DNA from: Polyangiaceae bacterium
Lineage (GTDB): Bacteria > Myxococcota_A > Polyangia > Polyangiales > Polyangiaceae
Length of the DNA stretch: 64,000 bases
NCBI GenBank assembly: GCA_036488725.1
Contig: DASXHD010000111.1
Span: 16,760-80,759, forward strand
Direction of reading: 5' to 3'
Part shown: piece by piece, positions 1-64,000 of the stretch
Numbering within the stretch: position 1 is the first letter of the stretch
How the letters are laid out: every line of letters starts with the position of its first letter
Made by a program: the position numbers and the translations under genes
Notes under the pieces: generated by a model
What the model saw: the letters and a program-made list of their open reading frames with translations, nothing else
What the model was told of the DNA's origin: nothing
The model's database searches: none

Positions 1-362
1 GCACGGCGCGCCGCGGACCGGAGGTGCTCGACCGCGGCGTCGAGATCGCCCGCCGCGAATGCGGCGCGCGCGGCGTCGTGATGGATCACGTCCGGCATCA
101 CGCGGAGCTCCACCGCGGACTCGGCAATCTCGCGCGCGTCGCGAAAACGGCGGAGCTCGAAGAGCGCGACGTAGAGCTGACGAAGGAGCATCGCGTGCGT
201 CGTCTTGTCGAGCGCACCGCGAGACGCGAGGCCCCGGCGCGCGAGCCGCGCGCGCGAAACTGCGTCTTTCGCGCCCATCGCGCGCGAGAGGAGCTCCTCC
301 GGTCCCGTTTTGGGGCTCGTTTTGGCCACCGCGTCGAGTGTAGCGTGCTAGACGAAGTCGCG

Positions 363-644
363 ATGCGCCGTTTCGTGATCGTCCTCTCCGCGCTCGCCGC
401 GCTGTCGTGCGGGCGCCGCGCGACCCAAGCCGACTGCGACGTGATTTTGGATCGCATGGTCGTCGTGAAGCTCAAAGAACGAAGCGTCACCGACCCCGAC
501 AGCGTGAAGAAGCTGCAGAACGAGCTCCGCAAAGACGCCGAGGCCGACATTCCCGGCTGCGTCGGCAAACGAATCACCGACTCGGCGATGAGCTGCATCA
601 AAAAAGCCGACACGCAGGAAGCCATCATCAAGTGTCTGCGCTGA
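363..644 (+). CDS. small secreted Cys-containing lipoprotein (hypothetical)
   Basis: ATG at 363 in frame of ORF 24..644. N-terminus MRRFVIVLSALAALSCG is a signal peptide with lipobox. 4 Cys. The R-rich upstream part of the ORF is rejected as a non-coding extension. Confidence 0.55.
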   Translation: MRRFVIVLSALAALSCGRRATQADCDVILDRMVVVKLKERSVTDPDSVKKLQNELRKDAEADIPGCVGKRITDSAMSCIKKADTQEAIIKCLR

Positions 645-928
645 AGCTCGCGGCGATCGCGATCGGCGCGCTCGCGATGGTCGGTTGCAAGAAGAAGGTG
701 ACGCCGACCGAGTGCGAGGCGATCGTCGATCGCTACGCGGAGCTCGTCGTGAAAGACAAGATGCCCGACGCGTCGGCCGAAACGATCGCGAGCGAGCGCG
801 CGCGCGAGAAGAGCGAAGCGCACGGCGACGACGTCTTCAAGAACTGCGCGTCGGAGATCGAGCCCGTCGATTACGACTGCGCGATGAAATCGACGACGCC
901 CGAGGCGCTCGAGAAATGTCTCGAGTGA
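632..928 (+). CDS. small secreted Cys-containing lipoprotein, tandem paralog of 363..644
   Basis: GTG at 632 in frame of ORF 407..928, giving (M)SALKLAAIAIGALAMVGCKKK lipoprotein signal. Shares motifs with the upstream gene (ECEAIVDRYAELVV vs DCDVILDRMVVV; C-terminal KCLE vs KCLR). Overlaps the upstream gene by 13 nt. Confidence 0.55.
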   Translation: MSALKLAAIAIGALAMVGCKKKVTPTECEAIVDRYAELVVKDKMPDASAETIASERAREKSEAHGDDVFKNCASEIEPVDYDCAMKSTTPEALEKCLE

Positions 929-929
929 G

Positions 930-1244
930 CTACTTCGTGTGCGCGGCGCGGCCGGTGTATTTCCACTGGCCGTCTTCGTGCTCCGGCTCCGGGTCGACGC
1001 CCCAGACGACGTCGCCACCGAGCTTGCAGGTTTGGTCCTCGAGCTCGCGCAAGCAGTCGGTCTTCGACGTCGGGCTTTGATCGTCGCAGTGCGACGAGAC
1101 CGGGCCGATGTTTTCGGTGTTCATGCTCGGCGCGTGCTGAAATACTTGTATTGTGCAACCCGTGGGCCGCGACGGCCATTTCGAGCTGCCGGAGCTGCCT
1201 CCGCACGCGACGAGGGCGACGGCGAAGAAGACGAGTTTTTTCAC
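930..1244 (-). CDS. Cys-rich small lipoprotein (hypothetical)
   Basis: Reverse-strand GTG at 1244 gives [21 protein letters not shown], a signal plus lipobox, followed by several Cys. The GTG overlaps the glyQ stop (GTGA), suggesting translational coupling. Confidence 0.5.
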
Positions 1245-2158
1245 GAGACCACCTCTGCGTGCGCCGACGCGCCGGGTTTGAGGAGCGGGAAGCCCATCGC
1301 TTTGCGCTGTTCGAGCCACGCGGTCGCGACGCCGCGCGCGAGGCCGCGGACGCGACCGATGAATCGCGCGCGCTCGGTGACGCCGATCGCGCCGCGCGCG
1401 TCGAGCACGTTGAACTGGTGCGCGGCCTTCGTCACGAAGTCATACGCGGGCAAGACGAGTCGCTTCATCGGATCTTCGGAGAGCGCGAGGAGCCGCTTGC
1501 ACTCTTTTTCGAAATGATCGAACGCGGCGAAGTGCGCTTGGACGTCGGCTTGCTCGAAGTTGTACGTGCTCCACTCCCACTCGGCGCGCTTGTAGATGTC
1601 GCCGTAACGGATGCCGGGCGCGTACATGACGTCGTACATCGTGTCGGCGTCTTGCAAGTACATCGCGATGCGCTCGACGCCGTAGGTGAGCTCGCCGCTC
1701 ACCGGTTTGCAGTCGAAGCCGCCGATTTGTTGGAAGTAGGTGAACTGCGAAATCTCGAGGCCGTCCATCCAAACTTGCCAGCCGAGGCCCCACGCGCCGA
1801 GCGTCGGCGACTCCCAATCGTCTTCGAGAAAACGGAGATCGTGCTCTTCGGCGTTGGTGCCGAGGGCGCGCAGCGACTCGACGTACTGGTCTTGAATGTC
1901 GATGGGTGACGGCTTCAAGATGACTTGGAACTGGTGGTACTGCTGCGAGCGGTTCGGGTTCTCGCCGTAGCGGCCGTCGGTCGGGCGGCGCGAGGGCTCG
2001 ACGTACGCGACGTTCCACGGCTCGGGGCCGAGCGTGCGGAGGAACGTGGCCGGGTTGAACGTGCCCGCGCCGACCTCGGAGTTGTACGGCTGAAGAACGA
2101 GGCAGCCGCGTTTCGCCCAGAAAGCTTGGAGCGCGAGAAGGATGTCTTGGAAGTACAT
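1241..2158 (-). CDS. glyQ: glycine--tRNA ligase alpha subunit
   Basis: 305-aa ORF with near-complete motif identity to GlyQ (LQ.FWA..GC...[72 protein letters not shown]). Confidence 0.95.
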
Positions 2159-2180
2159 CGCGAGAGTGTCGCTATAGCAC

Positions 2181-5100
2181 TCAGGTCCCGAGCTGCGCGA
2201 GGAGCTCGCGGGCGTGCTCGAGCGTGCCGTCTTCGTCGACGGCGCGTTTGAGGAGCATCACGGCTTTTTTGTTGTCGCCTTGGTGCATCGCGATTTCTCC
2301 GAGGCGTTCGTAGGCGACGCCCTTCGAGATCGGCGCGGGCGTGCGGATCATCGTGATCGCGCGGAGCGCGCGCGTCGCGGCCTCGAGCTCGCCCTCGGCA
2401 AGGGCCACGTACGCGAGCTCGGACGCGACGACGCCGCTTTGACCGTCCATGTCGAGGCCGCTCGACAGCATTTGGAGCGCGGCCTTCGGGTTGCCGAGCG
2501 CGTTTTCGAGACGACCGAGTCGCAAGAAGATCGGCGCGAGATCGCGCGAGCGGCGACCCTTGTGCGCCGTAACGACGGCTTGGAGAATTTCGCGCGCTTC
2601 GTCGAAACGCTCCGAGCCGATGAGCGCGTCGGCGAGGAGGCCGGTGCACTCGGCGTCAGCGGGCTTGATCGCGCGCGCTTCTTCGAGCGCGGCGACGGCG
2701 GCCGTCGGATCGTGCTCGAGCAGCGCGGTTCCGGCGGCGACGAGCATGTCGAAGCGTCGCGCGGGATCGCTCGCGGCGCGCGCTTCGGCGAGACGAAGCT
2801 CGGCGAGCTCGCGGTTCGCGCCGATCGCCGCGTAGACCGCCGACAATTTTTCGAGCACGCGCTCGTCGCTCGGCGCAGCCGCGTGCGCCTTCTCGAGGCC
2901 CGCGCGCGCGAAGCCCGGGTTTTGCGCGTTCGTCGACGCGTCCGCGAGCCTGAGCGCCATCTCGACGAGGCGATCGCCTTCTTCGAGCTCGAGCAAGCGC
3001 GCGTACGTGTCGGCCGCGGTGTCGAAGCGGCCGGCGGTCTCTTCGAGTCCCGCCATCGCCGCGAGCGTGTCCTTGTCGGAGTCGTCGTGCGAGAGAAGAA
3101 TTTCGAGCTGCGCGTGCGCTTCATCGGCGCGACCGGCCGCCGAGTGGATCTCGGCGATGCGACGGCGAAGCGGTTTTTGTGCGGGTCGCTCCGCGGCGTC
3201 GGCCGCGCGAACGAGGACCTCGAGCAAGAGCGGCGCACCCGCGGCCGCGTCGGAGGAGGCGACGCGCTCCGCGTCGGCGATGGCCTCGTCGTGCCGGCCG
3301 AGCGCACCGTGCACGCGCGCGCGCGCCGCGAGGACGATCGGATCCGGCCGCGTCTCGAGGAGCGCGCCGAGCTCTTCGGCCGCGCCTTCGTCGCCGAGCT
3401 GCTCGAGCGCCGTCGCGAGCGACGCGAGGACGTCGTGATCGTTCGGAGCGACCGCGTGCGCCGCGCGCATCGCGCGGGCGACGGCCACGGTGTCGCCGAG
3501 CTCGCGGTGGAGCGCTGCCGCGCCGACGAGCTCCTTCTTCGCCGCTTCGCCGCCGAGCGCGCGCGCCGCCGTTTCTTTCAGCGCGGCGAGCTTGCGGCGG
3601 TCGCCGCGATCTTCGTAGAGCGCGACGAGCCTGCTGCGAATCGCGTCGCTCGACGGGCACGCGGCGAGGCCCGCTTCGAGCGCGCGCTCGACGCCCGCGT
3701 CGTCCCATTGCTCGGCGCGCAAGCCCGCGAGCTCGAGCGCGAGATCCGCCGCGGCGTCGCCGTGCTCGGTTTCGAGGAGACGCTCCATCACGTCGGCGCG
3801 ATCCGCGACGTCGCCGCCGGTCGCGGTGAGAAGCCGTTTCATCGCGAGGAGAAGCCCGCGGTTCTTCGCCTCCCAATCGAGGCCGGCGAGATAGAGCGTG
3901 CGCGCGCGCGCTGGGTCCTCCGCTTCGACGAGCGAGCCGAGACGCAGCGAGAGGACCGCGACGCCGGCTGCGTCCTCGCGATCTTTTGCGGCATCGATTT
4001 GGCGTTCGAGGAGCGACGAGAGCTCGCCGGTCTCGCCGCGCGATTCGAGGAGCTCGGCGAGGAGCGCGACGGCCTGCGCGTCGAACGGGTCCTCTTCGAG
4101 GAGCGTGCGGAGCTCGGCGAGGATCTCGTCGACACGCTCGGGCTCGGCCGCGAGGAGACGCGCACGTTCGAGACGAAGCGCTCGTCGCTCGGCTTCGGCC
4201 TCGACCGACGGCAACAGGAGCTCGACGATCTCGAGCAGCGCGGCGGCGTCGCCGGTCGTGCGGAGGAGCTCGAGCAGCGCGCCGCGTGCGGAGACGTCGC
4301 TCGGATTCGCGAGCGCGATCTCGCGACGCGCGCGGAGCTCGTGCGTCACGTCGCCGGCTTGACGCGCGCGCAGCGCGACGCCCTCGCGAATGCGGCGCGC
4401 TTCGTCGGCGCTCGAATGGGCGCCGGCGTCGAGCTCGAGTCCGAGCGCTTCACTCGCCTCGCCGCGCGCGGCGACGAGCGCCGAGAGCTCGAGGAGCGCG
4501 CGACCGAGGATCGCGCCGTTGCCTTCTGCGCGCGCGACCACGCGCCGCAAGAGTGACTCCGCTCGCGCGGCGTCGCCCGACTGAATCGCAGCGCTCGACG
4601 CTTCTCGCAGCACCTCGACGGTCGCGTCCTCGCGATCGGCTTGAAGCATGATCGCGCGCGCCGCGAGATCCGCGCGGCCCGTCGCGCGCGCCGCGCGAAC
4701 GAAGACGTCGAGCATCGCGGAGCTCGTGGCGCCGCGTGTGATGGCCGCGTCGGCGATCGTCGCGGCGCGCTCGGGATCTGCCGCGAAATCGAGCGCGGTC
4801 GCGAGCGCGCGCGCCGCATCGTCGGCCGACTCGGGCCGACGCGCGCGAAGCTCGGCGAGGCGATAGAGAACGTCGGCCGCGCCGCGCGGATCGCGCGACG
4901 TGCTCTCGACCTCGAGCGCGGAGAGCTCCGCGAGGACGGCTTCTTGTTTCGCGTCGTCGCCGAGGCCCGCGTATGCGCGGTCGAGCGCGCGCAGCACTTC
5001 GCCGCGTGCGGCGCCCGTCTCGTTGGCGCGCTCGAGGAGCGCCACCGCGCGAGACGCGCCGCCGTCGACGCGCGACAGCGCTTCGGCAGCGCGCAGCATG

Positions 5101-8100
5101 AGCGAGCAAGCGGCGCGCGCGTCCCCCGCGCCGGCTGCACGATCCGCGAGGCCCGCGATCGCGTCGATGTACGACTCCGGTTTGCCGGTCTTGGTCGCGA
5201 GGGCCATCGCCGCTTCGTGCGCGGGCGCCGAACCCGGCGTCTCGGCGATCGCCTCGAGCTGCGCGCGGAGAGCCGCCGCCATGTCGCCGAGCGCTTCGTG
5301 CGCGCGCGCGAGCTCGCCGAGCACCTCCGCGCGCGCGGTCGCATCCGACGCGCGCGCGAGACGCGCACCGAGCGAGCGCAAGAGGCCGGCGGTGTTTCCC
5401 CGCGTGCGGAGGGCTTTTTCGAGGCGACGCGCTTCGGCGTCGGACGTCGCAGCGGTTTCGAACGCCGACTCGAGGATCTCGCTCGCGCGCTCGCTTTCGC
5501 CGCGCCGCTCGGCCAGCGCGCTGAGCTCGACGAGCACCTCGCTGCGAAGCACCGGCGCGTCGTCGTCCGCGCGGCGAAGCACCGCGAGGAGCGCGCGATA
5601 CGAACGCTCGGCCTTGTCGAGCTGTCCGTCGTCGCGCGCGAGCTCGGCGACCATGCGCAAAATCTCGGGGTTCGCCGGGTCGATGCGCGTCGCGGCCTCG
5701 AGCTCGGCGAGCGCTTGCGCGCGCTCCCCGATGCGGAGGTGCAGCCGCGCGAGATGGAAGTGCACGGTCGCGCGCTCTTTCGGCCGCCGGCCGGCGAACG
5801 AGTCGATCATGTCGCGCAGGAGCGCGCGCGCGTCGTCGGGACGCTTGGCGTCCTGGAGCGCTTCGGCGAGCCGCAGCTTGAGCGGGCGATCGTCGGGCGC
5901 GAGCGCGCACGCTTGCTCGAGCAGCGGCACGGCTTGCTCGGCCTCGGCGCACTTCGTGAGAAAAATCTCCGCGGCCTCGACGAGCAGCGCGCGCCGCTCG
6001 TCGTTCGACTTGGCCTCGGCCGACTGGCGCGCGACGAGCTGAGCGAGCGGCGCCCACTTCTCCGTGCGCCGGTAAATCGCCGCGAGGCGCGAGGCGACCT
6101 CCGGCGGAGAGTCGGCGGCGCCGAGCGCGGCTTCGAGACGCTCCTGCGCGTCGGCGTCGCGCGCCGCGCTGACGTACGCATCGGCGAGACGCACGATGAC
6201 GCGCGCGCGCTGCTCGGGGAACTCGCGCACGAGCCGGTCGAGATGCGAAGCGGCGTCGACCCAATCTTTTTGTTGCTCGTGAATGCGCGCGATGGCGTCG
6301 AGCAGCGGCGCGCGAAGCTCGAGCGCGAGGCTTCGCTTGTAATGCGCGAGCGCCATCGCGAGGTGACCGAGCTTCTCTTCGGCGATGCTCGCGGCGCGCG
6401 CCCAGAGCTCGACGGCCGAGAGCGCGTCGCCTTCTTGCTCGGCGAGCGCGGCCTGCTCGGCGCAGAAACCGGCGAGCTCGTCCCAGCGGCCCGCGCCCTC
6501 GAGCGTCTCGGAGAGGACGAGCGTCGTTCGCGGATGGCGCGGCGCGTCCACCAAGTTCGCGCGCAAGAGCGTCGTCGCTTCGTCGACCCGTCCGAGCTCG
6601 CGTTCGAGGAGAGCGGCGTCGAGCCTGTGAGCGACGCGGTCGTCGGCGCGCTCGGCGACCTCTATCTGCTTGCGGCGAAGCGCGAGGAGATCCTCTTTTC
6701 GTCCGAGCGCCGCGTAGACCTCGCCGAGCCGGCGCGCGGCCTCGTCGTCGCGCGCGTCTTCTTCGAAAAGGCTCGCGTAGAGACGAAGCGCCGCCTGCAT
6801 GTCGCCGACGCGATCGAGCGCGGTTTTGCCCGCTTCGTGCAAGAGCTCGCGCGATCGCTGGCGCGAGAACGGCAAGCGCGCCGAGCTCTCGAGGAGCTCC
6901 ACGATGCGCTCGGCATCGCCTTCTTCGTTGTGGACGCGCAGCAGCTCGGCGAGCGACCACTCGACGTGCTCGCTCGGGTGAACCGACGAACCGACCGAAG
7001 GCGGCGCGTCGTCGAGCGCTTGTGTCGTGCTCGGCGGATGCTCGTCGCCCGCGTTCCATCGCTCGGCCGCGAGCTTCAAGAGACGATCGAGGATCGTCTT
7101 GGCGAGCCCGCGATCGACGACGACGCGCGCTGCGACCTCGGCGGCCTCGCGCAGCAAGTCGGGATCGCCGCCCGTCGCCTGCGACAAGCGCAGCAAGCTG
7201 TCGATGAGCGGACGCCCGCGATGCCGACGCTGGAGCTGCGCGAGCTGCGCGAGCAAACGCGTGTCGGTCGCGTCGTGCGCGAGCGCACGCCCGTACGCGG
7301 TCTCCGCCGCCTCGGCGTCTGCGCGCCTGTCGCGATGCCACGCGGCGAGACGCGCCTCGAGATCGCGCAGCGCCTCCTTGGCCAAGTCGGTGCGCTGACC
7401 GATCGCCGCTTCGAACGCCGCCGTCAGTGCGTCCCACCCTGCGTGCGCCGACGCGGCCTCCTCGAGCGCTTGCATCAAGCCGTCGTCATGACCGCCCGCG
7501 AGCGCCGCACGATCGAGCACGATCTTCGTCGCTGCATCCCAACGCCCGACGCGCGCTGCGACGCGAATCACGGCGAGCGCGGCGGCTTCGTTCGTCGGGT
7601 CGTCGTTCGCGACGCGTGTATGTTGCACGAGCGCGCCGCGCGGATCGTCGAGCCTCGTCTCGAGGAGCGAGCCGAGCGTCGTCCGCAAGCGAATCACGTC
7701 GGCGTCACCCGCGGGGCGAGAGCCTTCGAGCGCTTCGAGCACGACACGATGCGCATCGGCGAGCGCGCGATACGCGTCCGGCGCGCCGGACATCGCCGCG
7801 ACGCCCGCGCGACGCTCGGCGATCGCAGCGACCTCGGACGCTCCTTGCGCCGTCGTGAACGCTTCGCGCGTCGCATGGAACGCTGCCTCCGCGTCGCCCG
7901 CGCGATTTTCGAAGAGGTCGGCGGTCTCGAGCAGGCTCGCGACGCGCTCGGCGTCGTCCGTCGCGAGGCGGAGCCGCTGCGGCAAGAGCGCGACGGTCGC
8001 TGACCAAGAGTCAGTCGCCGCGTGGTCCGCCAAGAGGACGTCGAGCGCGCCGCGCGCCGCCGCCGTGACGTCGAGCAGCGCCGTCAGACCTTGGGCCGCG

Positions 8101-11100
8101 CGCGCATCGCCCGGTTTGGCCTCGAGGCTCTTCGCATAGCTCGCGATCGCCGCGTCGTGCGCGTGGAGCATCGCGCGTTGCACGTCGCCGAGTCGAACGA
8201 GCAAACCGGCCTTCGTCTCCGCGTCGTCGTGGCGCACGGCGGAGCGCTCGAGGAGCTCGGCGAGCTCGGTCCAACGCGCGCGCGCCTCGTAGAGCTCCGC
8301 GAGCGCCGTGTCGACGTCGTCGGCCTCGCCGCTCGCTTTGCGCACCGACTCCCAAACGTCGATCGCTTCGTCGGCCGCGTCGAGATCGCCCGACAAAATG
8401 CGAGCCGCGCGCACTCGGTCCTCACGGGCGGGCTCGGCCTCGCGCGCGCGCGCGCGAACGAGCAGAGACTCGACGAGCGGACGCAAGCGACCCGAAGACG
8501 CGAGCACGTCGACGAGACCGTCGAGCGCTTCGACGTCGGACTCGTCGTCACGGAGGCGCGCCTCCCAGGCGGCGACGCATCGATCCGCTTCACCGATCTC
8601 GCCCGCGAGTCGTGCGGCGGCGCCGAGCGCTTCGCGTCGCGCGGCGGGTTCGTCTTCGAGCGTCGCGAGGCGCTCGAGCACGGACAAACGATCCGCGCGC
8701 CGGTCGGTCTTCGCGAGGAGCCCGTCGAGCCTGCGCGCTGCGGCGAGCATCGACGCGGCCGGCACGTCGAGCGTGAGCACGCGCCCGAGCAAGTCGACCG
8801 CGCGCCCGACGTCGCCGAGCCGCTCGGCGTAGACCGTCGCGGCGCCTTCGAGCAGCGTCGCGCGGAGCTCTTCGCTCTCGCAATCGTCGGCGGCGGCCGC
8901 GAGCACTTCGCCGAGCCGATCGAATCGCCCGGTTTTGTCGGCGAGCCGCGCGAGGCGCTCGCGATGCACGTTCGCGTCGGGGTCGAGCATCACGAGCGAC
9001 ACGGCGTGCTCGAGCGCGGCCGCGTCGTTGCCGAGACGCTCGTGGAGCGCGGCGACCTCGCCGTGGCGGCGGATGCGATCCTTCGCGTTCTTGACCGCCT
9101 CGAGCTCGATCTCGAGCATGCGCGCGAGGTCGGCGTCGCGGTCCATCTCGGCGTAACGCTCGCGGAGGAGCGACGCCGCGCGCTGCCGAACGAGCACGCG
9201 CTTGCTGCGACCCTTGCCGCCCGGCGGCGGCACCGACGCGCGCGGCGGCACCGAGGCGCGCGGCGGCGGAACGCTCTCGTGCGCAGCCGCGACGTGCTCG
9301 CTCACCGGCGACGACGTCGGCGGGAGCGTCTTCTTCATCTCCTCGCCCGTGGGCGCGGCCGCGAGGACGCGCTCGAGCAGCGCGATCACCTCGTCGCCGG
9401 TCTCGCCCTCGTGCATCATCTCTTCGACGACGAGCAGCGCCGAGCCCGCGTCGCCGAGCTCGTCGAGCCAGAGGGTCGCCATGCGAACGCGCAGCGCGTG
9501 CGCCTCTTTCGGCTCTTTTCCGCCGATTTGCGCGCCAAGGAGGCCGATGAGCTCGCGATGTTTTCCGTAGCGCTCGTAGAGGCGCTCGAGCGAAGCGAGC
9601 AGTCGCTCGTTCTTTGGTTTGAACTGCAACAACTGCTCGAGATACGCGATCGCACGCCCGGAGTTCTTGGCGAAGTCTTTCGCGATCTGCGCGGCGTCTT
9701 CGAGGAGCTCGGTGCGACGCGACTCGTCGAGGTCGCCGCCGAGGAGCCGATCGTAGAGCGCGAAGAGATCGTCCCAGCGCTCTTGCGAGTCGTAGAGCAG
9801 CTTGAGCCGGTCGAACGCCCAGCCCGCCGGATCGAGATCCACCATCCGCTCGAGGATGCGAACGACGGCCGCCGCGTCGTCGAACCACTCCTCGTGAAAC
9901 GATACGGCGCGTTGACCGAGCTCGAGCGCGTCCTCGACCGCGATCGGCCGCGTGATGACGCCGTGGTACAAATCGGAGAGCTCTTGCGGTCGATCGAGCG
10001 CGCGCGCGAGCTGCTCGGCGCGATCCCACCAGACGAATTCGGTCGGAAGCTCGGCGAGCGCGCGAAGGAGCACGCCGTACGATTCGTCTTGCGACGACGC
10101 GGTCTCGAGGAGCTGCGCGTGCCACGCGCGACGTCGCTCGATCGGGGCGTCGGTCGCGCCGGAAACGAGCGCGGCGAGGACGCGTTTCTTGCCAGCCGCG
10201 TCGGTGCTCGCGAGCGACGACTCGAGGAGACGCGACGCATCCGCGCCGACCTCGGCGTGCGGCAAGAGCTTCACGAGCATGCGGAGCGCCGCTTCGTCGT
10301 CGGCGCGTCGTTCGAGCGCCGCACGCAGCTCCTTCATCGCCTCGGCCTCGCGCCCGGGGATCGACGAGAGGAGCGACGTGATCTCCGCGCGGAGCTTCGC
10401 CGCGCTCTCTTCGTTCGCAGCTTCCACGCGCGCGCGGAGCGTCGCCAGCGCGCCGTCGACGTCGCCGGCCGCGACCATCAAACGCGCGATTTCGACTGGC
10501 GGCGCGTCGTCGGACGGATCCGCCTCCGCCGCCTGCTTCCACAGGTCGATCGCGCGCGACGCGTCGCCGAGCTTTTCTTCTTCGACGCGCGCGAACCGCG
10601 AGAGCGCCGCCGCACGGCCCGCGCCAGTCTCGCGCGACGCGCGCCACGCGAGGAGCCACCGCCACGCCTCGGCTTCGCGCTCCGCGTCCGACTTCGCGAG
10701 CAGCGCCTCGAGCGCGTCGGCCACGCGAGTCTTGGTCGCGTCGTCGGCGAACGGATCTTCGAGCACCCCGCGGAACGTCTCGCGCGCCTCGCTCGGGTTC
10801 GCTCCGGTCGCCGCGAGCACCTCGGCCTTCGCCGCGACGAGCCGCGCGCGGAGCGTCGGGTCGCTGCCCGCGTCGCCGCCGAGCGCGTTGTCGACCGTGC
10901 GCGTGAAAGAGGGCACCGCGCCCGCCGCGATCGCGAGCTCTCCGAGCCGCGCGAGCGCGACCGCGTCCGACGGAAGCTCGAGGAACGCGCGCGCGACCGC
11001 GTCGAACGCGCCCGGCGCGTCCTCGAGCCGTTTTTCGAGCACGTCGGCGAGCTTGAGGAGCGCGTCCTTGCGCTCGCTCGGCGTCCCGGCCGACTCGACG

Positions 11101-14100
11101 AGCGCCGCATAGAGCTCCGGCAGCGCCGGCCAATCGCCCGCCGTCTCGACGAGCGCCGCGAGCCGCTCGGTCGCGATCCGATCGAACGGTGCCCCGCGAC
11201 GAATGCGCTCGTAGAGCTTTCGCGCGGTCTTCACGTCGCCCATCTCTTCGGCCGCGCGCGCGCCTTCGCGCCATGCATTCGCCGCGGCAGCCGCGTCGCC
11301 GCGCTCGGTGTGGAGCGTCCCGAGCCGCGTGTACCAGAAAACTTTGTCTTCGCCCGTCTCGGCCAAGTCGACACGCTTGCCGGCCGCAACGATCAAAAGC
11401 TCGCTCGCCTCCGCGCGCTCCGCGACCTGCTCGACGAGATCGAGATCGGCGTTGGTCGCGAACGCGTCCTCGGCGAGCGCGCGCGCGTGCACGACGGCGC
11501 GCTCGTGCAAATTGTGGTCGGACGCGACGCGCGCGAGCCGAAGGCGAAGCCCGCGCTCCTCGTCGCCCGGCGGCGTGCGCGGGAGCCGCTGCTCGAGGAG
11601 CGCGCACGCGTCGGCGAACGCGCCCGCGTCGCAGTGAATCTCGTAGAGCGCGTCTTCGGTCGCGTCATCCGGACCTTCGGCGAGGCTCGCGCGGAGCGTG
11701 TCGGCCGCGCCGCCCGCGTCGCCGAGCTCCTTGCGCTGCAAGCTCGCGATCGCGAGGTGCAGGCCCCGCCGCTTTTCGGGCGCGGCCTCGGTCGCGAGCG
11801 CCGCGCGATAGAGCTTCACGCGATCGTGCGGGGTGCCCTGCTCGCGCAAGAGCAAATCGACGCCCGCCATGAGCTCGGGTGACGACGGCGCGTAATCGAG
11901 CGCGCGCTTGTAGGCGTCGAGCGCGCGCGAACGATCGCCGGCGAGCATCGCCGCGTCGCCGAGCCGCTGCGCGATCAGCAAGAGCTCGTCGGTCGACACG
12001 GCGCGATCGCCGAGCGCGAGCGCGAGCACGTCGGCCCGCGCGCCCGCCCCACTTTCGCCGGGCGAGAGCCGGTCGAGCGCCGCGATCCACGCGGCGACCG
12101 GTCGCGCATCTTCGATGGCGTGCTCGAGCGCGGTGCGCACGAGCGAAAGCACGCGGCCGCGCTCGCTCGGCAAATGCTCGGCGAGCGACACCGCGTCCGA
12201 AAGCGCACGCCCGCGCTCGTCGGCGTCGGTCGCGCCTTGCACGCGTGCCAAGAGAACGCGCAACAGCCCCGAGCGCGAGCCTTCCGCGCGAACCATCGGC
12301 TCGAGCACCTCCGCCGCGGCGAGCGCGAGCGACGCGTCTTTCGAGTCGAGGAGCTGCTCGGTCGCCTCGCGCGCGATCGAATCGTGCGGATCGATCGCGA
12401 GCGCATCGCGAAACGCGTCGACTGCGCCGCGCCCATCGCCGAGCCACTGCATCCGCAAGAGCCCGAGCCGCCCGAGCGTCGCGACCTTCTCGCCGCCGTC
12501 CTCGATCTTCGCGAGCGATTCGTACGCAGTCGCCAGCGCCGCGAAATCTCGCTCGAGCTCGAGGAGCGGAACCCACCGCGCGAGCACGTCTTTCGTCGCC
12601 CCGAACTGCTCGACGATTTCGCGCCACGCGCTCGACGCGGCCGCTGCGTCGGTCGACGCCTCGGTGAGCTGCTCGGCCGCGCGCACCAAGAGCGCGCGCC
12701 GCTCTTCGGGCGACGTCGTGTCTTTGGCTTTCGCGTGGAGCACCTCGACGAGGCCGAGCGAATCTCCGAGCGACGAGAGCAGCGGCTCGAGCGCGTCGAG
12801 CGCACGCGCACGCGCCGGCGTGTCGAGGAGACCGCGATACGCCGCGACCGCGCGAGCCGGATCCGCGAGCGCACCCGACGCGAGCTCGGCGAGCTGCTCG
12901 GCCGCCTGCTGACGGCGAACGACGTCCGGCTCGGTCTTCACGATGCGCTCGAGCATCTCGGCGAGCGAGACATGATCTTCGTCCTCGCCATAGAGCCGCG
13001 CGAGCGCGTGCATCGCCGGCAGCACCGCCAAATCCGACGCGCCCGGGACGGTGAGCGCGCTCGAAAACGCCGCGCGCGCCCGCTTCACGTCGCCGGTCGC
13101 GAGGAGGAGCTCGCCCATTTCGGCCGCGAGCCGCGCACGCGACGAAGGATCTTTCGTCAGGCTCACGAGCCGCTGGAGCGTCTTCTGCGCGGCCTCGTGC
13201 TTGCCGAGGGTGCGCGTCAGCGCAACGAACCGATCCAACAAATCGCCGTCGCTCGGATCGATCTGAAGCGCCTGATCCGCCATGTCGTACGCGGCCGCAA
13301 AATCCTCTTCGCGATCGTGCTTGAGCGCGGCGAGCGCACGCAGCGGTCCAAAGCGACGCGCACCGCGCGCGTTCTCGAGCTCGATCGTGTAGTAGCGGCT
13401 CGCGTCCGCCCAGAGCTCCTGCTTCTCCGACGCCGCCGCGAGCGCCGCAGCAGCGCGCGGCGCAGCCGTCTTCACCTCGAGGAGCCGAATGCCGATGCTC
13501 TTGGCGCCCTCGTGCCCAGGCGCCCGCTCGAGCAACCACTCGACGTGCGGCAGCGCGCGCTCGATCTCGCTCGTCTCCTCATAGAGAGCCAGGAGCTTGG
13601 TCCGATGCGCGAAGGCGACGTCGTCCGGCGGCGGCGGATCGCCGGTGAGCGCCTGCTCCAACATTTTTGCCACGTCGCGCGGCCGGCCCGCACGAAGGAG
13701 CGCGTCCTCGAGCTTGGCTCGCGCGTCTTCGTCTTTCGGCTCGACGCGAACGAGCAGCGCGAGCGCGTCCGCGAGGCGCTCGCTCGCGCCCGCTTTCTCG
13801 AACGCCTCGGCAGCCTTTCGCAGCGGCCCGGCCTGCTCGGTGCGCGCGCGGTGCTGCGCGAGCTCGAAATAAAAATCCCCGAGCTTCGAGAATTCCCCGG
13901 ATTGCGTGAGCTTCTCCTCGAAGCGCGCGAGCGAGCTCGCGTGCGTCGGGAGCGCGGCCATCGCGCGGTCCAAGTAACTCTGCGCGCCGACGTCGTCCCC
14001 CATCACGTCGCCGAAAAAAACCGACGACTGGTACATGAACTCGGCGACGACGCCCGCTTGCAACGTGCGCAGCTTGCGATCGCTCGCGAGCCCCTCGAAG

Positions 14101-14300
14101 GCGAACGCGAGCTCGGTGATGCGATCGTCGCGCTTCGCGGCTTGATGCAATTTGTCCCAAGCTTCTTTCGGAAGCTGGTTACGAGCGAGCGCGAGGAGGA
14201 ACGCGCTCAGCACCTCGCCTTCGTTTTCGAGCCGCTCGTCGAGAGCGTCGATGACCGCCGAAACGCCGGCGGTCGGGCGATGTCGAGTCGAGTCGCTCAT
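2181..14300 (-). CDS. giant tetratricopeptide/Sel1-like repeat protein (4039 aa)
   Basis: Single uninterrupted 12,120-nt ORF. Ala/Leu/Glu/Arg-rich helical-repeat signatures (A..Y..L.....P.....A...LG) recur throughout. One Pro-rich low-complexity linker ([36 protein letters not shown]) near the middle. No signal peptide. The ORFs on the opposite strand or in other frames of this region are all R/A-rich junk. Confidence 0.8.
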
Positions 14301-14373
14301 CCCGGGACCCCCGAGGGTATCACCACGGGCGCGCGTGCGATCTGGTCTATCGTTCAGTAACGAAGCTCTTCCG

Positions 14374-15645
14374 TCAGGTCATGCTCGCGTCGGTCCGGTA
14401 CGGACCGGACGTCGGCGAGGCCGGATTGCCGACCGTGCCTGCGCCGCGCGTCGCCACGACCACGCCGATTCCGGTCAGGACGACCGCGAGCATGACGAGC
14501 CCGTTCACGATGGGAATGGCCCCGCTGACGAGAAAGAGGGCGCAGCCGACGAGCAAATGAAGGTGCGGATTGTCGGTCTTGTGCCCGACCAGCGCCTTGC
14601 CGACCGTCGCGAGCACCGCGCAGATCCCCGCGTAGGCGGCGAAGATTCCGCCGAGCAAGAGCACGATCGCGACCGGAATCCCGATGATCGTGATGGCGAT
14701 CACGGCGAGCGCGATGATGCCGACGATGAGCCCGACGAGACCGAGCGCGAACGAGCGCATCGGGCGCGAAGCAGCTTCGATGCGGAGCGCGTTCATCTTT
14801 TTGCCCGCGAGCGCGAACAGCACCGCGCCGAACACGAAGAGCATCGCGGCGCGCGTCGTCGCGTCGCTGACCTCGCGCAAGATGGACCGATGCGACCCCG
14901 AGCTGTCGGAGCCGATGTGAATGTCGTCGCTCTTGTGCGTGGCTCCGCCGATTCGCGAGCCTTTGTGACGATCGAGCGACCCGCCGACCACGCCGACGTC
15001 GCCGTCGACCTGTGCCCCGTCGGCGACGTCGATGGACCCGCCGACCGCGCTCGCGCTCCCGAAGACGTGCGCGCCTTTTTTTACCGCCGCGCTGCCGCCG
15101 AACACGGTGACGTTGCCGGTGACGGTTCCGTGAATCGTGACCGAGCCGCCGAAGACGGTGACGTCGTGCACGGTCTCGTCTGCGCCGACGACGAGATCGC
15201 CGCCGCGGACCAAACGATCTTCGCCGCGGACGCTCGGCGTGGACGCGACCATCGCCGGCGGTGGCGCGCTCGCGGGCGGAGGCGGCGGAGTGCTCGCGCT
15301 CGGAATCGCGGCGGGCTCTTCGGCCGCACGAATCGTGATGAGCGTGCCGTCGCGTTTGGCGACGAAGTCGCCCTCGGCGAGCACGACGTCGAGCACTTTG
15401 TCGGCCGGCTGATCGGTGACGTGCAAGTCGAACGGCTTCCCGTCGTCGACGCCGCGCAGGATGACGCTCCACCCCGCCTCTTTCGCGACGCGCGCGACGG
15501 CCTCCGTGCGCCCGATGTGCGTCGCGTCGAGCGAGATTCGTTTGTCGGCCGGCCAAGTGCCTTCGTGGCGGACCTCGGCGAAGGCAGCGCGCCCGACGAG
15601 CACGGCGAAGGCAAACGCGAACAAGGCGAATACGAAGCGTTTCAT
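14374..15645 (-). CDS. membrane protein with secreted N-terminal domain, bactofilin/DUF4097-like beta-helical Gly-Val repeat region and C-terminal multi-TM domain
   Basis: ATG at 15645 (MKRFVFALFAFAFAVLVGRAAFA signal). Repeats VTVFGGSVTIHGTVTGNVTVFGGSAAVKKGAHVFGSASAVGGSIDVADGAQVDGDVGVVGGS. Four or five hydrophobic helices at the C-terminus. The start ATG overlaps the anti-sigma stop (ATGA). Confidence 0.7.
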   Translation of the reverse strand: MKRFVFALFAFAFAVLVGRAAFAEVRHEGTWPADKRISLDATHIGRTEAVARVAKEAGWSVILRGVDDGKPFDLHVTDQPADKVLDVVLAEGDFVAKRDGTLITIRAAEEPAAIPSASTPPPPPASAPPPAMVASTPSVRGEDRLVRGGDLVVGADETVHDVTVFGGSVTIHGTVTGNVTVFGGSAAVKKGAHVFGSASAVGGSIDVADGAQVDGDVGVVGGSLDRHKGSRIGGATHKSDDIHIGSDSSGSHRSILREVSDATTRAAMLFVFGAVLFALAGKKMNALRIEAASRPMRSFALGLVGLIVGIIALAVIAITIIGIPVAIVLLLGGIFAAYAGICAVLATVGKALVGHKTDNPHLHLLVGCALFLVSGAIPIVNGLVMLAVVLTGIGVVVATRGAGTVGNPASPTSGPYRTDASMT

Positions 15646-16133
15646 GACATGACTCCTGGCGTACGGGACGTGCGCGCCACGGCGAAGCCGATCAGCGCGA
15701 GAGCGAAAGTGGCGACGAGCGAGACGGCGGCCCCGCCGTTGCCCGAGAGACTCTTCGAAGCCGCGACGAACGACATCGCGACGACCGGAAGCGCGTGCGG
15801 CGCGGCGAACGCCCAGGCGAGCGCGCGAGGCGCCGCATCGAGCAGCGCGGGCGCGCCGCAGACGGCTGCGACGACGACCGCCGCGGCGACCATCACCGTC
15901 GGAAACCGATGCGACGCTTTGGACTCGATCGACATCACCTTGGCGACTCTCAACGCGGCGCCGACCTCGTGCGACTCGAGCGCGAGCGCGCCGATTCGAA
16001 GCGTGCATTCTGCACATGATTCGGCGTGCACGCGGGCGACTGGGTCGACGACGTCCTGCGCGTCGGCGATGCACGAGAGCGCGACCTCGCTCAGGTGCTC
16101 GCCGTCCCAGGTCTCGGCTTCGGTCAGCTTCAC
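15642..16133 (-). CDS. zinc-binding (ZAS-type) anti-sigma factor, membrane-anchored
   Basis: HAESCAECTLR motif (HxxxCxxC) near the N-terminus, with a central TM segment. Start overlaps the ECF sigma stop (ATGA). Confidence 0.7.
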   Translation of the reverse strand: MKLTEAETWDGEHLSEVALSCIADAQDVVDPVARVHAESCAECTLRIGALALESHEVGAALRVAKVMSIESKASHRFPTVMVAAAVVVAAVCGAPALLDAAPRALAWAFAAPHALPVVAMSFVAASKSLSGNGGAAVSLVATFALALIGFAVARTSRTPGVMS

Positions 16134-16681
16134 TGTTCGTTCCTTTCAGAGAGCGTCGCGGCGAGCGCCTTCTTGCCGCGCAAAATCCAAGTGGCGACTG
16201 TGCCGACGGGCACGCCGAGCTTCTCGCCGATTTCGACGTACGAGAGCCCCTCGAGAAAAAAGAGCGTGACGGCCTCGCGCTGTTTTTCGGGGAGCGCCGC
16301 CATCGCGGCGTCGAGCTTCGCGAGCTCCTGCATGCGCGCGGTGCGGTCGAACGGCGACGGCTTCGAATCCGGAATCCGATCGGTGACGTCGCGGACCGAC
16401 TCGGCCGCCGGCTCGGGCGCTTGACGCTTGAGCGCGCGCGTTCGGCTGCGCGCCGCGTCGAGCGCCACGTGCTTGACGATGCCGACGATCCATCCGCGAA
16501 CCGGCTCGCCCGGCCGAAGCCGCGCGCGGCCTTCGAGCGCCCGGCGCATCGTCTCGCTGACCGCGTCGTCCACGTCGGGGTGTCCCGGCGCGACGTGCAG
16601 CACCGACGCGGCGACGGCCCGCAAGAGCGGCCGAAGCTCAGCCGCCTCCCGCGAAAATGCCTCCGCCGACACCGCCGTCAT
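16130..16681 (-). CDS. ECF (sigma-70 family, group IV) RNA polymerase sigma factor
   Basis: Region 2 (GWIVGIVKHVALDAARSR) and region 4 helix-turn-helix (EKQREAVTLFFLEGLSYVEIGEKLGVPVGTVATWILRGKKAL). Start placed at the internal ATG (MTAVSAE). Confidence 0.85.
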   Translation of the reverse strand: MTAVSAEAFSREAAELRPLLRAVAASVLHVAPGHPDVDDAVSETMRRALEGRARLRPGEPVRGWIVGIVKHVALDAARSRTRALKRQAPEPAAESVRDVTDRIPDSKPSPFDRTARMQELAKLDAAMAALPEKQREAVTLFFLEGLSYVEIGEKLGVPVGTVATWILRGKKALAATLSERNEQ

Positions 16682-16774
16682 CGACCCGATGTTGCCGCGA
16701 GGCCGCGGCGAAGCAAAGAAGACGGCGCCAAGCATGGGGTTCCCCAGCTCTTCGTCCGAGCCCCCTCTTTAATT

Positions 16775-18028
16775 TCAGGCTGATTTCGCGACCAGCGCTT
16801 CGAGGCGGTCGAGGGCCCGCTCGACGACGTCCATCGACGGGCCGAACGAAAAACGCACGTAATCGCGAAATCGCGACGCGCGCGCGCGGCGCTTGCCCGG
16901 GTTCACGTCGAAGAACTCGCCGGGCACGGTGATGACCTTCGCGTCGAGCGCGGCGCGGAAAAAGCTCGTCCCGTCGGCGAGGCTCGGCGGCAGCGCCGAG
17001 ACGTTGCCCCACACGTAAAACGTCCCGTCGGGCACGCGGTCGACGCGCACGCCGAGCCGTTCGAGCCGCGAGAGCATGCGGTCGCGCTTTTCGCGAAACG
17101 CGCCGTGGATCGCGAGCGTCTCTTTGGTGACGTGCTCCTCGCTCATGAGCGGAATCGCCGCGCGCTGGAGCGGCTTGCTGCCGCCGCCGTCGAGAAACGA
17201 GCCCGCGCTCGTGAGCGCTTCGACGACGCTCTTCGGTCCGAGCGCCCACGTCACGCGCCAGCCGGGGTATCGCCAATTCTTGGTGAGCCCGTCGAAGATG
17301 ACGACGGGATCGCGGTCGACGTCCTCGACATAACGCGCGGCGCTCTCGACCGGCAAAACGCCCGGCTTCGCGCGGTAGACGTAATGCGAATAAAACTCGT
17401 CGAACAAAAGCGAGCAGTCGAGCTCGCGCGCGACGCCGACCCACCGCTGGAGCTCGCCCTCGGCGACCGCTTTGCCCGTCGGGTTGCACGGGTTCGAGAG
17501 CAAAATCGCCGAGAGCCCGCGCCCCATGATTTCGCGGCGCAAATCTTCGTGCGAAAACGCGTAGCCGCGATCGCCGTCGAGCATGATCGGAATCGCGGTG
17601 AACGCGCGAAAGATATCGAGCAGCTCTTCGTACGCCGTGTAGTCGGGCAAAAAATGTCCGAGGTTGATCTGCGCGAGGCTCGCCGCCGCGCGCGTCAGCG
17701 CCATGCGCCCGCCGCCCGAGACGCACACGTTCTCGGCCGAGTACTGCGAGCGGTGCCCGCGCCGATAAAGTGTATTATACAAGTTTGCGATCGCCTCGCG
17801 CAGCTCGGGCAACCCGGCGACCGGCGCGTACTCTTGATCGTCGACTTCGATCGCGACGTGTTCGACGCGCGGCGGAGCTCCGGCGAGCGCGCCCGTCTCC
17901 GGCTGCCCTTGGCCGAGGTTGCACCAATCAGGATTGCTCGCCGAGAAGCCGAGCCGCGTCGCTTCGGTCGTGACGTAAATCACGCCGGTTCGCGGGACCG
18001 CGCGAAACGCCGCGAGGGTGTCGGACAT
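16775..18028 (-). CDS. PLP-dependent aminotransferase, class I/II
   Basis: LSNPCNPTGK motif and overall aminotransferase architecture. ATG at 18028 (MSDTLAAF); the R-rich upstream extension of the ORF is rejected. Confidence 0.8.
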   Translation of the reverse strand: MSDTLAAFRAVPRTGVIYVTTEATRLGFSASNPDWCNLGQGQPETGALAGAPPRVEHVAIEVDDQEYAPVAGLPELREAIANLYNTLYRRGHRSQYSAENVCVSGGGRMALTRAAASLAQINLGHFLPDYTAYEELLDIFRAFTAIPIMLDGDRGYAFSHEDLRREIMGRGLSAILLSNPCNPTGKAVAEGELQRWVGVARELDCSLLFDEFYSHYVYRAKPGVLPVESAARYVEDVDRDPVVIFDGLTKNWRYPGWRVTWALGPKSVVEALTSAGSFLDGGGSKPLQRAAIPLMSEEHVTKETLAIHGAFREKRDRMLSRLERLGVRVDRVPDGTFYVWGNVSALPPSLADGTSFFRAALDAKVITVPGEFFDVNPGKRRARASRFRDYVRFSFGPSMDVVERALDRLEALVAKSA

Positions 18029-18048
18029 GGCCCGCACCCATACCAAAT

Positions 18049-18447
18049 CTACAAGAAGCGCGCGCGAAGCTCGGGCGTCGGCACCATGCAGACCTCTTTT
18101 TTCCCGAACCAGCGGTACCGATTGCGCGCGACGATTCCGTAGACCCAGTCGCGCACGAAGCGCGGAACGATCCACGACGCAGCGAGCAAGCTCCATGGAA
18201 AACGAAGGCCGCGGGCGATGCGCACCGCGGCCGACGATTTTTGGAAAGCGCGCCCGTCTTCGACGAGCACGATGCTGGTCGGGTCACCGCTCGGAATCGC
18301 GATCCCATGCTCGCGCATGAGCTCTTTTCCCGAGTCGGACTGTATCGACGCGAACTTGAAACGCGCGCGCGGGTCCCGTTCGACGATGAACTGCACCGCT
18401 CCACTACAGAGGTTGCAGACACCGTCGAACAGGACGATCGCGCTCAC
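18049..18447 (-). CDS. DCC1-like thiol-disulfide oxidoreductase (DUF393 family)
   Basis: N-terminal MSAIVLFDGVCNLCSGAVQF CxxC motif and length (132 aa) characteristic of the DUF393/DCC family. Confidence 0.7.
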   Translation of the reverse strand: MSAIVLFDGVCNLCSGAVQFIVERDPRARFKFASIQSDSGKELMREHGIAIPSGDPTSIVLVEDGRAFQKSSAAVRIARGLRFPWSLLAASWIVPRFVRDWVYGIVARNRYRWFGKKEVCMVPTPELRARFL

Positions 18448-18462
18448 GCGATCAAGATAGGG

Positions 18463-19950
<1,488 letters not shown>

Positions 19951-20277
19951 GATTCCTTTCCCGCGCTTTCCGTTGTCGAGCGGGTGCGAGTGCACGGTGT
20001 GTGCCATCCTGCCCGTGGCAACGCCGATGGCTGCGTTGACCGGTTTCCACCTGGTGCGCGCGGTTTTCGTCGAGGCGCGGTTGGGGTGTAACGCTACGTC
20101 GTCACACGCGCGCGACGCGCGAGAATGCCCTCGAACGCTCGCGACGTGTGCGAATCGCGCGCTTCTCGTGGTCGCGCCAACCCCGAGGGGCACGCCGTCG
20201 AGGTCGCGCGGCCCTTCGTAGCTTTTCGCTACGAACGTGGCTGAGGCGCGAGCGGCTGAGGCGTTCCGGACGTGAGC

Positions 20278-20292
20278 GGGCACGCCCGCTGC
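20278..20292 (+). promoter_or_regulatory. candidate sigma-54 (-24/-12) promoter
   Basis: TGGCACgcccgCTGC at 20278-20292 matches TGGCAC-N5-TTGC with one mismatch. It lies 45 nt upstream of the DUF1328 gene start and is divergent from the NtrC-like activator. Confidence 0.5.
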
Positions 20293-20336
20293 ACCAGTCC
20301 CGAGGGTGCGCTGGAGGAAATAGGAAGGACACCGCC

Positions 20337-20501
20337 ATGCTTTATTGGGCAGCAGTTTTTTTCGTGATCGCGATCGTTGCAGCAGTGTTTGGTTTCGGTG
20401 GAATCGCCGCGGGCGCCGCGGGCATCGCGAAGATCCTCTTCTTCGTGTTCCTCGCGTTGGCCGTGTTGTCGTTGCTCTTCAATCGACGCGTTCCCACTTG
20501 A
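20337..20501 (+). CDS. DUF1328 (UPF0391) family small membrane protein
   Basis: 54 aa, [48 protein letters not shown], the canonical DUF1328 signature. GGAGGAAATAGGAAGGA Shine-Dalgarno sequence upstream. Confidence 0.75.
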
Positions 20502-20530
20502 CGGGCACGACGACTGCAAGTCGTCGTCGC

Positions 20531-20803
20531 ATGACCATCCGTTACATCATCGAGCGGGTCGACGGCGGTTACCGAGCCACGTGTGAAGAGTTAGGCGTGG
20601 AAGCACTCGGACCGACCGTCGACCGCGCTGTTTCGTCGTTGCGTCGTGCGCTCGAAGAGCGGATGGCGCACGTCGAAGCGGTCGCGCCGCCTTCGTCGCC
20701 CGTCATCGTTCGCGTGGATCTCCAGCAAGAGGTTCAGGCGAAGGGCGAAGAACGCGAGCCGCAAGGGCCCGGCGACGTCGACTTTCACCCCGGAGTTGCG
20801 TGA
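20531..20803 (+). CDS. small HicB-like/UPF0150-like protein (hypothetical)
   Basis: MTIRYIIERVDGGYRATCEELGVEALGPTVDRAVSSLRRALEERM resembles HicB antitoxin N-terminal domains. Stop overlaps the start of the next gene. Confidence 0.4.
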   Translation: MTIRYIIERVDGGYRATCEELGVEALGPTVDRAVSSLRRALEERMAHVEAVAPPSSPVIVRVDLQQEVQAKGEEREPQGPGDVDFHPGVA

Positions 20804-21372
20804 TGGCAGCGAGCAATGGACACGGGTTCGTCGTCGACGTGAAGAACATCCGCGCACGGGCGCGCAAGCACATCGAGCAAGGCGCGGTGACCGAATCGTA
20901 CGGCGCCGACGTCACGACGGTTTGCAACGTGCTGAACGAAGTCCTCGCGACGGAGATCGTTTGTTATCTCCGTTACAAGCGGCACGCGATCATGGCGCCG
21001 CGCGTGGCGGGAATCGCCGGCGAGGCGATCGTGAAAGAGCTCGCGCAGCACGCGAGCGAAGAGCAGGGGCACGCCGACCTCGTCGCGCAACGCATCGCGC
21101 AGCTCGGCGGCAAACCGAACTACGACCCGGAAGGGCTGACGACGCGATCGCACGCGCAATACGTCGCGGGCGAGACGCTGCAGCAGATGTTGACGGAAGA
21201 CCTCGTCGCGGAGCGCATCGCCATCGAGACGTACGGAGAAATCGTGCGGTTCCTCGGCAATGGCGATCCGACGTCGCGTCGGATGATGGAAGGGATCCTC
21301 GCGGTCGAGGAAGAGCACGCGGATGACCTTGCGGATTGGCTCCACAAGATCGGCGCGATTCAGCGACCGTGA
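20800..21372 (+). CDS. bacterioferritin-like ferritin-family protein
   Basis: Alignable to Bfr helices (V.NVLNEVLATEI..YL.Y..H; E..HAD....RI..LGGKPN; E.LQQMLTEDL..E...IE.Y.EI; EEEHADDLADWL). Has a ~35-aa N-terminal extension. GTG/ATG start overlaps the upstream stop. Confidence 0.65.
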   Translation: MMAASNGHGFVVDVKNIRARARKHIEQGAVTESYGADVTTVCNVLNEVLATEIVCYLRYKRHAIMAPRVAGIAGEAIVKELAQHASEEQGHADLVAQRIAQLGGKPNYDPEGLTTRSHAQYVAGETLQQMLTEDLVAERIAIETYGEIVRFLGNGDPTSRRMMEGILAVEEEHADDLADWLHKIGAIQRP

Positions 21373-21381
21373 AGAGAGCTG

Positions 21382-22200
21382 TCAGCTATCAGCTGTCAGC
21401 TGGAGAAGGCCGGACTCGCGCAGGTAGTCTTGGGCGAGCGCGTCGAGATCGTTTTGTGACGGATGAAAATCGCGTCGCAAATATTGGCGGATGCCATTCG
21501 AGAAGACCGGTTTGCGTCCGCTGAATTTGGCGCGGTGTTGGCGGAGCTCACGCCAGGCGCGGAGGACGCCGCTCGTGCCGTGCTCTTTGCGCTCGCGCGC
21601 GAGGAGATGAAGCGTGCCGGCCGCCCAGAAGCTCGCGAGGCAAGCGCCGCCGACGGCGAGCCCGGCGACACGGAGCGCGTAGCTCGGTTCGACTTGTTGG
21701 AGGACGTCGTACGCGACGTCGCGATGCTCGATCTCTTCGCACGCGTGCCATAGAAGAAGCGCGCGCATCCGCGGATCGGCGACGTCGAGGAAGCGCATGC
21801 GGAGCGCGTTTTCGGCCAAAATTGCGGTGAAATGCTCGCACGCGGCGGTCGCCGCGAGACGCAGCGGCGGCGGCGACACGCGCTCGATGAAGCCGTAAGC
21901 GATGCGCTCGTAGAGCTCGAGGAAACGATCGACGTCGTAACCTTGCGACGCGAGGATGCGGTTGAACTCGTCGTGCTCTTTCGCGTGGCGGCCCTCTTGT
22001 CCGAAAAATATTCGGACGCGCGCGCGGAGCTCTTCGTCGTCGATCCGATCGAGGTAGTGGCGCACGCTGCGGACGAAGAAGCGCTCGCCGGCCGGAAAGA
22101 GCAGGTTCACGCCGTTGGCGACGTGCGTCGCGAAGAGGTTGCCGCCGAACCAGTGGCGCGGCACGCCGCTCACGTCGACGCCGGGGTTTCGAACTCGCAC
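21382..22200 (-). CDS. predicted metal-dependent hydrolase (PF10118-like)
   Basis: WFGGNLFATHVANGVNLLFPAGERFFVRSVRHY...FFGQEGRHAKEHDEFN...CEEIEHRDVAYDVL motifs. Start uncertain: GTG 22200, or TTG 22230/22236. The upstream part of ORF 21382..22605 is rejected because it would run through the divergent TetR gene. Confidence 0.55.
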   Translation of the reverse strand: MRVRNPGVDVSGVPRHWFGGNLFATHVANGVNLLFPAGERFFVRSVRHYLDRIDDEELRARVRIFFGQEGRHAKEHDEFNRILASQGYDVDRFLELYERIAYGFIERVSPPPLRLAATAACEHFTAILAENALRMRFLDVADPRMRALLLWHACEEIEHRDVAYDVLQQVEPSYALRVAGLAVGGACLASFWAAGTLHLLARERKEHGTSGVLRAWRELRQHRAKFSGRKPVFSNGIRQYLRRDFHPSQNDLDALAQDYLRESGLLQLTADS

Positions 22201-22254
22201 GAATCCAACGATGGGACCTTGTTGAATCAAAGTCAATAAGGGTACGCTCGTGAG
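22201..22254. promoter_or_regulatory. AT-rich divergent promoter/operator region between the hydrolase and TetR genes
   Basis: GTTGAATCAAAGTCAATAAGGGTA is a local AT-rich island in a 70% GC background, with an imperfect TTGA..TCAA inverted repeat in the only intergenic space between the divergent genes. Confidence 0.4.
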
Positions 22255-22272
22255 GTGCGGAAGCGTGCGCGG

Positions 22273-22827
22273 ATGGAGACCGACGAGCGGCGCGCGCAGC
22301 TCCTCGCGCTCGGGCTCTCGGTTTTTTCGTCGCGCGCGTACGACGAGGTCGCGATGGATGACGTCGCGCACGCGGCCGGAATTTCGAAGGGGCTCGTCTA
22401 TCACTACTTTCCGACCAAGCGTCATTTCTACGTCGCGGTGCTTCGCGAGGCCGCGCGGCAGCTCCTCGCCGAGACCGAGCCGGATCCGTCGGCGCCACCG
22501 GAAGAGCGATTGCGACGCGGGTTGTCGGCGTATCTCGCGTTCGTCGAGAAACACGCGCGGGCGTACGGCGCGCTCATGCGCGGCGGCGTCGGCGTCGACA
22601 AGCAAGTGAGCGCGGTCATCGAGAAGACGCGCGCCGAGTTCGTCGAGCGATTTTTTTCGGCGCCGGAGCTGCGCCCGGTGCTCACGCCGCGTCTGCGGCT
22701 CGCGGTGCGAGGGTGGATCGGTTTCGTCGAGGCGACCGCGCTCGAGTGGCTCGAGCGACGCGAGCTCTCGCGCGAAGAGCTGCTCGATTTGTGGACGCGC
22801 GTGCTCTTCGTCAGTTCGAGCCCATGA
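22273..22827 (+). CDS. TetR/AcrR family transcriptional regulator
   Basis: N-terminal HTH (AYDEVAMDDVAHAAGISKGLVYHYFPTKRHFY) typical of TetR. Alternative GTG start at 22255. Confidence 0.85.
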   Translation: METDERRAQLLALGLSVFSSRAYDEVAMDDVAHAAGISKGLVYHYFPTKRHFYVAVLREAARQLLAETEPDPSAPPEERLRRGLSAYLAFVEKHARAYGALMRGGVGVDKQVSAVIEKTRAEFVERFFSAPELRPVLTPRLRLAVRGWIGFVEATALEWLERRELSREELLDLWTRVLFVSSSP

Positions 22828-23968
22828 CGCCGTGCCACGGGTGAAGCGCAGCGACGAGCGCCGCGCCGGCGAGGAGGAGGATGACGAAGAGCGCCGCGGC
22901 CGAGACGATCCACGGCGTCACCGAGCGCGCGCGTCGCGGCGCCGGCATCGCTTGCATCGGGATCGTCGGCGCGACGGCCGCGTAGGAGACGCGCTGCGTC
23001 CGCGGCATCGGAGCGGTGGTCCCGCCGTCGAACGGTGCGGCCATCGAGAGCGTCTTCGGGGGCTCGACCTCCGTGGGCGTGCGCAGCGTGACGACGGGCT
23101 CGACCTCGAGCGGCGTCGGCAGCGCGAAGGGCGCGAGCGCGTGCGCCATCTCGTCAGCCGACGCGAAGCGATCCGACGGACGCTTGGCGAGCGCGCGATC
23201 GACGATGCGCGAGAGCTCTTCGCCGACCTCGGGTCGCAGCGAAACGAGCGGGACGGGCCGGTCGTTCAAGATGCCGCGGAGGAGCGCCGCGGTCGTCGCG
23301 CCGTCGAACGGTTTTTTTCCGGCGAGCGCGAGGTACATCACCGCCGCGAGCGAGTAGAGATCCGCGCGGCCGTCGATCGGATCGCCGAGCGCTTGCTCCG
23401 GGGACATGTACGCGAGCGTGCCGACGACGAGACCTTGGCGCGTGAGCTTCTGCGCCGCCGCGTCGTCGCCGAGGAGCTTCGCGACGCCGAAATCGAGCAC
23501 TTTGACGATGTCGGCTTGAACGCTCGTGCGCTCGAGAAAAATGTTGTCGGGCTTCACGTCGCGGTGAACGACGTTCGCGCGGTGCGCGGCCTCGAGCGCC
23601 GAGAGCGCTTGCACCGCGATGTACGCGACGCGCTCGGGCGGGAGCAGGGTCATGCGCGTGAGCAAGTCGCGCAAGCTCTCGCCGTGAAGCAGCTCCATCA
23701 CCAAGAAGGGCGGCTCGCCTTCGTTCAGCTGAAAATCGCTGATTTGGACGACGTTCGGGTGCCCGAGCCGCGCGACGACGTGCGCCTCGCGACGGAAGCG
23801 ACCGCGGAGCTCCTCGTCGGCGGCGAGGTGCGGGTGCAAAACTTTGAGCGCGACCGCGCGCGCGAGATCTTCCTGAACGCCTTCGTAGACCGCGCCCATC
23901 CCGCCGGTGCCGAGCTTTCGCCCGACACGATAGCGCCCGCCGAGGAGGCTGCCCGTGAGCACGGTCAT
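22811..23968 (-). CDS. membrane-anchored Ser/Thr protein kinase
   Basis: Hanks kinase subdomains (GTGGMGAVY, ALKVL, HRDVKPDNIFL, DFGVAK, GTLAYMSPE). C-terminal TM helix WIVSAAALFVILLLAGAALVAAL. ATG at 23968 overlaps the GH31 stop (ATGA). Confidence 0.9.
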   Translation of the reverse strand: MTVLTGSLLGGRYRVGRKLGTGGMGAVYEGVQEDLARAVALKVLHPHLAADEELRGRFRREAHVVARLGHPNVVQISDFQLNEGEPPFLVMELLHGESLRDLLTRMTLLPPERVAYIAVQALSALEAAHRANVVHRDVKPDNIFLERTSVQADIVKVLDFGVAKLLGDDAAAQKLTRQGLVVGTLAYMSPEQALGDPIDGRADLYSLAAVMYLALAGKKPFDGATTAALLRGILNDRPVPLVSLRPEVGEELSRIVDRALAKRPSDRFASADEMAHALAPFALPTPLEVEPVVTLRTPTEVEPPKTLSMAAPFDGGTTAPMPRTQRVSYAAVAPTIPMQAMPAPRRARSVTPWIVSAAALFVILLLAGAALVAALHPWHGVMGSN

Positions 23969-26352
23969 TGGATGACTGCGGTCTGCGCGCCTGCGAGGCG
24001 CAAGACGATCGAGTCGCCGTCGAGGAAATATGCGCTGCCGGTCGCCGCCCGCACCGCGGCTTCGCTCCCGAGTGACGGGAGCTCGGTCGTGCCCGAGAGG
24101 ACGTGCTGGAGCGGCGTCGTCTTGCCGGTCCGCGATTTCAAATCGAGCGTGCACACGATCGCCTGACCGAACGAGCCCGGAAGAAACGTGACGCTCACGC
24201 CTTCTGCGCCGTCGTCGATCGCGATCGACGAGCCGTCGTCGAACGACGCGCTCGCGGGGCCGCTCGGCCAGCCGCGCGCTTCGAGCGTCGGGCGCTCGGA
24301 CGACGTCACGACCGCGGGCGCGGTCGCGTCGCTGAGCGAGACGACGTCGGCGGCGAGCATCGGCACGATCGAGCCGACGCGCCCGAAGAGAATCGGCGTG
24401 CCGAGCGGCGCGGCCCAAGTCTGATCGCTCGGCCCGTGCACGACCGTATTCGAGGCGAAGCTCGCCCACGCGCCGGGCGGAAAATGCACGCTGCGATCGG
24501 TCGCGCCCTCGGTCACGACCGGCGCGACGAACAAATCCGGACCGAGGAGGTACTCGTCATCGGCGACGGCGACCGCACCCGGGTCGCTCGGAAACGCGAG
24601 CGGAAGCGGCCGAATCGTAGGCGTCCCCACGGTCTCGGCTTGCCTCACGACCGACGAGAGGTACGGCTCGAGCTGGGTGTGGAGCATGGCGAGGTTGCGA
24701 TAGAGAGACACGGTCTCATCGTCGTACGCCCAAGGTGCGTGAGTATCCCCTCCGCCGCCGAGCTGCATGATGATCGAGAGCGCGGTGTGCTCGGACCATC
24801 GAATGAGCGCTTCTTTCGTCGGCGCATTGTGTCGAAAGCCGCCGGTGTCGGAGCCGAAGCTCGGAAAGCCGCTCACCGCGAGGGTTTGAGCTGCAACGAC
24901 CGCAGACGGCAAACCGCCGACGAGGAGCGTGCCGTTTCCGGCGTCGTCGCCGTATTTCGAGAAGTCACTGTCGAGATCGCCCGGCCAAATCGCGTCGGCG
25001 ACCGACGCGCCGCCGAAGCTCGACGCGCGCACGAGCAAAAATCCGTCTTTGCGCGCGGCGTCGAGGGCTTGGTGATAAGCGGCGTGATAGCCGAGCGGGT
25101 AGCTTCGCGCGGTGCGATCGGTTTCGCCGTCGGCGTAGACGACGCCGAGACGCGCGTTGAAGAACGACGGCACGACGTCCTCGCCGTAATCGAGCTTGAA
25201 TCCGCTCGCGCCGAGCGCGACCGCGCGCGAAGCGAGGCCCGCCCAAAAATCGCGCCCGGCGCTCGTCGTGAAATCGATCATCCCGAATTGGAGATTTTCG
25301 TCCGAGCCGGGCGCGGCGAGGATCGATCCGTCGAACAAATGCACGAGCACGTTCGGCTGCGCGGCGGCCTGCGCGTAGAGCTCGCGCGCTTCGTCGTCGG
25401 GTCCGGTGCCCGGCTTTTCGAGATACGGCTCCGACCAGAAGAGGACGCGGTAACCGAGCGCCGCGAGCTCGCCCATCAAGCCCGGCGGATCCGGAAAGCG
25501 CGCCGGATCGGGGACGAACGTGTCGTAAGAAGTCTGCCAGGGATTGTCGATCCAGATCGTCGTCGTCGGGATGTGGAGGTTCCGCATCATGACGGCGTCG
25601 TCGATCATCTGCGCTTGGCTGTCCCAAGTGTTGCGCCAGTAGAACGGGCCGAGCGCCCAACGCGGGAGGACCCGGGGCAAGCCGACGTGTTGCGTGTATT
25701 CTGCAACGACTTGAAGCGGGTCGCGCGCGAAGAAAAACCAGACGCTCTCGGCCTTGCCCTCGAACGTCGCGGTGACTTTGCCGGCGTCGGTGGACGCGAC
25801 GTCGAACGCGCCCGACTCGCGGCTCTCGACGAAGACGCCGTAGCCCTTCGACGAGACGAGGAGCGGAACGGGGACGTGCGCGTCGTTGGTCGCCGACTCG
25901 AACTTCGCGTCGATCTCGAGCTGCATCGGAACGATTTGTCCGCGCGCCGAGACGTGACCGAAGCGTTCGCCGAGTCCGGTGTAGAAGCCATCGTCGCTCG
26001 TGAGCGAGACGCGGACGAGCGCGGTGGGCGAGCCGTCGTCGTGCGTCGTCACGTGGAGCACGCCGGGCGCGGGGCTCTCGACGTCGACCGCGCGCGGGTC
26101 GATCGACTTGAACGTGTACGTCGCCTTCGCGGGATCGTGCCACTCGTCGGGCGAGTCGGGGTCGAGCGAACGCGAGAGCAAGCTCGGCGAGACGAGCAGC
26201 GGCGCGCCGTCGCGCGTGACCGTCAGCGAGCCGTCGCCGCCGAACGTCGCGTTCGTTCCGTCGCCGAGGTCGAACGTCCGCGCCGGCGGAGGAACTTGGT
26301 TCGACTCGCAAAAGCAGAAAAAAAGCAGAGGCGCGAAATACAGAGCGCGCAT
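23965..26352 (-). CDS. secreted glycoside hydrolase family 31 (alpha-glucosidase/alpha-xylosidase-like)
   Basis: Signal peptide MRALYFAPLLFFCFC. GH31 catalytic region motifs (IWIDNPWQ, GFKLDYGE, SFGSDTGGF). 795 aa. Confidence 0.8.
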   Translation of the reverse strand: MRALYFAPLLFFCFCESNQVPPPARTFDLGDGTNATFGGDGSLTVTRDGAPLLVSPSLLSRSLDPDSPDEWHDPAKATYTFKSIDPRAVDVESPAPGVLHVTTHDDGSPTALVRVSLTSDDGFYTGLGERFGHVSARGQIVPMQLEIDAKFESATNDAHVPVPLLVSSKGYGVFVESRESGAFDVASTDAGKVTATFEGKAESVWFFFARDPLQVVAEYTQHVGLPRVLPRWALGPFYWRNTWDSQAQMIDDAVMMRNLHIPTTTIWIDNPWQTSYDTFVPDPARFPDPPGLMGELAALGYRVLFWSEPYLEKPGTGPDDEARELYAQAAAQPNVLVHLFDGSILAAPGSDENLQFGMIDFTTSAGRDFWAGLASRAVALGASGFKLDYGEDVVPSFFNARLGVVYADGETDRTARSYPLGYHAAYHQALDAARKDGFLLVRASSFGGASVADAIWPGDLDSDFSKYGDDAGNGTLLVGGLPSAVVAAQTLAVSGFPSFGSDTGGFRHNAPTKEALIRWSEHTALSIIMQLGGGGDTHAPWAYDDETVSLYRNLAMLHTQLEPYLSSVVRQAETVGTPTIRPLPLAFPSDPGAVAVADDEYLLGPDLFVAPVVTEGATDRSVHFPPGAWASFASNTVVHGPSDQTWAAPLGTPILFGRVGSIVPMLAADVVSLSDATAPAVVTSSERPTLEARGWPSGPASASFDDGSSIAIDDGAEGVSVTFLPGSFGQAIVCTLDLKSRTGKTTPLQHVLSGTTELPSLGSEAAVRAATGSAYFLDGDSIVLRLAGAQTAVIQ

Positions 26353-26456
26353 GACGTGATCCTAGACCGGAAATTTGGCCGGGCCTCGTCGAATGCGATA
26401 GCGGATGAGCATCATCGGCGGCTGTCGCGTTTTCGGCGCCGCCAAGGAGTAGGTCC

Positions 26457-26870
26457 ATGCGTCTCGCCGCGCTCGGGGTCGTTTTGTCCGTTGCCATGCT
26501 CGCGTCCGCCAAGACCGCGGACGCCGGGAGCCGGCATCTCTCGCTCGGCGAAATCGCGGTGCTCCCGAGCGGCGCGGCCGAGCTCGCTCCCGAGCTCAAA
26601 GCCGATCTCGACGCCGAGATGCGCGCGCTCGATCTTCGCGCGGCGCGCCGGGACGCGATTTTGTCGGTGTCGCTCGTTCGCATGGACGCGGCGCGCGATC
26701 ACGCCGAGTGCGTCGTCTCGGCGACGCTTCGCTCGCGCGACGGCGGCGTGCTCTTCGCGATGCTCGAGGGTCACGCGCGCGCGCAAGGCGGCAGCGGCCA
26801 CGTCCCCGAAAGCGCGCTCCGCGGTGCAGTCCACGGCGCCCTCTCCCGCATCCCCGAGGCGCTGCGTTAG
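26457..26870 (+). CDS. secreted hypothetical protein
   Basis: AAGGAG Shine-Dalgarno sequence 8 nt upstream. Signal peptide MRLAALGVVLSVAMLASAKTADA. Confidence 0.5.
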   Translation: MRLAALGVVLSVAMLASAKTADAGSRHLSLGEIAVLPSGAAELAPELKADLDAEMRALDLRAARRDAILSVSLVRMDAARDHAECVVSATLRSRDGGVLFAMLEGHARAQGGSGHVPESALRGAVHGALSRIPEALR

Positions 26871-27799
26871 GGGTAGTCGGCCGGGGTGCGGGCGCCGATT
26901 TCGAGGTACTTCGTCGCCGACGCGTCCGGGTTGAAGTACTCGTTGAAGACGCCGGTGACCGACGAGAACTTGGTCTTCACGCCGGCCTCGAGGCCTTCGA
27001 ACGCGCCGCCGTCCATGTAGTACGGGCTCAGGCTGATGATCTCGCCGCCGGTCACGCCGCCGTCGAAGAACGTGTTGCCGAGGCCGAACGTTTGATCCGG
27101 CTGCTTGGGCGTGCCGGTGACGTTTGCAATCTGCATCAAAAGCGGCCCGTAAATCTGCTCGTATGCGGCGAGTGAATTGATGTCCGTCAGCGCGACGCCT
27201 TGAATCGGCGTCGGCGTGCCGCTGCCGATTTTGAGCGCGCAGCCGGGCTCGAGGAGATCGACGTGGACGATGAGCTCGTTTTGGCCGCCTTCGCTCTCGC
27301 GATAGGCCCACGCCATCGCGTTGACTTGGTCGCCGACGGCGAGCGACGCGAAGTACTTCGCCGTCGAGCTCGTGATCCACGCGCGCACCGCGTGCTGCGC
27401 GCCTGCTTCGAGCGACGCGTAGGTGAGGTCTTGCTGCAAGATGAGCTCGCACGCGACGCCGTCGACGCATGCGCCCTTCGAGAGGGCCGTGACGTAGACG
27501 CCGGGCAGCCAGACTTGCGTCGGCGTCGTCGGGTCGTCGCTCCAGATTTGGTCGATGGTCTTCGTCGGGACGCCTTGCGGCTGCGACGTGCAGTCCGGCC
27601 ATTCGAAGCCGGGCGCGTCGGTCTTCGCGGCGTCGAAGGGCGCGTCCTTCGCCGCGTCGGCCGGTTGGGTGAAGACATCGGCGGTCGTCACGTCGGGGCC
27701 GGCGTCTCCGAGACCGCCGTTGCCGTTGGCGCCGCAACCGGCGGCCACGGCAGCGCCTTCCGCGCAAACCAAGAAAAGAGCCAAGAACCCCTTTTTCAT
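26867..27799 (-). CDS. hypothetical lipoprotein
   Basis: ATG 27799 (MKKGFLALFLVCAEGAAVAAGCG, signal plus lipobox). Composition of the remaining 310 aa is coherent and not R-rich. The upstream 377 codons of ORF 26867..28930 are rejected as R-rich. Confidence 0.6.
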   Translation of the reverse strand: MKKGFLALFLVCAEGAAVAAGCGANGNGGLGDAGPDVTTADVFTQPADAAKDAPFDAAKTDAPGFEWPDCTSQPQGVPTKTIDQIWSDDPTTPTQVWLPGVYVTALSKGACVDGVACELILQQDLTYASLEAGAQHAVRAWITSSTAKYFASLAVGDQVNAMAWAYRESEGGQNELIVHVDLLEPGCALKIGSGTPTPIQGVALTDINSLAAYEQIYGPLLMQIANVTGTPKQPDQTFGLGNTFFDGGVTGGEIISLSPYYMDGGAFEGLEAGVKTKFSSVTGVFNEYFNPDASATKYLEIGARTPADYP

Positions 27800-27862
27800 C
27801 GCGCGCCCATCTAGCACAGGCAGGCTTGCTGGGCACGCGGTCGCGTGAGAGAAAGTTGCGGC

Positions 27863-28966
27863 ATGAAACGCGCTGACTGGCTCCCTTTCGCGCTCCTCTT
27901 CGCGTCTTCGGCCTGCGGCGGCTCCCCGCCCGCGCAGCCGACCACGCCCGCGGTTTCGAGCGCACCGATCGCGTCCGCGACGCCGAGCTCGTCCGCGTCC
28001 GCTGCGACCGCGCCGCCGCCGCCGGCGAAGGACGTCGCGTGCGACGCGATCGCCACCGCGCGCAAAGACGAGAACACGCGACTCAAAGCCATCGCCGACT
28101 CGCAAGATCCGATGTCGCGCATTCAGGGCATGAACGAAGACGTCGTGAACGGTTTCTTTCGTTGCACGAAGACCAAATCGGGCGGCGCGTGGGGCCTCGG
28201 CTTGAGCGACTTGAAGGTCGATCAAACGACGCACGGCGTCTCGGCCGAGCTCGTCGCGATCCACGCGGACGCGAAGGGTCAGATCGCGAAGACGCCGCTC
28301 GCGGGCACCGCGCGCACCAAAGATCGCGCGTTCCAGAGCAACGATTTGGATCACGTCGCGATCGACACGCAGATGGTTTACGACTTCGACGCCGACGGCG
28401 AGGACGAGCTCGTCGCGATCGGTCACGACCAAACGAAAGAGGGCTCGCGCGAGTCGCTCGCGTACATCGTCCAAGCGAAAAACGGCGCCGCGCAGATCTA
28501 TCCGCCGGCGAAGGATCTGCCCATTTTTCGCGTGGAAGACGTCGATCGCGACGGCCGGCCGGATTTCATTTCGTACGGGCCGTACCGCACGTTCGCGCCC
28601 GGCCGTTGCAACGGAGCGCCCGCGCTCTTCAACGGACCGCCGATGCTCATTCACTCGCTCCCCGATGGCACGTTCTCGATGGTCGACGACAAAGCCGTCG
28701 CGTTCGCGAAGCAGCAGTGCGACAAGCCGGGTTTCACGGTCGCGCGCGACGATCAGAAGCGCGTCGATGACGAGCAGACGTTCGTCAACATCGCGTGCGC
28801 GCGCCTCTGGGGCATGTCCGCAGCGGACGCGGCCGCCGCCGTCGCACGAAGCTGCAACGCGATCCGCGGAGAGGCGAGCTGCAAGGAGTCGACGTTGACG
28901 GCGTGTGTGTATCCGGCGGAGATGACTCAATGGGCGAGGGCGAAGCCGCCTTTGAGCATCAAGTGA
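27863..28966 (+). CDS. hypothetical lipoprotein
   Basis: MKRADWLPFALLFASSACGG signal plus lipobox. Ala/Ser/Pro-rich linker, then a globular domain with 6 Cys. Confidence 0.6.
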   Translation: MKRADWLPFALLFASSACGGSPPAQPTTPAVSSAPIASATPSSSASAATAPPPPAKDVACDAIATARKDENTRLKAIADSQDPMSRIQGMNEDVVNGFFRCTKTKSGGAWGLGLSDLKVDQTTHGVSAELVAIHADAKGQIAKTPLAGTARTKDRAFQSNDLDHVAIDTQMVYDFDADGEDELVAIGHDQTKEGSRESLAYIVQAKNGAAQIYPPAKDLPIFRVEDVDRDGRPDFISYGPYRTFAPGRCNGAPALFNGPPMLIHSLPDGTFSMVDDKAVAFAKQQCDKPGFTVARDDQKRVDDEQTFVNIACARLWGMSAADAAAAVARSCNAIRGEASCKESTLTACVYPAEMTQWARAKPPLSIK

Positions 28967-29685
28967 CGACGGTTGCGCTCCACTACGATCTCCACCTCGC
29001 CGAGCATTACTCCTGGCTCTTCGGGGGACTGCCCGAGCGGGTCGCGGAGAATCGCGCGTACTTCGAGTCGATCGGGCTGCGCGGCGCGCGCGCGCTCGAC
29101 GTCGGCGCGGGGAGCGGGTTTCAGTCGATTCCGCTCGCGCGGCTCGGGTTTTCGGTCGTCGCGGTCGACTTGAGCGAGAAGCTCCTCGCCGAGCTTCGCG
29201 CGAGCGCCGGGGACCTGCCGATCGAAACGATGCGCGACGACATCCTCGCGTGCATCGGCGCGATGAGGCGCGAGTCGTTCGACGCGTGCGTTTGCATGGG
29301 CGACACGCTCACGCACCTCCAGAGCTTCGGCGACGTGCAGCGCCTCTTGCGCGAGGCGCATCGGGTGCTCGCGCCCGGCGCGCGCTTCGTGATCGCGATT
29401 CGCGATTACAGCGGCGAGCTCCACGGCGAAGACCGATTCGTTCCGGTGCGCGCCGACGAGAGCACGGTGTTCTCGTGCTTCCTCGAGTACGAAGGCGATC
29501 ACGTGCGCGTCTACGACATCATTCAGGCGCGGAGCGAACGCGGATGGGAGATGCGCGTCTCGTCGTACAAGAAGCTCCGCATCGCGCCCGACTGGCTGGA
29601 AAAACGACTCCGCGAGAGCGGTTTCGAAGTGCTCTCGCGGAGCGTGGTCTCCGGCCTCGTCACGATCGACGCGCGCCGCGCGTGA
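28930..29685 (+). CDS. class I SAM-dependent methyltransferase
   Basis: LDVGAGSGFQSIPLARLGFSVVAVDLS glycine-rich SAM-binding motif I and an acidic post-I loop. Confidence 0.75.
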   Translation: MGEGEAAFEHQVTTVALHYDLHLAEHYSWLFGGLPERVAENRAYFESIGLRGARALDVGAGSGFQSIPLARLGFSVVAVDLSEKLLAELRASAGDLPIETMRDDILACIGAMRRESFDACVCMGDTLTHLQSFGDVQRLLREAHRVLAPGARFVIAIRDYSGELHGEDRFVPVRADESTVFSCFLEYEGDHVRVYDIIQARSERGWEMRVSSYKKLRIAPDWLEKRLRESGFEVLSRSVVSGLVTIDARRA

Positions 29686-30855
29686 TCAGCGCGCGACCAA
29701 GCCGACGGCGTGCGTCGGGAGGCCCGCGAAGTCGTCTTTCTTCGTGAGGCTTCCGTCAGCGGCGACCGCGTAGACGCTGAGCGCAGCGGCGGCGCCGTCG
29801 AGCACGTAGAGGTAGTCGCCTTTGCTCGTCGCCGCGACGTCGACCGGGCCCATGCCGGTCGCGCCGGCGTTGCCGTTTCCGTCGAGGCTGAGCGCGCCGC
29901 TCGTCGCGATGGTGTAGCTCGCGACGTCGTTGCTCTTGGCGTTCGCGACGTAGAGATGCGAGCCGGCGACCGCCGCCCAGCACGCCGACGACTGCGACGA
30001 CGCGACGGCGCTGCTCACCGTCGTCACTTCGCCGCTCGCGCCGAGCGAATACGAGCTCGCGGTGCTCGCGCCGTCGGCGCCGCCTTGCGCCTCCGAGACG
30101 ACGAGCTGTCCGCCCGCGCCGAACGCGAAACCGTACGGCGTCGCGCCCGCCGAAGCGTGCGCGTGGACCGCCCCGGCGACGCCGCTCGTCACGACGAACG
30201 TGTCGATTTGATTCGTGCCCTTCTCGGTGACGACGAGGAGCTTGCCGTCGGGCGAGAACGAAATCTGCGCCGGGCCCGGGCTCGCCGCGCTGAGCGCTTG
30301 GCTCGATCCCGCGAGCGGCGCGAGGCCCGCTTCGACGATCGCGAAGCCCGCGATGTTCGCCGGATGCGTGGCGTCGCCCGCGTCGAGCACGTAGACGTAG
30401 TCGCCGTTCACGGTGACGCTGATCGGATCGACGCCGGCCGCGTCGACCTTCGACATCAGCGTGACGTCGCCATCGGCGTGGACCTCGAGCTCCGAAATCG
30501 AGCTATCGCCGGCGTTCACGACGAAGAGCAGATTCTTGTCGGCCGAAAACGCGAGCGCGCCTTGATCGCCGAGGCTCGCGCCGGTTCCGCGTCCGCCGGT
30601 CGAGACGACGTCGCGCGGTGAGAGCGTGCCGTCCGCCGCGCGATCGAAGACGAAGAGCTGGTTCTCGGTCGGGTCGTTCGATTGCGTGTAGACTGCACCC
30701 ATCGGCGCAGCCCCCGCCTCGTAGCCGGGACCTTGCGGACCTTGCGGGCCCGTGTCGCCCGCCGCGCCCGCAGGGCCTTGCGGTCCGGCGGGACCTGCCG
30801 CACCGCTGCACGCGCCGAGGAAAATCGAAATCATCGCGACGAAGCCTGTTCGCAT
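29686..30855 (-). CDS. lipoprotein with collagen-like Gly-X-Y repeat and lactonase-type 7-bladed beta-propeller
   Basis: MRTGFVAMISIFLGACSG lipobox signal. GPAGPQGPAGAAGDTGPQGPQGPG (8 GXY triplets). Then repeated blade motifs (LFVFDRAADGTL, LLFVVNAGDSSISELEV, DYVYVLDAGD, LLVVTEKGTNQIDTFVV, HLYVANAKSNDVASY, DYLYVLDGAAAALSVY) typical of PF10282 lactonase-family propellers. Confidence 0.7.
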   Translation of the reverse strand: MRTGFVAMISIFLGACSGAAGPAGPQGPAGAAGDTGPQGPQGPGYEAGAAPMGAVYTQSNDPTENQLFVFDRAADGTLSPRDVVSTGGRGTGASLGDQGALAFSADKNLLFVVNAGDSSISELEVHADGDVTLMSKVDAAGVDPISVTVNGDYVYVLDAGDATHPANIAGFAIVEAGLAPLAGSSQALSAASPGPAQISFSPDGKLLVVTEKGTNQIDTFVVTSGVAGAVHAHASAGATPYGFAFGAGGQLVVSEAQGGADGASTASSYSLGASGEVTTVSSAVASSQSSACWAAVAGSHLYVANAKSNDVASYTIATSGALSLDGNGNAGATGMGPVDVAATSKGDYLYVLDGAAAALSVYAVAADGSLTKKDDFAGLPTHAVGLVAR

Positions 30856-31016
30856 AAGTACCTCCGTTGTGGTGGTGCGAGTACGCGTCGCAAAAAAATC
30901 CGTTTCGCGTCGATCGAAAAAAGATCGATCCGCGCGCCGTTTCGGCGCGTACGCGCGCCTCCTCTTCGGCGCATCGCGGATTTCCGCGCGGCATGCGCGC
31001 TGCAACGTCACGGCGC

Positions 31017-32984
31017 ATGACCGACACACGCGAGCGCGACATCCTCGTCGCGACCAACGAGTATGCGTACGTCCAAGATCTGACGAAGGGCGACATCGTC
31101 CTTTACGTCGGGCCCACGAAGATCAGCTTGTCGAACACCGAGCGCCTCGTCGATTACCAGCACGGGCGCTTCGTTCCGATTCGCGCCGACGAAGGTCAAG
31201 CCGTCGCGCTCTTCGCGACCGCGACTTCGTCGCAGTACATCGTGCTCGAGAATCCGCCGAAAGATCCCGCGGTCAAACCGACGAAAGGAAACAACAGCGC
31301 GGTGGAGCTCCGCGTCGGGCGCAAGATCGTCGTGCCCGGGCCGGCGACGTTTCCGCTTTGGCCCGGTCAGCGCGCGCGGGTCGTCGACGGGCACGCGCTT
31401 CGCGAGGACGAGTATCTCGTCGTGCGCGTGTACGACGAAGGTCACGCGCAACCGATCGGTACCGAGCTCATCGTGCGCGGCACCGACACGAGCTTTTACG
31501 TTCCCGAGACGGGCCTCGAGGTCGTCCCCGCGTCGGGCGGCAGCTACGTGCGCAAAGCGCGGCGCTTGCGACGCGGAACGGGATTGCATCTTCGCGTCGT
31601 GAAGAGCTTCGTCGCCGGAGCGGCGGAGATTTTTCCCGAGGGTCGCTACGAAGCGGGACAAGACATTTTCATCGCCGACCGCGAAGGGTTCTTCTTTCCG
31701 ACGGCGAGCGTCGAGATCGTCGGCGAGATTTTGGCGATTCCGCTCGGCGAGCGCGAGGGCATCTACGTGCGCGACATCGCGACCGGGCGCATCGCGACGG
31801 CGTCGGGACCGACCAATTTTCTGCCGGATCCGACGCGCGTGGAGATCGTCGCGCGCGCGCTCGACGAAGAACGCGCCGCGCTCTACGGCGTCTCGAAGGA
31901 CCGCAGCCCGACGCGCGCGCTCGCGATTCACGTTCCGTCGAGCTTCGCCGTGCTCGTCACCGCCAAAGACAAACGCGAGGTCGTGCGCGGCCCGCAGACG
32001 CGCGTGCTCGACTACGACGAAGACCTCGAGGTGCTCGAGCTCTCGACCGGGCGCCCGAAGAGCGGCGAAAAAACGCTCCGCACGTGCTTTCTCCAAATCG
32101 AAGGCAACAAAGTCTCCGACGTCGTTCGCTTGAAGACGAGCGACCACAACGAGATCGAGGTCGCCGTCTCGTATCGCGTGTCGTTCGTCGGACCGGACGA
32201 GACGCGCTGGTTCAACGTCGAAGATTACGTCGGGCTCCTCTGCGATCACGCGGGGTCGCTCTTGCGCGGCGCGGCGCGCGCGTCTTCGATCGAAGCGTTT
32301 TATCAAAACAGCACCGAAATTTTGCGAACGGCGATCCTCGGCGAGAAGCGCGAAGGCGAGCCGCGGCCCGGCCGGCACTTCGAGGAAAATGGAATGTGGA
32401 TCTACGACGTCGAAGTGCTCGACGCGCGCATCCTCGATCCCGAGGTGCAGACCCTCCTCTCGGGCGCGCAGAAGGACGCGATCGTCGCCGACGTGACGCG
32501 CCGGCAAGAGCTGCTCGAGCTCGAGACGCAGCGGCTCAAAGAGCAAGTGCGCCGCGCGATTTGCGACGAGCAATCGCAGACGATGGGCGCCGAGGAGACG
32601 CGCGTCGCGAAAAAGCGCGCGGTCGACGTCGCGACGGCCGAAGCCGCGGTCGCGGTGACCTCGGTCGCGGAGGATGCGCGGCTCGCGGCGAGAGAACGCG
32701 AGCACGAGCTCGACAAGAAGATGCTCGACGCGCGCGTCGGCGCGTTCCGCGAGCAGATGGCGGCGCTCGCGCCCGAGCTCGTCGCGACGCTGAAGACGCT
32801 CGGCCACCAAACGCTCGCGGCCGAGCTCGCGAAAAGCGTTTCGCCGCTCGCGATCCTCGGCGGAGAGAGCGTCACCGACGTCGTCGAGCGCCTCCTCGGC
32901 GCGCTGCCGATCGGCGCCGACTCGACCGTCGGAAAGCTGCTCGCGTCGAAAAACGGGAAGGAGCATCGCCTCGAGGAGCGTTAG
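31017..32984 (+). CDS. major vault protein (MVP) homolog (vault repeats + shoulder + cap-helix coiled coil)
   Basis: Direct motif matches to eukaryotic MVP: the N-terminal vault repeat (ours NEYAYVQDLTKGDIVLYVGPTKISLSNTERLV vs human [31 protein letters not shown]); IPLGEREGIYVRDIATGRIATASG vs [31 protein letters not shown] vs LSAGRPK; QNSTEILRTAILG vs KNSARIIRTAVFG; a long C-terminal coiled coil like the MVP cap-helix. 655 aa (human MVP 893 aa); no signal peptide. Confidence 0.8.
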   Translation: MTDTRERDILVATNEYAYVQDLTKGDIVLYVGPTKISLSNTERLVDYQHGRFVPIRADEGQAVALFATATSSQYIVLENPPKDPAVKPTKGNNSAVELRVGRKIVVPGPATFPLWPGQRARVVDGHALREDEYLVVRVYDEGHAQPIGTELIVRGTDTSFYVPETGLEVVPASGGSYVRKARRLRRGTGLHLRVVKSFVAGAAEIFPEGRYEAGQDIFIADREGFFFPTASVEIVGEILAIPLGEREGIYVRDIATGRIATASGPTNFLPDPTRVEIVARALDEERAALYGVSKDRSPTRALAIHVPSSFAVLVTAKDKREVVRGPQTRVLDYDEDLEVLELSTGRPKSGEKTLRTCFLQIEGNKVSDVVRLKTSDHNEIEVAVSYRVSFVGPDETRWFNVEDYVGLLCDHAGSLLRGAARASSIEAFYQNSTEILRTAILGEKREGEPRPGRHFEENGMWIYDVEVLDARILDPEVQTLLSGAQKDAIVADVTRRQELLELETQRLKEQVRRAICDEQSQTMGAEETRVAKKRAVDVATAEAAVAVTSVAEDARLAAREREHELDKKMLDARVGAFREQMAALAPELVATLKTLGHQTLAAELAKSVSPLAILGGESVTDVVERLLGALPIGADSTVGKLLASKNGKEHRLEER

Positions 32985-32994
32985 ACTGAGCGAC

Positions 32995-34503
32995 GTGCCC
33001 AAGACGGTCTTCGCCGCGCTCGCGCTCGCGTTCGCCGCGGTCTTCGCGGCGTGCGGCAAGACTCCGCCGAGCGGTGCCGACGCGGCCGCGCCGATCGCGA
33101 CGACGTCGGCTGCGCCTTTCGTCGTTCCCACCGTGACGTGGGACGCGAAAACGCGCGCCGACGCGATCGCGGCGGGAAAATCGGTGCTCGAAAAAAACGA
33201 GTGCCGCCGCTGCCACGAGATCGACGATCTCCCCGCGCCCGTTCGCCCGAATCACTGCACGAGCTGCCACGAGTTTCTCAAAGGCCTCAAGCCGGGCGAG
33301 AAACAATACGAAGAGATCGCCAAGCGAAATGGCCGCGAGTTCATCGAGCGGTATCAGCGAAACATCGTGCACCTCATCAAGGTGCCGAACCTCACGAACG
33401 TCGGGCGCCGCGTGCGCGCGGATTTCATCGCGAAGTTCTTGAGCGAGCCGTTCGATCAGCGGCCGACGCTCGAAGAGAGCATGATTCGCCATCATCTCTC
33501 GGACGACGACATCAAAGCCGTCGCGCGTTACTTCGCCGCGGTCGCGAGCGCGCCCGATCCCTACGCGGCCGATTACAAAGCGCCCGAACTCGGCAGCCGG
33601 CCCGAACAGACGCGCATCGACAAAGGCAAGCAGCTCTTCTTGTCGCGCGGGTGCACGGCGTGTCACACGTTCGGCAACCTCGACACCGGCGTGCCGCGCG
33701 CCGCGCTCGAGGGCGCGCGCGCGACCAACGAGCTCGCGCCGAACCTCCGCTTCGCGAAAGAGCGCACGCGACCGGACGTGATCGTCGCGTGGATTCAAAA
33801 CGCCGCGCAGATCACACCGGGCACGGTGATGCCGCCGAGCGGCATGACGCGCGAAGAAGCCGAGCTCGTGCGCGATTTTCTCTTCTTCGGCGATCCCGAG
33901 CTCCACCCCGCGCCCGCGACGTACGCCGTCGTGCCGCCGAAGCTTCTCGACCGCGAAGTGCCCTACGAAGAAATGAAGTCGCGCACGCTCGGGAAAGTTT
34001 GCGTTCACTGCCACATGAACGACTACGAAAAAGACACCGGGCCCGGAAACAAAGGCGGCTTCGGTTATCACGGCATCGGCCTCGCGATGCGCACGTACGA
34101 AGCGCTCGTGAACGGCGCGGTCGGCGCGGACGGCAAACGCTATTCGGTTTTGATCGCGAAGAAGGGCGAGTCGATGCCGCCGCTCGTCGCCGCGATGGTC
34201 CAGCGCCGCGTCGAGGAGCAGCGCGACCACGTGCCCGCGTTCGAGGACTACGAGCGCCCCGATTATCCGAAGTCGCCGCCGGCGATTTTGGGAATGCCGA
34301 TGGGCTTGCCGTCGATGACCGACGAAGAGATCTCGATCTTGGCGACGTGGATCGCGCAAGGATGCAAAGGCCCGACGAAAGTGTGGGGTCACCCGGGAAT
34401 GAACGACGGCCTCCTCGTGCAGGACGGCCCGCTGAAGAAAAACCAGGGCTGCGAGCAGCGATCGCCCGAGCACCCGCGCCCGACGTGGGCGTACGACCAG
34501 TAG
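32995..34503 (+). CDS. tetraheme c-type cytochrome lipoprotein
   Basis: GTG start 10 nt after the MVP stop. (M)PKTVFAALALAFAAVFAACG lipobox. Four CxxCH heme-binding motifs (CRRCH, CTSCH, CTACH, CVHCH). Confidence 0.75.
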   Translation: MPKTVFAALALAFAAVFAACGKTPPSGADAAAPIATTSAAPFVVPTVTWDAKTRADAIAAGKSVLEKNECRRCHEIDDLPAPVRPNHCTSCHEFLKGLKPGEKQYEEIAKRNGREFIERYQRNIVHLIKVPNLTNVGRRVRADFIAKFLSEPFDQRPTLEESMIRHHLSDDDIKAVARYFAAVASAPDPYAADYKAPELGSRPEQTRIDKGKQLFLSRGCTACHTFGNLDTGVPRAALEGARATNELAPNLRFAKERTRPDVIVAWIQNAAQITPGTVMPPSGMTREEAELVRDFLFFGDPELHPAPATYAVVPPKLLDREVPYEEMKSRTLGKVCVHCHMNDYEKDTGPGNKGGFGYHGIGLAMRTYEALVNGAVGADGKRYSVLIAKKGESMPPLVAAMVQRRVEEQRDHVPAFEDYERPDYPKSPPAILGMPMGLPSMTDEEISILATWIAQGCKGPTKVWGHPGMNDGLLVQDGPLKKNQGCEQRSPEHPRPTWAYDQ

Positions 34504-34529
34504 CGAAGCCCGCTCCACCCGGCGACGCG

Positions 34530-34697
34530 CCTTCTCGACTTGGTGGCGAGCCTTCTCGACTTGGTGGCGAGCCTTCTCGACTCGGTGGCGAGCCTTCTCG
34601 ACTTGCTGGCGGGCCTTCGCGACTTGCCGGCGGGCGTTCGCGACTTGCTGGCGGGCGTTCGCGACTGGGTGGCGGCACTTCTCGACGGCACGACGAC
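34530..34697. repeat. tandem array of ~7.5 copies of a 21-bp repeat (GCCTTCTCGACTTGGTGGCGA consensus)
   Basis: Seen directly: units at 34530, 34551, 34572, 34593, 34614, 34635, 34656 with progressive point divergence (cttctc to cttcgc to gttcgc; ttggtggcga to ttgctggcgg), plus a degenerate last unit. It lies in the convergent intergenic region between the cytochrome gene and the gene ending at 34741. Confidence 0.85.
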
Positions 34698-34740
34698 ACG
34701 TGGCTTCGTCGCCGCGCCCGGCTCCGAGTCCGCGTCCTCG

Positions 34741-35310
34741 TCACCGCTTCGGAAAGCGGCCGTCGTCCTCACGCAGCTTGCCGGTCGCGCGCCTCTCGGC
34801 GAGCTGCTGCACCCGCGCGGGTGAAACGTAAAACCGCGCGAATTCGTGCGCGGGGAGCGGCCAGCCGCCGGTGCCGTGCTCGACGTCGTCGAAGCACGCG
34901 CGCGCGAACTCGACGTGGAACGCGCTCTCGGCGATCGACAGACATTTCTCGGCGAGCGCGTTCGCGTCTTGGTCGGCGCGCGTTTGTGCGACGAAGCTCG
35001 CGGCGAAGCGAAAGCCGGCGACGTCGAGCGCCATGCGGTACGCGTTGCGAAGCCCGCCGAACGCGTTCGCGCGCGCGAGCTTCACGCGCGCCTTCACCTC
35101 GGCGCTCGGCGGCGGAAGCGGCAGCGGGCGCTCGACGACGTCGTAGTCTTCCCAGCCGGCGCGCCGCAGCTTCTTCGAATACGACGCGAGGTCCGATTCG
35201 ACGCGCTCGATCTTCGCGTCGATGCTCCCATCGCTGCGCACGAAGAGCGCGCCGTCATGTTCGGCGATCCAACGAAAGCGGCCGCCCTTGTAGAGCCGCG
35301 TCCACTTCAC
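34741..35310 (-). CDS. hypothetical cytoplasmic protein
   Basis: GTG at 35310 overlaps the upstream lipoprotein stop (GTGA). 189 aa with coherent composition (VKWTRLYKGGRFRWIAEHDGALFVRSDG...). The R-rich 5' part of ORF 34741..36123 is rejected. Confidence 0.5.
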   Translation of the reverse strand: MKWTRLYKGGRFRWIAEHDGALFVRSDGSIDAKIERVESDLASYSKKLRRAGWEDYDVVERPLPLPPPSAEVKARVKLARANAFGGLRNAYRMALDVAGFRFAASFVAQTRADQDANALAEKCLSIAESAFHVEFARACFDDVEHGTGGWPLPAHEFARFYVSPARVQQLAERRATGKLREDDGRFPKR

Positions 35311-36203
35311 GGCGTCGTCCACGTCGCCGGCAAGTCGAGACGTTGCCCGATCGGATCGTCGAGCTGGGGCAGACGAACCAGATACGCGAGCGCGACCGAA
35401 TTCGGGCTCGCTTGCTCGAGATAAATGATCGCGAGCGAAATCGTCTGCGTGCTCGGCTCCCAAAAGAGCGAGTGGAGCTCGAACCAACCGGGCGACGCGC
35501 ACGTCGTGCAATCGATCACGTTGAAGGGATAGAGCGTCCACGACGTGCTCGCAAAGGTCGCGGTGCCGGGGTTCGCGCCGTCGAAGGCGATCGACGGCCC
35601 GCTGATGGTGAACCCGGAGACGACCTTCGGCGGCGGGATCGACATCGCCGGAAGCGACACGCTCTCGTCGGTCGACTGCGTCACCGAGCTGCAGGTCCCC
35701 TTCGCCGGCAGCTCGGCGGTCGAGGCGATGCCGTCGGTGCTCTCGTAATAGACGAACGCGAGATTGGTATCGTTCGCGCAGGTGATCCACGCGAGGACGG
35801 CGCGGTCCGGCGTCATGCCGACGATTTCGAAATCGCGCTCGCCGGTGAACGCTCCGCCGTCGCCGGTGCCGGGCGGCGTCGAGGTGCTCGTGTAGAAAAA
35901 CGCGGGCGTCGTCTCGCCGTGGAATTGGATCGTGCCGACGCCGTGCGTGATCGCGATCGCGCCGAGCTCGGCCGCGCCGGTGCCGTCGAACGAAACGTCC
36001 TCGGCGACGGTCCACGTGGCTTGCGTCGCGGGCACGTCGATCGTCGTGCTCGCGTCCGGCGCGCCCAGCGCGTCGGTGGACGCGTCGCCGGCGTCGGTCG
36101 TCGTGTCGTCGGCGGACGAGCACGCCGCGAGCGCGAGCAGCGCGAACGCGAGCGCCGTCCGTGCTCGCGACGTCCCGCCTGCGGCGGATCCGTCGACTTT
36201 CAC
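35307..36203 (-). CDS. hypothetical lipoprotein (Thr/Ser-rich)
   Basis: GTG 36203 overlaps the OPT transporter stop (GTGA). ARTALAFALLALAACSS lipobox. The rest of ORF 35307..37196 upstream is R-rich junk antisense/out of frame to the OPT gene. Confidence 0.55.
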   Translation of the reverse strand: MKVDGSAAGGTSRARTALAFALLALAACSSADDTTTDAGDASTDALGAPDASTTIDVPATQATWTVAEDVSFDGTGAAELGAIAITHGVGTIQFHGETTPAFFYTSTSTPPGTGDGGAFTGERDFEIVGMTPDRAVLAWITCANDTNLAFVYYESTDGIASTAELPAKGTCSSVTQSTDESVSLPAMSIPPPKVVSGFTISGPSIAFDGANPGTATFASTSWTLYPFNVIDCTTCASPGWFELHSLFWEPSTQTISLAIIYLEQASPNSVALAYLVRLPQLDDPIGQRLDLPATWTTP

Positions 36204-38164
36204 TGCAAATACCCGCCGGCGCTGAGCAGCGCGACGGCGACGCCCAGCAAGCTCTCGCCCGCGATGATGCCCGACGCGACCGGCGTGATGTAACGCTCGC
36301 CGTGCTCCGGCTTGTACTTCACCCAGAGGTACGCGATGAGCGCGCCGAGAAACATCGACACCGAGTTGAAGCACGGGATGACGAGCGCGAGCCCGAGCCC
36401 GGTCGCGCTCGGCATCCACTGTTTGTATTTCGGGAACGCGAGCTCGAGCAGCGGCAAAATGATTCCGATGAGCCCGCCGATGACGATGCCCCAGCGCGCC
36501 CACGGGTGCAGCGACTCGACGCCGTGGGCGAGGAGCTCGGCGACGCCCTTCCACACTTGCGCGCTCGGAGCCGGAAAGCGATCGGTGCCGAGCGCGTCGG
36601 GCGTCGGCACGAGCGTGTAGAATGCAGGCACCGAAACGAGCGTGCCGACGAGCGTGCCGGAGAGCTGCGCGAGGAACTGCTGGCGCGGGTTTGCGCCGAG
36701 CAAGTAACCGCTCTTCAAATCGTTGAGCAGGTCGGCCGACGCGCCCGCGGCGCCGGCGGTGACGCTCGCGGTCATGAGGTTCGTCGTGACGTTCGTCGGC
36801 GCGAGGACGCCGTACGTGAGCTGCGTGATTTTGCCCATGGCGCCGACCGGCGTGATGTCGGTCTCGCCGGTCGCGCGGCACGCGACGATCGCGAGCATGA
36901 ACGCCATCACGACCGAGATGACGCCGAGGAACGGCGAGATGTGAAACGCCTTGTACCCGATGATGACCAAACCGATCGTCGCGGCGCCCGTGCCGATGAC
37001 GAACCACGACGACGGCACTTCGATCTTCTCGAGCTCGCCGCGCGCTTTCTCGATCGGGTCTTGCGATTGCGCGTCGTGATGCTCGGCGCTCTTCTTGAGC
37101 AGCTTGCCGATGCCCGAGAACGCGCGCAGCACGGTGCGCCACTGCAAACCGAACGTGAGCAGGCCCGACGTCACCATGATTGCGGCGCCCGGCCACAAGC
37201 TGAACGCGACGATGTTGCGGTAACCGAGGATCGCCTCGCCGTTCTTCATCTGCGTGTGAATGACGCCGTGATCGAGCAGGATCGGCGCGAGGACGCCGAA
37301 GTTGATGAGCGCGCCGACGAGCATGCTGATCGTCGTGCGCAGCCCCATCAGCATGCCGGCGCCGACCATGATGAGCGAGCCCTCGAACGAAATCGTGTAC
37401 TGGAGCAGCGGCAAGCCGCGGATCTTGATGCCGGGGATCGGGATCAGGTCGGGGATCTTCGAGAGCTTGGTGAGCGCGCCGAGGATTGGGTGCGTGGGCG
37501 CGCCGTGCGCGTCACGGAGCCACGCGACGATCGCGCCGAGGCCCATCATCGCGAAGAGCGAGCGCGCCTTCTTCACCGCTTCGCTTCCAGAGCCGTAGAG
37601 CGATTTCAGCGTCTCGGCGGCCGCGGTGCCCGAGGGAAAACGAAGCTTCTCGATGTTGATGATCTGCCGCTTCATCGGGATCGCCATCACCGTGCCGAGC
37701 ACGGTCATGAGCAAAATCCACCCCATGAGCACGCCCATCGGCAGGTGACGTCCCGTCACGAGCAGAAGCGCCGAGATCGCCGAGACGAGAATGATGGTGC
37801 CGGCCGACGCGCTCGATGCCGTCGACTGCATCGCGTTGTTCTCGAGCATCGACAGGTTCGCGCCGAAGAGCCGCGGCGCGATGCGCGAGAGCGTCGAGTA
37901 GACGGCGTACGAAAGAATGCACGCGGTGATCGCGACGCCGAGACCCCAACCGGTCTTGAGGCCGACGTACAAATTCGACAAACACATGACGGCGCCGATG
38001 ACGCTGCCGACGATGAACGAGCGCAGCGTGAACTGGCGAACGTTTCCGCGGTAGACGTTTTGGAACCACTCGACCTCGGGATCGATCGGCGTTTGATCCG
38101 GCGGCGCGTTCGCGCGGTACGGCTTTTTTTCCGGGTTTTCGCCTTCGGGCTGAGTGGCGGCCAT
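36200..38164 (-). CDS. OPT-family oligopeptide transporter
   Basis: 654 aa polytopic membrane protein with OPT superfamily architecture (about 16 predicted TM segments, characteristic N-terminal NVYRGNVRQFTLRSFIVGSVIGAVMCLSNLYVGLKTGW region). ATG 38164. Confidence 0.8.
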   Translation of the reverse strand: MAATQPEGENPEKKPYRANAPPDQTPIDPEVEWFQNVYRGNVRQFTLRSFIVGSVIGAVMCLSNLYVGLKTGWGLGVAITACILSYAVYSTLSRIAPRLFGANLSMLENNAMQSTASSASAGTIILVSAISALLLVTGRHLPMGVLMGWILLMTVLGTVMAIPMKRQIINIEKLRFPSGTAAAETLKSLYGSGSEAVKKARSLFAMMGLGAIVAWLRDAHGAPTHPILGALTKLSKIPDLIPIPGIKIRGLPLLQYTISFEGSLIMVGAGMLMGLRTTISMLVGALINFGVLAPILLDHGVIHTQMKNGEAILGYRNIVAFSLWPGAAIMVTSGLLTFGLQWRTVLRAFSGIGKLLKKSAEHHDAQSQDPIEKARGELEKIEVPSSWFVIGTGAATIGLVIIGYKAFHISPFLGVISVVMAFMLAIVACRATGETDITPVGAMGKITQLTYGVLAPTNVTTNLMTASVTAGAAGASADLLNDLKSGYLLGANPRQQFLAQLSGTLVGTLVSVPAFYTLVPTPDALGTDRFPAPSAQVWKGVAELLAHGVESLHPWARWGIVIGGLIGIILPLLELAFPKYKQWMPSATGLGLALVIPCFNSVSMFLGALIAYLWVKYKPEHGERYITPVASGIIAGESLLGVAVALLSAGGYLQ

Positions 38165-38183
38165 GGGCCTCCCTCCTATCACC

Positions 38184-41100
38184 TCAGCGGCTTTGCACGC
38201 ACCGAAATGCTTGCCGCGCCCGGTCGATGTAGAGCGACGCGGACACGACGGGCTCGTCGACGTGACCGAGCTTGCCGGCGCTCGGCGCGTCGGCGTAGCC
38301 GTTGAGCGACAGCTTTTCCAAGCACATCGCGGTCGGCGTCACGTGGTAGCGCGCGAACATTCCGCTGCCGGAGTAACCGTTGAGCTGCGCGCCCGACGCG
38401 CCGAGCACGGTGATGGCCGCGCCGGGCCAGCGCCCGTCGACGACCCAGCCGCCGTCTTGCGCGCCGCAGACGCGGACCGCTTTGCCGCTTCCGTCGGACG
38501 CGCCGAGACGCTCCGGATCGCCGAGCGCGCCGGAGTCGACGTCGATCGGAAGCGCCCACGCTTGGCTCCTCCAGCGCGAGGGACGCGCCGCCCCTTCGGT
38601 GATCGGCGCGCCGATCACGATCGCACCGAGCATGCGTCCGTCGGCGCGACGCGCGAGCCGAAGCGCCGGCGCGCGAACGCCTGCCTCCTGGCCGACGCGC
38701 GGAATGCGAACGACGTCGCGCGCGACGCCCGAATCGAGCTCGGACACGAGCGTCGCGTTGCCGTCGGTCGTCGCGAGATACCAGCGCCCGCCCATGCGCA
38801 CCGCCGACTCGAGCTCGCCGAGCGCTTGCCCGCCTTCGCGTCGCACCTCGAGCGCCGGACGATCGGCTTCGACGTCGACGAGGATCGTCTCCGGCCCGCT
38901 GCCGCTCGGCGAATACACGTAGCGCTGAACGATCATGAGCGCGTGGCTCGCGTCGTCGCCCGGCACCATCGACACGTATTGAATCGGGTGCGTCGGGTAG
39001 CCGCCGAGGCCGACGAAGTTGGTCGAGTCGGCGATGAACTGCGGGATGGTAGTGCCTTGCGTCGCGTGGAGCACGTTCGACGCGTCGAACGGCGACGTGA
39101 AGCGCACGACGAAACGTCCGTGGCTGTCCCAATCCATGCCCTTCGGGCCCCACGCGTAAAGTCGCGCGAGCGCCGAGAGCGTGAAGTGCCCCGAGTTGCC
39201 GCTGTCGGTGCCGCTTCGATCGTAAATCTCGTCGACGCGTCGGCTGAACCCGAGATCGTCGGTGCCGAGCTTCGGCGCGCTCATCGCGAAGAACGGCTGC
39301 CAGTCGATCGTCTGCGGCGTCCGGTTGTAGCCGTAGCCGTAACCGTAGCCGTATGGATAACCGTAGCGTCCGTAGCGGTAGCCGGAGGTCTGCGTCGCGC
39401 TCGTGTCTTCGCTCGGCGGCGCGAGCTTGCCCGACGCTTCGCACTTCAAGTGGAGGGTCGTCGGCGAGGGCACGTCGAAGGTGCGCGGCGTCTGCGCGTT
39501 CACGTCGTTCGCGGCGTGCGGCGGGGGCTCGCCCCAGCCGACGCGAATCCATCCGGCGAGGACGCAGCCGAGTGGACCGCAGCCGTGCATCGCCGCGCCC
39601 GCGGCAGGTCCCGCCACTTCGAGCGGCTCGGGCAGCGCGAGCGGCTTCCACGTCATGCCGCCGTCGATCGTCTCGTAACCTTGGCGCGACGCGGTCCAGC
39701 CGAGGCCCCATCGGCCCGAGACCATCGCGGTGCCGAGGTCGACGACGAACGGCCCGTGCTTCACTGCGCCCGCGAGGCTGATTTCGAGCCCGATGTAGCG
39801 GCCCGAGTGCGCGACCCACGCCGAGAGCGTGCCGGGCGTGCGCTCTTCGATGCCTTGCATCCACGTGCCCGAGCGGAGCACCGCGGCGACGCGCGACTCG
39901 TCGTCGACGTCCGGCGTCGTGTCGTCGGCCTCGTCGTCCTCGTCGGGTTTCGCTTTCGCGGGCTTCGCTTGCGCGCTCGCGAACGTGAGCGGGATCGTCT
40001 TCGGTTTCGCGCCGTCGAAAATCGTGAGTCGCCCCGTCGAAAGATCGCCGACCGGCGGCGAGACGATCGCGGTGCGCCCGTCGGCGAGCGGCACGACGCG
40101 CTCGGTGCCGACGTCGCCGTTCACGACGAAGTCTTCGAACTTCCGATTCGCGCGCATGATGCAGTAGCCCTGCTCGGTCTTCTTGATGTCGACCGGCGTC
40201 GCGTCCGGATCGCACACGCCCTCCACGACGAGCGTGCCGTTGCTCGGCGAGAAGACCGCGCGCGGCTCGTCGAAGTGACGAAGCAGCACGAGCTTGCCCG
40301 CCGGGTCGTACGCGTAAATCTCGGTCGCGCCGTGCGGCACGCCGCAGACGAAACCGAACGCGCCCGCCGATTTCATCGGCGAGAGCGAGACCGCGTGACA
40401 GCGCGCGGGCTTCAGCGGAAACGCGTCGGGCGCCGTGTCGAGCACGGTGCCGTCCGACATGCGCACGCGTGAGAGCGCGCCGTCGCGCGCGACGAGCGCG
40501 GTGCCGCCCGCGAGCGGCCAGCCTTCGAGCACGGCCGATGCGAGCGGGTTTTTCGCGGTCGCGCGCGCGGTGTCCTCGGGCTCCGGCGCCGGCTCCGCGT
40601 GCTTCTTCGTCGTGGTCTCTTGGAGCCGCGCGATTTGTCCGTTCGGTTGCACCGCGTACGACTGCGACTCGCCGTCGGCGTCGACGCCGGTCACGACGAT
40701 GGCATCGCCGGAGAGCTCGAGGTTCTTGGGCTCGATCAGAATCGGCAGCGTCTGCCATCGATTGCCCGCGTCGAACGTCGCGACGACGCCGCGCAAATCG
40801 GCGATGGCCGCGGCGCGCCAACCATCGGCGGCGACGTAATGGCTCACTTGCGGGCTCCCCGGCCACGGCCCGAGGTCCATCGGATCGCCCGTCCGCGGAT
40901 CGAACGCGACATACGCCGCGTTCGAGAGCCGCAGATACGCGCGATCGAGACCGATGAAGAGCTGCGTCGGCGAGACCGGCGCGGCGTAGAGCATCTCGAG
41001 CGGCGCGAGCCAGCTCGCCGCGCGATAAACCGTCGGCCCGATCACGAACAAGAAGCCGCCGCCGAGCCGCTCCGGAATTTCGACGGTCGTCGCCGGCGGC

Positions 41101-41375
41101 GCGGGCAGCGCGTCGCTCGCGCTCTCGACCCCGCCGCCCGCGAGCTTGATGACACGCACGCCCGCGACGAGCAGACGCGTGCCGCAGCCGGGCTCGACGC
41201 CGTACGGCTTTCCCTCGTCGGCCGCGCGAAGCGGGACGAGATGCGCCGGGGTGAGCGTCGGGTCGGCGACCGTCGCGGCTCCCGCGCGCAGCGCCGCGCG
41301 GCTCGCGTCCTCCGCCGGCAGCGACGGACCGCATGCGGCGACGAACGCGAGCACGGCGATCCACCGGACTTTCAC
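38184..41375 (-). CDS. large secreted/lipoprotein (hypothetical, ~1060 aa)
   Basis: N-terminal VKVRWIAVLAFVAACG signal plus lipobox. Contains a YGRYGYPYGYGYGYGY Gly/Tyr-rich low-complexity motif. No recognisable enzymatic motif. Exact start (GTG 41375 or 41369, or ATG 41411) uncertain. Confidence 0.6.
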   Translation of the reverse strand: MKVRWIAVLAFVAACGPSLPAEDASRAALRAGAATVADPTLTPAHLVPLRAADEGKPYGVEPGCGTRLLVAGVRVIKLAGGGVESASDALPAPPATTVEIPERLGGGFLFVIGPTVYRAASWLAPLEMLYAAPVSPTQLFIGLDRAYLRLSNAAYVAFDPRTGDPMDLGPWPGSPQVSHYVAADGWRAAAIADLRGVVATFDAGNRWQTLPILIEPKNLELSGDAIVVTGVDADGESQSYAVQPNGQIARLQETTTKKHAEPAPEPEDTARATAKNPLASAVLEGWPLAGGTALVARDGALSRVRMSDGTVLDTAPDAFPLKPARCHAVSLSPMKSAGAFGFVCGVPHGATEIYAYDPAGKLVLLRHFDEPRAVFSPSNGTLVVEGVCDPDATPVDIKKTEQGYCIMRANRKFEDFVVNGDVGTERVVPLADGRTAIVSPPVGDLSTGRLTIFDGAKPKTIPLTFASAQAKPAKAKPDEDDEADDTTPDVDDESRVAAVLRSGTWMQGIEERTPGTLSAWVAHSGRYIGLEISLAGAVKHGPFVVDLGTAMVSGRWGLGWTASRQGYETIDGGMTWKPLALPEPLEVAGPAAGAAMHGCGPLGCVLAGWIRVGWGEPPPHAANDVNAQTPRTFDVPSPTTLHLKCEASGKLAPPSEDTSATQTSGYRYGRYGYPYGYGYGYGYNRTPQTIDWQPFFAMSAPKLGTDDLGFSRRVDEIYDRSGTDSGNSGHFTLSALARLYAWGPKGMDWDSHGRFVVRFTSPFDASNVLHATQGTTIPQFIADSTNFVGLGGYPTHPIQYVSMVPGDDASHALMIVQRYVYSPSGSGPETILVDVEADRPALEVRREGGQALGELESAVRMGGRWYLATTDGNATLVSELDSGVARDVVRIPRVGQEAGVRAPALRLARRADGRMLGAIVIGAPITEGAARPSRWRSQAWALPIDVDSGALGDPERLGASDGSGKAVRVCGAQDGGWVVDGRWPGAAITVLGASGAQLNGYSGSGMFARYHVTPTAMCLEKLSLNGYADAPSAGKLGHVDEPVVSASLYIDRARQAFRCVQSR

Positions 41376-41452
41376 GCGCCCCAGCGTAGCCTGCCTGCGT
41401 GCGGGTGACATCGCACCTTAAACGCGCGGCGCGCCGCTTCGATTTGACGGGC

Positions 41453-42061
41453 TCACGGCGAGAGACGCGCGATCTTCCAGAGCGCGCCGTCTTTTTCGTA
41501 GACGATCCGATCGTGGAGCCGGTGCTCGCGGCCTTGCCAAAACTCGAAGCGGTCGGCCGTCACGCGAAAACCGCCCCAGAACGGCGGCACCGGCACCTCG
41601 CGGCCCGCGTATTCGCGCTCGAGCTCGACCACACGCTGCTCGAGGCCGGCGCGCGTCGTGATGATCTCGCTCTGCGCCGACGCCCACGCGCCGATCTGCG
41701 ACTCGCGCGCGCGCGTCCGAAAATAATCGGCCGACTCTTCGCGCGTCGTCCGACCGACGACCCCCTCGATGCGGATCTGCCGCTGGAGCGTCGGCCAGAA
41801 AAAGAGCAGCGCGACGCGCCGGTTGTGCTCGAGCTCCTGGGCCTTGCGGCTTCCGTAGTTCGTGAAAAAAACGAACCCGTCCTCGCCGTGCCCCTTGAGG
41901 AGCACCATCCTCGAGCTCGGCGCGCCGGTCGCGCTCACGCTCGCGACGGCCATCGCGTTCGGCTCGGGTACGGCCGCGGCTTTCGCGTCGTCGAACCAAA
42001 GCCTGAACTGCGCGTGCGGGTCCGGGTTCGCCGTCTCTTCGGTCAGCACCGACTGAAGCAT
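41453..42061 (-). CDS. pdxH: pyridoxamine 5'-phosphate oxidase
   Basis: PdxH motifs (FRLWFDDA, MVLLKG..DGFVFFTNYGSRKAQEL, RVALLFFWP, RQIRIEGV, ADYFRTRARESQIGAWASAQS, FWGGFRV, EFWQGREHRLHDR). ATG 42061; the upstream 69 codons are rejected. Confidence 0.85.
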   Translation of the reverse strand: MLQSVLTEETANPDPHAQFRLWFDDAKAAAVPEPNAMAVASVSATGAPSSRMVLLKGHGEDGFVFFTNYGSRKAQELEHNRRVALLFFWPTLQRQIRIEGVVGRTTREESADYFRTRARESQIGAWASAQSEIITTRAGLEQRVVELEREYAGREVPVPPFWGGFRVTADRFEFWQGREHRLHDRIVYEKDGALWKIARLSP

Positions 42062-42194
42062 TCGGTCGGGTTTTAGCACGCCGCGGAGCAAGGAAAGGGC
42101 TGTGACGAAAAGCGACTCGGTGCTTACATTTTCGGCCAGACAGCCGTTTGCCTGAACATGTGGGTGACCGCTCCAGGAACGACGGGGTTCCACG

Positions 42195-43772
42195 ATGCCT
42201 AGCCCAAAACTCGACGACGCACGCAGCAGCACCAAGCCTCCGGCCTCGGGGCCCGTGGCGCTGCCCATCCAAGACGGCGATCGCCTCCGTGTTCTCGACC
42301 ACGTCGAAGGCGGAATCGCAGTCGTACAAGCCGACGGATTTCTCTACGCGAACGAGCCGCTCTTGCGAATGCTCGGCTACGCGTCGCTCGAAACGATCGC
42401 GACGCATCGCGTGAGCGCCGTCGCGGGCGCAGCGAGCTACGACGCGTGGGTCGACTCGCACGCCGGTGACGGGCGCACCGAGTCGTGGCGGCGTTCGGAC
42501 GGAAGCGTCGCGCGGGTCGACGTTTCGGTGCGTCCGATGAAAGTCGGCGACGTGGACGTGAGCGTCGTGCTCGTTCGCGACGCGAGCGCGGCGTGGCGCG
42601 CGCAAGCGCAGCTGCAACAAACCGAGCGCCTCGCGGCGGTCGGTACGCTTGCCGCCGGCGTCGCGCACCAGCTGAACAATCCGCTCGCGTACGTCATCGC
42701 GAACATCAATTACCTCGCCGAGGAGATCCCGGCGTTCTTGCAGCAAGTCGCGCCGACGCTCGGCAAACCGGAGCAAGAGCGGCTCGCCGAGCTCCTCAGC
42801 GCGATGAGCGACGCGCGCGAAGGCGCCGAGCGCGTCGCGCGAATCGTCCGGGACCTGCGCACGTTTTCGCGCATGGAAGACGAGCGACGCGATCTGCTCG
42901 ACGTGCTCTCGCTCCTCGAGTCGGCGTGCGTGCTCGTCGAGAGCGAGCTCAAGAACCGCGGACGGCTCGTGAAAATTTTCGACGCGCTGCCGCCGGTCGA
43001 AGCGAACCCGTCGCGGCTCGCGCAAGCGTTCTTGAATCTCCTGCTCAACGCCGCGCAGGCGATCCCCGAAGGCGCGCCGTCGCGCAACGAAGTCACAGTG
43101 CGCGCCTTCCAAGACCCGAGCGACGGCATGGTCGTCATCGAGGTGCGCGACAGCGGCGTCGGCATGTCGGCGGCAGTGCAAGCGCGCATCTTCGATCCGT
43201 TCTACACGCTCAAGCCGGTCGGCGAGGGCACGGGGCTCGGTCTCACGACGTGCCTCGCGATCGTCCACGCGATGGGCGGCGGCATCACGGTCGAAAGCGC
43301 GGAAGGCCGCGGCACGACGTTTCGCGTGCGCTTGCCTCCGGCGACGCGCTCGGCGCGGCGCGCGACCACGACTGCGCCGCCCGCGAGCACGGTGCGCCAG
43401 CGAATCCTCATCGTGGACGACGAGCTCACGCTTCTTTCGTCGCTTCGGCGCGCGCTCGGACGCGAGATCGACGTGGTCCTCGCGAGCTCGGCGAACGAGG
43501 CGCTTCTGGTCCTCGAACAGGACAATCGCTTCGACGTCGTGCTTTGCGATATCATGATGCCCGAGGTGACCGGCATCGAGCTCTTCGAACGTGTTTCCGC
43601 GGCGCATCCCGAGCTGCGCGATCGCTTCATCTTCATGACGGGCGGCGCGTTCTCGGCGAGCACGCGAGAGTTCGTCGACTCGACGGACTTGCCGCGCCTC
43701 GAGAAGCCGTTCGACGTGCGCGAGCTGCGGCGGCTGCTGCACCGCCGCGCCAAGGCAGATTCCGGCCGGTGA
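42195..43772 (+). CDS. hybrid sensor histidine kinase / response regulator (PAS-HisKA-HATPase-REC)
   Basis: PAS-like N-terminus, H-box (AAGVAHQLNNPLAYV), N/G boxes (LLLNAAQA, DSGVGM, GTGLGL), C-terminal receiver (ILIVDDE...DVVLCDIMMP...K). Confidence 0.85.
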   Translation: MPSPKLDDARSSTKPPASGPVALPIQDGDRLRVLDHVEGGIAVVQADGFLYANEPLLRMLGYASLETIATHRVSAVAGAASYDAWVDSHAGDGRTESWRRSDGSVARVDVSVRPMKVGDVDVSVVLVRDASAAWRAQAQLQQTERLAAVGTLAAGVAHQLNNPLAYVIANINYLAEEIPAFLQQVAPTLGKPEQERLAELLSAMSDAREGAERVARIVRDLRTFSRMEDERRDLLDVLSLLESACVLVESELKNRGRLVKIFDALPPVEANPSRLAQAFLNLLLNAAQAIPEGAPSRNEVTVRAFQDPSDGMVVIEVRDSGVGMSAAVQARIFDPFYTLKPVGEGTGLGLTTCLAIVHAMGGGITVESAEGRGTTFRVRLPPATRSARRATTTAPPASTVRQRILIVDDELTLLSSLRRALGREIDVVLASSANEALLVLEQDNRFDVVLCDIMMPEVTGIELFERVSAAHPELRDRFIFMTGGAFSASTREFVDSTDLPRLEKPFDVRELRRLLHRRAKADSGR

Positions 43773-44614
43773 AGGACGACGAGACCGCACTCGCGCGCTT
43801 CCTCGAGCTGGTGGCGCGCGAAATGGACACCGCGGACGTGCGCGCCGAGCCGCGCGGCACCGTCGAGCCGCAGGCCGGCGTGCTCGTCGTTCCGCTCGGC
43901 GAGCGCTCGGAGGTCGTCGTTCATTTCGGCGAGGTACCGGCCGACGTCGACGCGCGCCAAAGGCGGCTCGAGATGCTCGCGACCGCGTTCGCGAGCGCGA
44001 TCGAAGACGGCCTGAAACACCCGCAAATCAGCCGCCGTTCGCTCCGGCGCGAGCTCGAGGGCCTCGCCGAGCGCGCGGACGCGATCGACGCGCTCGTCAT
44101 CGACGCGCACTCGCCCATCGTGTGGGGCGCGGTCGCGGGGCCCGTCGTGACCGCCAAGACGAACGTCATCCCATTGAATCCCGAGTCGCGCGCACGCATC
44201 GCGCGCATTCACGATTCGCATCGCGATCTCATCGCGGCGATCGGTGGCGTGGACGAAGAGGACGAAGGCGAGCGCACGTCGGCGCCGCCTCCGCCGGGCG
44301 CACCGTCGCCGCTGACGACGCGCGCGGTCGCCGAAATCCGCGCGATGCCGGCGACGGCCATGCTCCACCGAGGCGGACACCTCGCGTTCAACCGGCGCGA
44401 GGAGCATTACGGCGTCGTCGCGCGGAGCTTCGCCGCGATCTACGTGCTCATCTTGGTGTTCGACAAAGCGTTCGACATGATTCGCGCCGAACGCGCGCTC
44501 CGCGAGGGCCTTCCGGTCGTCGAGCGCCTCGTGCTCGCGCTCCCGCCGATGGATCCCGAGCCCGGCCCGACCGCCGGCGTCATCGCGATTCGCCGCCCGC
44601 GCCGGCGTCGTTAA
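43769..44614 (+). CDS. hypothetical protein co-transcribed with hybrid kinase
   Basis: GTG overlapping the kinase stop (GTGA). 281 aa with two ~100-aa halves and a Pro/acidic linker. No confident family assignment; a tandem roadblock/LC7-like fold is only a guess. Confidence 0.45.
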   Translation: MKDDETALARFLELVAREMDTADVRAEPRGTVEPQAGVLVVPLGERSEVVVHFGEVPADVDARQRRLEMLATAFASAIEDGLKHPQISRRSLRRELEGLAERADAIDALVIDAHSPIVWGAVAGPVVTAKTNVIPLNPESRARIARIHDSHRDLIAAIGGVDEEDEGERTSAPPPPGAPSPLTTRAVAEIRAMPATAMLHRGGHLAFNRREEHYGVVARSFAAIYVLILVFDKAFDMIRAERALREGLPVVERLVLALPPMDPEPGPTAGVIAIRRPRRRR

Positions 44615-45777
44615 AGAGAGAGCTCGCGCACCGCGCGAACGAACGCATCGATTTCGGCGAGCTCGTTGTAGACGTGCGCGCTCGCCCGAACGGTGCCGGC
44701 GAGACCGAGCGTCTCGTGGAGCGAGTGCGCGCAGTGCTGCCCGGCCGATACGCAGATCCCCGCGTCGGCGAGCTTCCGCGCGACGGCCTCGGGTGCGTCG
44801 ACGCCGAACGATGCGATCGCAAGACGGGATTCGCGGGCGCTCGCTCCGAGCACACGAACGCGCGGGATTTCGGCGAGCCCGTCGAGCATGCGCGCCGCGA
44901 GCGCCTGCTCGTGCGCGCGAATCGCGTCCCAACCGAGCGCCCGCAGCCAACGCACCGCCGCGCCGAAACCAATCGCCCCCTCGATCGCCGGCGTCCCGGC
45001 CTCGAAGCGCAGCGGCGGATCGAGCGGCACGAACGCACCGTCCGACATGCCTCCGCCGACTTGATAAAGCGCGAGCTTCGCGAGCCTGTCGCGCTGCGCG
45101 TACAAAAATCCGACGCCCGTCGGCCCGAACGCCTTGTGCGAGCTCGCCGCGACGAAATCCACGCCGAGCGCGCGCACGTCGATCGGCAAGTGCGAGAGCG
45201 ACTGCGCCGCGTCGAGCAAAACCGGCACACCGCGCGCGTGCGCGAGCGCCGAGAGCTCGGCGACCGGCGCGACGACGCCGGTCACGTTCGACGCGTGCGC
45301 AAAGGCGAGGAGCTTCGTCCGCGGCGAAAACAGTTTTTCGATCGCGTCCCAACGCGGCACGCCCTCGTCGTCGACCGGCACGACGACCGGCCGCGCGCGA
45401 AATCGCCACGGAAGAAAATTCGCGTGATGCTCGCTCGCCGGAACAATCACCTCGTCGTCCGGCCCGAGCCCGAGGCCGTGCGCGAGCAAGTTGATCGCTT
45501 CGGTCGCGCCGCGCGTGAAGACGATCTCGCTCGGCGACGCGCCGACGAAGCTCGCGATTTCGAGGCGCGCCGCTTCGTAGCTTCGTGTGGCAATTTCGCC
45601 GAGCGGGTGAACGCTGCGATGCACGTTGCCGGTCGACGTCTCGTAATAGGCGAGGACCGCGTCGATGACCGGACGCGGCTTGGGCGCCGTCGATGCGGCG
45701 TCGAGAAAGACGAACGGCCGCAAAAGCAGCGGAAATTCGGGCCGAACGCGCCGCGCGAGCTCGTCAGTGGAATCCAT
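44611..45777 (-). CDS. cysteine desulfurase-like class V aminotransferase (SufS/CsdA family)
   Basis: Class V PLP fold motifs including the SSHK PLP-lysine motif (DFVAASSHKAFGPTGVGFLY) and a C-terminal active-site Cys loop (SAGQHCAHSL). Confidence 0.8.
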   Translation of the reverse strand: MDSTDELARRVRPEFPLLLRPFVFLDAASTAPKPRPVIDAVLAYYETSTGNVHRSVHPLGEIATRSYEAARLEIASFVGASPSEIVFTRGATEAINLLAHGLGLGPDDEVIVPASEHHANFLPWRFRARPVVVPVDDEGVPRWDAIEKLFSPRTKLLAFAHASNVTGVVAPVAELSALAHARGVPVLLDAAQSLSHLPIDVRALGVDFVAASSHKAFGPTGVGFLYAQRDRLAKLALYQVGGGMSDGAFVPLDPPLRFEAGTPAIEGAIGFGAAVRWLRALGWDAIRAHEQALAARMLDGLAEIPRVRVLGASARESRLAIASFGVDAPEAVARKLADAGICVSAGQHCAHSLHETLGLAGTVRASAHVYNELAEIDAFVRAVRELSL

Positions 45778-45895
45778 AATCTCGCCGGAAAGTTAGCACC
45801 GAGAGCACGCGCTCGCTGAACGGCCGTGTAGTCGACGCGCTGAGCCTTTCTTGACCCGCCGGCCCCGAGCCGTGTAGGAACGTGCGCTGCTGCAC

Positions 45896-46177
45896 ATGGG
45901 TAGTCGGCTCTCTACGTCGCCCGCGGTGGCTTTGCAGCACCGCGTTTCACTTCAACAAGCCAGGCAACTGCTCCGCGGCCGCTGGGTCGCGCTGGACGAT
46001 TGCCGGTACGACACGAGGACCTCGCAGGTCATCGAGGGGTCGGTCGTCGACTCGGACGAGGACCTCGTCGAGCTGTGCACTCGCATGCGCAGCGCCGATC
46101 TGCAGCACTGCGCGATCCTCTTCTGCAGCGAGGACGACGAGACCCCGCCGTCCTCCCGAATGCGCATCTCGCACTAG
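45896..46177 (+). CDS. small hypothetical protein (93 aa)
   Basis: ORF preceded by a sigma-70-like TTGACC-N18-TAGGAAC in the 118-bp intergenic region 45778-45895. Lower GC3 than neighbours. No homology recognised. Confidence 0.3.
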   Translation: MGSRLSTSPAVALQHRVSLQQARQLLRGRWVALDDCRYDTRTSQVIEGSVVDSDEDLVELCTRMRSADLQHCAILFCSEDDETPPSSRMRISH

Positions 46178-47052
46178 CGCTTCACCACCGGGCGGAGGAT
46201 GGTCTTGCCGTCCTTGACCGTGACCTCGAAGTCGACCGACTTGCCGTGTTTTTCGCGGAGCTTCGCGCTCGATTCGCGGAGGCTCTTCGCCATCGCGTCG
46301 TAAGTGATGGCGGCGGTCGACTCGTTTCGCTCGCGCCGAGTCTGGACGTACTGCGTGTAGAGCTGGCGCATGCGGTCGTCGCTGAGATCGGCGGGCGAAC
46401 GCGGCAACGGCGGGGGAGCGGTCGGCTTTTTCGGAAGCGGCGGCGGCTGTTTCGCCGGCAAAGGCGGCGGCTTCGGCGGCGCGGGCGCTGCGGGCGGTGC
46501 GGGCGGCGGGGCGGCTGGTTTGGCTTCGACTTTGCGCCACATCGGGCGCGGCGGCGCCGGGGCGGCGGCCTTGGGCGCGGGCTCGGACACACCCGCGTTC
46601 AAGATGCGATCGAGATCGGCGAAGTCGTCGAGCGGATCGAGCTGGACGGCTTGAAACGCGGGCGTCGAGATGATCGCCCGCGGCACGCTGGGCTCGGGGG
46701 CGGGCGGCGGCGGCTCGGGCTCGGCGTCGACTTTGGCCTCGGGCGACTTGAAGCGCCGCTGCGCGCGCAGCATGTCGCGCTTGTACGTGCCTTCTTCGAT
46801 CTGGCGGCAGATTCGCTGCCAGTGCGTTTGGTACGTGTTGTACCGCTGGATGATCATCTGGAAGCGAAAGCGCACCGCCGTGTTGCGGATTTGCTCTTTG
46901 CGCATCACCTGGATGCGCCGCTCGACGTCCTTGTGCGGAACCGACGGCACCATTTTCTCGATGCCCATGAAATATTGCTCGTAGAGCGCGCGCAGTCGGT
47001 CGACGCGCGTCTCGAGCTCACCGACGAGGGTCTCGATCTCGCTGGATTCCAC
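46174..47052 (-). CDS. hypothetical protein with conserved N- and C-terminal domains separated by a Pro-rich linker
   Basis: 292 aa. N-terminus MESSEIETLVGELETRVDRLRALYEQYFMGIEK. ~110-aa PAPPP-rich linker. C-terminus MRQLYTQYVQTRRERNESTAAITYDAMAKSL. Confidence 0.6.
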   Translation of the reverse strand: MESSEIETLVGELETRVDRLRALYEQYFMGIEKMVPSVPHKDVERRIQVMRKEQIRNTAVRFRFQMIIQRYNTYQTHWQRICRQIEEGTYKRDMLRAQRRFKSPEAKVDAEPEPPPPAPEPSVPRAIISTPAFQAVQLDPLDDFADLDRILNAGVSEPAPKAAAPAPPRPMWRKVEAKPAAPPPAPPAAPAPPKPPPLPAKQPPPLPKKPTAPPPLPRSPADLSDDRMRQLYTQYVQTRRERNESTAAITYDAMAKSLRESSAKLREKHGKSVDFEVTVKDGKTILRPVVKR

Positions 47053-47072
47053 GGGCTACGCCCATCATAACG

Positions 47073-47918
47073 TCACGGAAGCGGCGTGACCTTCACGTTG
47101 TCGAAGCAAACTTTGGCTTCCCAGTCGTTGAAACCGAAGTGGTCGTGGCCGAAACCGACGAGCGGCTGCGGATCGTCCCACGACAAATAGTCGAGGCCGT
47201 TGACCGACCAGCGAATCGTGTGGCCGTCGGTGCGCTCGATCCTGAAGTGATAGATTTGGCCGGCGAACACGGGCTTTTCGCGCGGGTCGTCGGACTGCTG
47301 GTCGACGCGGATTTCGCGGCGATCGGGGGCGTGCTCGTTTTCGCGCGCGAGGACGTGGAATTGGTTTTTCCACCCGCCGAGGACGACGACGTAGCTCGTC
47401 GCGTTGTCGTAGGTCGTCTTGGTCGCGTGCGATTGGCCGTCGCCCCAGACCTCGGCTTTGAGATCGCCTTGCGCCGTCTCGGCGATCGCGTCGAACTCGA
47501 TGCGCGCGTTGATCGGGAGCGTGCGGTTCAACCAGACGCCGTGGTTGGCGGCGCGCTGGCCGCAGAGCCGGCCGTTTTCGATGTGCCACGCGGCCGTTTC
47601 GGCTTGGCGCCAGTTCGGGCCGAGCTCGTCGCCCAAGCCGCCGGCGCTCGCCACCGGCGGCGGCACGAGCCGAATGCCCGAGCCGGAAGCCGACGGCATC
47701 GGCGTCGGCATCATCGCGATGTGCGGCATCACGGCCGCGTCGGACGGCGTCCGTTCGAAGTCGTCCTCGAAGGGTCCGTTCATCACGTTGAACGACGGGC
47801 GGAACGTCGGCGCGGCGGTCGCCGCGGTCGAGCCGGCTTCGTCGTCGCGCGTGCTGTTGCCGGCCGGGACGCAGGCCGCGGCACAACCGAGGACGAGGGC
47901 AGCGAGCTCGAGCTTCAC
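47073..47918 (-). CDS. lipoprotein with LamG/DUF1080-like jelly-roll domain
   Basis: GTG 47918 gives KLELAALVLGCAAAC lipobox. C-terminal WHIENGRLCGQ...VWLNRTLPINARIEFDA...LKAEVWGDGQSH...YVVVLGGW resembles DUF1080/concanavalin-like hydrolase-fold proteins. Confidence 0.55.
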   Translation of the reverse strand: MKLELAALVLGCAAACVPAGNSTRDDEAGSTAATAAPTFRPSFNVMNGPFEDDFERTPSDAAVMPHIAMMPTPMPSASGSGIRLVPPPVASAGGLGDELGPNWRQAETAAWHIENGRLCGQRAANHGVWLNRTLPINARIEFDAIAETAQGDLKAEVWGDGQSHATKTTYDNATSYVVVLGGWKNQFHVLARENEHAPDRREIRVDQQSDDPREKPVFAGQIYHFRIERTDGHTIRWSVNGLDYLSWDDPQPLVGFGHDHFGFNDWEAKVCFDNVKVTPLP

Positions 47919-47993
47919 GGGCGTCGGTTTTAGCACGTCGCGGCAGCGGTCGACATCGGCATCCCTCGGGAGTACACCCCGAGGCGCCCGGCA

Positions 47994-49430
47994 ATGCATC
48001 CCATTCTCTTTCACATCCCGCTCCCTCATCGCCCGCTGAAGCTTTGGTGGGGACTCGTCGTGCTCGCCGTGCTCGGTGCGCTTTATGGCGCGTTCTACGC
48101 GCGCAAGCGCGTGCGCGACGAAGCGCTCACCGGTCTCGTCGTCGCCGCGGCGGCCGCCGCCGGCGCGTATTACTGGCGCGGCGTCGAGTACAAGATCGAT
48201 TCGCTGCCGATTTATTCGTACGGCGTCCTCCTCGGCACGTCGCTCATCGTCGGGTGGTTTCTCTCGCTCGGACTCGCGCAGCGCGACGGCCTTCCGCGCG
48301 AGACGATGGCGAACTGTTACGTCATCACGGCGATCGCGGCGCTCATCGGCGCGCGCCTCCTCTACATCGTCACCAACCCGAGTCAGTTCGACACGACGGC
48401 CGACTTTTTCGCGCTCCGCCGCGGCGGCCTCGTGGCGTACGGAGGGTTCGTCGGCGGGTTCCTCGGGAGCTGGCTTTATTTGTCGCGACAAAACGTTCGG
48501 CTTCTTCCGTGGGCCGACGTCGCGGTGCCGAGCCTCGCGTCCGGTCTCTTGATCACGCGCATCGGCTGTTATCTCTACGGATGCGACTTCGGCAAAGTGC
48601 TCTCGAGCGCGCACCCGAGCTCGCCGAACGCGCCCGCGTGGCTCCAGAAGCTCGGCTCGTTCCCGCACCTCGCCGACGGCACGCTCGGCTACGACGACAA
48701 AGGCAACGCCCTCGTCGGCAGCATCCCGTTCGCGCACCACATGAAGCTCTGCCAGGAGATGGCCTTCAAGGCCGCCGACTGCATGAAGCTGAAGGAGCAC
48801 TCCTTCCCGGTGCACCCGACGCAAATTTACGAGGCCCTCGTCGGGCTCGGTTTGCTCGCGCTGCTCCTCTGGCATCGCAAGCACCAGAAATTCCGCGGAC
48901 AGATTTTCTTCACGTTCGTCTTCGCGTACGGATTTCTGCGCTTCATCCTCGAGCTCTTTCGCGACGACGAAGAGCGCGGAAACGTGCCGCCGCAGATGGA
49001 TCGCTACGTGCTGATCTCGGGGGGCCTCCTGCTCTTCGCGGTGGCGTTCATTTTCGGCGTGTCCCTCGGCATTCCGAACAAGCGCGTGCGCTCGGTCGCG
49101 CGCGTGCTGTCGGTCGTGCCGGCGATCGTCGCGTTCTTCGTGCTGAAGCCGGGGCAATTCGAGAGCGACCCGTACATGCTCTCGACGAGCCAGTTCGTCG
49201 GCCTATTGAGCGCGCTCATCGTCTCGTACTTCTACGCGAAGCTTTGGGAGCAAGCCCGTAAGAGCCCCGAGGCCGCGATGAGCATCGGCATCGAGAGCGA
49301 GCTCAAGATGAAGAAGAAGAAGGCCGTCGTCGAGCCCGAGGAAGAAGAAGACGAGGACGACGAAGAGCCCTCGAAAGACGAAGAAGAAGACGAGGACGAC
49401 GAAGAGGAGCCGAAGGCCGAGCCCGCTTGA
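47994..49430 (+). CDS. lgt: prolipoprotein diacylglyceryl transferase with unusual C-terminal polyacidic tail
   Basis: Lgt signature (HPTQIYEAL), conserved Lgt topology and motifs (GARLLYIV, GGLVAYGGF, RIGCYLYGCDFG). The last ~70 aa are an extension ending in EPEEEEDEDDEEPSKDEEEDEDDEEEPKAEPA. Confidence 0.8.
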   Translation: MHPILFHIPLPHRPLKLWWGLVVLAVLGALYGAFYARKRVRDEALTGLVVAAAAAAGAYYWRGVEYKIDSLPIYSYGVLLGTSLIVGWFLSLGLAQRDGLPRETMANCYVITAIAALIGARLLYIVTNPSQFDTTADFFALRRGGLVAYGGFVGGFLGSWLYLSRQNVRLLPWADVAVPSLASGLLITRIGCYLYGCDFGKVLSSAHPSSPNAPAWLQKLGSFPHLADGTLGYDDKGNALVGSIPFAHHMKLCQEMAFKAADCMKLKEHSFPVHPTQIYEALVGLGLLALLLWHRKHQKFRGQIFFTFVFAYGFLRFILELFRDDEERGNVPPQMDRYVLISGGLLLFAVAFIFGVSLGIPNKRVRSVARVLSVVPAIVAFFVLKPGQFESDPYMLSTSQFVGLLSALIVSYFYAKLWEQARKSPEAAMSIGIESELKMKKKKAVVEPEEEEDEDDEEPSKDEEEDEDDEEEPKAEPA

Positions 49431-49497
49431 GCGGACCAGGCGAACGAGATGTGCTAAGTAGCTTGAGCTGTCGCGGCGGCCGGCGATCGCACAGCGC

Positions 49498-50589
49498 ATG
49501 AACCGCCTCTTTAAAATCGCCGCCGCAGCTCTCTTCTTCTCCGTCCACGCGCTCGCCGCGCCCGACGCTGGAGCGCCGCCTGCTCCAGAGAAAGTCGCGG
49601 TGCTGCCGTTTTCGGGCGAGGCGCAGAAGAGCGATCTCGAGGCCGCGCGCACCGCGACGATGGGCGCGGTCATCTCGCGCGGCGAGCCGCTCGCGACCGA
49701 GTCGGAGCTCGTGACCGCCGAGACGGCCGCCGCGGGCGCGCCGAACGACACGAAGGCGCAGTACGTCGCCGCGGGAAAAGCGTCGAGCTCGAAGTGGGTC
49801 GTCGTCGGCCACGTGAAACCGAATCCCAGTGGGATTCATGGCTACCATCTCGAGGTCAAAGCGTGCCAAGTCGACACCGGGCGCGTCGAGTCGCTCGCGC
49901 GGAACATCGATCCGACGAAAGCGAACGCGCAAGTCGCCGAGATGCTCGCGCTCCTCTTGCGGCCCGAGGGAATCGCGAATGCGGACATTCCCTGGGAAAA
50001 CGAAATCCAGAAACCGCCGCCGCCGCCGCCCCCCCCTCCGCCGCCTCCGCCGCCGCCTCCTCCGCCGCCTCCGGCGCCGAAACCCGTCGTCCCGGAGCCG
50101 GACCGCGGTTACGGCATTCACGCGCCGTTCGCGATCGGCATCGGGCTCGGCGTCGACGGCGCGTTCGCGCATCCGTCGAGCGGCAACGGGCTCTCGACGT
50201 TCGCGTTCGAAGGGACGCTCACCGGCGAGTGGGCGCCGCTCTCGGCCGAGACGTATTCGAAGCTCCTCCGTGGGCTCGCGGTGCGCGTCGATTTGGGCGG
50301 AAACCTCTACGGTCCAGCTGCGGTGCTGCTCGACGCGGGCGCGCGCTGGGCGATCCCGATCGTGCCGAAGCTTCGCATCTTCGTCGGGCCCGAGATCGCG
50401 ATCGGCGGCTTCTTCGTGACGAGCGGCGATCACGAATCGCGCTTTCTGCTGCGGACCGACGCGTTCGCCGCGATGGGATTTGGCGAGCACGTCCAGCTCG
50501 AGCTCGCGTTCGACGTCCAGAGCGCGTTCGGCGGGAGCGGGGCCATCGTCGCCGGCGGGCCGATGCTCCGCGGGCTCGTCCGTTTCTGA
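49498..50589 (+). CDS. secreted protein with 21-residue polyproline tract and C-terminal beta-rich domain
   Basis: Signal peptide MNRLFKIAAAALFFSVHALA. P21-A-P run at about nt 50013-50084. The C-terminal 170 aa show alternating hydrophobic patterns suggestive of an outer-membrane beta-barrel. Confidence 0.6.
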   Translation: MNRLFKIAAAALFFSVHALAAPDAGAPPAPEKVAVLPFSGEAQKSDLEAARTATMGAVISRGEPLATESELVTAETAAAGAPNDTKAQYVAAGKASSSKWVVVGHVKPNPSGIHGYHLEVKACQVDTGRVESLARNIDPTKANAQVAEMLALLLRPEGIANADIPWENEIQKPPPPPPPPPPPPPPPPPPPPAPKPVVPEPDRGYGIHAPFAIGIGLGVDGAFAHPSSGNGLSTFAFEGTLTGEWAPLSAETYSKLLRGLAVRVDLGGNLYGPAAVLLDAGARWAIPIVPKLRIFVGPEIAIGGFFVTSGDHESRFLLRTDAFAAMGFGEHVQLELAFDVQSAFGGSGAIVAGGPMLRGLVRF

Positions 50590-50629
50590 CGGGCCGCGGA
50601 ACGCGCGGTTTGGAGTAGCCTCGTCGTTG

Positions 50630-51067
50630 GTGCATTTGAAGACGCGTCGCGACACCGAGCGGCTCGGACGCGCGATTGGCGCGCGCCTCGCTCCGGGCGA
50701 TCTCGTCGTGCTCTCGGGCGATCTCGGCGCCGGCAAGACCGCGCTCGCGGGCGGCATCGCGCGCGGCCTCGGCGTCGCGGAGGACGTCCTTGTCACGAGC
50801 CCGACGTTCGCGCTCGTTCAAGAATACGAGACGCCGCGCGGCACGCTGCTTCACGTCGATTTGCATCGGCTGCTCGGTGAGAACGCGCAGCGCGAAATCG
50901 AGCGCCTCGGGCTGCGCGAGCGTCGCGGTGAGGGCTGCATCCTCGTCGTCGAGTGGGGAAAGGACGCGATCGATTGGCTCGGCGGCGCGCCGGCGCTCGT
51001 CGTCGAGCTCGACGTGAAAGGGAGCGGTCGCGACGCGTCGCTCCGAGGACCGAAGGCGCCCACATGA
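50630..51067 (+). CDS. tsaE: tRNA threonylcarbamoyladenosine biosynthesis ATPase TsaE
   Basis: GDLGAGKTALAGGIARGLGV Walker A, SPTFALVQEYE and HVDLHRL TsaE/YjeE signatures. GTG 50630 (TTG 50627 alternative). Confidence 0.8.
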   Translation: MHLKTRRDTERLGRAIGARLAPGDLVVLSGDLGAGKTALAGGIARGLGVAEDVLVTSPTFALVQEYETPRGTLLHVDLHRLLGENAQREIERLGLRERRGEGCILVVEWGKDAIDWLGGAPALVVELDVKGSGRDASLRGPKAPT

Positions 51068-53406
51068 ACGACGACGTCGCGCGCGCGCGACCTTATGCGT
51101 TCCTCGTGATCGCGTGCTTGGCGGTCGCGGTGCTGATTCACGCGATGCATCGGTGCGGCGACGTACGCGCGCGAGCTGCGCCGAGCGTCACGCTCGAGTC
51201 CAAGCACACGCACTTCACGCTCTTTCGCGACGGGCGCATTCGCATCGCCACGAGTGACGGCGCGCGCACGTTCGACGGCGAGCTCATCGCGGCGTCGGAC
51301 GACGGCGTCTCGCCGCTCGCGCTCGCCGATCTCGAGAGCGACGGCCTCACGCGCGCGCATGCTCGCACGGGCGGCGCGTCGGAGGTGACGTTCACGGTCG
51401 ACGCGGCGCGCGACGCGCTCGACGTCGCGATTCGAGCGCAGGCGGATGCGGGCACGGGGATGAGCGACGAAGACGCCGGCGAGCCCGCGGCGTCGGTCGG
51501 AATTCGGATTCCCACCGAAGGGCGCGACGTTTTTCTCGCCGGTCGCGGTGAGCTCGCCGACGTCGTGAGCGACACGGGAAAATTCGCGGTGCTCTCGGAC
51601 GCGACGCACCCGATCGGCGTCGTCGCGGGCGGCAATCCGATCACGGTCGCGGTCGCGCCGTCGGCCGAGGACGCGCACATGCTCGAGATGCGCGCGACGG
51701 TTCCGATCGGCGACGCGCGATTCACGCTCGCTGTCGCGAACGCGCGTCGCGGCGGACCGTGGCCGGTGCTCTTCGATCGCGCGCACGTCGAGACCAAGCG
51801 CGTCAAAGGTTTCGTCACCGGCGCGCCCGGCGCGACGCGCGTCATCGGCCTCGACGATCAAGGCGCGCAGCAAATGGTCGTCGGCACCGACGTCGCGGGG
51901 CGCTTCGACTTTCGCGCGCCGCCGAGCGTCACGAGCTGGTATGCGAGCGCGAGCGCGACGCGCACGAGCGCGCCGGTCATTCATCCGCCGGGCACCGCGT
52001 GGGATCTCAAGCTCGACGTCTCCGACGGCGGCGAGCTCCACGTGCGCGCGCTCGACGCCGACACGAAAGAGCCGATCACCGCGCGCCTGCTCGTGCACGG
52101 CCTCGACGGCACGCTCGACCCGAGCTTCGGACCCGACTACCGCGCGTCGGGCGCCGGCCCGATCATCGACGCGCTCCACGGCGACGTCACGACGCCGCTC
52201 CCCGCCGGAAAATACCGAGTCTCGGTGACCAAGGGCATCGAGTGGAGCATCGACTCGCGCGTCGTCGAGATCGATCCAGGCAAGCGCGTCGACCTCGAGC
52301 TCTCGCCGCGACACGTCGTTCCGACGCCCGACGAAATTGCATGCGATCTACACGTACACGCGCGGCCGAGCTTCGACTCGCCGGTCTCGCCCGAAGATCG
52401 CGTGCTCTCGCTCGTCGCCGCGGGGATCGACTTCGCGGTGCCGACCGAGCACAACCTCGTCGGCGATTACGGCCCGTCGCTCGCGACGCTCGGTCTCGAG
52501 GGCGACATGATGTTCGTGCCCGGCGTCGAGATCACGACGTACTCGCCGCGCTTCGGGCACTTCGGAATTTTTCCGTATCCGATCGGCAAGCCGCCGCCGC
52601 CGTTCAAGCACACCGACATCGGTCACGTGTTCGCCGGCGCGCGCGCGGGCGACGCCGACCGCGTGCTCGTCGTGCATCACCCGCGGCTCGCGCGCGACAT
52701 CGGATATTTTTCGGCGTTCGGCTGGAAACCGGGCACGCCGCCGCCCGCGCGCATGCGACTCGACTTCGACGCGATCGAAGTCTTCAACGGTTACGAGAGC
52801 GCGTCGATCGAACGCGTCGAGGCGGTGCTTCACGATTATTGGGCGCTCCTCGATCTCGGTCATCGCTACGCGGCGACCGGGAGCAGCGATTCGCATCGCA
52901 TCCAATATCAATGGGCCGGTTATCCGCGGACGATGGTGCGCGTCGACGGAAGAGACACGCACGCGATCGTCGCGGCGATCAAAGCTGGGCACGCGACGGT
53001 CACGACCGGACCGATCGTCGAGCTCGAGCTCGAAGGGGTCGGGCCTGGCGGCGACGTCGCGACCTCGGCGCCCGTGCTGTCCGGCCATTTGGTCGTACGC
53101 GCCGCGCCGTGGGTCGACGTGACGTCGGCGGAGATCGTCGTCGGCGATCGCGGCGCCGCGTCGCCCGCGCGCGTCGTTCAGACGATCGACATCGCATCGC
53201 GACCGGCGGTGACCGGCCCCGAAACCGGAGCGCTCGAAGAAGCTCAAGCACGCACGGTCCGGCTCGACACGGACATCAAAGTCGCCGTCGGCGACGGTCC
53301 CTGGGTGATGGTCATCGTCCGCGGCAAGCGGACGCTCGAGGACATCTTGCCCTTCATGCCGATTCAGCCGTTCGCGGTCACCAATCCGATCTTCATCCAC
53401 AAATGA
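51064..53406 (+). CDS. CehA/McbA-like PHP-domain metallohydrolase with large N-terminal extracytoplasmic domain
   Basis: ATG overlaps the tsaE stop (ATGA). N-terminal TM/signal-anchor (AFLVIACLAVAVLIHA). C-terminal PHP-type motifs (ACDLHVHARPSFDS, AVPTEHN, HHPR, SDSH). Confidence 0.65.
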   Translation: MNDDVARARPYAFLVIACLAVAVLIHAMHRCGDVRARAAPSVTLESKHTHFTLFRDGRIRIATSDGARTFDGELIAASDDGVSPLALADLESDGLTRAHARTGGASEVTFTVDAARDALDVAIRAQADAGTGMSDEDAGEPAASVGIRIPTEGRDVFLAGRGELADVVSDTGKFAVLSDATHPIGVVAGGNPITVAVAPSAEDAHMLEMRATVPIGDARFTLAVANARRGGPWPVLFDRAHVETKRVKGFVTGAPGATRVIGLDDQGAQQMVVGTDVAGRFDFRAPPSVTSWYASASATRTSAPVIHPPGTAWDLKLDVSDGGELHVRALDADTKEPITARLLVHGLDGTLDPSFGPDYRASGAGPIIDALHGDVTTPLPAGKYRVSVTKGIEWSIDSRVVEIDPGKRVDLELSPRHVVPTPDEIACDLHVHARPSFDSPVSPEDRVLSLVAAGIDFAVPTEHNLVGDYGPSLATLGLEGDMMFVPGVEITTYSPRFGHFGIFPYPIGKPPPPFKHTDIGHVFAGARAGDADRVLVVHHPRLARDIGYFSAFGWKPGTPPPARMRLDFDAIEVFNGYESASIERVEAVLHDYWALLDLGHRYAATGSSDSHRIQYQWAGYPRTMVRVDGRDTHAIVAAIKAGHATVTTGPIVELELEGVGPGGDVATSAPVLSGHLVVRAAPWVDVTSAEIVVGDRGAASPARVVQTIDIASRPAVTGPETGALEEAQARTVRLDTDIKVAVGDGPWVMVIVRGKRTLEDILPFMPIQPFAVTNPIFIHK

Positions 53407-53557
53407 AGTACGCGCATGTACGCGCGTGTGGCTCGCCGAATTGGGATTCGATGATACGCTTCAATGTGACGTTGCCATGACGCGCGCAACGGGTTACTTC
53501 GGCTCGCACCGTGTTGTGGGGGTTTCTACTGCAACCGATTGAAACGAGGACGGCGCC

Positions 53558-56500
53558 TTGAGCGCGGCGTTCGGACGATATCGTTTGCTCGAGCGCCTCG
53601 GCCAAGGCGGGATGGCCGAAGTCTTCAAAGCAAAGAGCTTCGGCGTCGAGGGCTTCGAAAAAGTTCTCGTCATCAAACGCATCTTGCCCGAGCTCGCGCG
53701 GAGCCAGCAGTTCGTCGACATGTTCATCCACGAGGCGAAGCTCGCGGTGCGGCTCTCGCACGCGAACATCGTTCAAGTGTTCGACCTCGGCATCGCGCCG
53801 GTGACCGACGAAAAAGGCGTGAAGCTCCCCGACGCCTACTTCATGGCGATGGAGTTCGTGCACGGGCTCGACCTCGCGACGCTCCTCGCGCGTTGTCGCC
53901 GGCAGCAGAAGGCGATCCCGGTCGAGCTCGCGGTGTTCGTTTGCGCCGAGGTGGCCAAAGGCTTGGATCACGCGCATCGGCGGCGCGACGAGCAGCTGAA
54001 GCCGCTCGGCATCGTGCACTGCGACGTGTCGCCGCAAAACGTTTTGCTCTCGTACGAAGGCGAGGTGAAGGTCACCGACTTCGGCATCGCGAAGGCGCGC
54101 GGCGCGCTCGAGCAAAACATGGAGGACACGCGCGCGCGGCAGCTCCACGGCAAATTCGGATACATGTCGCCCGAGCAAGCGCGCGGCGAGCCGGTCGACG
54201 CGCGGAGCGATATTTTTTCGCTCGGCGTGGTTTTGTACGAGCTCATCGCGGGCGTGAATCCGTTCAGCGCGCCGACGACGTTCGAGACGCTCAGGCGCGT
54301 GCAGGCTTGCGAGTATCCGCCGGTCGAGCTCTTGCGGCCGGACGTGGCGGGCGAGCTCGTGAAGATTCTGAAGACCGCGCTCGCGAAGGATCCCAAAGAT
54401 CGTTATTCGGACGCGGGACGATTTTACGAATCGCTCCTCGCGTTTTTGTATTCGGCGGGCGCGCGGTATTCGGCGAACGATTTGAGCGAGTTTCTCGCGC
54501 GGTTCGCGCAGCGGGAAGAGACGCCGTCGTCGGCCGCGCCTTCGCTCGGCGACGCGGCGCTCGAGAGCGAGACGGCGCACGCGCAAGAGCGCACGCCGGT
54601 CGAAGTGCCGCCGTCGCGCACGGTCTCGGGCAGCATGGCGCGCGTCGATACGCCGGCGACGAGCGCGCGGTTCGTCGACGTGGAGCGCGCGGCGGGCGTC
54701 GGCGAGCGGCGCGAAGTGACCGCGCTCTACATCGAGCTGCCGCGAGGCGTCGAGACGAGCGCGGTCGCGACTGCTTCGCAGATCGTCGAGCGTTACGGCG
54801 GCTCGGTCGTGCGGCGCGAGAACGATCAGCTCGCGGCGCTCTTCGGGCTCGGCGATCCGGACGGGCGCGACACCGAGGTCGCGACGCGCTCGGCGCTCGT
54901 CGCGCTGCGCGCGCTCACGGGACCTGCCGCACGCGCGAGCGCGGGCATCCACACCGGGCGCATCCACGTGACCGCCGTGGGCTTGCCGACCGACGACGAG
55001 CGACTCGGCAGCTTGATCGCCGCGGCGCGCGATCTCGCGCGCGCGCGCGAGGGGCGCATCGCGATTTCGGGGACGGCCGTTCGGCTCGTGAAGGGCCTCT
55101 TCACGTTCGAGCCGATCACGCAAGAGGGCGGTCAGAATTTGACGCCCCTCCTCGCCGGATCGTTCGTCAAAGACGTGCGCGGCGCGAACGAAGCGTTCGG
55201 ACGATTCGTGGGACGCAAAGAGGAGCTCCGCAAAATCGGCGAAGTGCTCGCGTCGGCGACGCGGCGGCAAGCGCGCGTGCTCACGATTCGCGGCGCGCAC
55301 GGCGTCGGCAAGACGCGCCTGCTCGTCGAGGTCGAGCGGCGCCTCAACAAAGGCAACTACAACGTCGGCTTCTACATCGCGAGCTGTCCGCCGCGCGGGC
55401 GCGAGTATCCGCTCTCGGGCATCCTCTCGATGCTCCAGGTGCTCTGCGGCGTGGGCGAGGCGGATCCGCCGGAGCGCATCGCGTCGGTGCAGCCGCGGCT
55501 TCGCGCGCTCGGGCTCCACGACGAAGAGGTCGGCGCCGTGTTGACCGCGCTCGGCGCGAGCGTGCCGACGTATTCGGGGAGCAACGCGAAGAGCTCGCTG
55601 CGCTCGGCGCTCTCGCGCATGGTGATGAGCTTGTGCGAGGACAAGCCGCACACGTTCGCGTGGGACAACGCGCACAACATGGACGAGGACAGCTTTTCGA
55701 TCCTCTCGTCGGCGTTCGAACGGCTCGCGCACGCGCGCGTCGTCTTCGCGTTCACGGCGCGTGAAGGGTTCTCGCATCCGCTCGAAAAGGGCTCGGCGCA
55801 CGTCTCGATCGATTTGACCGATTTGAAGTCGGCCGAGGACGTGAGCCGGCTCGTCGCGCTGCGGCTCGGCACGCAAACGGCGCCCGACGAGCTCGTTCGG
55901 TTCGTGCGCGAGCGCGCGGGCGGACATCCGCTCTTCGTCGAAGAGATCATCAAAGGTTTGCTCGACGCGGACGCGGTGAGCGTGGCGGAAGGTCGCGTCG
56001 TCGCGATGCGATTGCTCGGGCAAGAGCTCGCGCTTCCGAAGACGCTGCGAGGGCTCGTGGCGTCGCGCATCGCGCGCCTCGAGGCCATGGCGAAGACGAC
56101 GCTGCAAGCCGCGGCGGTGCTCGGCGATCCGATCGACTCGGCGGTGCTCGCGCGGATGCTCAATCAACCGCTCGCGACGCTCGAAAAGTCGCTCTCGGCG
56201 CTCAAATCGGCCGAGCTCCTCGCGCACGCGAGCGCGTCGGAGCTGCACTTCACGTCGCCGATCATGCGTGAGGTCGTGGTCGATGCGCTCCCGCAAGACG
56301 CCGCGCGCGACATGCACGCCGCGGCGGGCGTCGCGCTCGAGCAAGAGCTCGGCGAGCGCTCGTGGGAGCAAGCGGCGCGCATCGCGATGCATTTTTACGA
56401 GTCCGGAGATCGCGAGCTCGCGGCCACGTATTTCGCGAAGAGCGGCGAGCGGCGGCTCGAAGCGCGACAGCTCGAAGCCGCGGTGCGCGACTACGCGCGG

Positions 56501-57532
56501 GCGATCGAGCTCTGCGACATGGCGCGGCGCGATCCGCGCGAGCTCGCGGGCTGGCTCGATGCGCTCGCGACCGGCGTGCGTCTCGTGCGGTCGGCACCCG
56601 AGGCCGAGGACACGTGCGCGCGCGTGATCGCGCGGCTCGACAAAGAGGGCGACCCCGAGCTCCGCGTGCGGACGCGCGTCGCGGCGGCGCGGCTCCTCGT
56701 CGCGCTCCACAAGTTCGACGCGGCGACGCCGCACTTGGCCGAGGCCGAGCGCATCGCGGGCGGGCGCGCCGAATTGATGAAGATCGTTCTCGTCGCTTCG
56801 GCGGAGCTCGCCGGGCGGCGCGGCGATTTCAATCGCTCGCTCGAGCTTCTCACGCGGATGCAAAAGCTGGCGACCGCCGAAGGCGACAAGCAAGAGGAGC
56901 ACAAGATCCTGACGAACCTCGCGCAAGCACACGCGGCGCTCGGCGATCGCGCCGCGGCGATGCAAGCGCTCGAACGCGCCGAGCAGCTCTTGCCGGACGA
57001 CAGCGCGGCGGCGTGCGAACGCCAAAAGCTGCGCGGCCTCGTGCATTTCTTCTTGCGCGATTTTCGGCGCGCCGCGGGCGAGATCGAAAAAGCGATCGAC
57101 GTCGCGCGTTCGCTCGGCCTCACGTACGAGGTCGGCGTCAACTTGCACAACCTCGGCGACGTCTTGATTCGTCTCGACGATTACGCGCGCGCGTACGGCG
57201 CGCTCCAGCAGTCGCTCGCGCTGTGCGACGAGTACGCGTTCGAGCGCCTCGCGACGCACAACCGCATGCTGCTCGCGTATCTCGCCGGGTACAAAGGCGA
57301 TCCCGAGGGCGACAAGCAGCTCGATCAGGGCATCTCGTACGCGGAGGCGAACGAGTTTTGGTGGGACGTCATCAGCGGGCGACTCTTGCGGGCGCTCTTG
57401 CTTCGCCGGCGCGGAAAGCACGAGGAGGCGAAGCACGCGTTCCACGCGCTGAGGGCGCTCGCGAAGACGAACGGGCACCGGATGGTCGTGGATGACTGCG
57501 ACGCGGCGCTGGGGGAATACGCGAAAGAGTGA
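53558..57532 (+). CDS. multidomain Ser/Thr protein kinase with cyclase-homology-like, AAA+/STAND ATPase and TPR regions (1324 aa)
   Basis: N-terminal Hanks kinase (GQGGMAEVF, VIKRIL, HCDVSPQNVLL, DFGIAKA, GKFGYMSPEQ). Central region resembling a class III cyclase-like domain (VTALYIELPRG...AGIHTGRIHV). P-loop GAHGVGKTRLL. C-terminal TPR-like helical repeats. The 1361-aa antisense ORF 53393..57478 is rejected. Confidence 0.85.
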   Translation: MSAAFGRYRLLERLGQGGMAEVFKAKSFGVEGFEKVLVIKRILPELARSQQFVDMFIHEAKLAVRLSHANIVQVFDLGIAPVTDEKGVKLPDAYFMAMEFVHGLDLATLLARCRRQQKAIPVELAVFVCAEVAKGLDHAHRRRDEQLKPLGIVHCDVSPQNVLLSYEGEVKVTDFGIAKARGALEQNMEDTRARQLHGKFGYMSPEQARGEPVDARSDIFSLGVVLYELIAGVNPFSAPTTFETLRRVQACEYPPVELLRPDVAGELVKILKTALAKDPKDRYSDAGRFYESLLAFLYSAGARYSANDLSEFLARFAQREETPSSAAPSLGDAALESETAHAQERTPVEVPPSRTVSGSMARVDTPATSARFVDVERAAGVGERREVTALYIELPRGVETSAVATASQIVERYGGSVVRRENDQLAALFGLGDPDGRDTEVATRSALVALRALTGPAARASAGIHTGRIHVTAVGLPTDDERLGSLIAAARDLARAREGRIAISGTAVRLVKGLFTFEPITQEGGQNLTPLLAGSFVKDVRGANEAFGRFVGRKEELRKIGEVLASATRRQARVLTIRGAHGVGKTRLLVEVERRLNKGNYNVGFYIASCPPRGREYPLSGILSMLQVLCGVGEADPPERIASVQPRLRALGLHDEEVGAVLTALGASVPTYSGSNAKSSLRSALSRMVMSLCEDKPHTFAWDNAHNMDEDSFSILSSAFERLAHARVVFAFTAREGFSHPLEKGSAHVSIDLTDLKSAEDVSRLVALRLGTQTAPDELVRFVRERAGGHPLFVEEIIKGLLDADAVSVAEGRVVAMRLLGQELALPKTLRGLVASRIARLEAMAKTTLQAAAVLGDPIDSAVLARMLNQPLATLEKSLSALKSAELLAHASASELHFTSPIMREVVVDALPQDAARDMHAAAGVALEQELGERSWEQAARIAMHFYESGDRELAATYFAKSGERRLEARQLEAAVRDYARAIELCDMARRDPRELAGWLDALATGVRLVRSAPEAEDTCARVIARLDKEGDPELRVRTRVAAARLLVALHKFDAATPHLAEAERIAGGRAELMKIVLVASAELAGRRGDFNRSLELLTRMQKLATAEGDKQEEHKILTNLAQAHAALGDRAAAMQALERAEQLLPDDSAAACERQKLRGLVHFFLRDFRRAAGEIEKAIDVARSLGLTYEVGVNLHNLGDVLIRLDDYARAYGALQQSLALCDEYAFERLATHNRMLLAYLAGYKGDPEGDKQLDQGISYAEANEFWWDVISGRLLRALLLRRRGKHEEAKHAFHALRALAKTNGHRMVVDDCDAALGEYAKE

Positions 57533-57609
57533 CGGAGACCGAGACCGCCACGGTTACGGAAACGGGCACGACTTGCGGGAATCCCCAACCGGCGGCATAC
57601 GTACAATCC

Positions 57610-59016
57610 ATGGCGATGGTGCGCCGACTCCTCTTCGCGCTCGCTCTCGGCGCGATGGCGTGCGAAGCGCCCGTTTTGGGGCGGGACGGCACGCTCACGT
57701 TCCCCCAGAGTGGGGCGCACGGCGCCGCGGTGATGACCGCGAACGGGATCGTTTTTCGCGATCGCATGGATGTGCCGCAACGCATCGTGCGCAAAACGGT
57801 CGACGAGCCGTGGCGCGCGCCGGTCGGGTTCATTTTGCCGAAGGACGGGCGGTTCACCGAGACGAGCCGACCCACCGTGGTCGCCATGCCTGGGCTCGGG
57901 TTCGCGCTGCGGCCGAGCGATTCGCGCGTGCCCTCGTGGGGCGGCGAGGTGCTCGTGCGCGTGGACGTGATGTCGCCGGCGGCGCAAGGGACGGCGCGAC
58001 CGGGCGAGAGCATCGCGATCGTGCTCGACGGGTCGGGCATCGATTCGATCGTCCTCGCCGAGGACGTCATCGCACAGACCGGATCGTACGATCGCATCGC
58101 GGTCGTCGACGCGACCGACGCGAAGGTCGTCGTCCCGCTCATTCCGGCAAATCACAAGTCGCTCGCCGAGGCCGCGATCGAGAAACGCCTCCGCACGACG
58201 GCGCGCACGCATCGCGATCTCGCGGGCGCGCTTCGCGTCGCGCGCGAGACCATCGGCGTCGGACCGCAGCGGCGCATCGTCGTCTTGAGCGACGACGAAG
58301 TGAAACCGTCGCAAGCGGCGATCGACGAGTCCGGCGTGCTCGCGCGCGGCGGCGTGCCGGTGAGCGTCGTCGCGACGCGCACGGGCGTGAGCGGCGACGA
58401 CGCGATGGCGATCGCGCAGAGCGGCGTCATCGACATCGCCGACGATTTGAAGGCGCGCGAAAAGGCCATCGTGCAAGCGGCGCCGCCCGCGGGTGACGTC
58501 GTTTTTCGCGACGTCGCGCTGACCTTTTCCGGCAATCCGGCGCCGTCGCACGTGCTCGAGACGTCCGGTGGAGGCGTTCGCTGGCGCGTCGATTCGGGCG
58601 AGCTCTTGCTCGGCGACGTGATCGCGGGCGAAGCGCGCACGGAGGTCGTGCGCGTGACCGTGCCGCCGTGGGTTCCGGGCTCGGCGTTCACGTTCACCGT
58701 CACCGCTCACGCGAAGGACGCGAAGACCGGCGCCGCGCGCACGTTCTCGGCGACCATCCCGTGCACGTACGACGACGACATCGAACGGATCGCCGAGTCG
58801 CGTTACGGCGACGTCATCGCGTATGCGTCGGCGCTCGCGACGCTCCAGCGGCTCGATGCGGCGTTCGTCGGCGACGACGTGCGGCGTGCGGGCGGCTTAT
58901 GGAAGCTCGCGTGGCTCCACGCGCAGTCGATGACGCTCCTCGCGCGCGACACGCACGACCGCGCCATCACCGAGCAGGCGGAGACCCTGCGAGCGCTTCT
59001 CCTCGCGACGCGCTGA
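57610..59016 (+). CDS. secreted VWA-like domain protein (hypothetical)
   Basis: MAMVRRLLFALALGAMACEA signal peptide. VWA-like core (ESIAIVLDGSGIDS ... RRIVVLSDDEV). Follows the kinase stop by 78 nt. Confidence 0.55.
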   Translation: MAMVRRLLFALALGAMACEAPVLGRDGTLTFPQSGAHGAAVMTANGIVFRDRMDVPQRIVRKTVDEPWRAPVGFILPKDGRFTETSRPTVVAMPGLGFALRPSDSRVPSWGGEVLVRVDVMSPAAQGTARPGESIAIVLDGSGIDSIVLAEDVIAQTGSYDRIAVVDATDAKVVVPLIPANHKSLAEAAIEKRLRTTARTHRDLAGALRVARETIGVGPQRRIVVLSDDEVKPSQAAIDESGVLARGGVPVSVVATRTGVSGDDAMAIAQSGVIDIADDLKAREKAIVQAAPPAGDVVFRDVALTFSGNPAPSHVLETSGGGVRWRVDSGELLLGDVIAGEARTEVVRVTVPPWVPGSAFTFTVTAHAKDAKTGAARTFSATIPCTYDDDIERIAESRYGDVIAYASALATLQRLDAAFVGDDVRRAGGLWKLAWLHAQSMTLLARDTHDRAITEQAETLRALLLATR

Positions 59017-59920
59017 GCTCGGCTGCGGTCAACGCCGACGACGCGAGCAAGACGAGCATCACCCAAACGACGTCGGCCGTCGCGAGGTGCACGAGCTGGA
59101 GCCAAGTCGGCGCGAGGAGCACGATGTTGCTCACCCCGAGCCCGAGCTGCGCGAGCAATGCGACGAGGAGGCCGCGCGCGAAACGCGACGTCGCGGGCGA
59201 CTTGTTCGCGATCGGCGCGAGCGTCGCGAACGCGAACATCAAGACGGCGGACGCGACCGCGACGAACGGGTGAATCGATCGCAGGCGAATGAAGACGGGC
59301 GCCGCCGCAGACACGTCTTGCGCGAGACCTTGCGCGACCGAGTGCGACGGAAAGAGCGTGTCGCCGAGGGCCGCGATGGATCCGGTCGCGCCGACGAAGA
59401 GCGTCGAGAGGAGCGCGGCGCCGCCGAGCGCGCCGAGCGAGCCGCGCCCGCGAAATGACGGAGCGGCCGCGCCGCTCGAGAGACGCGCGGTGATCACGAG
59501 GCTCCCCAAGAGAAACAAAGTGTTCGTCAGATGGAGCGACGTCGAGACACCGCGCGTGAGCGATACGTCGTGCGCGACGAGCCGCAAGAGAACGAGGCCC
59601 GCGCCGATGAGCGCCTCGGCGCCGGTGAAGCCGAGCACCCACGCCGCGCTGCGCCGCACGGCAGATCCCCGCGGAAACGCGCGCATCGCCCACGCGAGCA
59701 CCGCGGCCGCGAGCACGAGCGAGCCGAAGCTCGAGACGCGGTGGCTGAGCTCGACGAGCATCTTCGTCTGCGGCGCGTGCGGGACGAGCTCGCCGTTGCA
59801 GAGCGGCCAATGTCTGCCGCAGCCGTCGCCCGAAAAGCTGATGCGCACGTACGCGCCCCACAAGACGACGAGCACGTCGTAAACGAGGACGAACCAAACG
59901 AACTTCGTGAAGCGACGCAC
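58967..59920 (-). CDS. ctaA: heme A synthase (CtaA/COX15 family)
   Basis: CGRHWPLCNG motif in the first periplasmic loop, 8-TM topology, conserved His pairs. The 3' end overlaps the convergent VWA gene by 50 nt. Confidence 0.8.
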   Translation of the reverse strand: MRRFTKFVWFVLVYDVLVVLWGAYVRISFSGDGCGRHWPLCNGELVPHAPQTKMLVELSHRVSSFGSLVLAAAVLAWAMRAFPRGSAVRRSAAWVLGFTGAEALIGAGLVLLRLVAHDVSLTRGVSTSLHLTNTLFLLGSLVITARLSSGAAAPSFRGRGSLGALGGAALLSTLFVGATGSIAALGDTLFPSHSVAQGLAQDVSAAAPVFIRLRSIHPFVAVASAVLMFAFATLAPIANKSPATSRFARGLLVALLAQLGLGVSNIVLLAPTWLQLVHLATADVVWVMLVLLASSALTAAELSASRGEALAGSPPAR

Positions 59921-59976
59921 GGCATCTCTTTACCCAAAACTTGGCCCTCGTGCCCGCCCAATGCGACAGCGGAGAC

Positions 59977-60669
59977 ATGAAGGCAATCGCACTTTCCATC
60001 GCCCTTCCCCTCCTCACTTTCGGCTGCGCCGCGCATCATGCGACCGAGGTCGCCGAAGTGCCCGTCGGGTTTCATCCGCACGTCGTGCCGATGAGCTTCG
60101 ACTCGATCGACGACGAAAACCCGTACATCGCGCGCTCGAACGACGCGCGCAGCGTCGGCGACTGGATCGCGACGCAGTTCGTCGCGAACGGCAAACCGAT
60201 CACCGTGCGTCAGCGCGTGCTCTCGCGCGACGGCGCGATGAGCGTGACCGAGGTCGAGATCGTCGACGGCAAGGTCGCGCAGACGTTCCGCCTTCGCAGC
60301 GAGACGACCAAGAGCGGCGAGCACCCGCTCGACGTGACCAAGGTCGAAAAAGGCATCGAGCACGCCACGACGATGGCCGCGTACGAGGCCGCGCTCCAGA
60401 AGACCGTGCCGAACGTCGAGCGCAACGACGGCACCGTCGACGTCGAGCCGGTGACGCTCGACGTGGCGGGTCGCAAGATCGACGCCGTGCGGACGACCTA
60501 CAAAGTCGTAGCGGCCGGCAAGCCGGCGACGATGAGCGTCGTTCACTCGGACGCGTTCGCGTGGGGCGATCTCGGCGGCGACATCGTGACCGACTCTGGC
60601 AAGACGCTCTACTCGACGCACGTCGTCGACATGGGCACCGCGACGCGCGCGGTCGCGGACCTCAAATAA
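59977..60669 (+). CDS. hypothetical lipoprotein
   Basis: MKAIALSIALPLLTFGC lipobox; 230 aa mixed alpha/beta composition. Confidence 0.55.
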   Translation: MKAIALSIALPLLTFGCAAHHATEVAEVPVGFHPHVVPMSFDSIDDENPYIARSNDARSVGDWIATQFVANGKPITVRQRVLSRDGAMSVTEVEIVDGKVAQTFRLRSETTKSGEHPLDVTKVEKGIEHATTMAAYEAALQKTVPNVERNDGTVDVEPVTLDVAGRKIDAVRTTYKVVAAGKPATMSVVHSDAFAWGDLGGDIVTDSGKTLYSTHVVDMGTATRAVADLK

Positions 60670-61765
60670 GGACGAGCGTCGCGGCGACGACGCTCGCGAC
60701 CAGGCGCGCGCCTTCGAGGCCGCGCGCCCACGGCTTGGATTCGAGCAACCCGCCGAGCGCGACGAGCCCCGCGGCGATCACCGTGCACGCGGCCGCGAGC
60801 GGCACGGGGCGGAGCGCGCCGTGAAAGAACATGAGCGCCGACGTCGCAGCGAGCAAAAGCGTGTATTGTGCAAACACGTATTGCCGCATTTTACGGGGCG
60901 GCGTGACGTCGTACTTCGCGCGCGACCGGACGTCGGCTTCGTATTTTTTCTCGCCCGTGCCGACCCACGCGGGCGACGCGAGCCACACGCGGAGGCGATC
61001 GACGCCGCGGAGACGCGACGTGCGCCGTCCTAGCTCGAGAAAATAATGAACCTGCGCCCAGAGCGGGTTGAAGCTCGCGAGCGGCTTGGTGATGCCGTAA
61101 ACGCACGGCTCTTCTTCTTCGACGTAGGTCCCGAAGAGTCGGTCCCATACGATGAGCGTCGCGCCGTAATTCTTGTCGAGGTACTGCGCGTTGACCGCGT
61201 GGTGCACGCGGTGGTGCGCGGGCAAGTTCAAGATCCAATCGAGCGGGCCGCGGACTTTTCCGACGAGCTGGGTGTGAATCCAGAATTGATAGAGCGTCGA
61301 GAGCGCGTGGGTGACCGCGAAGACGAGCGGCGGCACGCCGAGCAGCGCGAGCGGCAAGTAAAACGGGAGCGCCGACCAGCCCGTCGTGATCGATTGGCGA
61401 AGCGCGACGGCGAGGTTGTAGTCCTCGCTCTGGTGGTGAACGACGTGCGCCGCCCAGAGCAAGTTCACCTCGTGCGACGCGCGATGCCACCAGTAGTAAA
61501 AGAAATCGACGCCGACGAACGCGACGAGCCATGCGTGCCATCCGTGGAGCTCCACGACGCGGAAGCGCGCGAAGACGAGCGCGTAAACTGCGAGCTGCGT
61601 CGCGGCGAAGAACATCGCTTCGATTTGCGAGGAGACGCCGCACGACAAATCGGTCAGCGAATCGGCGAGGCGATAGACGCGAACGCCGCGGCGACGCGCG
61701 ACGAACGTCTCGACGCCGATGAGCGCGAAAAATCCTGGGACCGCGAGCGCGATGGGGTCGACCAT
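60662..61765 (-). CDS. fatty acid hydroxylase / sterol desaturase family membrane protein
   Basis: Three His boxes (HRASHE, HVVHHQ, HHRVHHA) in a polytopic membrane protein. Confidence 0.8.
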   Translation of the reverse strand: MVDPIALAVPGFFALIGVETFVARRRGVRVYRLADSLTDLSCGVSSQIEAMFFAATQLAVYALVFARFRVVELHGWHAWLVAFVGVDFFYYWWHRASHEVNLLWAAHVVHHQSEDYNLAVALRQSITTGWSALPFYLPLALLGVPPLVFAVTHALSTLYQFWIHTQLVGKVRGPLDWILNLPAHHRVHHAVNAQYLDKNYGATLIVWDRLFGTYVEEEEPCVYGITKPLASFNPLWAQVHYFLELGRRTSRLRGVDRLRVWLASPAWVGTGEKKYEADVRSRAKYDVTPPRKMRQYVFAQYTLLLAATSALMFFHGALRPVPLAAACTVIAAGLVALGGLLESKPWARGLEGARLVASVVAATLVLI

Positions 61766-61789
61766 CTTTGCTTAGTGTATCGTCGTGCG

Positions 61790-62572
61790 ATGCGATCGTG
61801 GGGAGTCTGGTGCGCGAGCGCGGCCGTTGTGCTGGCCGCATCGACCGCGCGCGCCGACACATGCCCCGTTCCGCAAGGCGGCGGCGCGCGGCTCGCGGCG
61901 CTCGACGCGCGCGCGCGCATCGATTTTTTGCATCGAAACGTCGACGCCCAAGCGCATTACGCGCGGCTTTGGAAATGGTGGTGGGTCGGCATCGGCTCCG
62001 CGACGTTCACGTCGAGCGCGGTGCAGGCGATCGGCTGGGCTGCCGGCAACGACAAGACGCGCGACGCCAACGTCGTCGACAACGTGATCGTCTCCGCCTT
62101 TTCGATCGTGACGCCGATTTTTGCGCTCGCTTTCGCGCTGCGCGTCGAGAAAGACGCGCCGGCCATCGACGAGCTCCTGCAGCAGACCGGGGACGGCGCG
62201 GCCGGGTCGTGCCTCGTCCTCGCGCGCATGGAAGAGCTTTTTCAGAAAGACGCCGACGAAGAAGCGCTGAACACCGGGATTCTGGCGCAAGTCGCGGCGA
62301 TCGTCGGCGTGGGCGCGATGTTCGCGATCCTCGCGATCGAAGCGGCGGTCGCGACCGACCCGGACGTGCGCGACGCGCACTGGCTCAACGCGGCGACCAA
62401 CGGCATCGGCGGGCTCATCCTCACCGAGGCGCAGGTCCTCACGACGCCGACCGGCGCCATCAGCGCGTACCGAAGCTATTTGAAGGGGGACCTGCCGCGC
62501 GCCCCGAAAGTCAGCTGGTCGGTCGTGCCGCTCGTCGCGACCCCGGGCGTCGCGTTCAAATTGTCATTTTGA
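61790..62572 (+). CDS. secreted hypothetical protein
   Basis: MRSWGVWCASAAVVLAASTARA signal peptide; hydrophobic internal segments; no family recognised. Confidence 0.5.
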   Translation: MRSWGVWCASAAVVLAASTARADTCPVPQGGGARLAALDARARIDFLHRNVDAQAHYARLWKWWWVGIGSATFTSSAVQAIGWAAGNDKTRDANVVDNVIVSAFSIVTPIFALAFALRVEKDAPAIDELLQQTGDGAAGSCLVLARMEELFQKDADEEALNTGILAQVAAIVGVGAMFAILAIEAAVATDPDVRDAHWLNAATNGIGGLILTEAQVLTTPTGAISAYRSYLKGDLPRAPKVSWSVVPLVATPGVAFKLSF

Positions 62573-62953
62573 TCAAGGGCCGGCCACCGACGCGATGATC
62601 GATCGCAGCGCGGTCTGACCGAGCGCCGCGATGCAGATGAACCACGCGACGCCGACTGCGCTCGCGACGATTTTCTGGAGCTGCTTGCGGCGCTCGACGA
62701 CCGGCGGGCTCGACTTGCGAATGCTGTCCATCTCGAAGTCCGAGAGGCTCGTCGCGAGCGATCGCATCGGCGGACGCGACGGCGGCGGCGGCGGCGCAAC
62801 GACGACCGGCGGCGCAACGACGACCGGTGGCCCGGACGGCTCGGTGATGTCGATCTCTTCGAGATCGGCGTCGTCGAGGATCTCTTCGACTGGCTGCAAT
62901 TTTTCAGGCTGGTGGTCGCGCGGGCCCGGACGAGGAACTGTGAGCTTGCCCAT
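62573..62953 (-). CDS. small Pro-rich membrane protein (hypothetical)
   Basis: ATG 62953 (MGKLTVPRPGP). PPVVVAPPVVVAPPPPPS repeat. C-terminal TM helix VGVAWFICIAALGQTAL. Confidence 0.4.
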   Translation of the reverse strand: MGKLTVPRPGPRDHQPEKLQPVEEILDDADLEEIDITEPSGPPVVVAPPVVVAPPPPPSRPPMRSLATSLSDFEMDSIRKSSPPVVERRKQLQKIVASAVGVAWFICIAALGQTALRSIIASVAGP

Positions 62954-63066
62954 TTGCCACTCCATGCAGCAACGCGCGCGCCACACACGATCGCCCATAT
63001 TTCACGGGGTTTTGTTGCGTCAGCGGCGCGCGAGCGGCTCGCCCGGGGGTCGGCGGATCCAGGACG

Positions 63067-63981
63067 CTACTTCGTCCGCGCGTTCATCCACGCGATGATG
63101 TCGCTCGTCACTTGCGCCTTCTCCGGCTCGTGCAGGAGATCGTGGAACATGTTGCCGTAGAGCGTGAGCGTCTTGTCTTTCGAACGCGCGCGGTCGTAGA
63201 GCGCCTTGCTCCCGCGCGGCGGCGTCACGCGGTCGGCCTTGCCGTGCAAGATGAGGAGCGGCGCGTCGACCTGCTCCATGTTCGACTGAATTTTTCGAAT
63301 GCCCGAGACGAGCTGCGCGGCCATGTGAGCGGGCGCAGCGCCTTGATAGACGAGCGGATCGCGCTTCCCCTCTTTGACGACCTCGGGGTCGCGCGAAAAA
63401 TCATCGAGGTCCAGATTGAAAATGTCGAAGTCCGGAAAGAGCGCGGCGGTCGTCTTCGTCAAACCGATTTCGAAGCTCGACACGCCGGGGTCGAGCGCCG
63501 CGCCGCTCAAGATGATTCCGCGCACGCTCGGGTGGTACATGATGTCGTCGAGCGCCACGATCGCGCCGCCCATGCTGTGACCGAAGACGAAGACCGGGAC
63601 GTCCTCGTCAGCGATGGTGCGGCTGACGAAGATGTCGAGGTCCATCACGTAGTCGTCGAAGAGGAGAACGTTCACGCGGTTGCCCGCCGAGTCTCCGTGT
63701 CCGCGCAAATCGAATGCGTAGACCGCGTAGCCCGCGTCGTTCAGCGCGTGCGCGAAGTCGGCGTAGCGCGACGAATGATCTTTGAGCCCGTGCATGACGA
63801 CTAGCGCGCCGCGCTTCGGCGTTTTCGTCGGTTGCCAGCTTTGCCAATAGAGCATCGTCTTGCCGACGCCCTCGAGCTCGCCTTGCGCGTGCTTGGTGCC
63901 CTCGGGCTGCGGCACCTCGGGCGGCATTCGAGCGGGCAGATACGGCGTTCCACACGCGGTCGCGAGGAGCAGCACGGCCAT
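63067..63981 (-). CDS. alpha/beta-hydrolase lipoprotein (lysophospholipase/monoacylglycerol-lipase-like)
   Basis: GHSMGG nucleophile elbow, HGxxD oxyanion region (VVMHGLKDHSSRY), catalytic His near the C-terminus (FHDLLHE). LLLATACG lipobox. The true start may lie beyond the window end because the frame stays open to nt 64000. Confidence 0.7.
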   Translation of the reverse strand: MAVLLLATACGTPYLPARMPPEVPQPEGTKHAQGELEGVGKTMLYWQSWQPTKTPKRGALVVMHGLKDHSSRYADFAHALNDAGYAVYAFDLRGHGDSAGNRVNVLLFDDYVMDLDIFVSRTIADEDVPVFVFGHSMGGAIVALDDIMYHPSVRGIILSGAALDPGVSSFEIGLTKTTAALFPDFDIFNLDLDDFSRDPEVVKEGKRDPLVYQGAAPAHMAAQLVSGIRKIQSNMEQVDAPLLILHGKADRVTPPRGSKALYDRARSKDKTLTLYGNMFHDLLHEPEKAQVTSDIIAWMNARTK

Positions 63982-64000
63982 TCCGAAGACATGTCGTTTC

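Follow-up and report, generated by a model that had tools for sequence, protein, structure and literature searches.

A giant TPR-like protein of Polyangiaceae, a probable cytoplasmic docking platform with GltI/AgmK as its closest studied analogue

To our knowledge, bacteria rarely contain giant TPR solenoids formed by a single chain, and GltI/AgmK is the only one that has been studied. A stretch of 64 kb from a Polyangiaceae bacterium (referred to here as the window) carries an open reading frame for a TPR-like protein of 4,039 aa, which raises the question whether a frame of this size is a single gene and, if so, what its product might do in the cell. The positions of the gene, of the parts of its product and of its neighbors are listed in Table 1.

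Table 1. Positions in the window of the giant gene, of the regions of the encoded protein and of neighboring genes.
Feature	Position	Strand	Evidence or remarks
Giant TPR-like gene	2181..14300	-	4,039 codons plus stop, ATG start; ORF listing and translation
N-terminal arm, aa 1-1394	10119..14300	-	Missing from ~2,600-aa relatives
Central 'hallmark' module, aa 1395-1655 (WAFDRLK...ERW..LF.LYDR...LERLYE)	9336..10118	-	Conservation among orthologues
Disordered Pro-rich, basic linker, aa 1656-1703	9192..9335	-	Proline count; AF2 pLDDT <50
C-terminal arm, aa 1704-4039	2181..9191	-	Best Pfam/NCBIfam stretches, conservation profile, AF2
Small lipoprotein, last gene of the co-directional run	930..1244	-	Lipobox LVACGG
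glyQ, glycyl-tRNA synthetase alpha subunit (HEY1959486.1)	1241..2158	-	Pfam tRNA-synt_2e 1e-138
DUF8173, NCBI name 'polymer-forming cytoskeletal protein' (HEY1959488.1)	14374..15645	-	
Anti-sigma-like membrane protein (HEY1959489.1)	15642..16133	-	4-nt overlap with each neighbor
ECF-type sigma factor	16130..16735	-	Pfam Sigma70_r2, r4_2; NCBIfam sigma70-ECF
Class I/II aminotransferase	16775..18052	-	Pfam Aminotran_1_2 4e-34, frame plot; L001 orthologue 425 aa
DCC1-like small protein	18049..18447	-	Frame plot; L001/L002 orthologue carries PF04134
Sigma-54-dependent response regulator, start approximate	18463..19968	-	NCBIfam AtoC/NtrC-type 6e-131

The giant gene is translated without internal stop. 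GC content at codon positions 1, 2 and 3 is 0.79, 0.50 and 0.86 over the whole ORF, and GC3 stays between 0.81 and 0.93 in each block of 200 codons, indicating that the frame is coding throughout. Long ORFs antisense to the gene have the mirrored pattern (GC1 > GC3). High-GC DNA (70% G+C) yields long spurious ORFs, and several of more than 1,000 aa lie on the opposite strand. In 44 of the 51 related loci that are covered end to end, the gene is kept in a single frame of 3,700-4,150 aa, and it is intact in isolates of Polyangium spp. (3,701 aa), Minicystis rosea (3,869 aa) and Chondromyces crocatus (4,045 aa). The gene lies at 8.45 Mb in the complete M. rosea genome (CP016211) and at 9.45 Mb in that of C. 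crocatus (CP012159). Split copies carry one frameshift each, at differing sites, and copies in several frames come mostly from nanopore MAGs. The two closest relatives (loci L001 and L002), each annotated with two genes in place of one, have single frameshifts at aa ~954 and aa ~865, respectively; where long-read MAGs show the gene in two pieces, a frameshift error is the most likely cause. In the source record a single accession (HEY1959487) is missing between those of glyQ and the DUF8173 gene (HEY1959486.1 and HEY1959488.1), which would correspond to one CDS for the giant gene. A chance open frame in DNA of 70% G+C, a pseudogene or a fusion of genes by assembly error can be discarded: the spurious ORFs and the two-gene annotation of the closest relatives would fit such an artefact, but the codon positions have the correct GC pattern over the entire frame, with its mirror image on the antisense strand, 44 independent genomes keep one frame across ~4,000 codons, the splits of L001 and L002 lie at different sites, and AF2 gives models of high confidence. 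As the preliminary description of the locus had proposed, 2181..14300 is one intact, real gene and no frame artefact, which is confirmed by the intact ORF, the uniform codon periodicity and the single-frame relatives.

TPR was the only Pfam family matched by the giant protein, with TPR_19 reaching 118.1 bits (cut-off 25) and further scores of 44.5 for TPR_8, 41.4 for TPR_2 and 34.5 for TPR_17, so that profiles of the Pfam TPR clan match above the curated threshold. These matches lie at aa 330-409, 779-806, 2785-3078, 3412-3444 and 3859-3951, and weak matches to ARM_TT21 were also obtained. A search of PDB sequences returned designed consensus TPRs alone (E~1e-5). A period of 18 residues (17-18.6 aa per helix) was dominant in 17 of 19 sequence segments of the protein, and the autocorrelation has peaks at 17, 34-37 and 71. 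AF2 was applied to two parts with a total of 1,031 out of 4,039 residues, and both have the tandem ~34-residue helix-turn-helix hairpins of a TPR superfamily solenoid. The model of aa 1-470 (pLDDT 92.6) contains 27 helices and consists entirely of helical hairpins from residue 13 onward, and the model of aa 1395-1955 (561 residues, pLDDT 88.7) contains 30 helices, also in hairpins, with pLDDT values of 90-97 for aa 1704-1955. The best Foldseek matches of the 561-residue model are the TPR scaffolds Ski3, Ctr9, IFT-A TTC21, TTC7B and OGT. Profile matches, periodicity and predicted structures thus support a TPR-like alpha-solenoid over nearly the entire length, with the exception of short disordered inserts. 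Pfam searches with the whole protein gave no enzymatic domain, and a hydropathy scan of all 4,039 aa gave no signal peptide and no TM segment, the N-terminus being hydrophilic and the maximal Kyte-Doolittle value over 19-residue windows being 1.42. The preliminary description, which had noticed neither a signal peptide nor an enzymatic motif, was correct in this respect. An exported TPR protein was considered and rejected.

Extended to its full length, the protein would be built of ~225 helices (~110 hairpins), often as 71-residue four-helix units, and the repeats would be broken by three short variable inserts, the main one being the disordered Pro-rich linker after the central module. The preliminary view of a protein that is TPR-like end to end is supported, with the exception of the short inserts, and the Pro-rich linker is real (aa 1657-1703 by proline count). 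The central module is among the most conserved stretches (50-56% identity across 20 orthologues). It is found at aa ~1350-1490 in full-length relatives and at the N-terminus in relatives of ~2,600 aa, and its region in the window is spanned by a dip in GC content (9001-10500). The residues with pLDDT <50 in the linker are residues 280-304 of the AF2 model of aa 1395-1955; the length of the linker differs between relatives, in which it contains a semi-conserved S-[LIVM]-P-P-P motif. In the C-terminal arm, the most canonical TPRs lie at aa ~2785-3080. Hot spots of conservation are found in this arm at aa 2341-2400, 2821-2940 and 3961-4020, and aa ~2401-2460 form a second variable insert, which also contains Pro.

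At E<=1e-3, a protein search identified 2,675 representative proteins, of which 748 remain at E<=1e-30. End-to-end alignments with 35-48% identity reach proteins of 3,880-4,061 aa, and more than 15 proteins of 3,979-4,061 aa are collinear with the giant protein from its first residue to its last, at the same identities (35-48%). The full-length alignment of 20 orthologues at ~39% identity contains hardly any indels and has hot spots of conservation, indicating that the repeats are individually constrained and do not form a freely expanding array. A genome scan with a profile built from six sequences confirmed 173 loci; the best 80 of these 173 are all from Polyangiaceae, Polyangiales or 'Myxococcales', with one copy of the giant gene per genome among these 80. 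The superfamily falls into size classes of ~2,600, ~3,480, ~3,750 and ~4,040 aa. Relatives of ~2,600 aa align solely from aa ~1400 of the giant protein onward, and the ~3,750-aa proteins form a separate family ('class D') with 22-30% identity to it. We defined 'class A', the giant TPR proteins of Polyangiaceae, by end-to-end collinearity, a length of ~3,700-4,150 aa and a WAFDRLK-type module at aa ~1,350-1,490 that is followed by a variable Pro-rich linker; the giant protein has all of these features. A Sorangium fragment (P0177) contains the central module at 46% identity, and a profile search with this module returned short fragments alone, with no entry from Myxococcus. No Pfam or NCBIfam model exists for the family. 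Judged by sequence similarity, the giant gene is a member of a large, unnamed and well-conserved family that is present in most Polyangiaceae and has distant relatives across Myxococcota.

In the window, the giant gene is located between an ECF sigma/anti-sigma/beta-helix module and glyQ, as originally described, with gaps of 73 nt to the DUF8173 gene upstream and 22 nt to glyQ. The glyQ product exactly matches a protein from a Polyangiaceae MAG. The DUF8173 protein combines a signal peptide with beta-helix repeats and, at its C-terminus, a block of several TM segments. For the sigma-54 regulator, the AtoC/NtrC-type matches start at residue ~113 of the longest ORF, and the L001 orthologue is 501 aa long. 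Overlaps of 4 nt connect the ECF sigma gene with the anti-sigma gene and the latter with the DUF8173 gene, and a convergent gene on the plus strand lies beyond the lipoprotein gene. The co-directional run with gaps of at most 73 nt and 4-nt overlaps reported earlier is real, but it also includes the DCC1-like and aminotransferase genes between the sigma-54 activator and the ECF sigma factor, which had not been mentioned. Co-transcription of the giant gene with the ECF sigma/anti-sigma/DUF8173 cassette and glyQ is plausible in the nearest clade, because the gaps are short and those flanking the giant gene contain no terminator-like site. Matches to sigma-54 promoters before the giant gene were no more frequent than expected by chance, and none of them lies in the relevant gaps; no ECF promoter was identified there.

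Solely the 8-9 closest genomes, whose central modules are at least 63% identical, have the complete order (sigma-54 activator, DCC1, aminotransferase, ECF sigma, anti-sigma, DUF8173, giant gene, glyQ, lipoprotein). An ECF cassette lies upstream of the giant gene in 9-10 of the 51 fully covered loci, and conserved co-occurrence across orthologues, as for a member of an ECF sigma/anti-sigma regulon, was not observed. The co-directional order with its short gaps and 4-nt overlaps, retained in these 8-9 genomes, offers some ground for the proposal that the giant protein organizes the cytoplasmic side of an envelope-signalling cassette of ECF sigma, anti-sigma and DUF8173, as does locus L017 (55% identity in the central module), where DUF8173 and ECF sigma genes are also found upstream. 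DUF8173 is upstream of the giant gene in the closest clade and L017 alone. The orthologue in L006 (48% identity) has retained glyQ and has a Peptidase_M20 gene upstream, and ~40 further orthologues have neither neighbor and lie in clade-specific contexts, such as esterase, giant gene, HU...SHMT, or giant gene with a convergent DnaJ-like gene. The other orthologues being in unrelated contexts, the suggestion in the preliminary description of a scaffold for an ECF signalling assembly is not supported for the family as a whole. With ~40 intact orthologues lacking the cassette (including L006, Polyangium, Minicystis and Chondromyces), with the cassette itself having the typical form of a self-contained ECF unit, in which an exported membrane protein is encoded by the third gene, and with neither type of promoter identified before the giant gene, we regard this proposal as quite improbable. 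The ECF/glyQ arrangement is clade-specific and gives no evidence of shared function, and DUF8173 is a neighbor of the giant gene and not a demonstrated functional partner. Annotation that ties the giant gene to the ECF sigma factor or to glyQ by neighborhood would therefore mislead. The recurrent neighbors in other clades, DnaJ-like and Hsp70-like genes and HU, point away from gliding or nowhere.

The best explanation, to which we assign a probability of about 0.6, is that this single gene encodes a cytoplasmic TPR solenoid that acts as a docking platform of the GltI/AgmK type and belongs to a length-conserved Polyangiaceae family. A giant cytoplasmic scaffold, as initially suggested, is a sensible reading because the protein is TPR-like throughout and has no export signal and no enzymatic domain; its role as a scaffold is suggested by analogy of fold, its presence in the cytoplasm by the lack of an export signal, and a link to gliding by analogy with GltI. 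The protein would form an extended, multivalent docking platform of ~0.1 micrometre, on which numerous partners or multiple copies of a single machine could be arranged in a fixed order in space. The same working principle applies to the long TPR/HAT solenoids Ski3, Ctr9, IFT139 and OGT and has been proposed for the 3,822-aa GltI/AgmK. The Polyangiaceae giants constitute a large family of strictly conserved length and definable architecture in hundreds of species. If they belong to the GltI lineage, the hot spots at aa 1441-1620 and at the three positions in the C-terminal arm (aa 2341-2400, 2821-2940 and 3961-4020) are candidate docking sites in the gliding machinery; if not, the protein would be an uncharacterized scaffold on the scale of the cell.

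GltI has been described as a cytoplasmic TPR protein of giant size that has no signal peptide, is found in Myxococcales only, is needed for gliding, has been proposed as a scaffold for several motor complexes and is predicted to form a helical scaffold of ~1,100 angstrom with multiple docking sites (PMC3169522, PMC4508894, PMC11761067). Its gene adjoins glt genes in Myxococcus, Stigmatella, Anaeromyxobacter and Sorangium, and the GltI homologues listed for Sorangium cellulosum So ce56 are encoded by two adjacent genes, sce2920 and sce2921, for 1,774 and 2,081 aa (PMC3169522 supplement). Linkage of the giant gene to glt genes (gltJ immediately downstream; gltH, gltG, gltF, gltE and gltD upstream) was not found: the 64-kb window contains no FHA/TonB gltG, gltH, OmpA-like gene or zinc-ribbon gltJ, and no glt genes are present in the flanks of L001, L002, L006, L016, L069, L082, L088, L090, L091 and L093. 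Among the 675 ORFs in the flanks of 88 loci, no ORF similar to the zinc-ribbon GltJ was found; an N-terminal CxxC...CxxC motif is present in three of them, in proteins of 93-97 aa that are far shorter than GltJ. Glt genes are likewise absent from the 'class D' contexts L004, L005 and L007 and from the examined contexts of the ~2,600-aa and ~3,480-aa classes. 'Class D' could equally be the GltI lineage.

These contexts leave some room for a GltI paralogue that is a distinct scaffold outside gliding, such as a length ruler in Polyangiaceae or a platform associated with chaperones or with cell architecture. Such a role would be in line with the absence of glt neighbors in ~90 loci, the DnaJ-domain gene that is convergent and just downstream of the giant gene in ~24 loci (with an Hsp70-like gene in several), the strict conservation of length in a nearly indel-free alignment, and the several size classes of the superfamily, which imply functional diversification. 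We consider it rather unlikely, however, as the recurrent neighbors are clade-specific, lie on the opposite strand and may reflect shared ancestry alone, as no partner domain or motif was identified, and as there is one copy per genome among the best 80 genome matches. In addition, the Sorangium pair of 1,774 and 2,081 aa, given as GltI homologues by Luciano et al., fits the sizes of the two arms of the family; we infer that it matches a split at the linker of a family member of Polyangium or Minicystis size. A broader view, in which the family is separate from GltI, is possible but still doubtful. The giants would then represent an undescribed class of length-conserved cytoplasmic solenoids of ~4,000 residues, in which a conserved module and a proline-rich linker for docking join two arms and which serve as a fixed-length platform or ruler for a cell-architecture or chaperone-linked system of Polyangiaceae; the sister families, truncated (~2,600 aa) or divergent (~3,750 aa), would have related jobs across Myxococcota.

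Among known TPR proteins, the eukaryotic TPR/HAT solenoids Ski3, Ctr9, TTC21B/IFT139, TTC7B, the OGT TPR domain and Naa15 are the best structural matches (Foldseek with 561 residues, E 1e-9 to 1e-7). They are docking scaffolds for multiple partners, but they have 10-15% identity to the giant protein, TM-scores of 0.17-0.29 and are 3-8 times shorter, and the similarity implies no evolutionary link. The best NCBIfam matches are PrsT (PEP-CTERM TPR lipoprotein, TIGR02917), MamA and PilW. The PrsT profile scores 124 bits over aa ~2841-3031, far below its curated cut-off of 312, and the giant protein is thus not classified as PrsT; bacterial multi-TPR proteins of the PrsT/MamA/PilW type are exported lipoproteins of 200-900 aa, unlike the giant protein. 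GltI/AgmK had not been considered in the preliminary description. GltI (AgmK, MXAN_4863) of the Agl-Glt gliding focal-adhesion machinery of Myxococcus xanthus is similar in size (3,822/4,132 aa, compared to 4,039 aa). Both proteins are TPR-rich, lack a signal peptide and TM segment and are confined to Myxococcales/Myxococcota, the likeness of GltI being taken from its published description, and the giant protein, from a Polyangiaceae MAG, falls within that of a ~3.8-4.1 kaa TPR protein of Myxococcales. They differ in that GltI genes adjoin gltJ, gltH and gltG, whereas the giant gene and all examined relatives do not. By this analogy, GltI/AgmK is the closest studied analogue of the giant protein, which would thus represent no new system, and the giant family is most likely the Polyangiaceae counterpart or a close paralogue of GltI.

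The giant ORF (2181..14300, minus strand) starts with ATG and comprises 4,039 codons with zero internal stops when the window is translated, exactly as the preliminary description had it. GC content at codon positions 1, 2 and 3 is 0.79, 0.50 and 0.86, respectively. GC3 periodicity, proposed earlier as a check on the frame, supports it: GC3 lies between 0.81 and 0.93 in 20 of 20 blocks of 200 codons, and the mirrored pattern that antisense frames should give is seen in the long ORFs of the other strand. The accessions bracketing the gene, those of glyQ (HEY1959486.1) and the DUF8173 protein (HEY1959488.1), skip exactly one number, suggesting that NCBI also calls it as a single CDS. The protein is rich in Ala (20.6%), Leu (14%), Arg (10%) and Glu (9.6%), its N-terminus is hydrophilic, and no 19-residue window exceeded 1.42 in a Kyte-Doolittle scan. 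Pfam and NCBIfam searches gave TPR-type matches only (TPR_19 in Pfam at 118 bits; PrsT, MamA and PilW in NCBIfam far under their cut-offs), and a PDB sequence search returned only designed consensus TPRs. Just one strongly Pro-rich stretch is present (aa 1657-1703). We consider the giant gene to be a real single gene for a cytoplasmic TPR-like protein (probability above 0.95).

Split orthologues had been considered as evidence against a single gene, and in protein searches the closest relatives are annotated as gene pairs (1,011 + 3,021 aa in locus L001 and 965 + 3,045 aa in locus L002). By tblastn each is collinear with all 4,039 aa and contains one frameshift, at aa ~954 in L001 and at aa ~865 in L002. 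Both contigs are long-read assemblies, and several genes beside the giant gene of L002 are likewise fragmented. The gene is in a single frame in 44 of the 51 loci with full-length homology, indicating that one unbroken giant ORF is the conserved form, so that this objection fails. Single-ORF orthologues are about 3,700-4,150 aa long, and isolates are among them (Polyangium, 3,701 aa; Minicystis rosea, 3,869 aa; Chondromyces crocatus, 4,045 aa). The loci with more than one frame (L001/L008, L002, L009, L046, L047 and L060) are almost all nanopore MAGs. In the nanopore MAGs L001/L008, L002, L009, L046, L057 and L060 and in L047, the gene is interrupted by frameshifts or stops, one or a few per assembly and not at shared positions, and gene callers report such copies as two to three 'genes'. 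The broken copies are most likely assembly error, not biology.

A hydrophobic period of 17-18.6 residues, which corresponds to one helix plus turn, dominates 17 of 19 overlapping 400-residue windows of the protein; the two others start at aa 1601, spanning the linker, and at aa 2201. The autocorrelation has its maxima at 17, 34-37 and 71 residues. AlphaFold2 models built on 15-sequence alignments are all-helical hairpin solenoids, both for aa 1-470 (pLDDT 92.6, helices from residue 13) and for aa 1395-1955 (pLDDT 88.7, 30 helices). A four-helix pattern with lengths 14-14-12-18 is frequent in the latter and explains the 71-residue super-repeat; the sole disordered stretch of this model is aa ~1649-1703. 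Foldseek searches with it against the PDB identified the long TPR/HAT scaffolds Ski3, Ctr9, IFT-A TTC21, TTC7B, OGT and Naa15, as well as APC and spliceosome HAT proteins. Twenty orthologues (mean identity 39%) align nearly gap-free over 4,039 residues, with gaps in three inserts (aa 1621-1740, 2161-2280 and 2401-2460), a constancy of length that is uncommon among repeat proteins. The best-conserved stretches are aa 1441-1620, 2341-2400, 2821-2940, where the most canonical TPRs are found, and 3961-4020.

Queried with aa 1251-2450, an exhaustive HMMER search matched 2,675 representative proteins at E<=1e-3, of which 748 reached E<=1e-30. In local BLASTP, more than 15 representatives with lengths of 3,979-4,061 aa align from residue 1 to the end with 35-48% identity. 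Each GTDB species, represented by one genome, was scanned with a pattern drawn from the central module (aa 1395-1655, signature WAFDRLK...ERW..LF.LYDR...LERLYE), which confirmed 173 loci; the best 80 of these are all Polyangiaceae, Polyangiales or 'Myxococcales'. The giant gene belongs to a large family without a curated model, and its product would count among the giant myxobacterial TPR scaffolds. Every full-length relative has the module at aa ~1,350-1,490. In a numerous sister class of ~2,600 aa (~2,580-2,650; e.g., P0040, P0055 and P0063; loci L088 and L089), collinear with aa ~1400-4038, it forms the exact N-terminus, so that the whole N arm is absent. These positions define a layout of N arm, module, linker and C arm. 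The linker, mostly absent from the sister class, varies in length across relatives and retains a loosely conserved S-[LIVM]-P-P-P motif.

Gene order around the giant gene was established from a frame plot, Pfam, NCBIfam and the annotated close relative L001. Exact sequence matches assign the window to a 115-kb contig of a Polyangiaceae MAG.

Genes surrounding the giant gene in the window
Feature	Position	Strand	Basis
Sigma-54 response regulator	18463-~19968	-	frame plot, Pfam/NCBIfam, L001
DCC1-like protein	18049-18447	-	frame plot, L001
Aminotransferase	16775-18052	-	frame plot, Pfam, L001
ECF sigma factor	16130-16735	-	Pfam/NCBIfam
Anti-sigma-like membrane protein, HEY1959489.1	15642-16133	-	exact-sequence match
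DUF8173 protein, HEY1959488.1	14374-15645	-	exact-sequence match
Giant gene	2181..14300	-	ORF
glyQ, HEY1959486.1	1241-2158	-	exact-sequence match
Small lipoprotein	930-1244	-	

The spacing of the gene run described previously is confirmed (gaps of 73 and 22 nt, 4-nt overlaps), but the DCC1-like and aminotransferase genes had been missed. No terminator-like sites were found in the two gaps flanking the giant gene, and a sigma-54 promoter search gave no match ahead of it. A site one mismatch off the -24/-12 consensus (TGGCACACACCGTGCA; window 19991-20006, minus strand) precedes the sigma-54 activator gene, whose probable start is ~23 nt downstream; window-wide, consensus matches are at chance level (10 observed vs 12 expected). 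glyQ is followed not by glyS but by the small lipoprotein gene, whose start overlaps the glyQ stop (GTGA) and which, in the closest relatives, is conserved along with glyQ. NCBI names the DUF8173 protein 'polymer-forming cytoskeletal protein'. Besides a signal peptide and an STN-like domain, it carries a Pro-rich linker, beta-helix repeats of a bactofilin-like GGxVxV type and, at the C-terminus, a block of TM helices; a periplasmic location of the beta-helix is therefore probable. Elsewhere in the window, a 708-aa ORF (30858-32984, plus strand) matches Pfam MVP_shoulder (3.6e-27), Vault_3 and Vault_4 and, from these matches, looks like a bacterial major-vault-protein-like gene. In a 1,329-aa protein (53543-57532, plus strand), a Ser/Thr kinase domain occurs together with an AAA_16 (STAND-like) NTPase and with TPRs at the C-terminus, an architecture typical of myxobacteria.

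Only the 8-9 closest genomes (module identity at least 63%) retain the full order of ECF cassette, giant gene and glyQ, and the proposed embedding in ECF signalling is unsupported beyond this small clade. glyQ alone stays beside the gene in L006 (48% overall identity, Peptidase_M20 upstream) and L023, and ECF sigma plus DUF8173 alone in L017. Polyangium, Chondromyces and L091 share the context esterase / giant gene / HU...SHMT...E2. About 24 orthologous loci have a convergent DnaJ-domain gene downstream, ~40-1,500 nt from the giant-gene stop (e.g., L016:17943-20750, L021:17915-20651, L049:19236-20246 and L052:1450-4260), several with a non-canonical Hsp70-like gene nearby; neither gene is present in the window. 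The neighbourhood is thus clade-specific, and the giant gene behaves like a conserved gene that stands on its own. Three divergent loci (L087/L091:5215-6138, L084:~3362-4186 and L093:6248-7075) have an FHA-GGDEF gene 3-4 kb upstream of the giant gene. Its sole interest is that FHA domains are predicted partners in Myxococcus of GltI, the giant TPR protein of its gliding machinery, and the proximity may be coincidence.

The idea of a giant cytoplasmic scaffold is reasonable given the all-helical TPR-type solenoid models and the lack of a strongly hydrophobic segment, and a scaffold role of some kind is likely. To our knowledge, no bacterial protein of this kind other than GltI (AgmK, MXAN_4863) has been characterised. 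GltI is cytoplasmic, rich in TPRs and confined to Myxococcales, its size being given as 3,822 or 4,132 aa (PMC3169522, PMC4508894, PMC11761067). Compared by description only, the two proteins share size, composition, taxon and the absence of an export signal. The GltI gene lies beside glt genes in Myxococcus, Stigmatella, Anaeromyxobacter and Sorangium (PMC3169522). Unlike it, none of about 90 superfamily loci examined has a glt neighbour, and no glt, FHA/TonB or other motility genes are found in the whole 64-kb window.

The GltI lineage could alternatively be represented by a second giant TPR family of ~3,750 aa (3,725-3,834 aa; e.g., P0071, P0074, P0116 and P0118). It is separate and coherent, collinear among its own members at 25-46% identity and mostly non-collinear with the giant protein at 22-30%, and its canonical TPR scores are much stronger; however, glt genes are absent from its three examined contexts as well (L004, L005 and L007). 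The GYF domain of GltJ binds a Pro-rich sequence of AglZ (PMC11135422), and by analogy the conserved linker of the giant protein might, speculatively, be a docking site. The 'GltI homologues' of So ce56 are an adjacent gene pair of 1,774 and 2,081 aa (PMC3169522), the sizes that would be expected of a Polyangium- or Minicystis-sized member split at the linker, and in a Sorangium fragment the central module is present at 46% identity. Both points favour a link to GltI, and we tentatively regard the giant-gene family, likened to GltI by description, as its possible counterpart, with the odds somewhat against.

Follow-up and report, generated by a model that had tools for sequence, protein, structure and literature searches.

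Pairs of ECF sigma and anti-sigma factors are among the most abundant signalling devices of bacteria, and for most groups the sensing part is obscure. In the SigM-YhdL-YhdK system of Bacillus subtilis, the genes for the sigma factor, the anti-sigma factor and an accessory membrane protein form one operon; YhdK is small and without periplasmic domains, and we know of no fusion evidence for this system. FecR and PupR are built from a solenoid-like and an STN-fold subdomain, and bactofilins assemble by end-to-end stacking. The -10 element of sigma-W is CGTA, and RsiV undergoes a site-1 cut by signal peptidase. A signal-peptidase cut has also been reported as the site-1 step for RsiP (PMC8844934), the -35 element of sigma-W is TGAAAC (PMC6713349), and RsiW is a ZAS anti-sigma factor, degraded first by PrsW and next by RasP, with its PrsW site at Ala168-Ser169 (PMC5358783, PMC8767453).

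In the window, the whole 64-kb stretch of DNA that we analysed, three translationally coupled minus-strand genes of a soil myxobacterium probably constitute a self-contained ECF module, one typical of Polyangia-type myxobacteria, whose anti-sigma factor is divided between two co-translated membrane proteins. The features of the module and its downstream neighbour are as follows:

16751..16777, minus strand: ECF-type promoter, a conserved motif with -35 TGAAAT (16777-16772), 17-nt spacer and -10 CGAA (16754-16751)
16130..16735, minus strand: ECF (group IV) sigma factor, 201 aa, Pfam Sigma70_r2 and Sigma70_r4_2, NCBIfam TIGR02937
15642..16133, minus strand: putative anti-sigma piece 1, 163 aa, GTG start over the sigma stop codon
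14374..15645, minus strand: gene 3, putative anti-sigma piece 2, 423 aa, identical to HEY1959488.1
15577..15645, minus strand: signal peptide of piece 2, aa 1-23, cleavage between AFA and EV at a nearly invariant AxA site (A21, A23)
15325..15573, minus strand: STN / secretin-N0-like predicted periplasmic domain, aa 25-107, from family profile, Foldseek and Pfam STN
14932..15222, minus strand: bactofilin-fold right-handed beta-helix, aa 142-238, predicted periplasmic, five 19-residue turns
14431..14892, minus strand: C-terminal membrane module, aa 252-405, five TM segments, PF26514 on homologues
2181..14300, minus strand: giant TPR gene, 4039 aa, 73 nt downstream of the trio

Judged by its domains, the product of the first gene is a bona fide ECF sigma factor, as the preliminary description had proposed, with Pfam matches and an NCBIfam match above cut-off. 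It carries sigma-2 and sigma-4 domains only, the hallmark of group IV (Sigma70_r2, PF04542, 5.9e-10; Sigma70_r4_2, PF08281, 1.6e-18), and scores 77.7 bits against TIGR02937 (cut-off 42.9); it is given no named subgroup because it reached no equivalog-level NCBIfam model. A conserved N-terminus, MLxAxFFA, is read from an ATG at 16735, and third-position changes between loci are synonymous. We therefore fixed the start there, just 3′ of the promoter, and the start at 16681 given earlier makes the protein too short. Coupling by overlapping stop and start codons was also borne out, with the correction that ATGA is found at the junction of the anti-sigma gene and gene 3, and the junction of the sigma and anti-sigma genes is GTGA. 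On the minus strand, neither intrinsic terminators nor sigma-70 promoters were found within the operon.

The promoter motif stops 15 nt short of the sigma ATG, and the TGA stop of an upstream aminotransferase gene sits inside its -35 element. TGAAAT-N17-CGAA has its sole exact match in the window here, and in loci L001-3 and L005-7 the motif occurs once per locus, directly upstream of the sigma gene. In 26 of 29 loci, a form GAAAT-N17-CGA[AC] or GAAA-N18-CG[AT] precedes the sigma start by 15-45 nt. The element resembles the sigma-W promoter, both here and in a clade with fused genes described below, where it reads TGAAAT-N17-CGTA. Conservation of the motif is observed directly, and its use by this sigma factor, that is autoregulation, is a prediction. 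A GGAAC-N16-CGTC promoter had been anticipated; the conserved motif is instead GAAAT-N17-CGAA, and the GGAAC...CGTC pair that does occur, with N14 spacing, shares bases with the true start codon and is a different element from the conserved one.

Control by the sigma factor had also been suggested for the giant TPR gene. No ECF motif was found upstream of it, where there is a different conserved element of its own, TGATACCCTCG, and relaxed-motif matches in the window were at chance level and inside the TPR coding sequence (3 found, 2.0 expected). The gene adjoins the trio only in relatives of at least about 52% identity and is absent in the more distant loci L006-L008. We accordingly discarded it as a direct sigma target; it is a lineage-specific neighbour outside the conserved module.

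Piece 1 carries an HHCC motif, H13...H36-x3-C40-x2-C43 (H-x22-H-x3-C-x2-C; the HAESCAEC stretch is present), in a cytoplasmic N-terminal domain encoded at approximately 16005-16097. This is the pattern of the ZAS (zinc-binding class I) motif, taken as H-x3-C-x2-C plus a fourth H/C ligand that precedes it by some 23-26 residues, all within a cytoplasmic domain at the N-terminus. H13, H36, C40 and C43 are invariant in 15 piece-1 sequences with identities down to 30%; across 52 sequences the last three never vary, and conservation of H13 is 90% or higher. Two TM segments (aa 74-102 and 132-156) enclose a 29-aa loop and leave no periplasmic domain. The preliminary description had named a TM segment and a zinc motif beforehand as a test of the anti-sigma assignment, and both were present.

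Homology to zf-HC2 or to solved anti-sigma domains (ASDs) was considered for piece 1 and gained no support from Pfam, PDB profile search, hhalign or Foldseek. The zf-HC2 model (PF13490) gave no match at E<=1 in the window protein or the 52 members, and none at E<=0.1 in 10 fused proteins; a sequence-profile search of the PDB gave no match. Comparison by hhalign with the ASD of RsiW was insignificant (E 0.05, probability 1%). The AF2 model (pLDDT 74) has helices at 14-23 and 31-71, the latter one long helix, with no clear ASD bundle, and returned no Foldseek match.

For the product of gene 3, a secreted N-terminal domain, a bactofilin-like beta-helix and four to five TM segments had been described, and all three were confirmed. 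The N-terminal domain is of the STN/secretin-N0 signalling type, a point that the earlier description had missed. Its family profile matches the N0 domain of PilQ (4ar0, E 8e-7), and its model ranks 4ar0 first in Foldseek, followed by TonB-transducer signalling domains, with structural similarity to those of FoxA, FpvA, PupA and FecA and to the PupR complex. Pfam STN (PF07660) is found in 12 of 55 members, at best with 1.8e-6, and the window protein alone gives only E 0.12. In P0317 the model passes its cut-off of 28.4 bits with 41.7; by sequence and fold together, the domain belongs to the STN / secretin N0 family.

A disordered Pro-rich linker joins this domain to the beta-helix, which has a 19-residue period (V-F/V-G-G-S), a pLDDT of approximately 96 and the triangular right-handed fold of bactofilins. 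The proposed profile check was run against both DUF4097 and bactofilin. DUF4097 (PF13349; LiaG-YvlB-type) had no Pfam match in the window protein or its relatives and was dropped, and Bactofilin (PF04519) scored 16.5 bits in the window protein, below the gathering score of 27.9; at a lax E<=0.01 the profile matches 12 of 55 relatives (best 1.1e-5). Its position between a cleavable signal peptide and TM1, together with the charge distribution, places it outside the cytoplasm, unlike the cytoplasmic bactofilins. The C-terminal module runs from TM1 through a cytoplasmic amphipathic helix with RPMRSF to two helical hairpins, and aa 252-405 are probably the DUF8173 core. PF26514 is precomputed on all homologues listed (at least 120, up to 83% identical) and on the fused clade, which makes the window protein a probable DUF8173 member.

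We collected related loci by a single-protein contig scan (4 close loci), contig look-ups and a metagenome scan, all from uncultured organisms known as MAGs. Wherever a full-length relative came with sufficient upstream sequence, the locus had an anti-sigma ORF recognised by the family HMM and an ECF sigma gene directly upstream. The trio was kept in all informative related loci of Polyangiaceae and Myxococcota, at identities down to 37-45% and with varied flanks; no protease or STN partner gene was conserved near it. In a sister clade, genes 2 and 3 are one protein of approximately 600 aa, encoded directly after the ECF sigma gene with overlapping codons, and for this reason we regard the two genes as a split anti-sigma factor. 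Among the best 150 cluster representatives, 28 are at least 540 aa long, with the whole piece-2 architecture starting at approximately residue 175, and 20 of these 28 have HxxxCxxC within their first 120 aa. The piece-1 HMM matches the N-termini of fused proteins (P0191, 1.7e-12, positions 15-161; P0280, 9e-8), which have the order ASD-TM-TM-TM(signal-peptide-like)-STN-beta-helix-DUF8173. The third TM segment corresponds to the signal peptide of gene 3. The topology of pieces 1 and 2 is self-consistent: with its two TM segments, piece 1 ends in the cytoplasm, and export of the STN domain falls to the segment that follows, which is the signal peptide in the split form and TM3 in the fusions. 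On this comparative evidence the two pieces very probably work as one unit, which agrees with the earlier view of the gene 3 protein as a functional partner of the HxxxCxxC protein; it is from the fusions only that we infer their physical association in the split form.

Among the described systems, SigW-RsiW is similar in that an ECF sigma gene under its own control shares a transcript with the anti-sigma gene behind it, and the product of the latter has an N-terminal zinc motif (x-H-x3-C-x2-C). The short extracytoplasmic beta-helix of RsiW (repeats of V-x-G-D-V-T-V type) aligns to residues 142-196 of gene 3 by hhalign with E 1.9e-6 and 35% identity. The RsiW sequence used in these comparisons was verified solely by the positions of residues given in the literature (C3/H30/C34/C37, A168/S169) and by Pfam. 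In Pfam it yields zf-HC2 and a Bactofilin-like region, and the aligned stretch includes the PrsW site. The beta-helix protein, which had been called an unusual partner for an HxxxCxxC anti-sigma factor, is less unusual in this light. RsiW is, however, one chain with a single TM segment and a free C-terminal ectodomain, whereas here the ASD piece has two TM segments and no ectodomain and is not found by zf-HC2; the beta-helix is on a second protein, which adds an STN domain and, as anchor, the 5-TM DUF8173 module, and the host is diderm. The FecI-FecR-FecA and PupI-PupR-PupB systems share a membrane anti-sigma factor with periplasmic all-beta solenoid-like and STN-fold signalling subdomains. 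In contrast to these, there is no FecR-family sequence match, two genes are used and no TonB-dependent transducer is linked; the order is the reverse of that in FecR, the STN domain being placed distally on a tether and the polytopic anchor at the C-terminus. Bactofilins (BacA, TtBac, CcmA; PF04519) resemble the helix in fold and repeat length, with 27% identity to TtBac and BacA, yet this helix has only about five turns, is predicted to be periplasmic, is set between a linker and TM helices, and stays below the Pfam gathering score. With SigM-YhdL-YhdK the likeness is in the three-gene operon scheme, the proteins being unrelated.

On the preferred reading, piece 1 would hold the sigma factor at the inner membrane through its cytoplasmic HHCC domain and two TM helices. 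Piece 2 would be exported, lose its signal peptide and be anchored in the same membrane by the 5-TM DUF8173 bundle, presenting a membrane-proximal beta-helix to the periplasm and an STN/N0 domain on the flexible Pro-rich tether; their TM segments may hold the two pieces together. A cue from the periplasm or envelope could then act on piece 2, which might sense it when the STN domain contacts another protein or when the beta-helix is cut or unfolds, the cut being modelled on PrsW acting on the homologous-looking RsiW ectodomain. By analogy, piece 1 would become open to intramembrane proteolysis, and the released sigma factor would drive its own operon through GAAAT-N17-CGAA.

In nearly all fused representatives, the third hydrophobic segment has a positive n-region, an h-region and AxA 3-4 residues before a conserved EGEWP. 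Because this is a complete signal-peptide layout, signal peptidase I may cut the fused precursor. An extension of this idea, which we hold tentatively and consider rather unlikely, is that the one-gene and two-gene forms reach the same mature complex in different ways, with signal peptidase I cutting the fused precursor and the split operon being a hard-wired post-cleavage state. The cut might be constitutive maturation or a regulated site-1 step, and in the split form, a non-covalent complex, loss or rearrangement of the DUF8173 partner could expose the ectodomain-less piece 1 to a site-2 protease.

Gene 3 might instead be a mere regulon output with a structural or protective role in the periplasm or membrane, leaving the small ZAS-like protein alone to sense cytoplasmic thiol or redox stress through its HHCC motif, in the manner of RsrA and ChrR. 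The motif is invariant, ChrR-type HHCC proteins respond to oxidants (PMC5358783), and gene 3, being co-transcribed, is by definition sigma-dependent. Moreover, locus L011 has a standalone beta-helix-DUF8173 paralogue with its own sigma-type promoter (TGAAAT-N17-CGTA), so DUF8173 proteins can also be regulon outputs. We nevertheless consider this account decidedly unlikely for gene 3: repeated, divergent fusions in the exact domain order are hard to explain by it, as is strict co-occurrence with overlapping codons, a purely cytoplasmic redox sensor needs no membrane anchor on piece 1, and in RsiW the CHCC site does not act in redox sensing (PMC5358783).

The STN domain raises the alternative of FecR-like cell-surface signalling, in which it would dock on an outer-membrane TonB-dependent transducer or secretin and ligand transport would trigger sigma release. 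Its homology to PilQ N0 and similarity to the domains of FoxA, FpvA, PupA and FecA and to the PupR complex fit such a scheme, as does the reported protection of an anti-sigma factor from proteolysis by contact with a TonB-dependent transducer in cell-surface signalling (PMC11637429). Yet FecR (PF04773) has no match in the window protein, the 55 members or the fused proteins, the loci show no conserved neighbouring gene for a TonB-dependent receptor or a secretin, and the domain order is opposite to that of FecR, with an extra 5-TM anchor, which makes this unlikely. Least probable of all is that the beta-helix polymerises like a bactofilin and that mechanical deformation of a periplasmic or membrane filament gates the anti-sigma factor. 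The Bactofilin profile is below cut-off in the window protein and reaches 12 of 55 members at the lax threshold; the predicted periplasmic domain is held at one end by the Pro-rich linker and at the other by TM1, which hinders end-to-end stacking; and the ectodomain of RsiW, which is related, is cut by a protease and is no filament (PMC5358783, PMC8767453). The mechanical sensor of the preliminary description is pure conjecture.

A literature search turned up no work on DUF8173, none that connects bactofilin to RsiW and none that connects Toastrack to anti-sigma factors. Three papers combining ECF, anti-sigma and bactofilin are unrelated, judged by their titles, and the main text of the ECF re-classification paper contains no mention of bactofilin. 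If true, the combination of a ZAS-like ASD, an STN domain, a bactofilin-fold helix and DUF8173 would define a class of ECF anti-sigma factor not described before. Databases file piece 2 as a polymer-forming cytoskeletal protein (HEY1959488.1, 'polymer-forming cytoskeletal protein [Polyangiaceae bacterium]'), which is a misnomer, and DUF8173, with at least several hundred 50%-identity clusters, now becomes assignable to anti-sigma signalling. Practical impact will be modest until the signal and a cultured host are found, and the conserved promoter offers a handle for defining the regulon and building reporters. The module joins a ZAS motif, an RsiW-like beta-helix and a FecR/TonB-type STN domain, known separately in well-studied systems, and its split and fused forms provide a natural experiment in which an anti-sigma factor is divided into sigma-binding and sensing pieces.

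Within a region of about 68% G+C, three minus-strand ORFs lie tightly packed head to tail, followed by a giant TPR ORF on the same strand. The features, with conservation in the related loci L001 to L005 where it applies, are:

16751-16777, minus strand, TGAAAT-N17-CGAA promoter, 15 nt upstream of the sigma ATG at 16735
16130-16735, minus strand, gene 1, ORF for an ECF sigma factor of 201 aa
15642-16133, minus strand, gene 2, 163 aa, its GTG start overlapping the preceding TGA as GTGA
14374-15645, minus strand, gene 3, 423 aa, its ATG overlapping the preceding TGA as ATGA
about 14351-14357, minus strand, CTGAACG box, lying about 35 nt before TGATACCCTCG, conserved in L001-L005
14312-14322, minus strand, TGATACCCTCG element, 11 nt before the TPR ATG in the window, conserved in L001-L005
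2181-14300, minus strand, giant TPR ORF of 4039 aa, starting 73 nt beyond gene 3

The ATGA coupling that the preliminary description gave for all three genes holds for genes 2 and 3 but not for genes 1 and 2. The gene 2 product matches a protein of a Polyangiaceae MAG (VGH28_27950) at 100% identity, and the database holds gene 3 as HEY1959488.1 under the name [quoted passage not shown].

Gene 1 encodes an ECF sigma factor, since its product matches Pfam Sigma70_r2 and Sigma70_r4_2 and scores above the cut-off of NCBIfam TIGR02937; no NCBIfam equivalog model for the sigma factor was reached. The start first placed at 16681 truncates the protein. Translation from the ATG at 16735 gives an N-terminus, MLGAVFFASPRPRGNI, which relatives share, with synonymous third-position changes, and gene callers in other loci chose the equivalent start. 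Upstream, the conserved element is TGAAAT-N17-CGAA rather than the GGAAC-N16-CGTC promoter originally suggested; it has a single exact match within the window, and six related loci each carry exactly one copy in the corresponding position. Of the 29 loci in which the upstream DNA was long enough, 26 have GAAA-N18-CG[AT] 15-45 nt ahead of the sigma start; in two of the other three, the extracted upstream stretch ended too soon. The element has the appearance of a typical autoregulated ECF promoter. The upstream aminotransferase gene (16775-18196, minus strand) ends in a TGA stop (16775-16777) that doubles as the opening TGA of the -35 TGAAAT, which leaves essentially no untranscribed DNA separating the two genes. 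In a sister clade that carries both anti-sigma parts in one fused protein, the promoter is TGAAAT-N17-CGTA. The element found here is close to the sigma-W type, whose -10 is CGTA. The sigma-W -35 is TGAAAC (PMC6713349).

The gene 2 product contains the motif HAESCAEC, and W9, H13, H36, C40 and C43 are invariant in an alignment with identities down to 30%, which makes an HHCC pattern resembling that of ChrR (PMC5358783). Hydropathy indicates two TM stretches (74-102 and 132-156) with a 29-residue loop between them and no extracytoplasmic domain. Pfam zf-HC2 matched none of 52 gene 2 family members and none of 10 fused proteins, a PDB sequence search with gene 2 gave no match, an hhalign comparison with RsiW was insignificant though the motif columns align, and the AF2 model, of moderate quality, had no Foldseek match. 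We therefore call the product ZAS-like (zinc-binding anti-sigma) on its motif, position and context, and not on profile matches; we infer that it binds the sigma factor.

For gene 3, an AF2 model (mean pLDDT 82) and a 55-sequence alignment agree on the secreted N-domain, beta-helix and TM bundle read earlier from the sequence, with the following layout:

signal peptide, whose AxA site is nearly invariant
residues 25-107, beta-alpha-beta domain
Pro-rich disordered linker, between the N-domain and the beta-helix
residues 142-238, beta-helix (pLDDT about 96)
residues 252-405, a set of helices

The N-domain is a secretin-N0/STN domain: the family profile matches PilQ N0 (E 8e-7), the top Foldseek matches were PilQ N0 and then the signalling domains of FoxA, FpvA, PupA and FecA, and Pfam STN matched 12 of the 55 family members. 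PF26514 (DUF8173) is found on all homologues. In the membrane part, a single TM is joined by an amphipathic helix of positive charge (RPMRSF) and two helical hairpins; judged by its charge distribution, loops 285-294 and 355-360, like the C-terminus, face the cytoplasm, and the STN domain and beta-helix are therefore predicted to be periplasmic. In the cytoplasmic loop GHKTDNPxxHLxxGC (residues 355-368, about 14542-14583), H355, H363 and C368 are invariant or nearly so in the split clade, where genes 2 and 3 are separate, and are not conserved in the fused clade; they may form a clade-specific metal or redox site beside the membrane.

Genes 2 and 3 strictly co-occur. Among 68 loci from genomes and metagenomes, every one with a full-length gene 3 relative and sufficient sequence ahead of it carries, immediately upstream, an ORF that the gene 2 HMM recognises, preceded by an ECF sigma gene, and the trio persists down to 37-45% identity in unrelated flanking contexts. 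An exhaustive profile search gave 433 cluster representatives at E<=1e-30; 28 of the best 150 are proteins of 540-690 aa with the entire gene 3 architecture from about residue 175, 20 of them with HxxxCxxC in the first 120 residues. The gene 2 HMM matches the fused N-termini colinearly (representative P0191, 1.7e-12, model positions 15-161; P0280, 9e-8; P0303, 5e-5; P0279, 1e-4), and in L010, L011 and L012 the fused gene comes straight after an ECF sigma gene, the codons of the two overlapping. Where named by the source, the fused proteins are "polymer-forming cytoskeletal protein" from Myxococcales or Sandaracinaceae. A split-form locus (L005) and a fused-form locus (L011) share an assembly accession; if that assembly stands for a single genome, the two forms can occur together there.

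Some relatives depart from this pattern. The long proteins P0283, P0287, P0298, P0299, P0302, P0311 and P0320 have no HxxxCxxC in the first 120 residues; the start of P0302 is possibly wrong, and P0283, with a normal Met start, keeps an N-terminal extension. Zinc binding may be dispensable in part of the family. P0322 (669 aa) lacks an anti-sigma domain and places three tandem STN-like repeats ahead of its beta-helix and DUF8173. Just upstream of the sigma/fused-anti-sigma pair in L011, a standalone 319-aa paralogue (6317-7276, plus strand) has a signal peptide, beta-helix and DUF8173, no STN or anti-sigma domain, and its own copy of TGAAAT-N17-CGTA; this paralogue may belong to the regulon or act as a decoy or feedback partner.

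Genes 2 and 3 probably constitute a split anti-sigma factor, the two pieces presumably associating in the membrane. Predicted topology places the anti-sigma domain of the gene 2 product inside, followed by TM1, TM2 and a cytoplasmic C-terminus; the STN domain would be exported by the next hydrophobic segment, which is TM3 of the fused proteins or, where the genes are split, the signal peptide. A complete n-h-c layout like that of a signal peptide is retained in nearly all fused representatives, with AxA 3-4 residues before a conserved EGEWP, which suggests that they may be processed by signal peptidase. The sigma factor would be released, probably via proteolysis, when an event in the periplasm affects the STN domain or beta-helix; any particular trigger is a good deal more doubtful. 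Less probably, gene 3 is an output only and not part of the switch, or its beta-helix is a polymer mechanosensor. A third rival is docking to the outer membrane in the manner of FecR. The STN domain recalls FecR/PupR-type cell-surface signalling, where contact with the TonB-dependent transducer shields the anti-sigma factor from proteolysis (PMC11637429); against it, searches gave no FecR profile match, and no TonB-dependent receptor gene was linked to the trio.

The B. subtilis RsiW sequence used for comparison reproduces the published Zn ligands C3/H30/C34/C37 and PrsW site Ala168-Ser169 (PMC5358783, PMC8767453). Pfam gave zf-HC2 above cut-off on it and, within the ectodomain, a stretch resembling Bactofilin (E 1.6e-4), and hhalign aligned gene 3 residues 142-196 with RsiW 120-175 (E 1.9e-6, 35% identity), a stretch that includes the PrsW cleavage site. 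Since the RsiW ectodomain aligns to the gene 3 beta-helix, a ZAS anti-sigma factor with a short extracytoplasmic beta-helix is a known design, and the partnership is less unusual than first proposed. New relative to RsiW are the split into two proteins, the extra STN domain and, at the C-terminus, the 5-TM DUF8173 anchor.

Sigma control of the TPR gene, also raised initially, is not borne out. No ECF motif lies upstream of that gene. Below about 52% identity it is no longer seen beside the trio, and the relatives at or above that level have the upstream aminotransferase in common too, a matter of general synteny; the downstream gene differs in L006-L008. It has instead its own conserved sequences, TGATACCCTCG and CTGAACG, which may be a promoter or leader element. 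TGATACCCTCG resembles an extended -10 (TGnTAcccT), and both are conserved across loci whose proteins share only 58-75% identity. Terminator prediction gave nothing in the stretch from gene 3 to the TPR gene, so read-through may occur. The TPR protein is all-helical and TPR-like, with relatives 60-87% identical over the first 600 aa; the 4049-aa relative in L005 has only faint Pfam TPR matches recorded.

Overall, the preliminary observation was real and beyond chance, and its interpretation was right in part. The anti-sigma reading corrects the database name "polymer-forming cytoskeletal protein", and interest would be higher if internal signal-peptidase processing or a non-covalent two-piece mechanism proved true. 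An ECF sigma factor with a bipartite anti-sigma factor of such unusual composition would provide a functional context for DUF8173.

What the first reader, a model, noticed from the sequence alone, without database searches (positions are those of the whole stretch)
29686..34697. Bacterial major vault protein homolog in an operon with a tetraheme cytochrome c lipoprotein
The 655-aa product of 31017-32984 matches eukaryotic MVP along its whole length: the N-terminal vault repeat (Y.YV.D...G.I.L.VGP......N.ER), the shoulder block (IPL.E.EGIYV.D..TG....A.G; LS.GRPK), the ..NS..I.RTA..G block, and a cap-helix-like coiled coil. Vault particles are a hallmark of eukaryotes, and bacterial MVP genes are rare and essentially uncharacterised. 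Here the gene is followed 10 nt later by a lipoprotein with four CxxCH heme sites, which is an unprecedented partner for a vault protein. It is preceded divergently by a collagen-GXY/beta-propeller lipoprotein, and the operon ends in a 21-bp tandem repeat array. MVP has no signal peptide whereas the cytochrome is exported, so the two are unlikely to be cargo and shell. This is more consistent with a bacterial vault-like cytoplasmic cage with a conditional or redox-linked function. The promoter region (30890-31005) has an A6/A7 tract, three clustered GATC sites (tcGATCgaaaaaaGATCGATC) and a GCGCATGCGC palindrome 10-25 nt before the start.
Basis: partly seen in the sequence, partly recalled or inferred. 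Interest (0 to 1): 0.9.

Follow-up and report, generated by a model that had tools for sequence, protein, structure and literature searches.

The report
Bacterial vault-protein homolog, cytochrome neighbour incidental
The gene is a genuine bacterial relative of the eukaryotic major vault protein, one of a large and already reported myxobacterial family, and its cytochrome c neighbour is a recent accident of gene order rather than a partner; the new detail is a control region conserved across the phylum in front of the gene.

Summary
Window 31017-32984 (+) encodes a 655-aa major vault protein (MVP) homolog. Pfam gives MVP_shoulder at 3e-27 and Vault_3/Vault_4 above cut-off. Human and rat MVP in the PDB match at 1.6e-29 (1e-50 with a profile), and the AlphaFold model hits solved vaults at 8e-33.

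It is a short form: about six beta repeats (eukaryotes have nine), an SPFH-like shoulder, a 117-residue cap helix and a conserved C-terminal segment. It has no signal peptide or membrane segment.

The family is neither rare nor new. There are 523 clusters at 50% identity below 1e-30, mostly in Myxococcota, and two preprints (2019, 2023) describe bacterial MVPs.

The tetraheme cytochrome c lipoprotein 10 nt downstream is real. It follows MVP only in the window's own clade (MVP identity at least 77%) and in none of about 50 more distant loci. In an outgroup genome it keeps the same downstream OPT-transporter block while MVP lies 6.4 Mb away.

Not noted in the papers I read: 43 of 54 high-GC MVP loci (almost all binned as Myxococcota) carry a sigma-54 -24/-12 promoter, often leaderless. 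An NtrC-like palindrome (GCTCC-N5-GGAGC) lies 45-90 bp upstream.

Verdict: a new member of a known, uncharacterised kind. The redox-linked operon idea is not supported.

The parts
31017..32984 (+). Short-form bacterial major vault protein homolog, 655 aa. About six beta repeats span residues 1-362, the shoulder 363-474, the cap helix 475-591 and a conserved C-terminal segment 592-634.
   Evidence: Pfam MVP_shoulder, Vault_3 and Vault_4. PDB MVP at 1.6e-29, and 1.1e-50 with a profile. AF2 model with pLDDT 74.9 and Foldseek top hits to solved vaults at 7.6e-33. The start at 31017 is supported by the homolog alignment (M1 at least 90% conserved) and by the promoter lying upstream of it.
30990..31004 (+). 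Sigma-54-type -24/-12 promoter element, GGCATGCGCGCTGCA (GG at 30990-30991, GC at 31002-31003). The predicted transcription start is near 31015, which would give a leaderless mRNA.
   Evidence: The element is invariant in a 5-locus upstream alignment. A match of at least 9/12 to the consensus occurs in 43 of 54 high-GC MVP loci, against 1.4% of 13018 control windows. The -12 C to ATG distance is 14 nt in 16 loci.
30934..30948 (.). Palindromic upstream activator-type site, GCGCCGTTTCGGCGC (family consensus GCTCC-N5-GGAGC), 55 nt upstream of the -24 GG.
   Evidence: It was found by de novo EM motif search. At least 12 bits in 31 of 43 loci against 0.9% of controls. Two-fold cross-validation rediscovers it. 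It is the only sigma-54 motif plus strong-site pair in the 64-kb window.
32995..34503 (+). Tetraheme c-type cytochrome lipoprotein, 502 aa. It is a neighbour, probably co-transcribed in this clade, and not a conserved partner.
   Evidence: Four CxxCH motifs and the lipobox Cys, all conserved. Pfam Cytochrom_C 1.2e-16. Context in other genomes. Foldseek finds only single class-I cytochrome c domains.
29686..30855 (-). Divergent lipoprotein with a short collagen-like GXY run and a lactonase-type 7-bladed beta-propeller. It is a neighbour only.
   Evidence: Pfam Lactonase 1.3e-19. The N-terminal sequence is shown. It lies upstream of MVP only in the window and L001.
34529..34686 (.). 21-bp tandem repeat, 7.5 copies, in the 237-nt gap between the convergent cytochrome gene and a 193-aa gene. 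It is specific to this contig.
   Evidence: TRF score 202. Absent from L001 and all other loci. Not structured as RNA, z = +1.6.
30890..30930 (.). A7 tract and three GATC sites in the divergent intergenic region.
   Evidence: Present. Shared only with L001 and not with L002, L065 or L062.

Best explanation
Window 31017-32984 encodes a cytoplasmic member of the major vault protein family, in a short form that is widespread in Myxococcota.

Architecture (shown by profile, structure and alignment results): about six stacked beta-sheet vault repeats, an SPFH-like shoulder, one long cap helix and a conserved C-terminal cap-ring-like segment.

Mechanism (inferred): the protein probably self-assembles side by side through the shoulder and cap helix into a ring-closed dome or vault-like cage. 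The two most conserved parts, the first repeat and the C-terminal segment, would form the open rim and the apex.

Regulation (shown as sequence conservation; inferred as function): the gene is not constitutive. It sits behind a sigma-54 (-24/-12) promoter with an NtrC-like palindromic activator site 55 bp upstream of the -24 element. This module is conserved upstream of MVP homologs across Myxococcota, so the cage would be made on the command of a dedicated enhancer-binding protein.

The cytochrome: the tetraheme cytochrome c lipoprotein 10 nt downstream is probably co-transcribed in this clade. The adjacency arose once, recently, when the FG-GAP / methyltransferase / MVP block came to lie next to an older cytochrome-OPT transporter block. 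It is not a functional shell-cargo or redox module.
For: Family identity:
- Pfam, PDB sequence and PDB fold matches all place it in MVP.
- The AF2 model shows six five-strand repeats, the shoulder, a helix at 475-591 and C-terminal helices.
- It is collinear with a 920-aa bacterial long form at both ends: query 2-145 aligns to 4-148 and query 301-632 to 513-896. The missing length is therefore internal repeats.
- No membrane segment is present; the maximum Kyte-Doolittle 19-residue score is 1.55.

Conservation in 40 homologs: repeat 1 86%, C-terminal 592-634 76%, shoulder 73%, middle of the cap helix 35%.

Regulation:
- The sigma-54 element is present in 43 of 54 loci against 1.4% of controls.
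- The spacing to the ATG is fixed at 14 nt in many loci.
- The palindrome was found de novo, cross-validated, and sits at offsets about one helical turn apart.

Cytochrome not a partner:
- It is adjacent only in the window, L001, L002 and L048.
- It is absent next to MVP at 71% and 69% identity.
- In the L049/L058 genome it sits next to the same OPT / ~1060-aa protein / PNPOx / kinase block, 6.4 Mb from MVP.
- In L059/L060 it is instead coupled, with a 4-nt overlap, to a GMC oxidoreductase.
- Apart from scattered Ser/Thr kinases, the most widely shared neighbour family occurs in only 7 of about 55 MVP loci.
Against: - No oligomer was modelled or observed, so cage formation rests on homology and conservation alone.
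- With six repeats instead of nine, and with PF01505 not matching, the geometry could differ greatly from a vault.
- The promoter and activator site are sequence predictions without transcript data. The loci are phylogenetically related, so the counts overstate the number of independent observations, although flanking sequence is unalignable between clades.
- A 10-nt gap kept in at least four genomes, and probably several metagenome contigs, means co-expression with the cytochrome is real in this clade. A lineage-specific functional link cannot be excluded.
Confidence: 0.7

Rival explanations
1. One reading: MVP and the tetraheme cytochrome lipoprotein form a functional operon, a bacterial vault-like cage with a redox-linked role.
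For: The two genes are on the same strand with a 10-nt gap. No sigma-70-like or sigma-54-like promoter is detected before the cytochrome gene. The adjacency is kept in L001, L002 and L048. Matching contig lengths for several metagenome MVP and cytochrome hits suggest more linked pairs within the clade.
Against: The adjacency is confined to one shallow clade that also shares the whole surrounding gene order, so it counts as a single evolutionary event. It is absent at 71%, 69%, 65% and lower MVP identity. In an outgroup genome the cytochrome keeps its OPT-side neighbours and is 6.4 Mb from MVP. In another it is coupled to a GMC oxidoreductase. The two proteins are in different compartments.
Confidence: 0.07
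2. The protein is an ordinary SPFH/band-7 (HflC-like) membrane-microdomain scaffold that was mislabelled as MVP.
For: JGI names many homologs 'regulator of protease activity HflC (stomatin/prohibitin superfamily)'. The shoulder plus helix region matches HflK/C, flotillin, prohibitin and stomatin cages by Foldseek at 1e-7 to 1e-5.
Against: There is no Pfam Band_7 hit at E<=10, while MVP_shoulder scores 95 bits. MVP structures score 25 orders of magnitude better. About 360 N-terminal residues are vault-type beta repeats, where SPFH proteins have a membrane anchor, and no hydrophobic segment is present.
Confidence: 0.05
3. The gene is a recent transfer from a eukaryote, or eukaryotic contamination of the assembly.
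For: MVP is best known from eukaryotes, and identity to human MVP is only about 21% over the fold alignment.
Against: The contig has 65-74% G+C throughout and carries bacterial genes on both sides. Hundreds of bacterial homologs exist, including in Candidatus Uhrbacteria. A bacterial sigma-54 promoter is conserved in front of the gene. Bacterial long forms are much closer (300-500 bits) than human MVP (106 bits).
Confidence: 0.02

Closest known systems
Eukaryotic major vault protein (rat/human MVP; vault particle, e.g. PDB 4v60, 9bw5)
   Same: It shares the shoulder domain, the vault-type beta repeats, the long cap helix and a collinear C-terminal segment. The IPLxExEGIYVxD, LSxGRPK and NSxxIxRTA blocks are shared.
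   Different: It has 655 aa and about six repeats, against about 860-890 aa and nine. Its cap helix is about 117 residues, against about 155 (from my knowledge of the rat structure). Pfam PF01505 does not match. No vault RNA is present in the window. vPARP and TEP1 were not looked for. It is driven by a bacterial sigma-54 promoter. Assembly state is unknown.
Bacterial MVP homologs already reported (Enhygromyxa, Corallococcus, Melittangium, Saprospira, Microscilla, Moorea; Sokolskyi 2019, 10.1101/872010; Santos et al. 2023, 10.1101/2023.11.10.566534)
   Same: It belongs to the same family and the same phylum (Myxococcales are named in both preprints). The proteins are uncharacterised and were studied in silico only.
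   Different: This is a short form (about 650-720 aa), whereas the reported bacterial mean is about 822 aa. Neither the conserved sigma-54/UAS module nor the gene-neighbourhood survey appears in the parts of those two preprints that I read.
SPFH cage formers (HflK/C, flotillin, prohibitin, stomatin)
   Same: The shoulder has an SPFH-like fold and is followed by a long helix that, in those proteins, bundles to close a dome (Foldseek 1e-7 to 1e-5).
   Different: There is no Band_7 profile match and no membrane anchor. The N-terminus is a stack of vault repeats.
NtrC-type enhancer-binding-protein / sigma-54 promoters
   Same: It has the GG-N10-GC core with the TGGCAC / TTGCA flavour. It also has a palindrome with 5-bp arms and a 5-bp spacer, resembling the enteric NtrC site TGCACC-N5-GGTGCA (my knowledge), placed upstream at helically phased distances.
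   Different: The arm consensus is GCTCC/GGAGC. The activator is unidentified. In about half of the loci the predicted transcript is leaderless.

Membership tests
Major vault protein (MVP) family | MVP shoulder domain (Pfam PF11978) | tested here: met
   It scores 95.4 bits against a cut-off of 25 (E 3.2e-27) over residues 364-474, covering profile positions 3-118 of 118.
Major vault protein (MVP) family | Vault-type beta-sheet repeat domains N-terminal to the shoulder | tested here: met
   Vault_3 scores 32.9 bits (cut-off 28.8) and Vault_4 23.3 bits (cut-off 22.9). Vault_2 is below threshold at 0.017. The AF2 model shows six five-strand repeats. Foldseek matches the mouse R1-R7 crystal structures at 4e-12.
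   There is no hit even at E<=10, either on the whole protein or on single repeats.
Major vault protein (MVP) family | Long cap helix after the shoulder, and a cap-ring segment | tested here: met
   A single helix spans residues 475-591 in the model. The profile alignment extends to MVP residue 772. The C-terminal segment 592-634 is 76% conserved and collinear with long bacterial forms. Its match to the human C-terminus alone is not significant (domain 2).
Major vault protein (MVP) family | Nine repeats and about 860-900 aa, as in vault-forming eukaryotic MVPs | tested here: not met
   The protein has 655 aa and about six repeats. Internal repeats are missing relative to a 920-aa bacterial form.
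Vault particle | Assembly into a closed barrel of two 39-mer halves | not testable with these tools
   Only monomer prediction was available.
Vault particle | Associated vault RNA, vPARP and TEP1 | tested here: not met
   No Rfam family, including vault RNA, reaches its gathering score in the 64-kb window. Neighbouring genes within +/-10 kb carry no PARP or TROVE domains. This was not tested genome-wide.
SPFH / band-7 | Band_7 (PF01145) profile match and an N-terminal membrane anchor | tested here: not met
   There is no Band_7 hit at E<=10. The maximum 19-residue hydropathy is 1.55, in a beta region.
Sigma-54-dependent promoter | GG and GC dinucleotides 10 nt apart within TGGCAC-N5-TTGCA, upstream of the start codon | tested here: met
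   The window has GGCATGCGCGCTGCA at 30990-31004. The element is conserved in 43 of 54 loci against 1.4% of controls. In the single window the pattern alone is not above chance, with 4 matches against 1.9 expected.
Sigma-54-dependent promoter | Transcription requires RpoN and an enhancer-binding protein | not testable with these tools
   No transcript data are available. The conserved upstream palindrome is indirect support.
MVP-cytochrome operon as a functional system | Adjacency conserved across divergent lineages | tested here: not met
   It is found only in the window, L001, L002 and L048. It is absent from every more distant locus that has downstream sequence.
Multiheme c-type cytochrome lipoprotein | CxxCH haem-binding motifs and a lipobox cysteine | tested here: met
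   There are four CxxCH motifs, invariant in 20 homologs, and Cys20 is at least 90% conserved.

The most novel reading that the evidence does not exclude
Myxococcota short-form MVPs assemble into genuine vault-like or half-vault cages in the bacterial cytoplasm. Their synthesis would be switched on by one dedicated NtrC-type activator through the conserved GCTCC-N5-GGAGC / sigma-54 module. That would give vault biology a genetically tractable prokaryotic model and a defined inducing signal. A still bolder add-on is that, in this clade, the cage is functionally tied to the co-transcribed periplasmic tetraheme cytochrome. I put that add-on at about 0.05.
Probability: 0.35. Interest if true: 0.65.

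Novelty: new member of a known kind. Interest (0 to 1): 0.33.

Why it matters
Vault function is still unknown after nearly 40 years, and no bacterial MVP has been studied experimentally. This window adds no new kind of system. Its MVP gene is one of hundreds in Myxococcota, and the cytochrome pairing that made it look special is incidental.

What is useful is a lead that applies to the whole family. The gene is a stand-alone unit whose only conserved companion is a cis-regulatory module, an NtrC-like palindrome plus a sigma-54 promoter that is often leaderless. That predicts on-demand expression. It also gives a concrete handle, namely finding the activator and its signal, for asking what a vault-like cage is for in a tractable bacterium.

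Tried and rejected
1. Lactonase as a conserved divergent partner. My single-linkage clustering joined it to neighbours in L006, L017 and L049. Direct BLASTP showed those are unrelated expansin-like DPBB proteins. The lactonase is upstream only in the window and L001.
Look-up and tblastn found no cytochrome on either contig.
3. N-terminal 146 residues searched alone against the PDB. No MVP hit, only chance matches.
4. Pfam on single repeats. PF01505 never matched.
5. Defence-system and phage libraries (PADLOC, PHROGs). No hit for MVP or its neighbours.
6. Rfam and tRNA scans of the window. Nothing was found, so there is no vault RNA candidate.
7. The tandem repeat as a terminator or structured RNA. 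The fold is weaker than that of shuffled sequence.
8. Fold search of the cytochrome model. Only single class-I cytochrome c domains matched, at E>0.04, so no specific enzyme family could be assigned.
9. A family-wide conserved neighbour gene. The only cluster shared by many loci (19) is made of Ser/Thr kinases at scattered positions.
10. The GATC cluster and A-tract as a regulatory signature. They are shared only with L001.

Full report
**What is there**

The window is 65-74% G+C throughout. It is identical to part of a JGI metagenome contig, 3300036792 Ga0376663_0000141, 87.8 kb. The ORF at 31017-32984 (+) encodes 655 aa.

Profile searches place it in the major vault protein family.
- Pfam gives MVP_shoulder at 95.4 bits (E 3.2e-27, residues 364-474), Vault_3 at 7e-8 and Vault_4 at 7.4e-5, each above its curated cut-off.
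- phmmer against all PDB sequences returns only major vault proteins. The best is human MVP at 1.6e-29, with query 147-575 aligned to MVP 296-747.
- A profile built from 40 homologs raises this to 1.1e-50, with query 147-590 aligned to MVP 291-772.

**Architecture**

An AlphaFold2 model built on the 40-sequence alignment has mean pLDDT 74.9. It shows:
- six consecutive five-strand beta units, at about residues 14-57, 64-125, 130-185, 186-228, 230-280 and 281-360;
- an alpha/beta shoulder up to residue 474;
- one uninterrupted helix at 475-591;
- short C-terminal helices.

Foldseek against the PDB ranks twelve solved vault structures first, at E from 7.6e-33 to 6e-26. The mouse R1-R7 fragment follows at about 1e-11. 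Only then come the SPFH cage formers HflK/C, flotillin, prohibitin and stomatin, at 1e-7 to 1e-5.

The protein is therefore an MVP and not a generic band-7 protein. There is no Band_7 match even at E<=10, and no hydrophobic segment.

It is a short form, and two qualifications apply to 'matches along its whole length'.
- Residues 1-146 searched alone find no MVP in the PDB.
- The classical Vault model PF01505 does not hit.

That the N-terminus is nevertheless homologous follows from collinearity with a 920-aa bacterial long form. Query 2-145 aligns to 4-148 at 46% identity, query 147-290 to 231-421 with large gaps, and query 301-632 to 513-896. The missing length is therefore internal repeats.

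Within the family the most conserved segments are repeat 1 (86% identity to the query across 40 sequences) and the C-terminal 592-634 (76%). The middle of the cap helix is the least conserved, at 35%. By analogy with eukaryotic vaults these would be the rim (waist) and the apex of a dome. This step is inference, because no oligomer could be modelled.

**How common and how new**

The word-indexed search found 707 proteins at E<1e-5 among the capped candidate set. The best 120 were 53-100% identical over nearly the full length. Those that carry a taxon name are mostly Myxococcota.

The exhaustive search of cluster representatives found 1144 clusters at 50% identity below 1e-3, and 523 below 1e-30. 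Most are 800-950 aa, and one of them is from Candidatus Uhrbacteria.

One scan of species-representative genomes returned 57 loci, nearly all from Myxococcota MAGs. These include Polyangiaceae, Labilithrix, Haliangium, Archangium, Myxococcaceae and Kofleriaceae.

Bacterial MVP homologs, explicitly including Myxococcales, are described in two preprints: 10.1101/872010 and 10.1101/2023.11.10.566534. I found no experimental study of a bacterial MVP. The gene is thus a new member of a known but uncharacterised kind, and it is not rare.

**The cytochrome**

The downstream gene, 32995-34503, starts 10 nt after the MVP stop. Its product has a lipoprotein signal with Cys20 and four CxxCH motifs at residues 70, 88, 220 and 336. 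All of these are conserved in 20 homologs down to 50% identity.

It belongs to a family of about 500-aa cytochromes; the few members that carry a taxon name are mostly Polyangiales/Polyangiaceae or other Myxococcota. Its model (pLDDT 79) matches only single class-I cytochrome c domains in the PDB, at E>0.04, so a specific enzymatic role cannot be assigned.

**Is the pairing conserved?**

No. tblastn of the window's proteins against all fetched loci finds the cytochrome downstream of MVP only in L001 (MVP 85% identical), L002 (79%) and L048 (77%). These three also share the flanking FG-GAP, methyltransferase and OPT genes, so this is one inherited arrangement.

The cytochrome is absent from every other locus that has downstream sequence. 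It is also absent from two additional contigs at 71% and 69% MVP identity.

The outgroup genome is decisive. On contig CAWAIF010000003.1 the MVP gene lies near 6.79 Mb (L049), and the cytochrome (67% identical) lies at 0.38 Mb. There the cytochrome is followed, convergently, by OPT, a 1058-aa protein, PNPOx and a hybrid histidine kinase. That is the same block that follows it in the window.

In a Polyangiaceae genome the cytochrome instead overlaps a GMC oxidoreductase gene by 4 nt. So the cytochrome's older linkage is to its other side, and MVP arrived next to it recently.

Apart from scattered Ser/Thr kinases, the most widely shared neighbour family is found in only 7 of about 55 MVP loci. 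An apparent lactonase cluster turned out to be a clustering artefact.

Co-transcription in the window's clade remains plausible. The gap is short, and no sigma-70-like or sigma-54-like site precedes the cytochrome gene. The evidence does not support a shell-cargo or redox module.

**What the 'palindrome' really is**

The decamer GCGCATGCGC does not exist in the window. Aligning the upstream regions of five loci with different upstream genes showed an invariant GGCA-N-G-N-G-N-TGCAA just before the ATG. In the window this is GGCATGCGCGCTGCA at 30990-30004+1000 (that is, 30990-31004), with GG and GC separated by exactly 10 nt. That is the sigma-54 -24/-12 signature; the consensus TGGCACG-N4-TTGCA is established knowledge.

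Comparative evidence for the promoter:
- Requiring GG and GC plus at least 9 of 12 consensus positions, 43 of 54 high-GC MVP loci have such a site within 120 nt upstream. Only 1.4% of 13018 control windows from the same loci do.
- The loci that lack it are mostly those binned outside Myxococcota or of low G+C.
- In the single window the loose pattern is not above chance, with 4 matches against 1.9 expected. The evidence is comparative, not local.
- In 16 loci the -12 C is exactly 14 nt from the A of the ATG, and in about 22 it is 12-15 nt away. That predicts a transcript starting about 2 nt before the start codon, i.e. a leaderless mRNA.
- The remaining loci have 18-54-nt leaders, several with a GGAG.

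This also settles the start codon at 31017. JGI's 705-aa call and the 663-aa call would both begin upstream of, or inside, the promoter.

**An activator site**

An unsupervised EM motif search on the 120 nt upstream of the -24 element converged on a palindrome, GCTCCG-nnn-CGGnGC. In the window it is GCGCCGTTTCGGCGC at 30934-30948.
- The sites sit at offsets clustering near -46, -56, -67, -78 and -88 from the -24 GG, roughly one helical turn apart.
- Sites of at least 12 bits occur in 31 of 43 loci, against 0.9% of 10828 control windows.
- Training on one half of the loci (split by promoter subtype) rediscovers the same palindrome. It scores at least 10 bits in 17 of 23 and 15 of 20 held-out loci, against about 2% of controls.
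- In the 64-kb window only the MVP gene combines a sigma-54 motif with a strong site.

The 5-5-5 geometry, and variants such as GCACC-N5-GGTGC, resemble the NtrC site (my knowledge, not tested).

**Other features**

- The divergent upstream gene is, as described, a lipoprotein with a short collagen-like run and a lactonase-type propeller. It neighbours MVP only here and in L001.
- The 21-bp array at 34529-34686 lies between convergent genes. It occurs in no other locus and is not structured as RNA.
- No Rfam family, tRNA, defence-system or phage family match was found.

**Conclusion**

The features that made the locus look exceptional, namely rarity and the cytochrome partner, do not hold.

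The best-supported picture is a stand-alone, cytoplasmic, short-form MVP that probably forms a vault-like dome or cage. It is expressed on demand from a conserved EBP/sigma-54 module. In this one clade the transcript happens to run on into a periplasmic cytochrome gene.

Noticed in passing
window 30934-31004 and the regions upstream of MVP in L001-L065: A conserved NtrC-like palindrome (GCTCC-N5-GGAGC) and a sigma-54 -24/-12 element lie upstream of MVP homologs across Myxococcota. In about half of the loci the ATG is exactly 14 nt after the -12 C, which predicts a leaderless, sigma-54-dependent mRNA.
   Followed up: yes
L059 8001-11164 and L060 4140-7303: In a Polyangiaceae genome the same tetraheme cytochrome family overlaps a GMC-family FAD oxidoreductase gene by 4 nt. 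This suggests that the cytochrome's usual role is as electron acceptor for a periplasmic or membrane dehydrogenase.
   Followed up: partly
window 32995-43772 compared with L058 8001-17406: A block of cytochrome, OPT oligopeptide transporter, a ~1060-aa protein with no Pfam hit, PNPOx-like protein and a hybrid histidine kinase is conserved with an outgroup genome. The window has two extra small genes (193 aa and 298 aa, 34741-36203, minus strand) inserted between the cytochrome and OPT.
   Followed up: partly
window 34529-34686: A 21-bp minisatellite (GCCTTCTCGACTTGGTGGCGA, 7.5 copies, drifting towards GGCGTTCGCGACTTGCTGGCG) sits in a convergent intergenic gap. It is unique to this contig and is not structured. 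Its origin is unknown.
   Followed up: partly
L006 7091-8050, L017 4913-6073, L064 1232-1990, L049 12581-13414: An expansin-like (DPBB) secreted protein lies divergently upstream of the MVP homolog in three Labilithrix-type loci, and 2.5 kb downstream in a fourth. This is probably local inherited synteny.
   Followed up: partly
P0251 and its cluster members: Long-form MVP homologs (854-872 aa) are present in Candidatus Uhrbacteria (CPR/Patescibacteria). These are very small cells in which a vault-sized cage would be remarkable.
   Followed up: no
window 30867-31016: The JGI gene call for the MVP homolog (705 aa, TTG at 30867) and another source's 663-aa call (ATG at 30993) both start upstream of, or within, the conserved promoter. 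Homolog alignment supports ATG at 31017.
   Followed up: yes
window 44916-44931 (minus strand): This is the only other place in the window where a weak sigma-54-like site (TGGGACGCGATTCGCG) has a moderately scoring (10.6 bits) copy of the palindrome, 43 nt upstream. It probably lies inside a coding region.
   Followed up: no

Follow-up and report, generated by a model that had tools for sequence, protein, structure and literature searches.

What is a diverging array of 21-bp direct repeats doing between the 3' ends of two convergent genes in a Polyangiaceae genome? In the 64,000-nucleotide stretch of DNA analysed here (the window, to which all coordinates refer unless a relative is named), an earlier note made from the sequence had described such an array and had proposed for it a role at the RNA or DNA level, such as a structured 3' UTR, an iteron-like protein-binding site or a recombination hotspot, with growth by slipped-strand expansion followed by mutation. 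The answer to which our analysis points is a more ordinary one, namely that the array is probably a young, lineage-specific, non-coding and neutral minisatellite that grew by slippage or unequal exchange. The argument draws on the following features of the locus.

32995-34503, plus strand: c-type cytochrome gene on the left flank, 502 aa, TAG stop (Pfam Cytochrom_C, 1.2e-16)
34504-34740, no strand: the whole spacer, 237 nt, between the two convergent stop codons; missing in the relatives L022 and L025
34508-34528, plus strand: decayed repeat unit 0 (GCCCGCTCCACCCGGCGACGC), 13/21 to the consensus, in register
34529-34675, plus strand: seven well-preserved 21-bp units, based on Tandem Repeats Finder (TRF), the unit listing, the pairwise difference matrix and the Logan assembly
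34676-34696, plus strand: decayed repeat unit 8 (CACTTCTCGACGGCACGACGA), 12/21 to the consensus, in register; its first half is counted by TRF
34697-34740, no strand: non-repetitive remainder of the spacer, 44 nt, matching the consensus in register at 8-9/21, no more than the null range allows
34741-35310, minus strand: small hypothetical gene on the right flank, 189 aa from the GTG at 35310 (193 aa from the GTG at 35322), TGA stop
35324-35340, minus strand: lone inverted copy of the core of the repeat (TCTCGACTTGCCGGCGA), 16/17 nt, in the last codons (3' end) of a lipoprotein-like gene and some 650 nt away from the array

The strongest tandem array in the window, among the 135 rows returned by TRF, lies at 34529-34686 and has a period of 21, 7.5 copies, 89% matches, 1% indels, a score of 202 and the consensus unit GCCTTCTCGACTTGGTGGCGA. 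This bears out the earlier description of about 7.5 units at about 34530-34697 to within a few bases, and all other TRF arrays in the 64-kb window score 104 or less. The consensus 21-mer, allowing three or fewer mismatches, occurs four times in the whole window (GC content 68%), each time within the array, against 0.01 occurrences expected from shuffles. The second-strongest tandem repeat of the window, a (CCG)n or 24-nt repeat at 50014-50079 with a TRF score of 104, probably encodes a stretch rich in proline or glycine.

The units adjoin head-to-tail without spacers between them, and they change along the array in an orderly way. The type GCCTTCTCGACTTGGTGGCGA is seen in units 1-3 and the type GCGTTCGCGACTTGCTGGCGG in units 5-7, with unit 4 standing between the two; unit 1 equals unit 2 exactly, unit 3 is one base off, and the distance from unit 1 climbs to 4 by units 5-7, in line with the directional drift that had been noticed before. 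In the pairwise difference matrix the neighbour-to-neighbour differences run 0-1-3-2-2-2, with the closest likeness always between adjacent units. The two decayed copies were judged against random 21-mers from the window, for which the 99th percentile is 11/21 matches. With one such copy at each end, the array spans about 34508-34696, or some 189 of the 237 nt of the spacer.

Both flanking stops are where they had been placed, at 34501-34503 (TAG) for the cytochrome gene and at 34741-34743 (TGA) for the gene on the minus strand, and the array does lie outside both genes: the JGI gene calls are empty between the pair, and the NCBI accessions of the two flanking proteins are consecutive (HEY1959507 and HEY1959508, in a contig labelled 'MAG TPA: Polyangiaceae bacterium').

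A repeat created or inflated by the assembler was also considered. The region is identical to the JGI metagenome contig Ga0376663_0000141 (L021), and the independent Logan assembly of SRR11834592 contributes two contigs, one on each side, that agree with the window letter for letter and end at 34558 and 34553, both inside the identical units 1-2, as is expected of a k-mer graph. These exact matches from both sides confirm all of the diverged units. The number of identical units is the only assembler-dependent part; the break of the Logan contigs in these units, the one observation that speaks for an artefact, could reflect either a k-mer repeat or heterogeneity. An artefact is nevertheless scarcely believable, since JGI and Logan agree base for base over all diverged units and both flanks, the third assembly (NCBI), compared at the protein level, encodes the same flanking proteins, and a k-mer loop cannot produce diverged units. 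All of the assemblies that carry the locus represent one strain or one nearly identical to it.

A listing of 90% clusters for both flanking proteins yielded P0075 (NCBI) and P0079, a cytochrome at least 90% identical whose contig (L027, ENA ERZ924426, 2389 nt) ends 5 nt past the stop codon, neither of which supplied a second allele of the array; L001 also ends inside the array. That assembly breaks are common here suggests that repeats or hairpins occupy the junction in other strains too.

How old is the spacer? The comparison set comprised 19 loci with relatives of the cytochrome, nearly all bearing the label of Polyangiaceae or other myxobacterial or deltaproteobacterial MAGs, and in 0 of the 19 does the array lie downstream of the cytochrome gene. 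The small gene adjoins the cytochrome gene in two relatives, L022 and L025, whose small proteins are 80% and 65% identical, respectively. The convergent genes of both have no spacer and overlap by 71 nt (2977-3047 in L022 and 961-1031 in L025), and a MAFFT alignment opens in both relatives one clean gap of about 236 nt, between CCGAA and GCGCGTCA, at the position of the window spacer, while the order of OPT, lipoprotein, small and cytochrome genes is otherwise conserved. The cytochrome C-terminus ...WAYDQ* is identical in L022 and reads ...WAFDQ* in L025, so the end of this gene is native. Because the nearer relative (L022) and the more distant one (L025) both have overlapping genes, an insertion in this lineage is most parsimonious, and on these alignments the spacer would have been gained here rather than deleted in the relatives. 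The earlier note had held that a lack of conservation would argue for neutrality, and the relatives that have both genes indeed have neither array nor spacer. As a consequence of the 71-nt overlap, the small protein of L022 and L025 has an additional tail of 25 aa, rich in Arg and Ser, which is nothing but the cytochrome C-terminus read in antisense.

Other relatives carry different sequences at this place. L002, whose cytochrome is 90% identical, has no small gene, and the place of the array is taken there by an AT-rich inverted repeat of unrelated sequence. In L002 (about 7400-7540) and L003 (about 7455-7550), inverted repeats of about 100-140 nt, AT-rich and purine-/pyrimidine-rich in otherwise GC-rich DNA, lie immediately past the stop of the cytochrome gene; they may be insertions of a MITE-like kind or terminators that work in both directions, and no low-GC hairpin comparable to them is present in the window. 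In L010, a long-read MAG contig, the cytochrome gene is followed at about 7610-7820 by some 200 nt that consist almost wholly of C, in all likelihood an artefact of assembly or polishing.

These observations suggest how a neutral minisatellite could have formed. Ancestrally, the small gene and the cytochrome c gene would have been convergent and overlapping by about 70 nt, as they are in L022 and L025; in this lineage about 237 nt now separates the two, of which about 189 nt would derive from one 21-nt unit. A 21-nt seed would have been multiplied by replication slippage or unequal exchange and its copies then mutated, such that the outermost copies are presumably the oldest and most decayed, and the two identical copies at the cytochrome end the newest. 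The gradient of unit similarity fits the slipped-strand growth with later mutation that the earlier note had proposed, and it fits unequal exchange equally well. The sole likely effect would be passive, in that the 3' ends are uncoupled and the small gene stops earlier. We infer both the slippage mechanism and the neutrality, and with them that the array has no sequence-specific function, neutrality being an argument from absence in one strain only. One consideration that weighs against neutrality is the period itself, as 21 bp amounts to two helical turns and seven codons.

Some candidate sources of the seed can be set aside. Neither the ancestral gene junction of L022 and L025 nor the 3' ends of the flanking genes proved a suitable origin, as their similarity to the unit is no better than that of shuffles (p 0.06-0.99), and the spacer shows no similarity to the 154-aa gene of L022, of which it might have been a remnant. 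The 44 non-repeat bases at 34697-34740 match neither the flanking genes nor L022.

A period of seven codons raises the question of whether the array is, or recently was, coding, either as a plus-strand ORF or as the relic of a heptad coiled-coil tail, (VEKARHQ)n, of the small gene beyond its present TGA. All six frames are open across the spacer, which is usual at such a GC content. The two codon-aligned frames, LLDLVAS on the plus strand (codon score 0.345) and VEKARHQ on the minus strand (0.275), look coding-like both in these scores (mean 0.52, sd 0.31 for sense frames in neighbouring genes) and in GC phase; the former shares its phase with the cytochrome gene and the latter with the small gene. 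The Logan gene caller placed a partial 89-aa ORF over the array, though at a contig end. The minus-frame peptide also matches coiled-coil Pfam models (YscO at 3.5e-8), and its heptad positions a (V), d (A) and e (R) are invariant in units 1-7, as would suit a coiled coil, an invariance that was spotted post hoc and has a chance probability of about 0.04-0.15.

Against this, the array offers the minus frame no start codon, and the frame continues for 1.6 kb without a stop, antisense through the cytochrome gene, which makes it a typical high-GC shadow ORF. The plus-strand ORF (34540-34824, 94 codons, MVASLLDLVASLLD...) has only TTG or GTG starts and no Shine-Dalgarno-like sequence, and 84 nt of it lie over the 3' end of the small gene, which is conserved. 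JGI places no gene across the array, and the homologues of both flanking proteins stop at the same residues, without a heptad tail. Among the substitutions that distinguish the units, which are of seven kinds, 0/7 are synonymous in the plus frame and 1/7 in the minus frame, a small sample counted by hand.

Protein searches gave the same picture. The plus-strand ORF found nothing at E<=0.1, and the six frame translations, searched joined together, found nothing at E<=0.01 among the 8000 candidates listed, a search that Arg-rich words may have diluted. An exhaustive phmmer search with the minus-frame peptide, which carries more weight for that reason, returned 67 matches among 1.84 billion representatives; the ten that were inspected are unrelated heptapeptide tandem repeats (for example IPDTRYQ, VEGAPRD, VEKSRRR and VENARHY), so these are repeat-to-repeat matches and not homologues, and we judged the Pfam matches of this frame (YscO, Alanine_zipper and other coiled-coil models) to be compositional. 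A coding heptapeptide ORF in related genomes, which the earlier note had named as the finding that would overturn its view, was thus looked for in the homologues and in the protein searches with a negative outcome. A coding array is unlikely overall, and the relic of a heptad repeat stays a minor possibility.

The gene on whose tail this question turns is itself clearly coding, with a GC3 of 0.82-0.93, and its protein is rare: only six homologues were found among 5.8 billion proteins, with a conserved core that ends at DGRFPK and is followed by short unrelated tails. The family shares the motif FDD-x-EH-x-TGGWP, and the small protein has no Pfam or NCBIfam family match. Its AF2 model (pLDDT 80) predicts an N-terminal beta-sheet followed by helices, and a fold search with this model found no match to a solved structure in the PDB. 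A suspected resemblance to WGR-like DNA binders found no backing in Pfam, NCBIfam or the fold search. An alignment-based scan of metagenome_contigs revealed no further loci of the family. The surroundings of one distant homologue, L023, include AbiEii, kinase and integrase-like genes.

Could the array instead act as RNA, serving one convergent transcript or both as a 3' UTR element, a substitute terminator or a small RNA? It sits in the 3' region common to the two genes, and the long hairpins at the equivalent place in L002 and L003 imply that some 3' element may be needed there. However, whichever strand is folded, the 237-nt spacer is less stable than its dinucleotide shuffles (z +1.60 and +1.12), and the minimum free energy is thus no better than chance in either direction; single-stranded DNA folds of the array are likewise at or below shuffle level. 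Rfam gave no match in the array at E<=1, and consensus scans found in the spacer neither promoter-like sites nor terminator-like sites (a hairpin with a U-tract), their terminator matches falling only outside it. The unit has no self-complementarity beyond chance, and direct repeats of this kind cannot make hairpins like those of the relatives; nor does either strand show the excess of C over G expected of a Rho-utilisation site (C-rich, G-poor; C6 G7 in the plus-strand unit, C7 G6 in the minus). The proposal of a structured 3' UTR accordingly finds no backing, and a role as RNA appears very improbable.

A role in the DNA itself is the other proposal to be weighed, in which the array would consist of 7-9 phased protein-binding sites, iteron- or centromere-like and two helical turns apart, that recruit some DNA-binding protein. 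The R6K gamma origin contains seven 22-bp iteron repeats, and the copy number of the array resembles that of plasmid iteron arrays. The likeness extends to the direct orientation of the repeats and to their period, which nearly equals 2 x 10.5 bp, and a 14-nt core, CGACTTGnnGGCG with neighbouring bases, is best kept in units 1-6, with one inverted core copy 650 bp off. Yet the array lies between convergent 3' ends, with no promoter-like site, in a chromosomal region whose synteny extends to contigs as long as 3.65 Mb. Unlike the iterons of plasmids and phages, it is accompanied by no Rep or other replication gene, partition gene, AT-rich unwinding element or DnaA boxes, the nearest stretch below 47% GC being more than 12 kb away. 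The unit lacks dyad symmetry, the array is missing in relatives with the same genes, and the adjacent small protein shows no sign of a DNA-binding fold or family. Tested in this way, the iteron-like idea did not hold up, and phased binding sites are improbable, if slightly less so than a function as RNA.

The possibility that the unit belongs to a dispersed element fared no better. The 21-bp unit was found nowhere else in the 64-kb window or in about 250 kb of related loci; blastn of the spacer against plasmid and phage collections gave no match; and a pattern spanning the unit junction had 0 matches in metagenome_contigs and viral_contigs, a weak negative in the case of metagenome_contigs, from which the source contig itself was not returned.

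The inverted core copy at 35324-35340 deserves separate mention. Core 16-mers with at most one mismatch occur only twice outside the array in the whole window, and the chance of a near-match this close is estimated at about 0.02. The copy encodes the conserved peptide RLDLPAT, which is the same in L002 and reads RLDMPAT in L022; as the peptide is kept in relatives, this is native coding sequence. The inverted copy may therefore be a coincidence, or it may have served as the template for the seed through a template switch. It could also be conceived as a second site that brackets the small gene, with the 7-9 phased sites at the convergent meeting point forming a roadblock or insulator in place of the relatives' hairpin terminators, an arrangement to which we give very little credence.

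The closest known kind is the bacterial intergenic minisatellite or VNTR, as used in MLVA typing. Like the array, such loci have a head-to-tail unit of 10-100 bp, are intergenic and differ in presence or absence between close lineages, and their adjacent variants are most alike and their ends decayed, which fits slippage. The defining trait of a VNTR is copy-number polymorphism, whereas the array is known here from one strain.

The nearest named family is that of the MIRUs. Supply et al. in 1997 reportedly described MIRU unit lengths that are multiples of 3, with open frames in phase with the flanking genes; the array resembles this in its period of 21 and in open frames that are in phase with both neighbours. 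MIRUs are also minisatellites of a GC-rich bacterium and lie mostly between genes, as the array does (PMC3635867). They differ in having units of 46-101 bp at some 40 dispersed loci, between co-directional operon genes, whose stop and start a small ORF overlaps and where translational coupling is possible, whereas the array has a 21-bp unit at a single locus (across the 64-kb window and the related loci) between convergent genes, where coupling makes no sense. The REP, BIME and MITE families are small non-coding intergenic repeats that, like the array, often lie between convergent genes (PMC3184786), but they are palindromic or have terminal inverted repeats and exist in many dispersed copies, in contrast to the direct repeats, lack of any fold advantage and single locus seen here. 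CRISPR-type repeats have unique spacers between them, whereas the units of the array abut. A literature search for 21-bp repeats in myxobacteria turned up nothing relevant.

The significance of the array is small, and it makes no open question testable. It does offer a clean, small example of a minisatellite arising between convergent genes that overlap in relatives and parting their 3' ends, and it illustrates that in high-GC genomes a repeat with a seven-codon period can pass for coding sequence in more than one frame although it is no gene. It could also act as a strain marker for this uncultured soil Polyangiaceae lineage.

The wider neighbourhood contains a lipoprotein-like gene and then an OPT transporter gene beyond the small gene. 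On the other side, 10 nt before the cytochrome c gene, the window encodes at 30867-32984 (plus strand) a bacterial protein of 705 aa that is homologous to the major vault protein of eukaryotes (Pfam MVP_shoulder 3.5e-27, Vault_3 9.1e-8, Vault_4 1.3e-4), and this pairing of vault-protein homologue and cytochrome is kept in L002, L003 and L004 at 77-83% identity.
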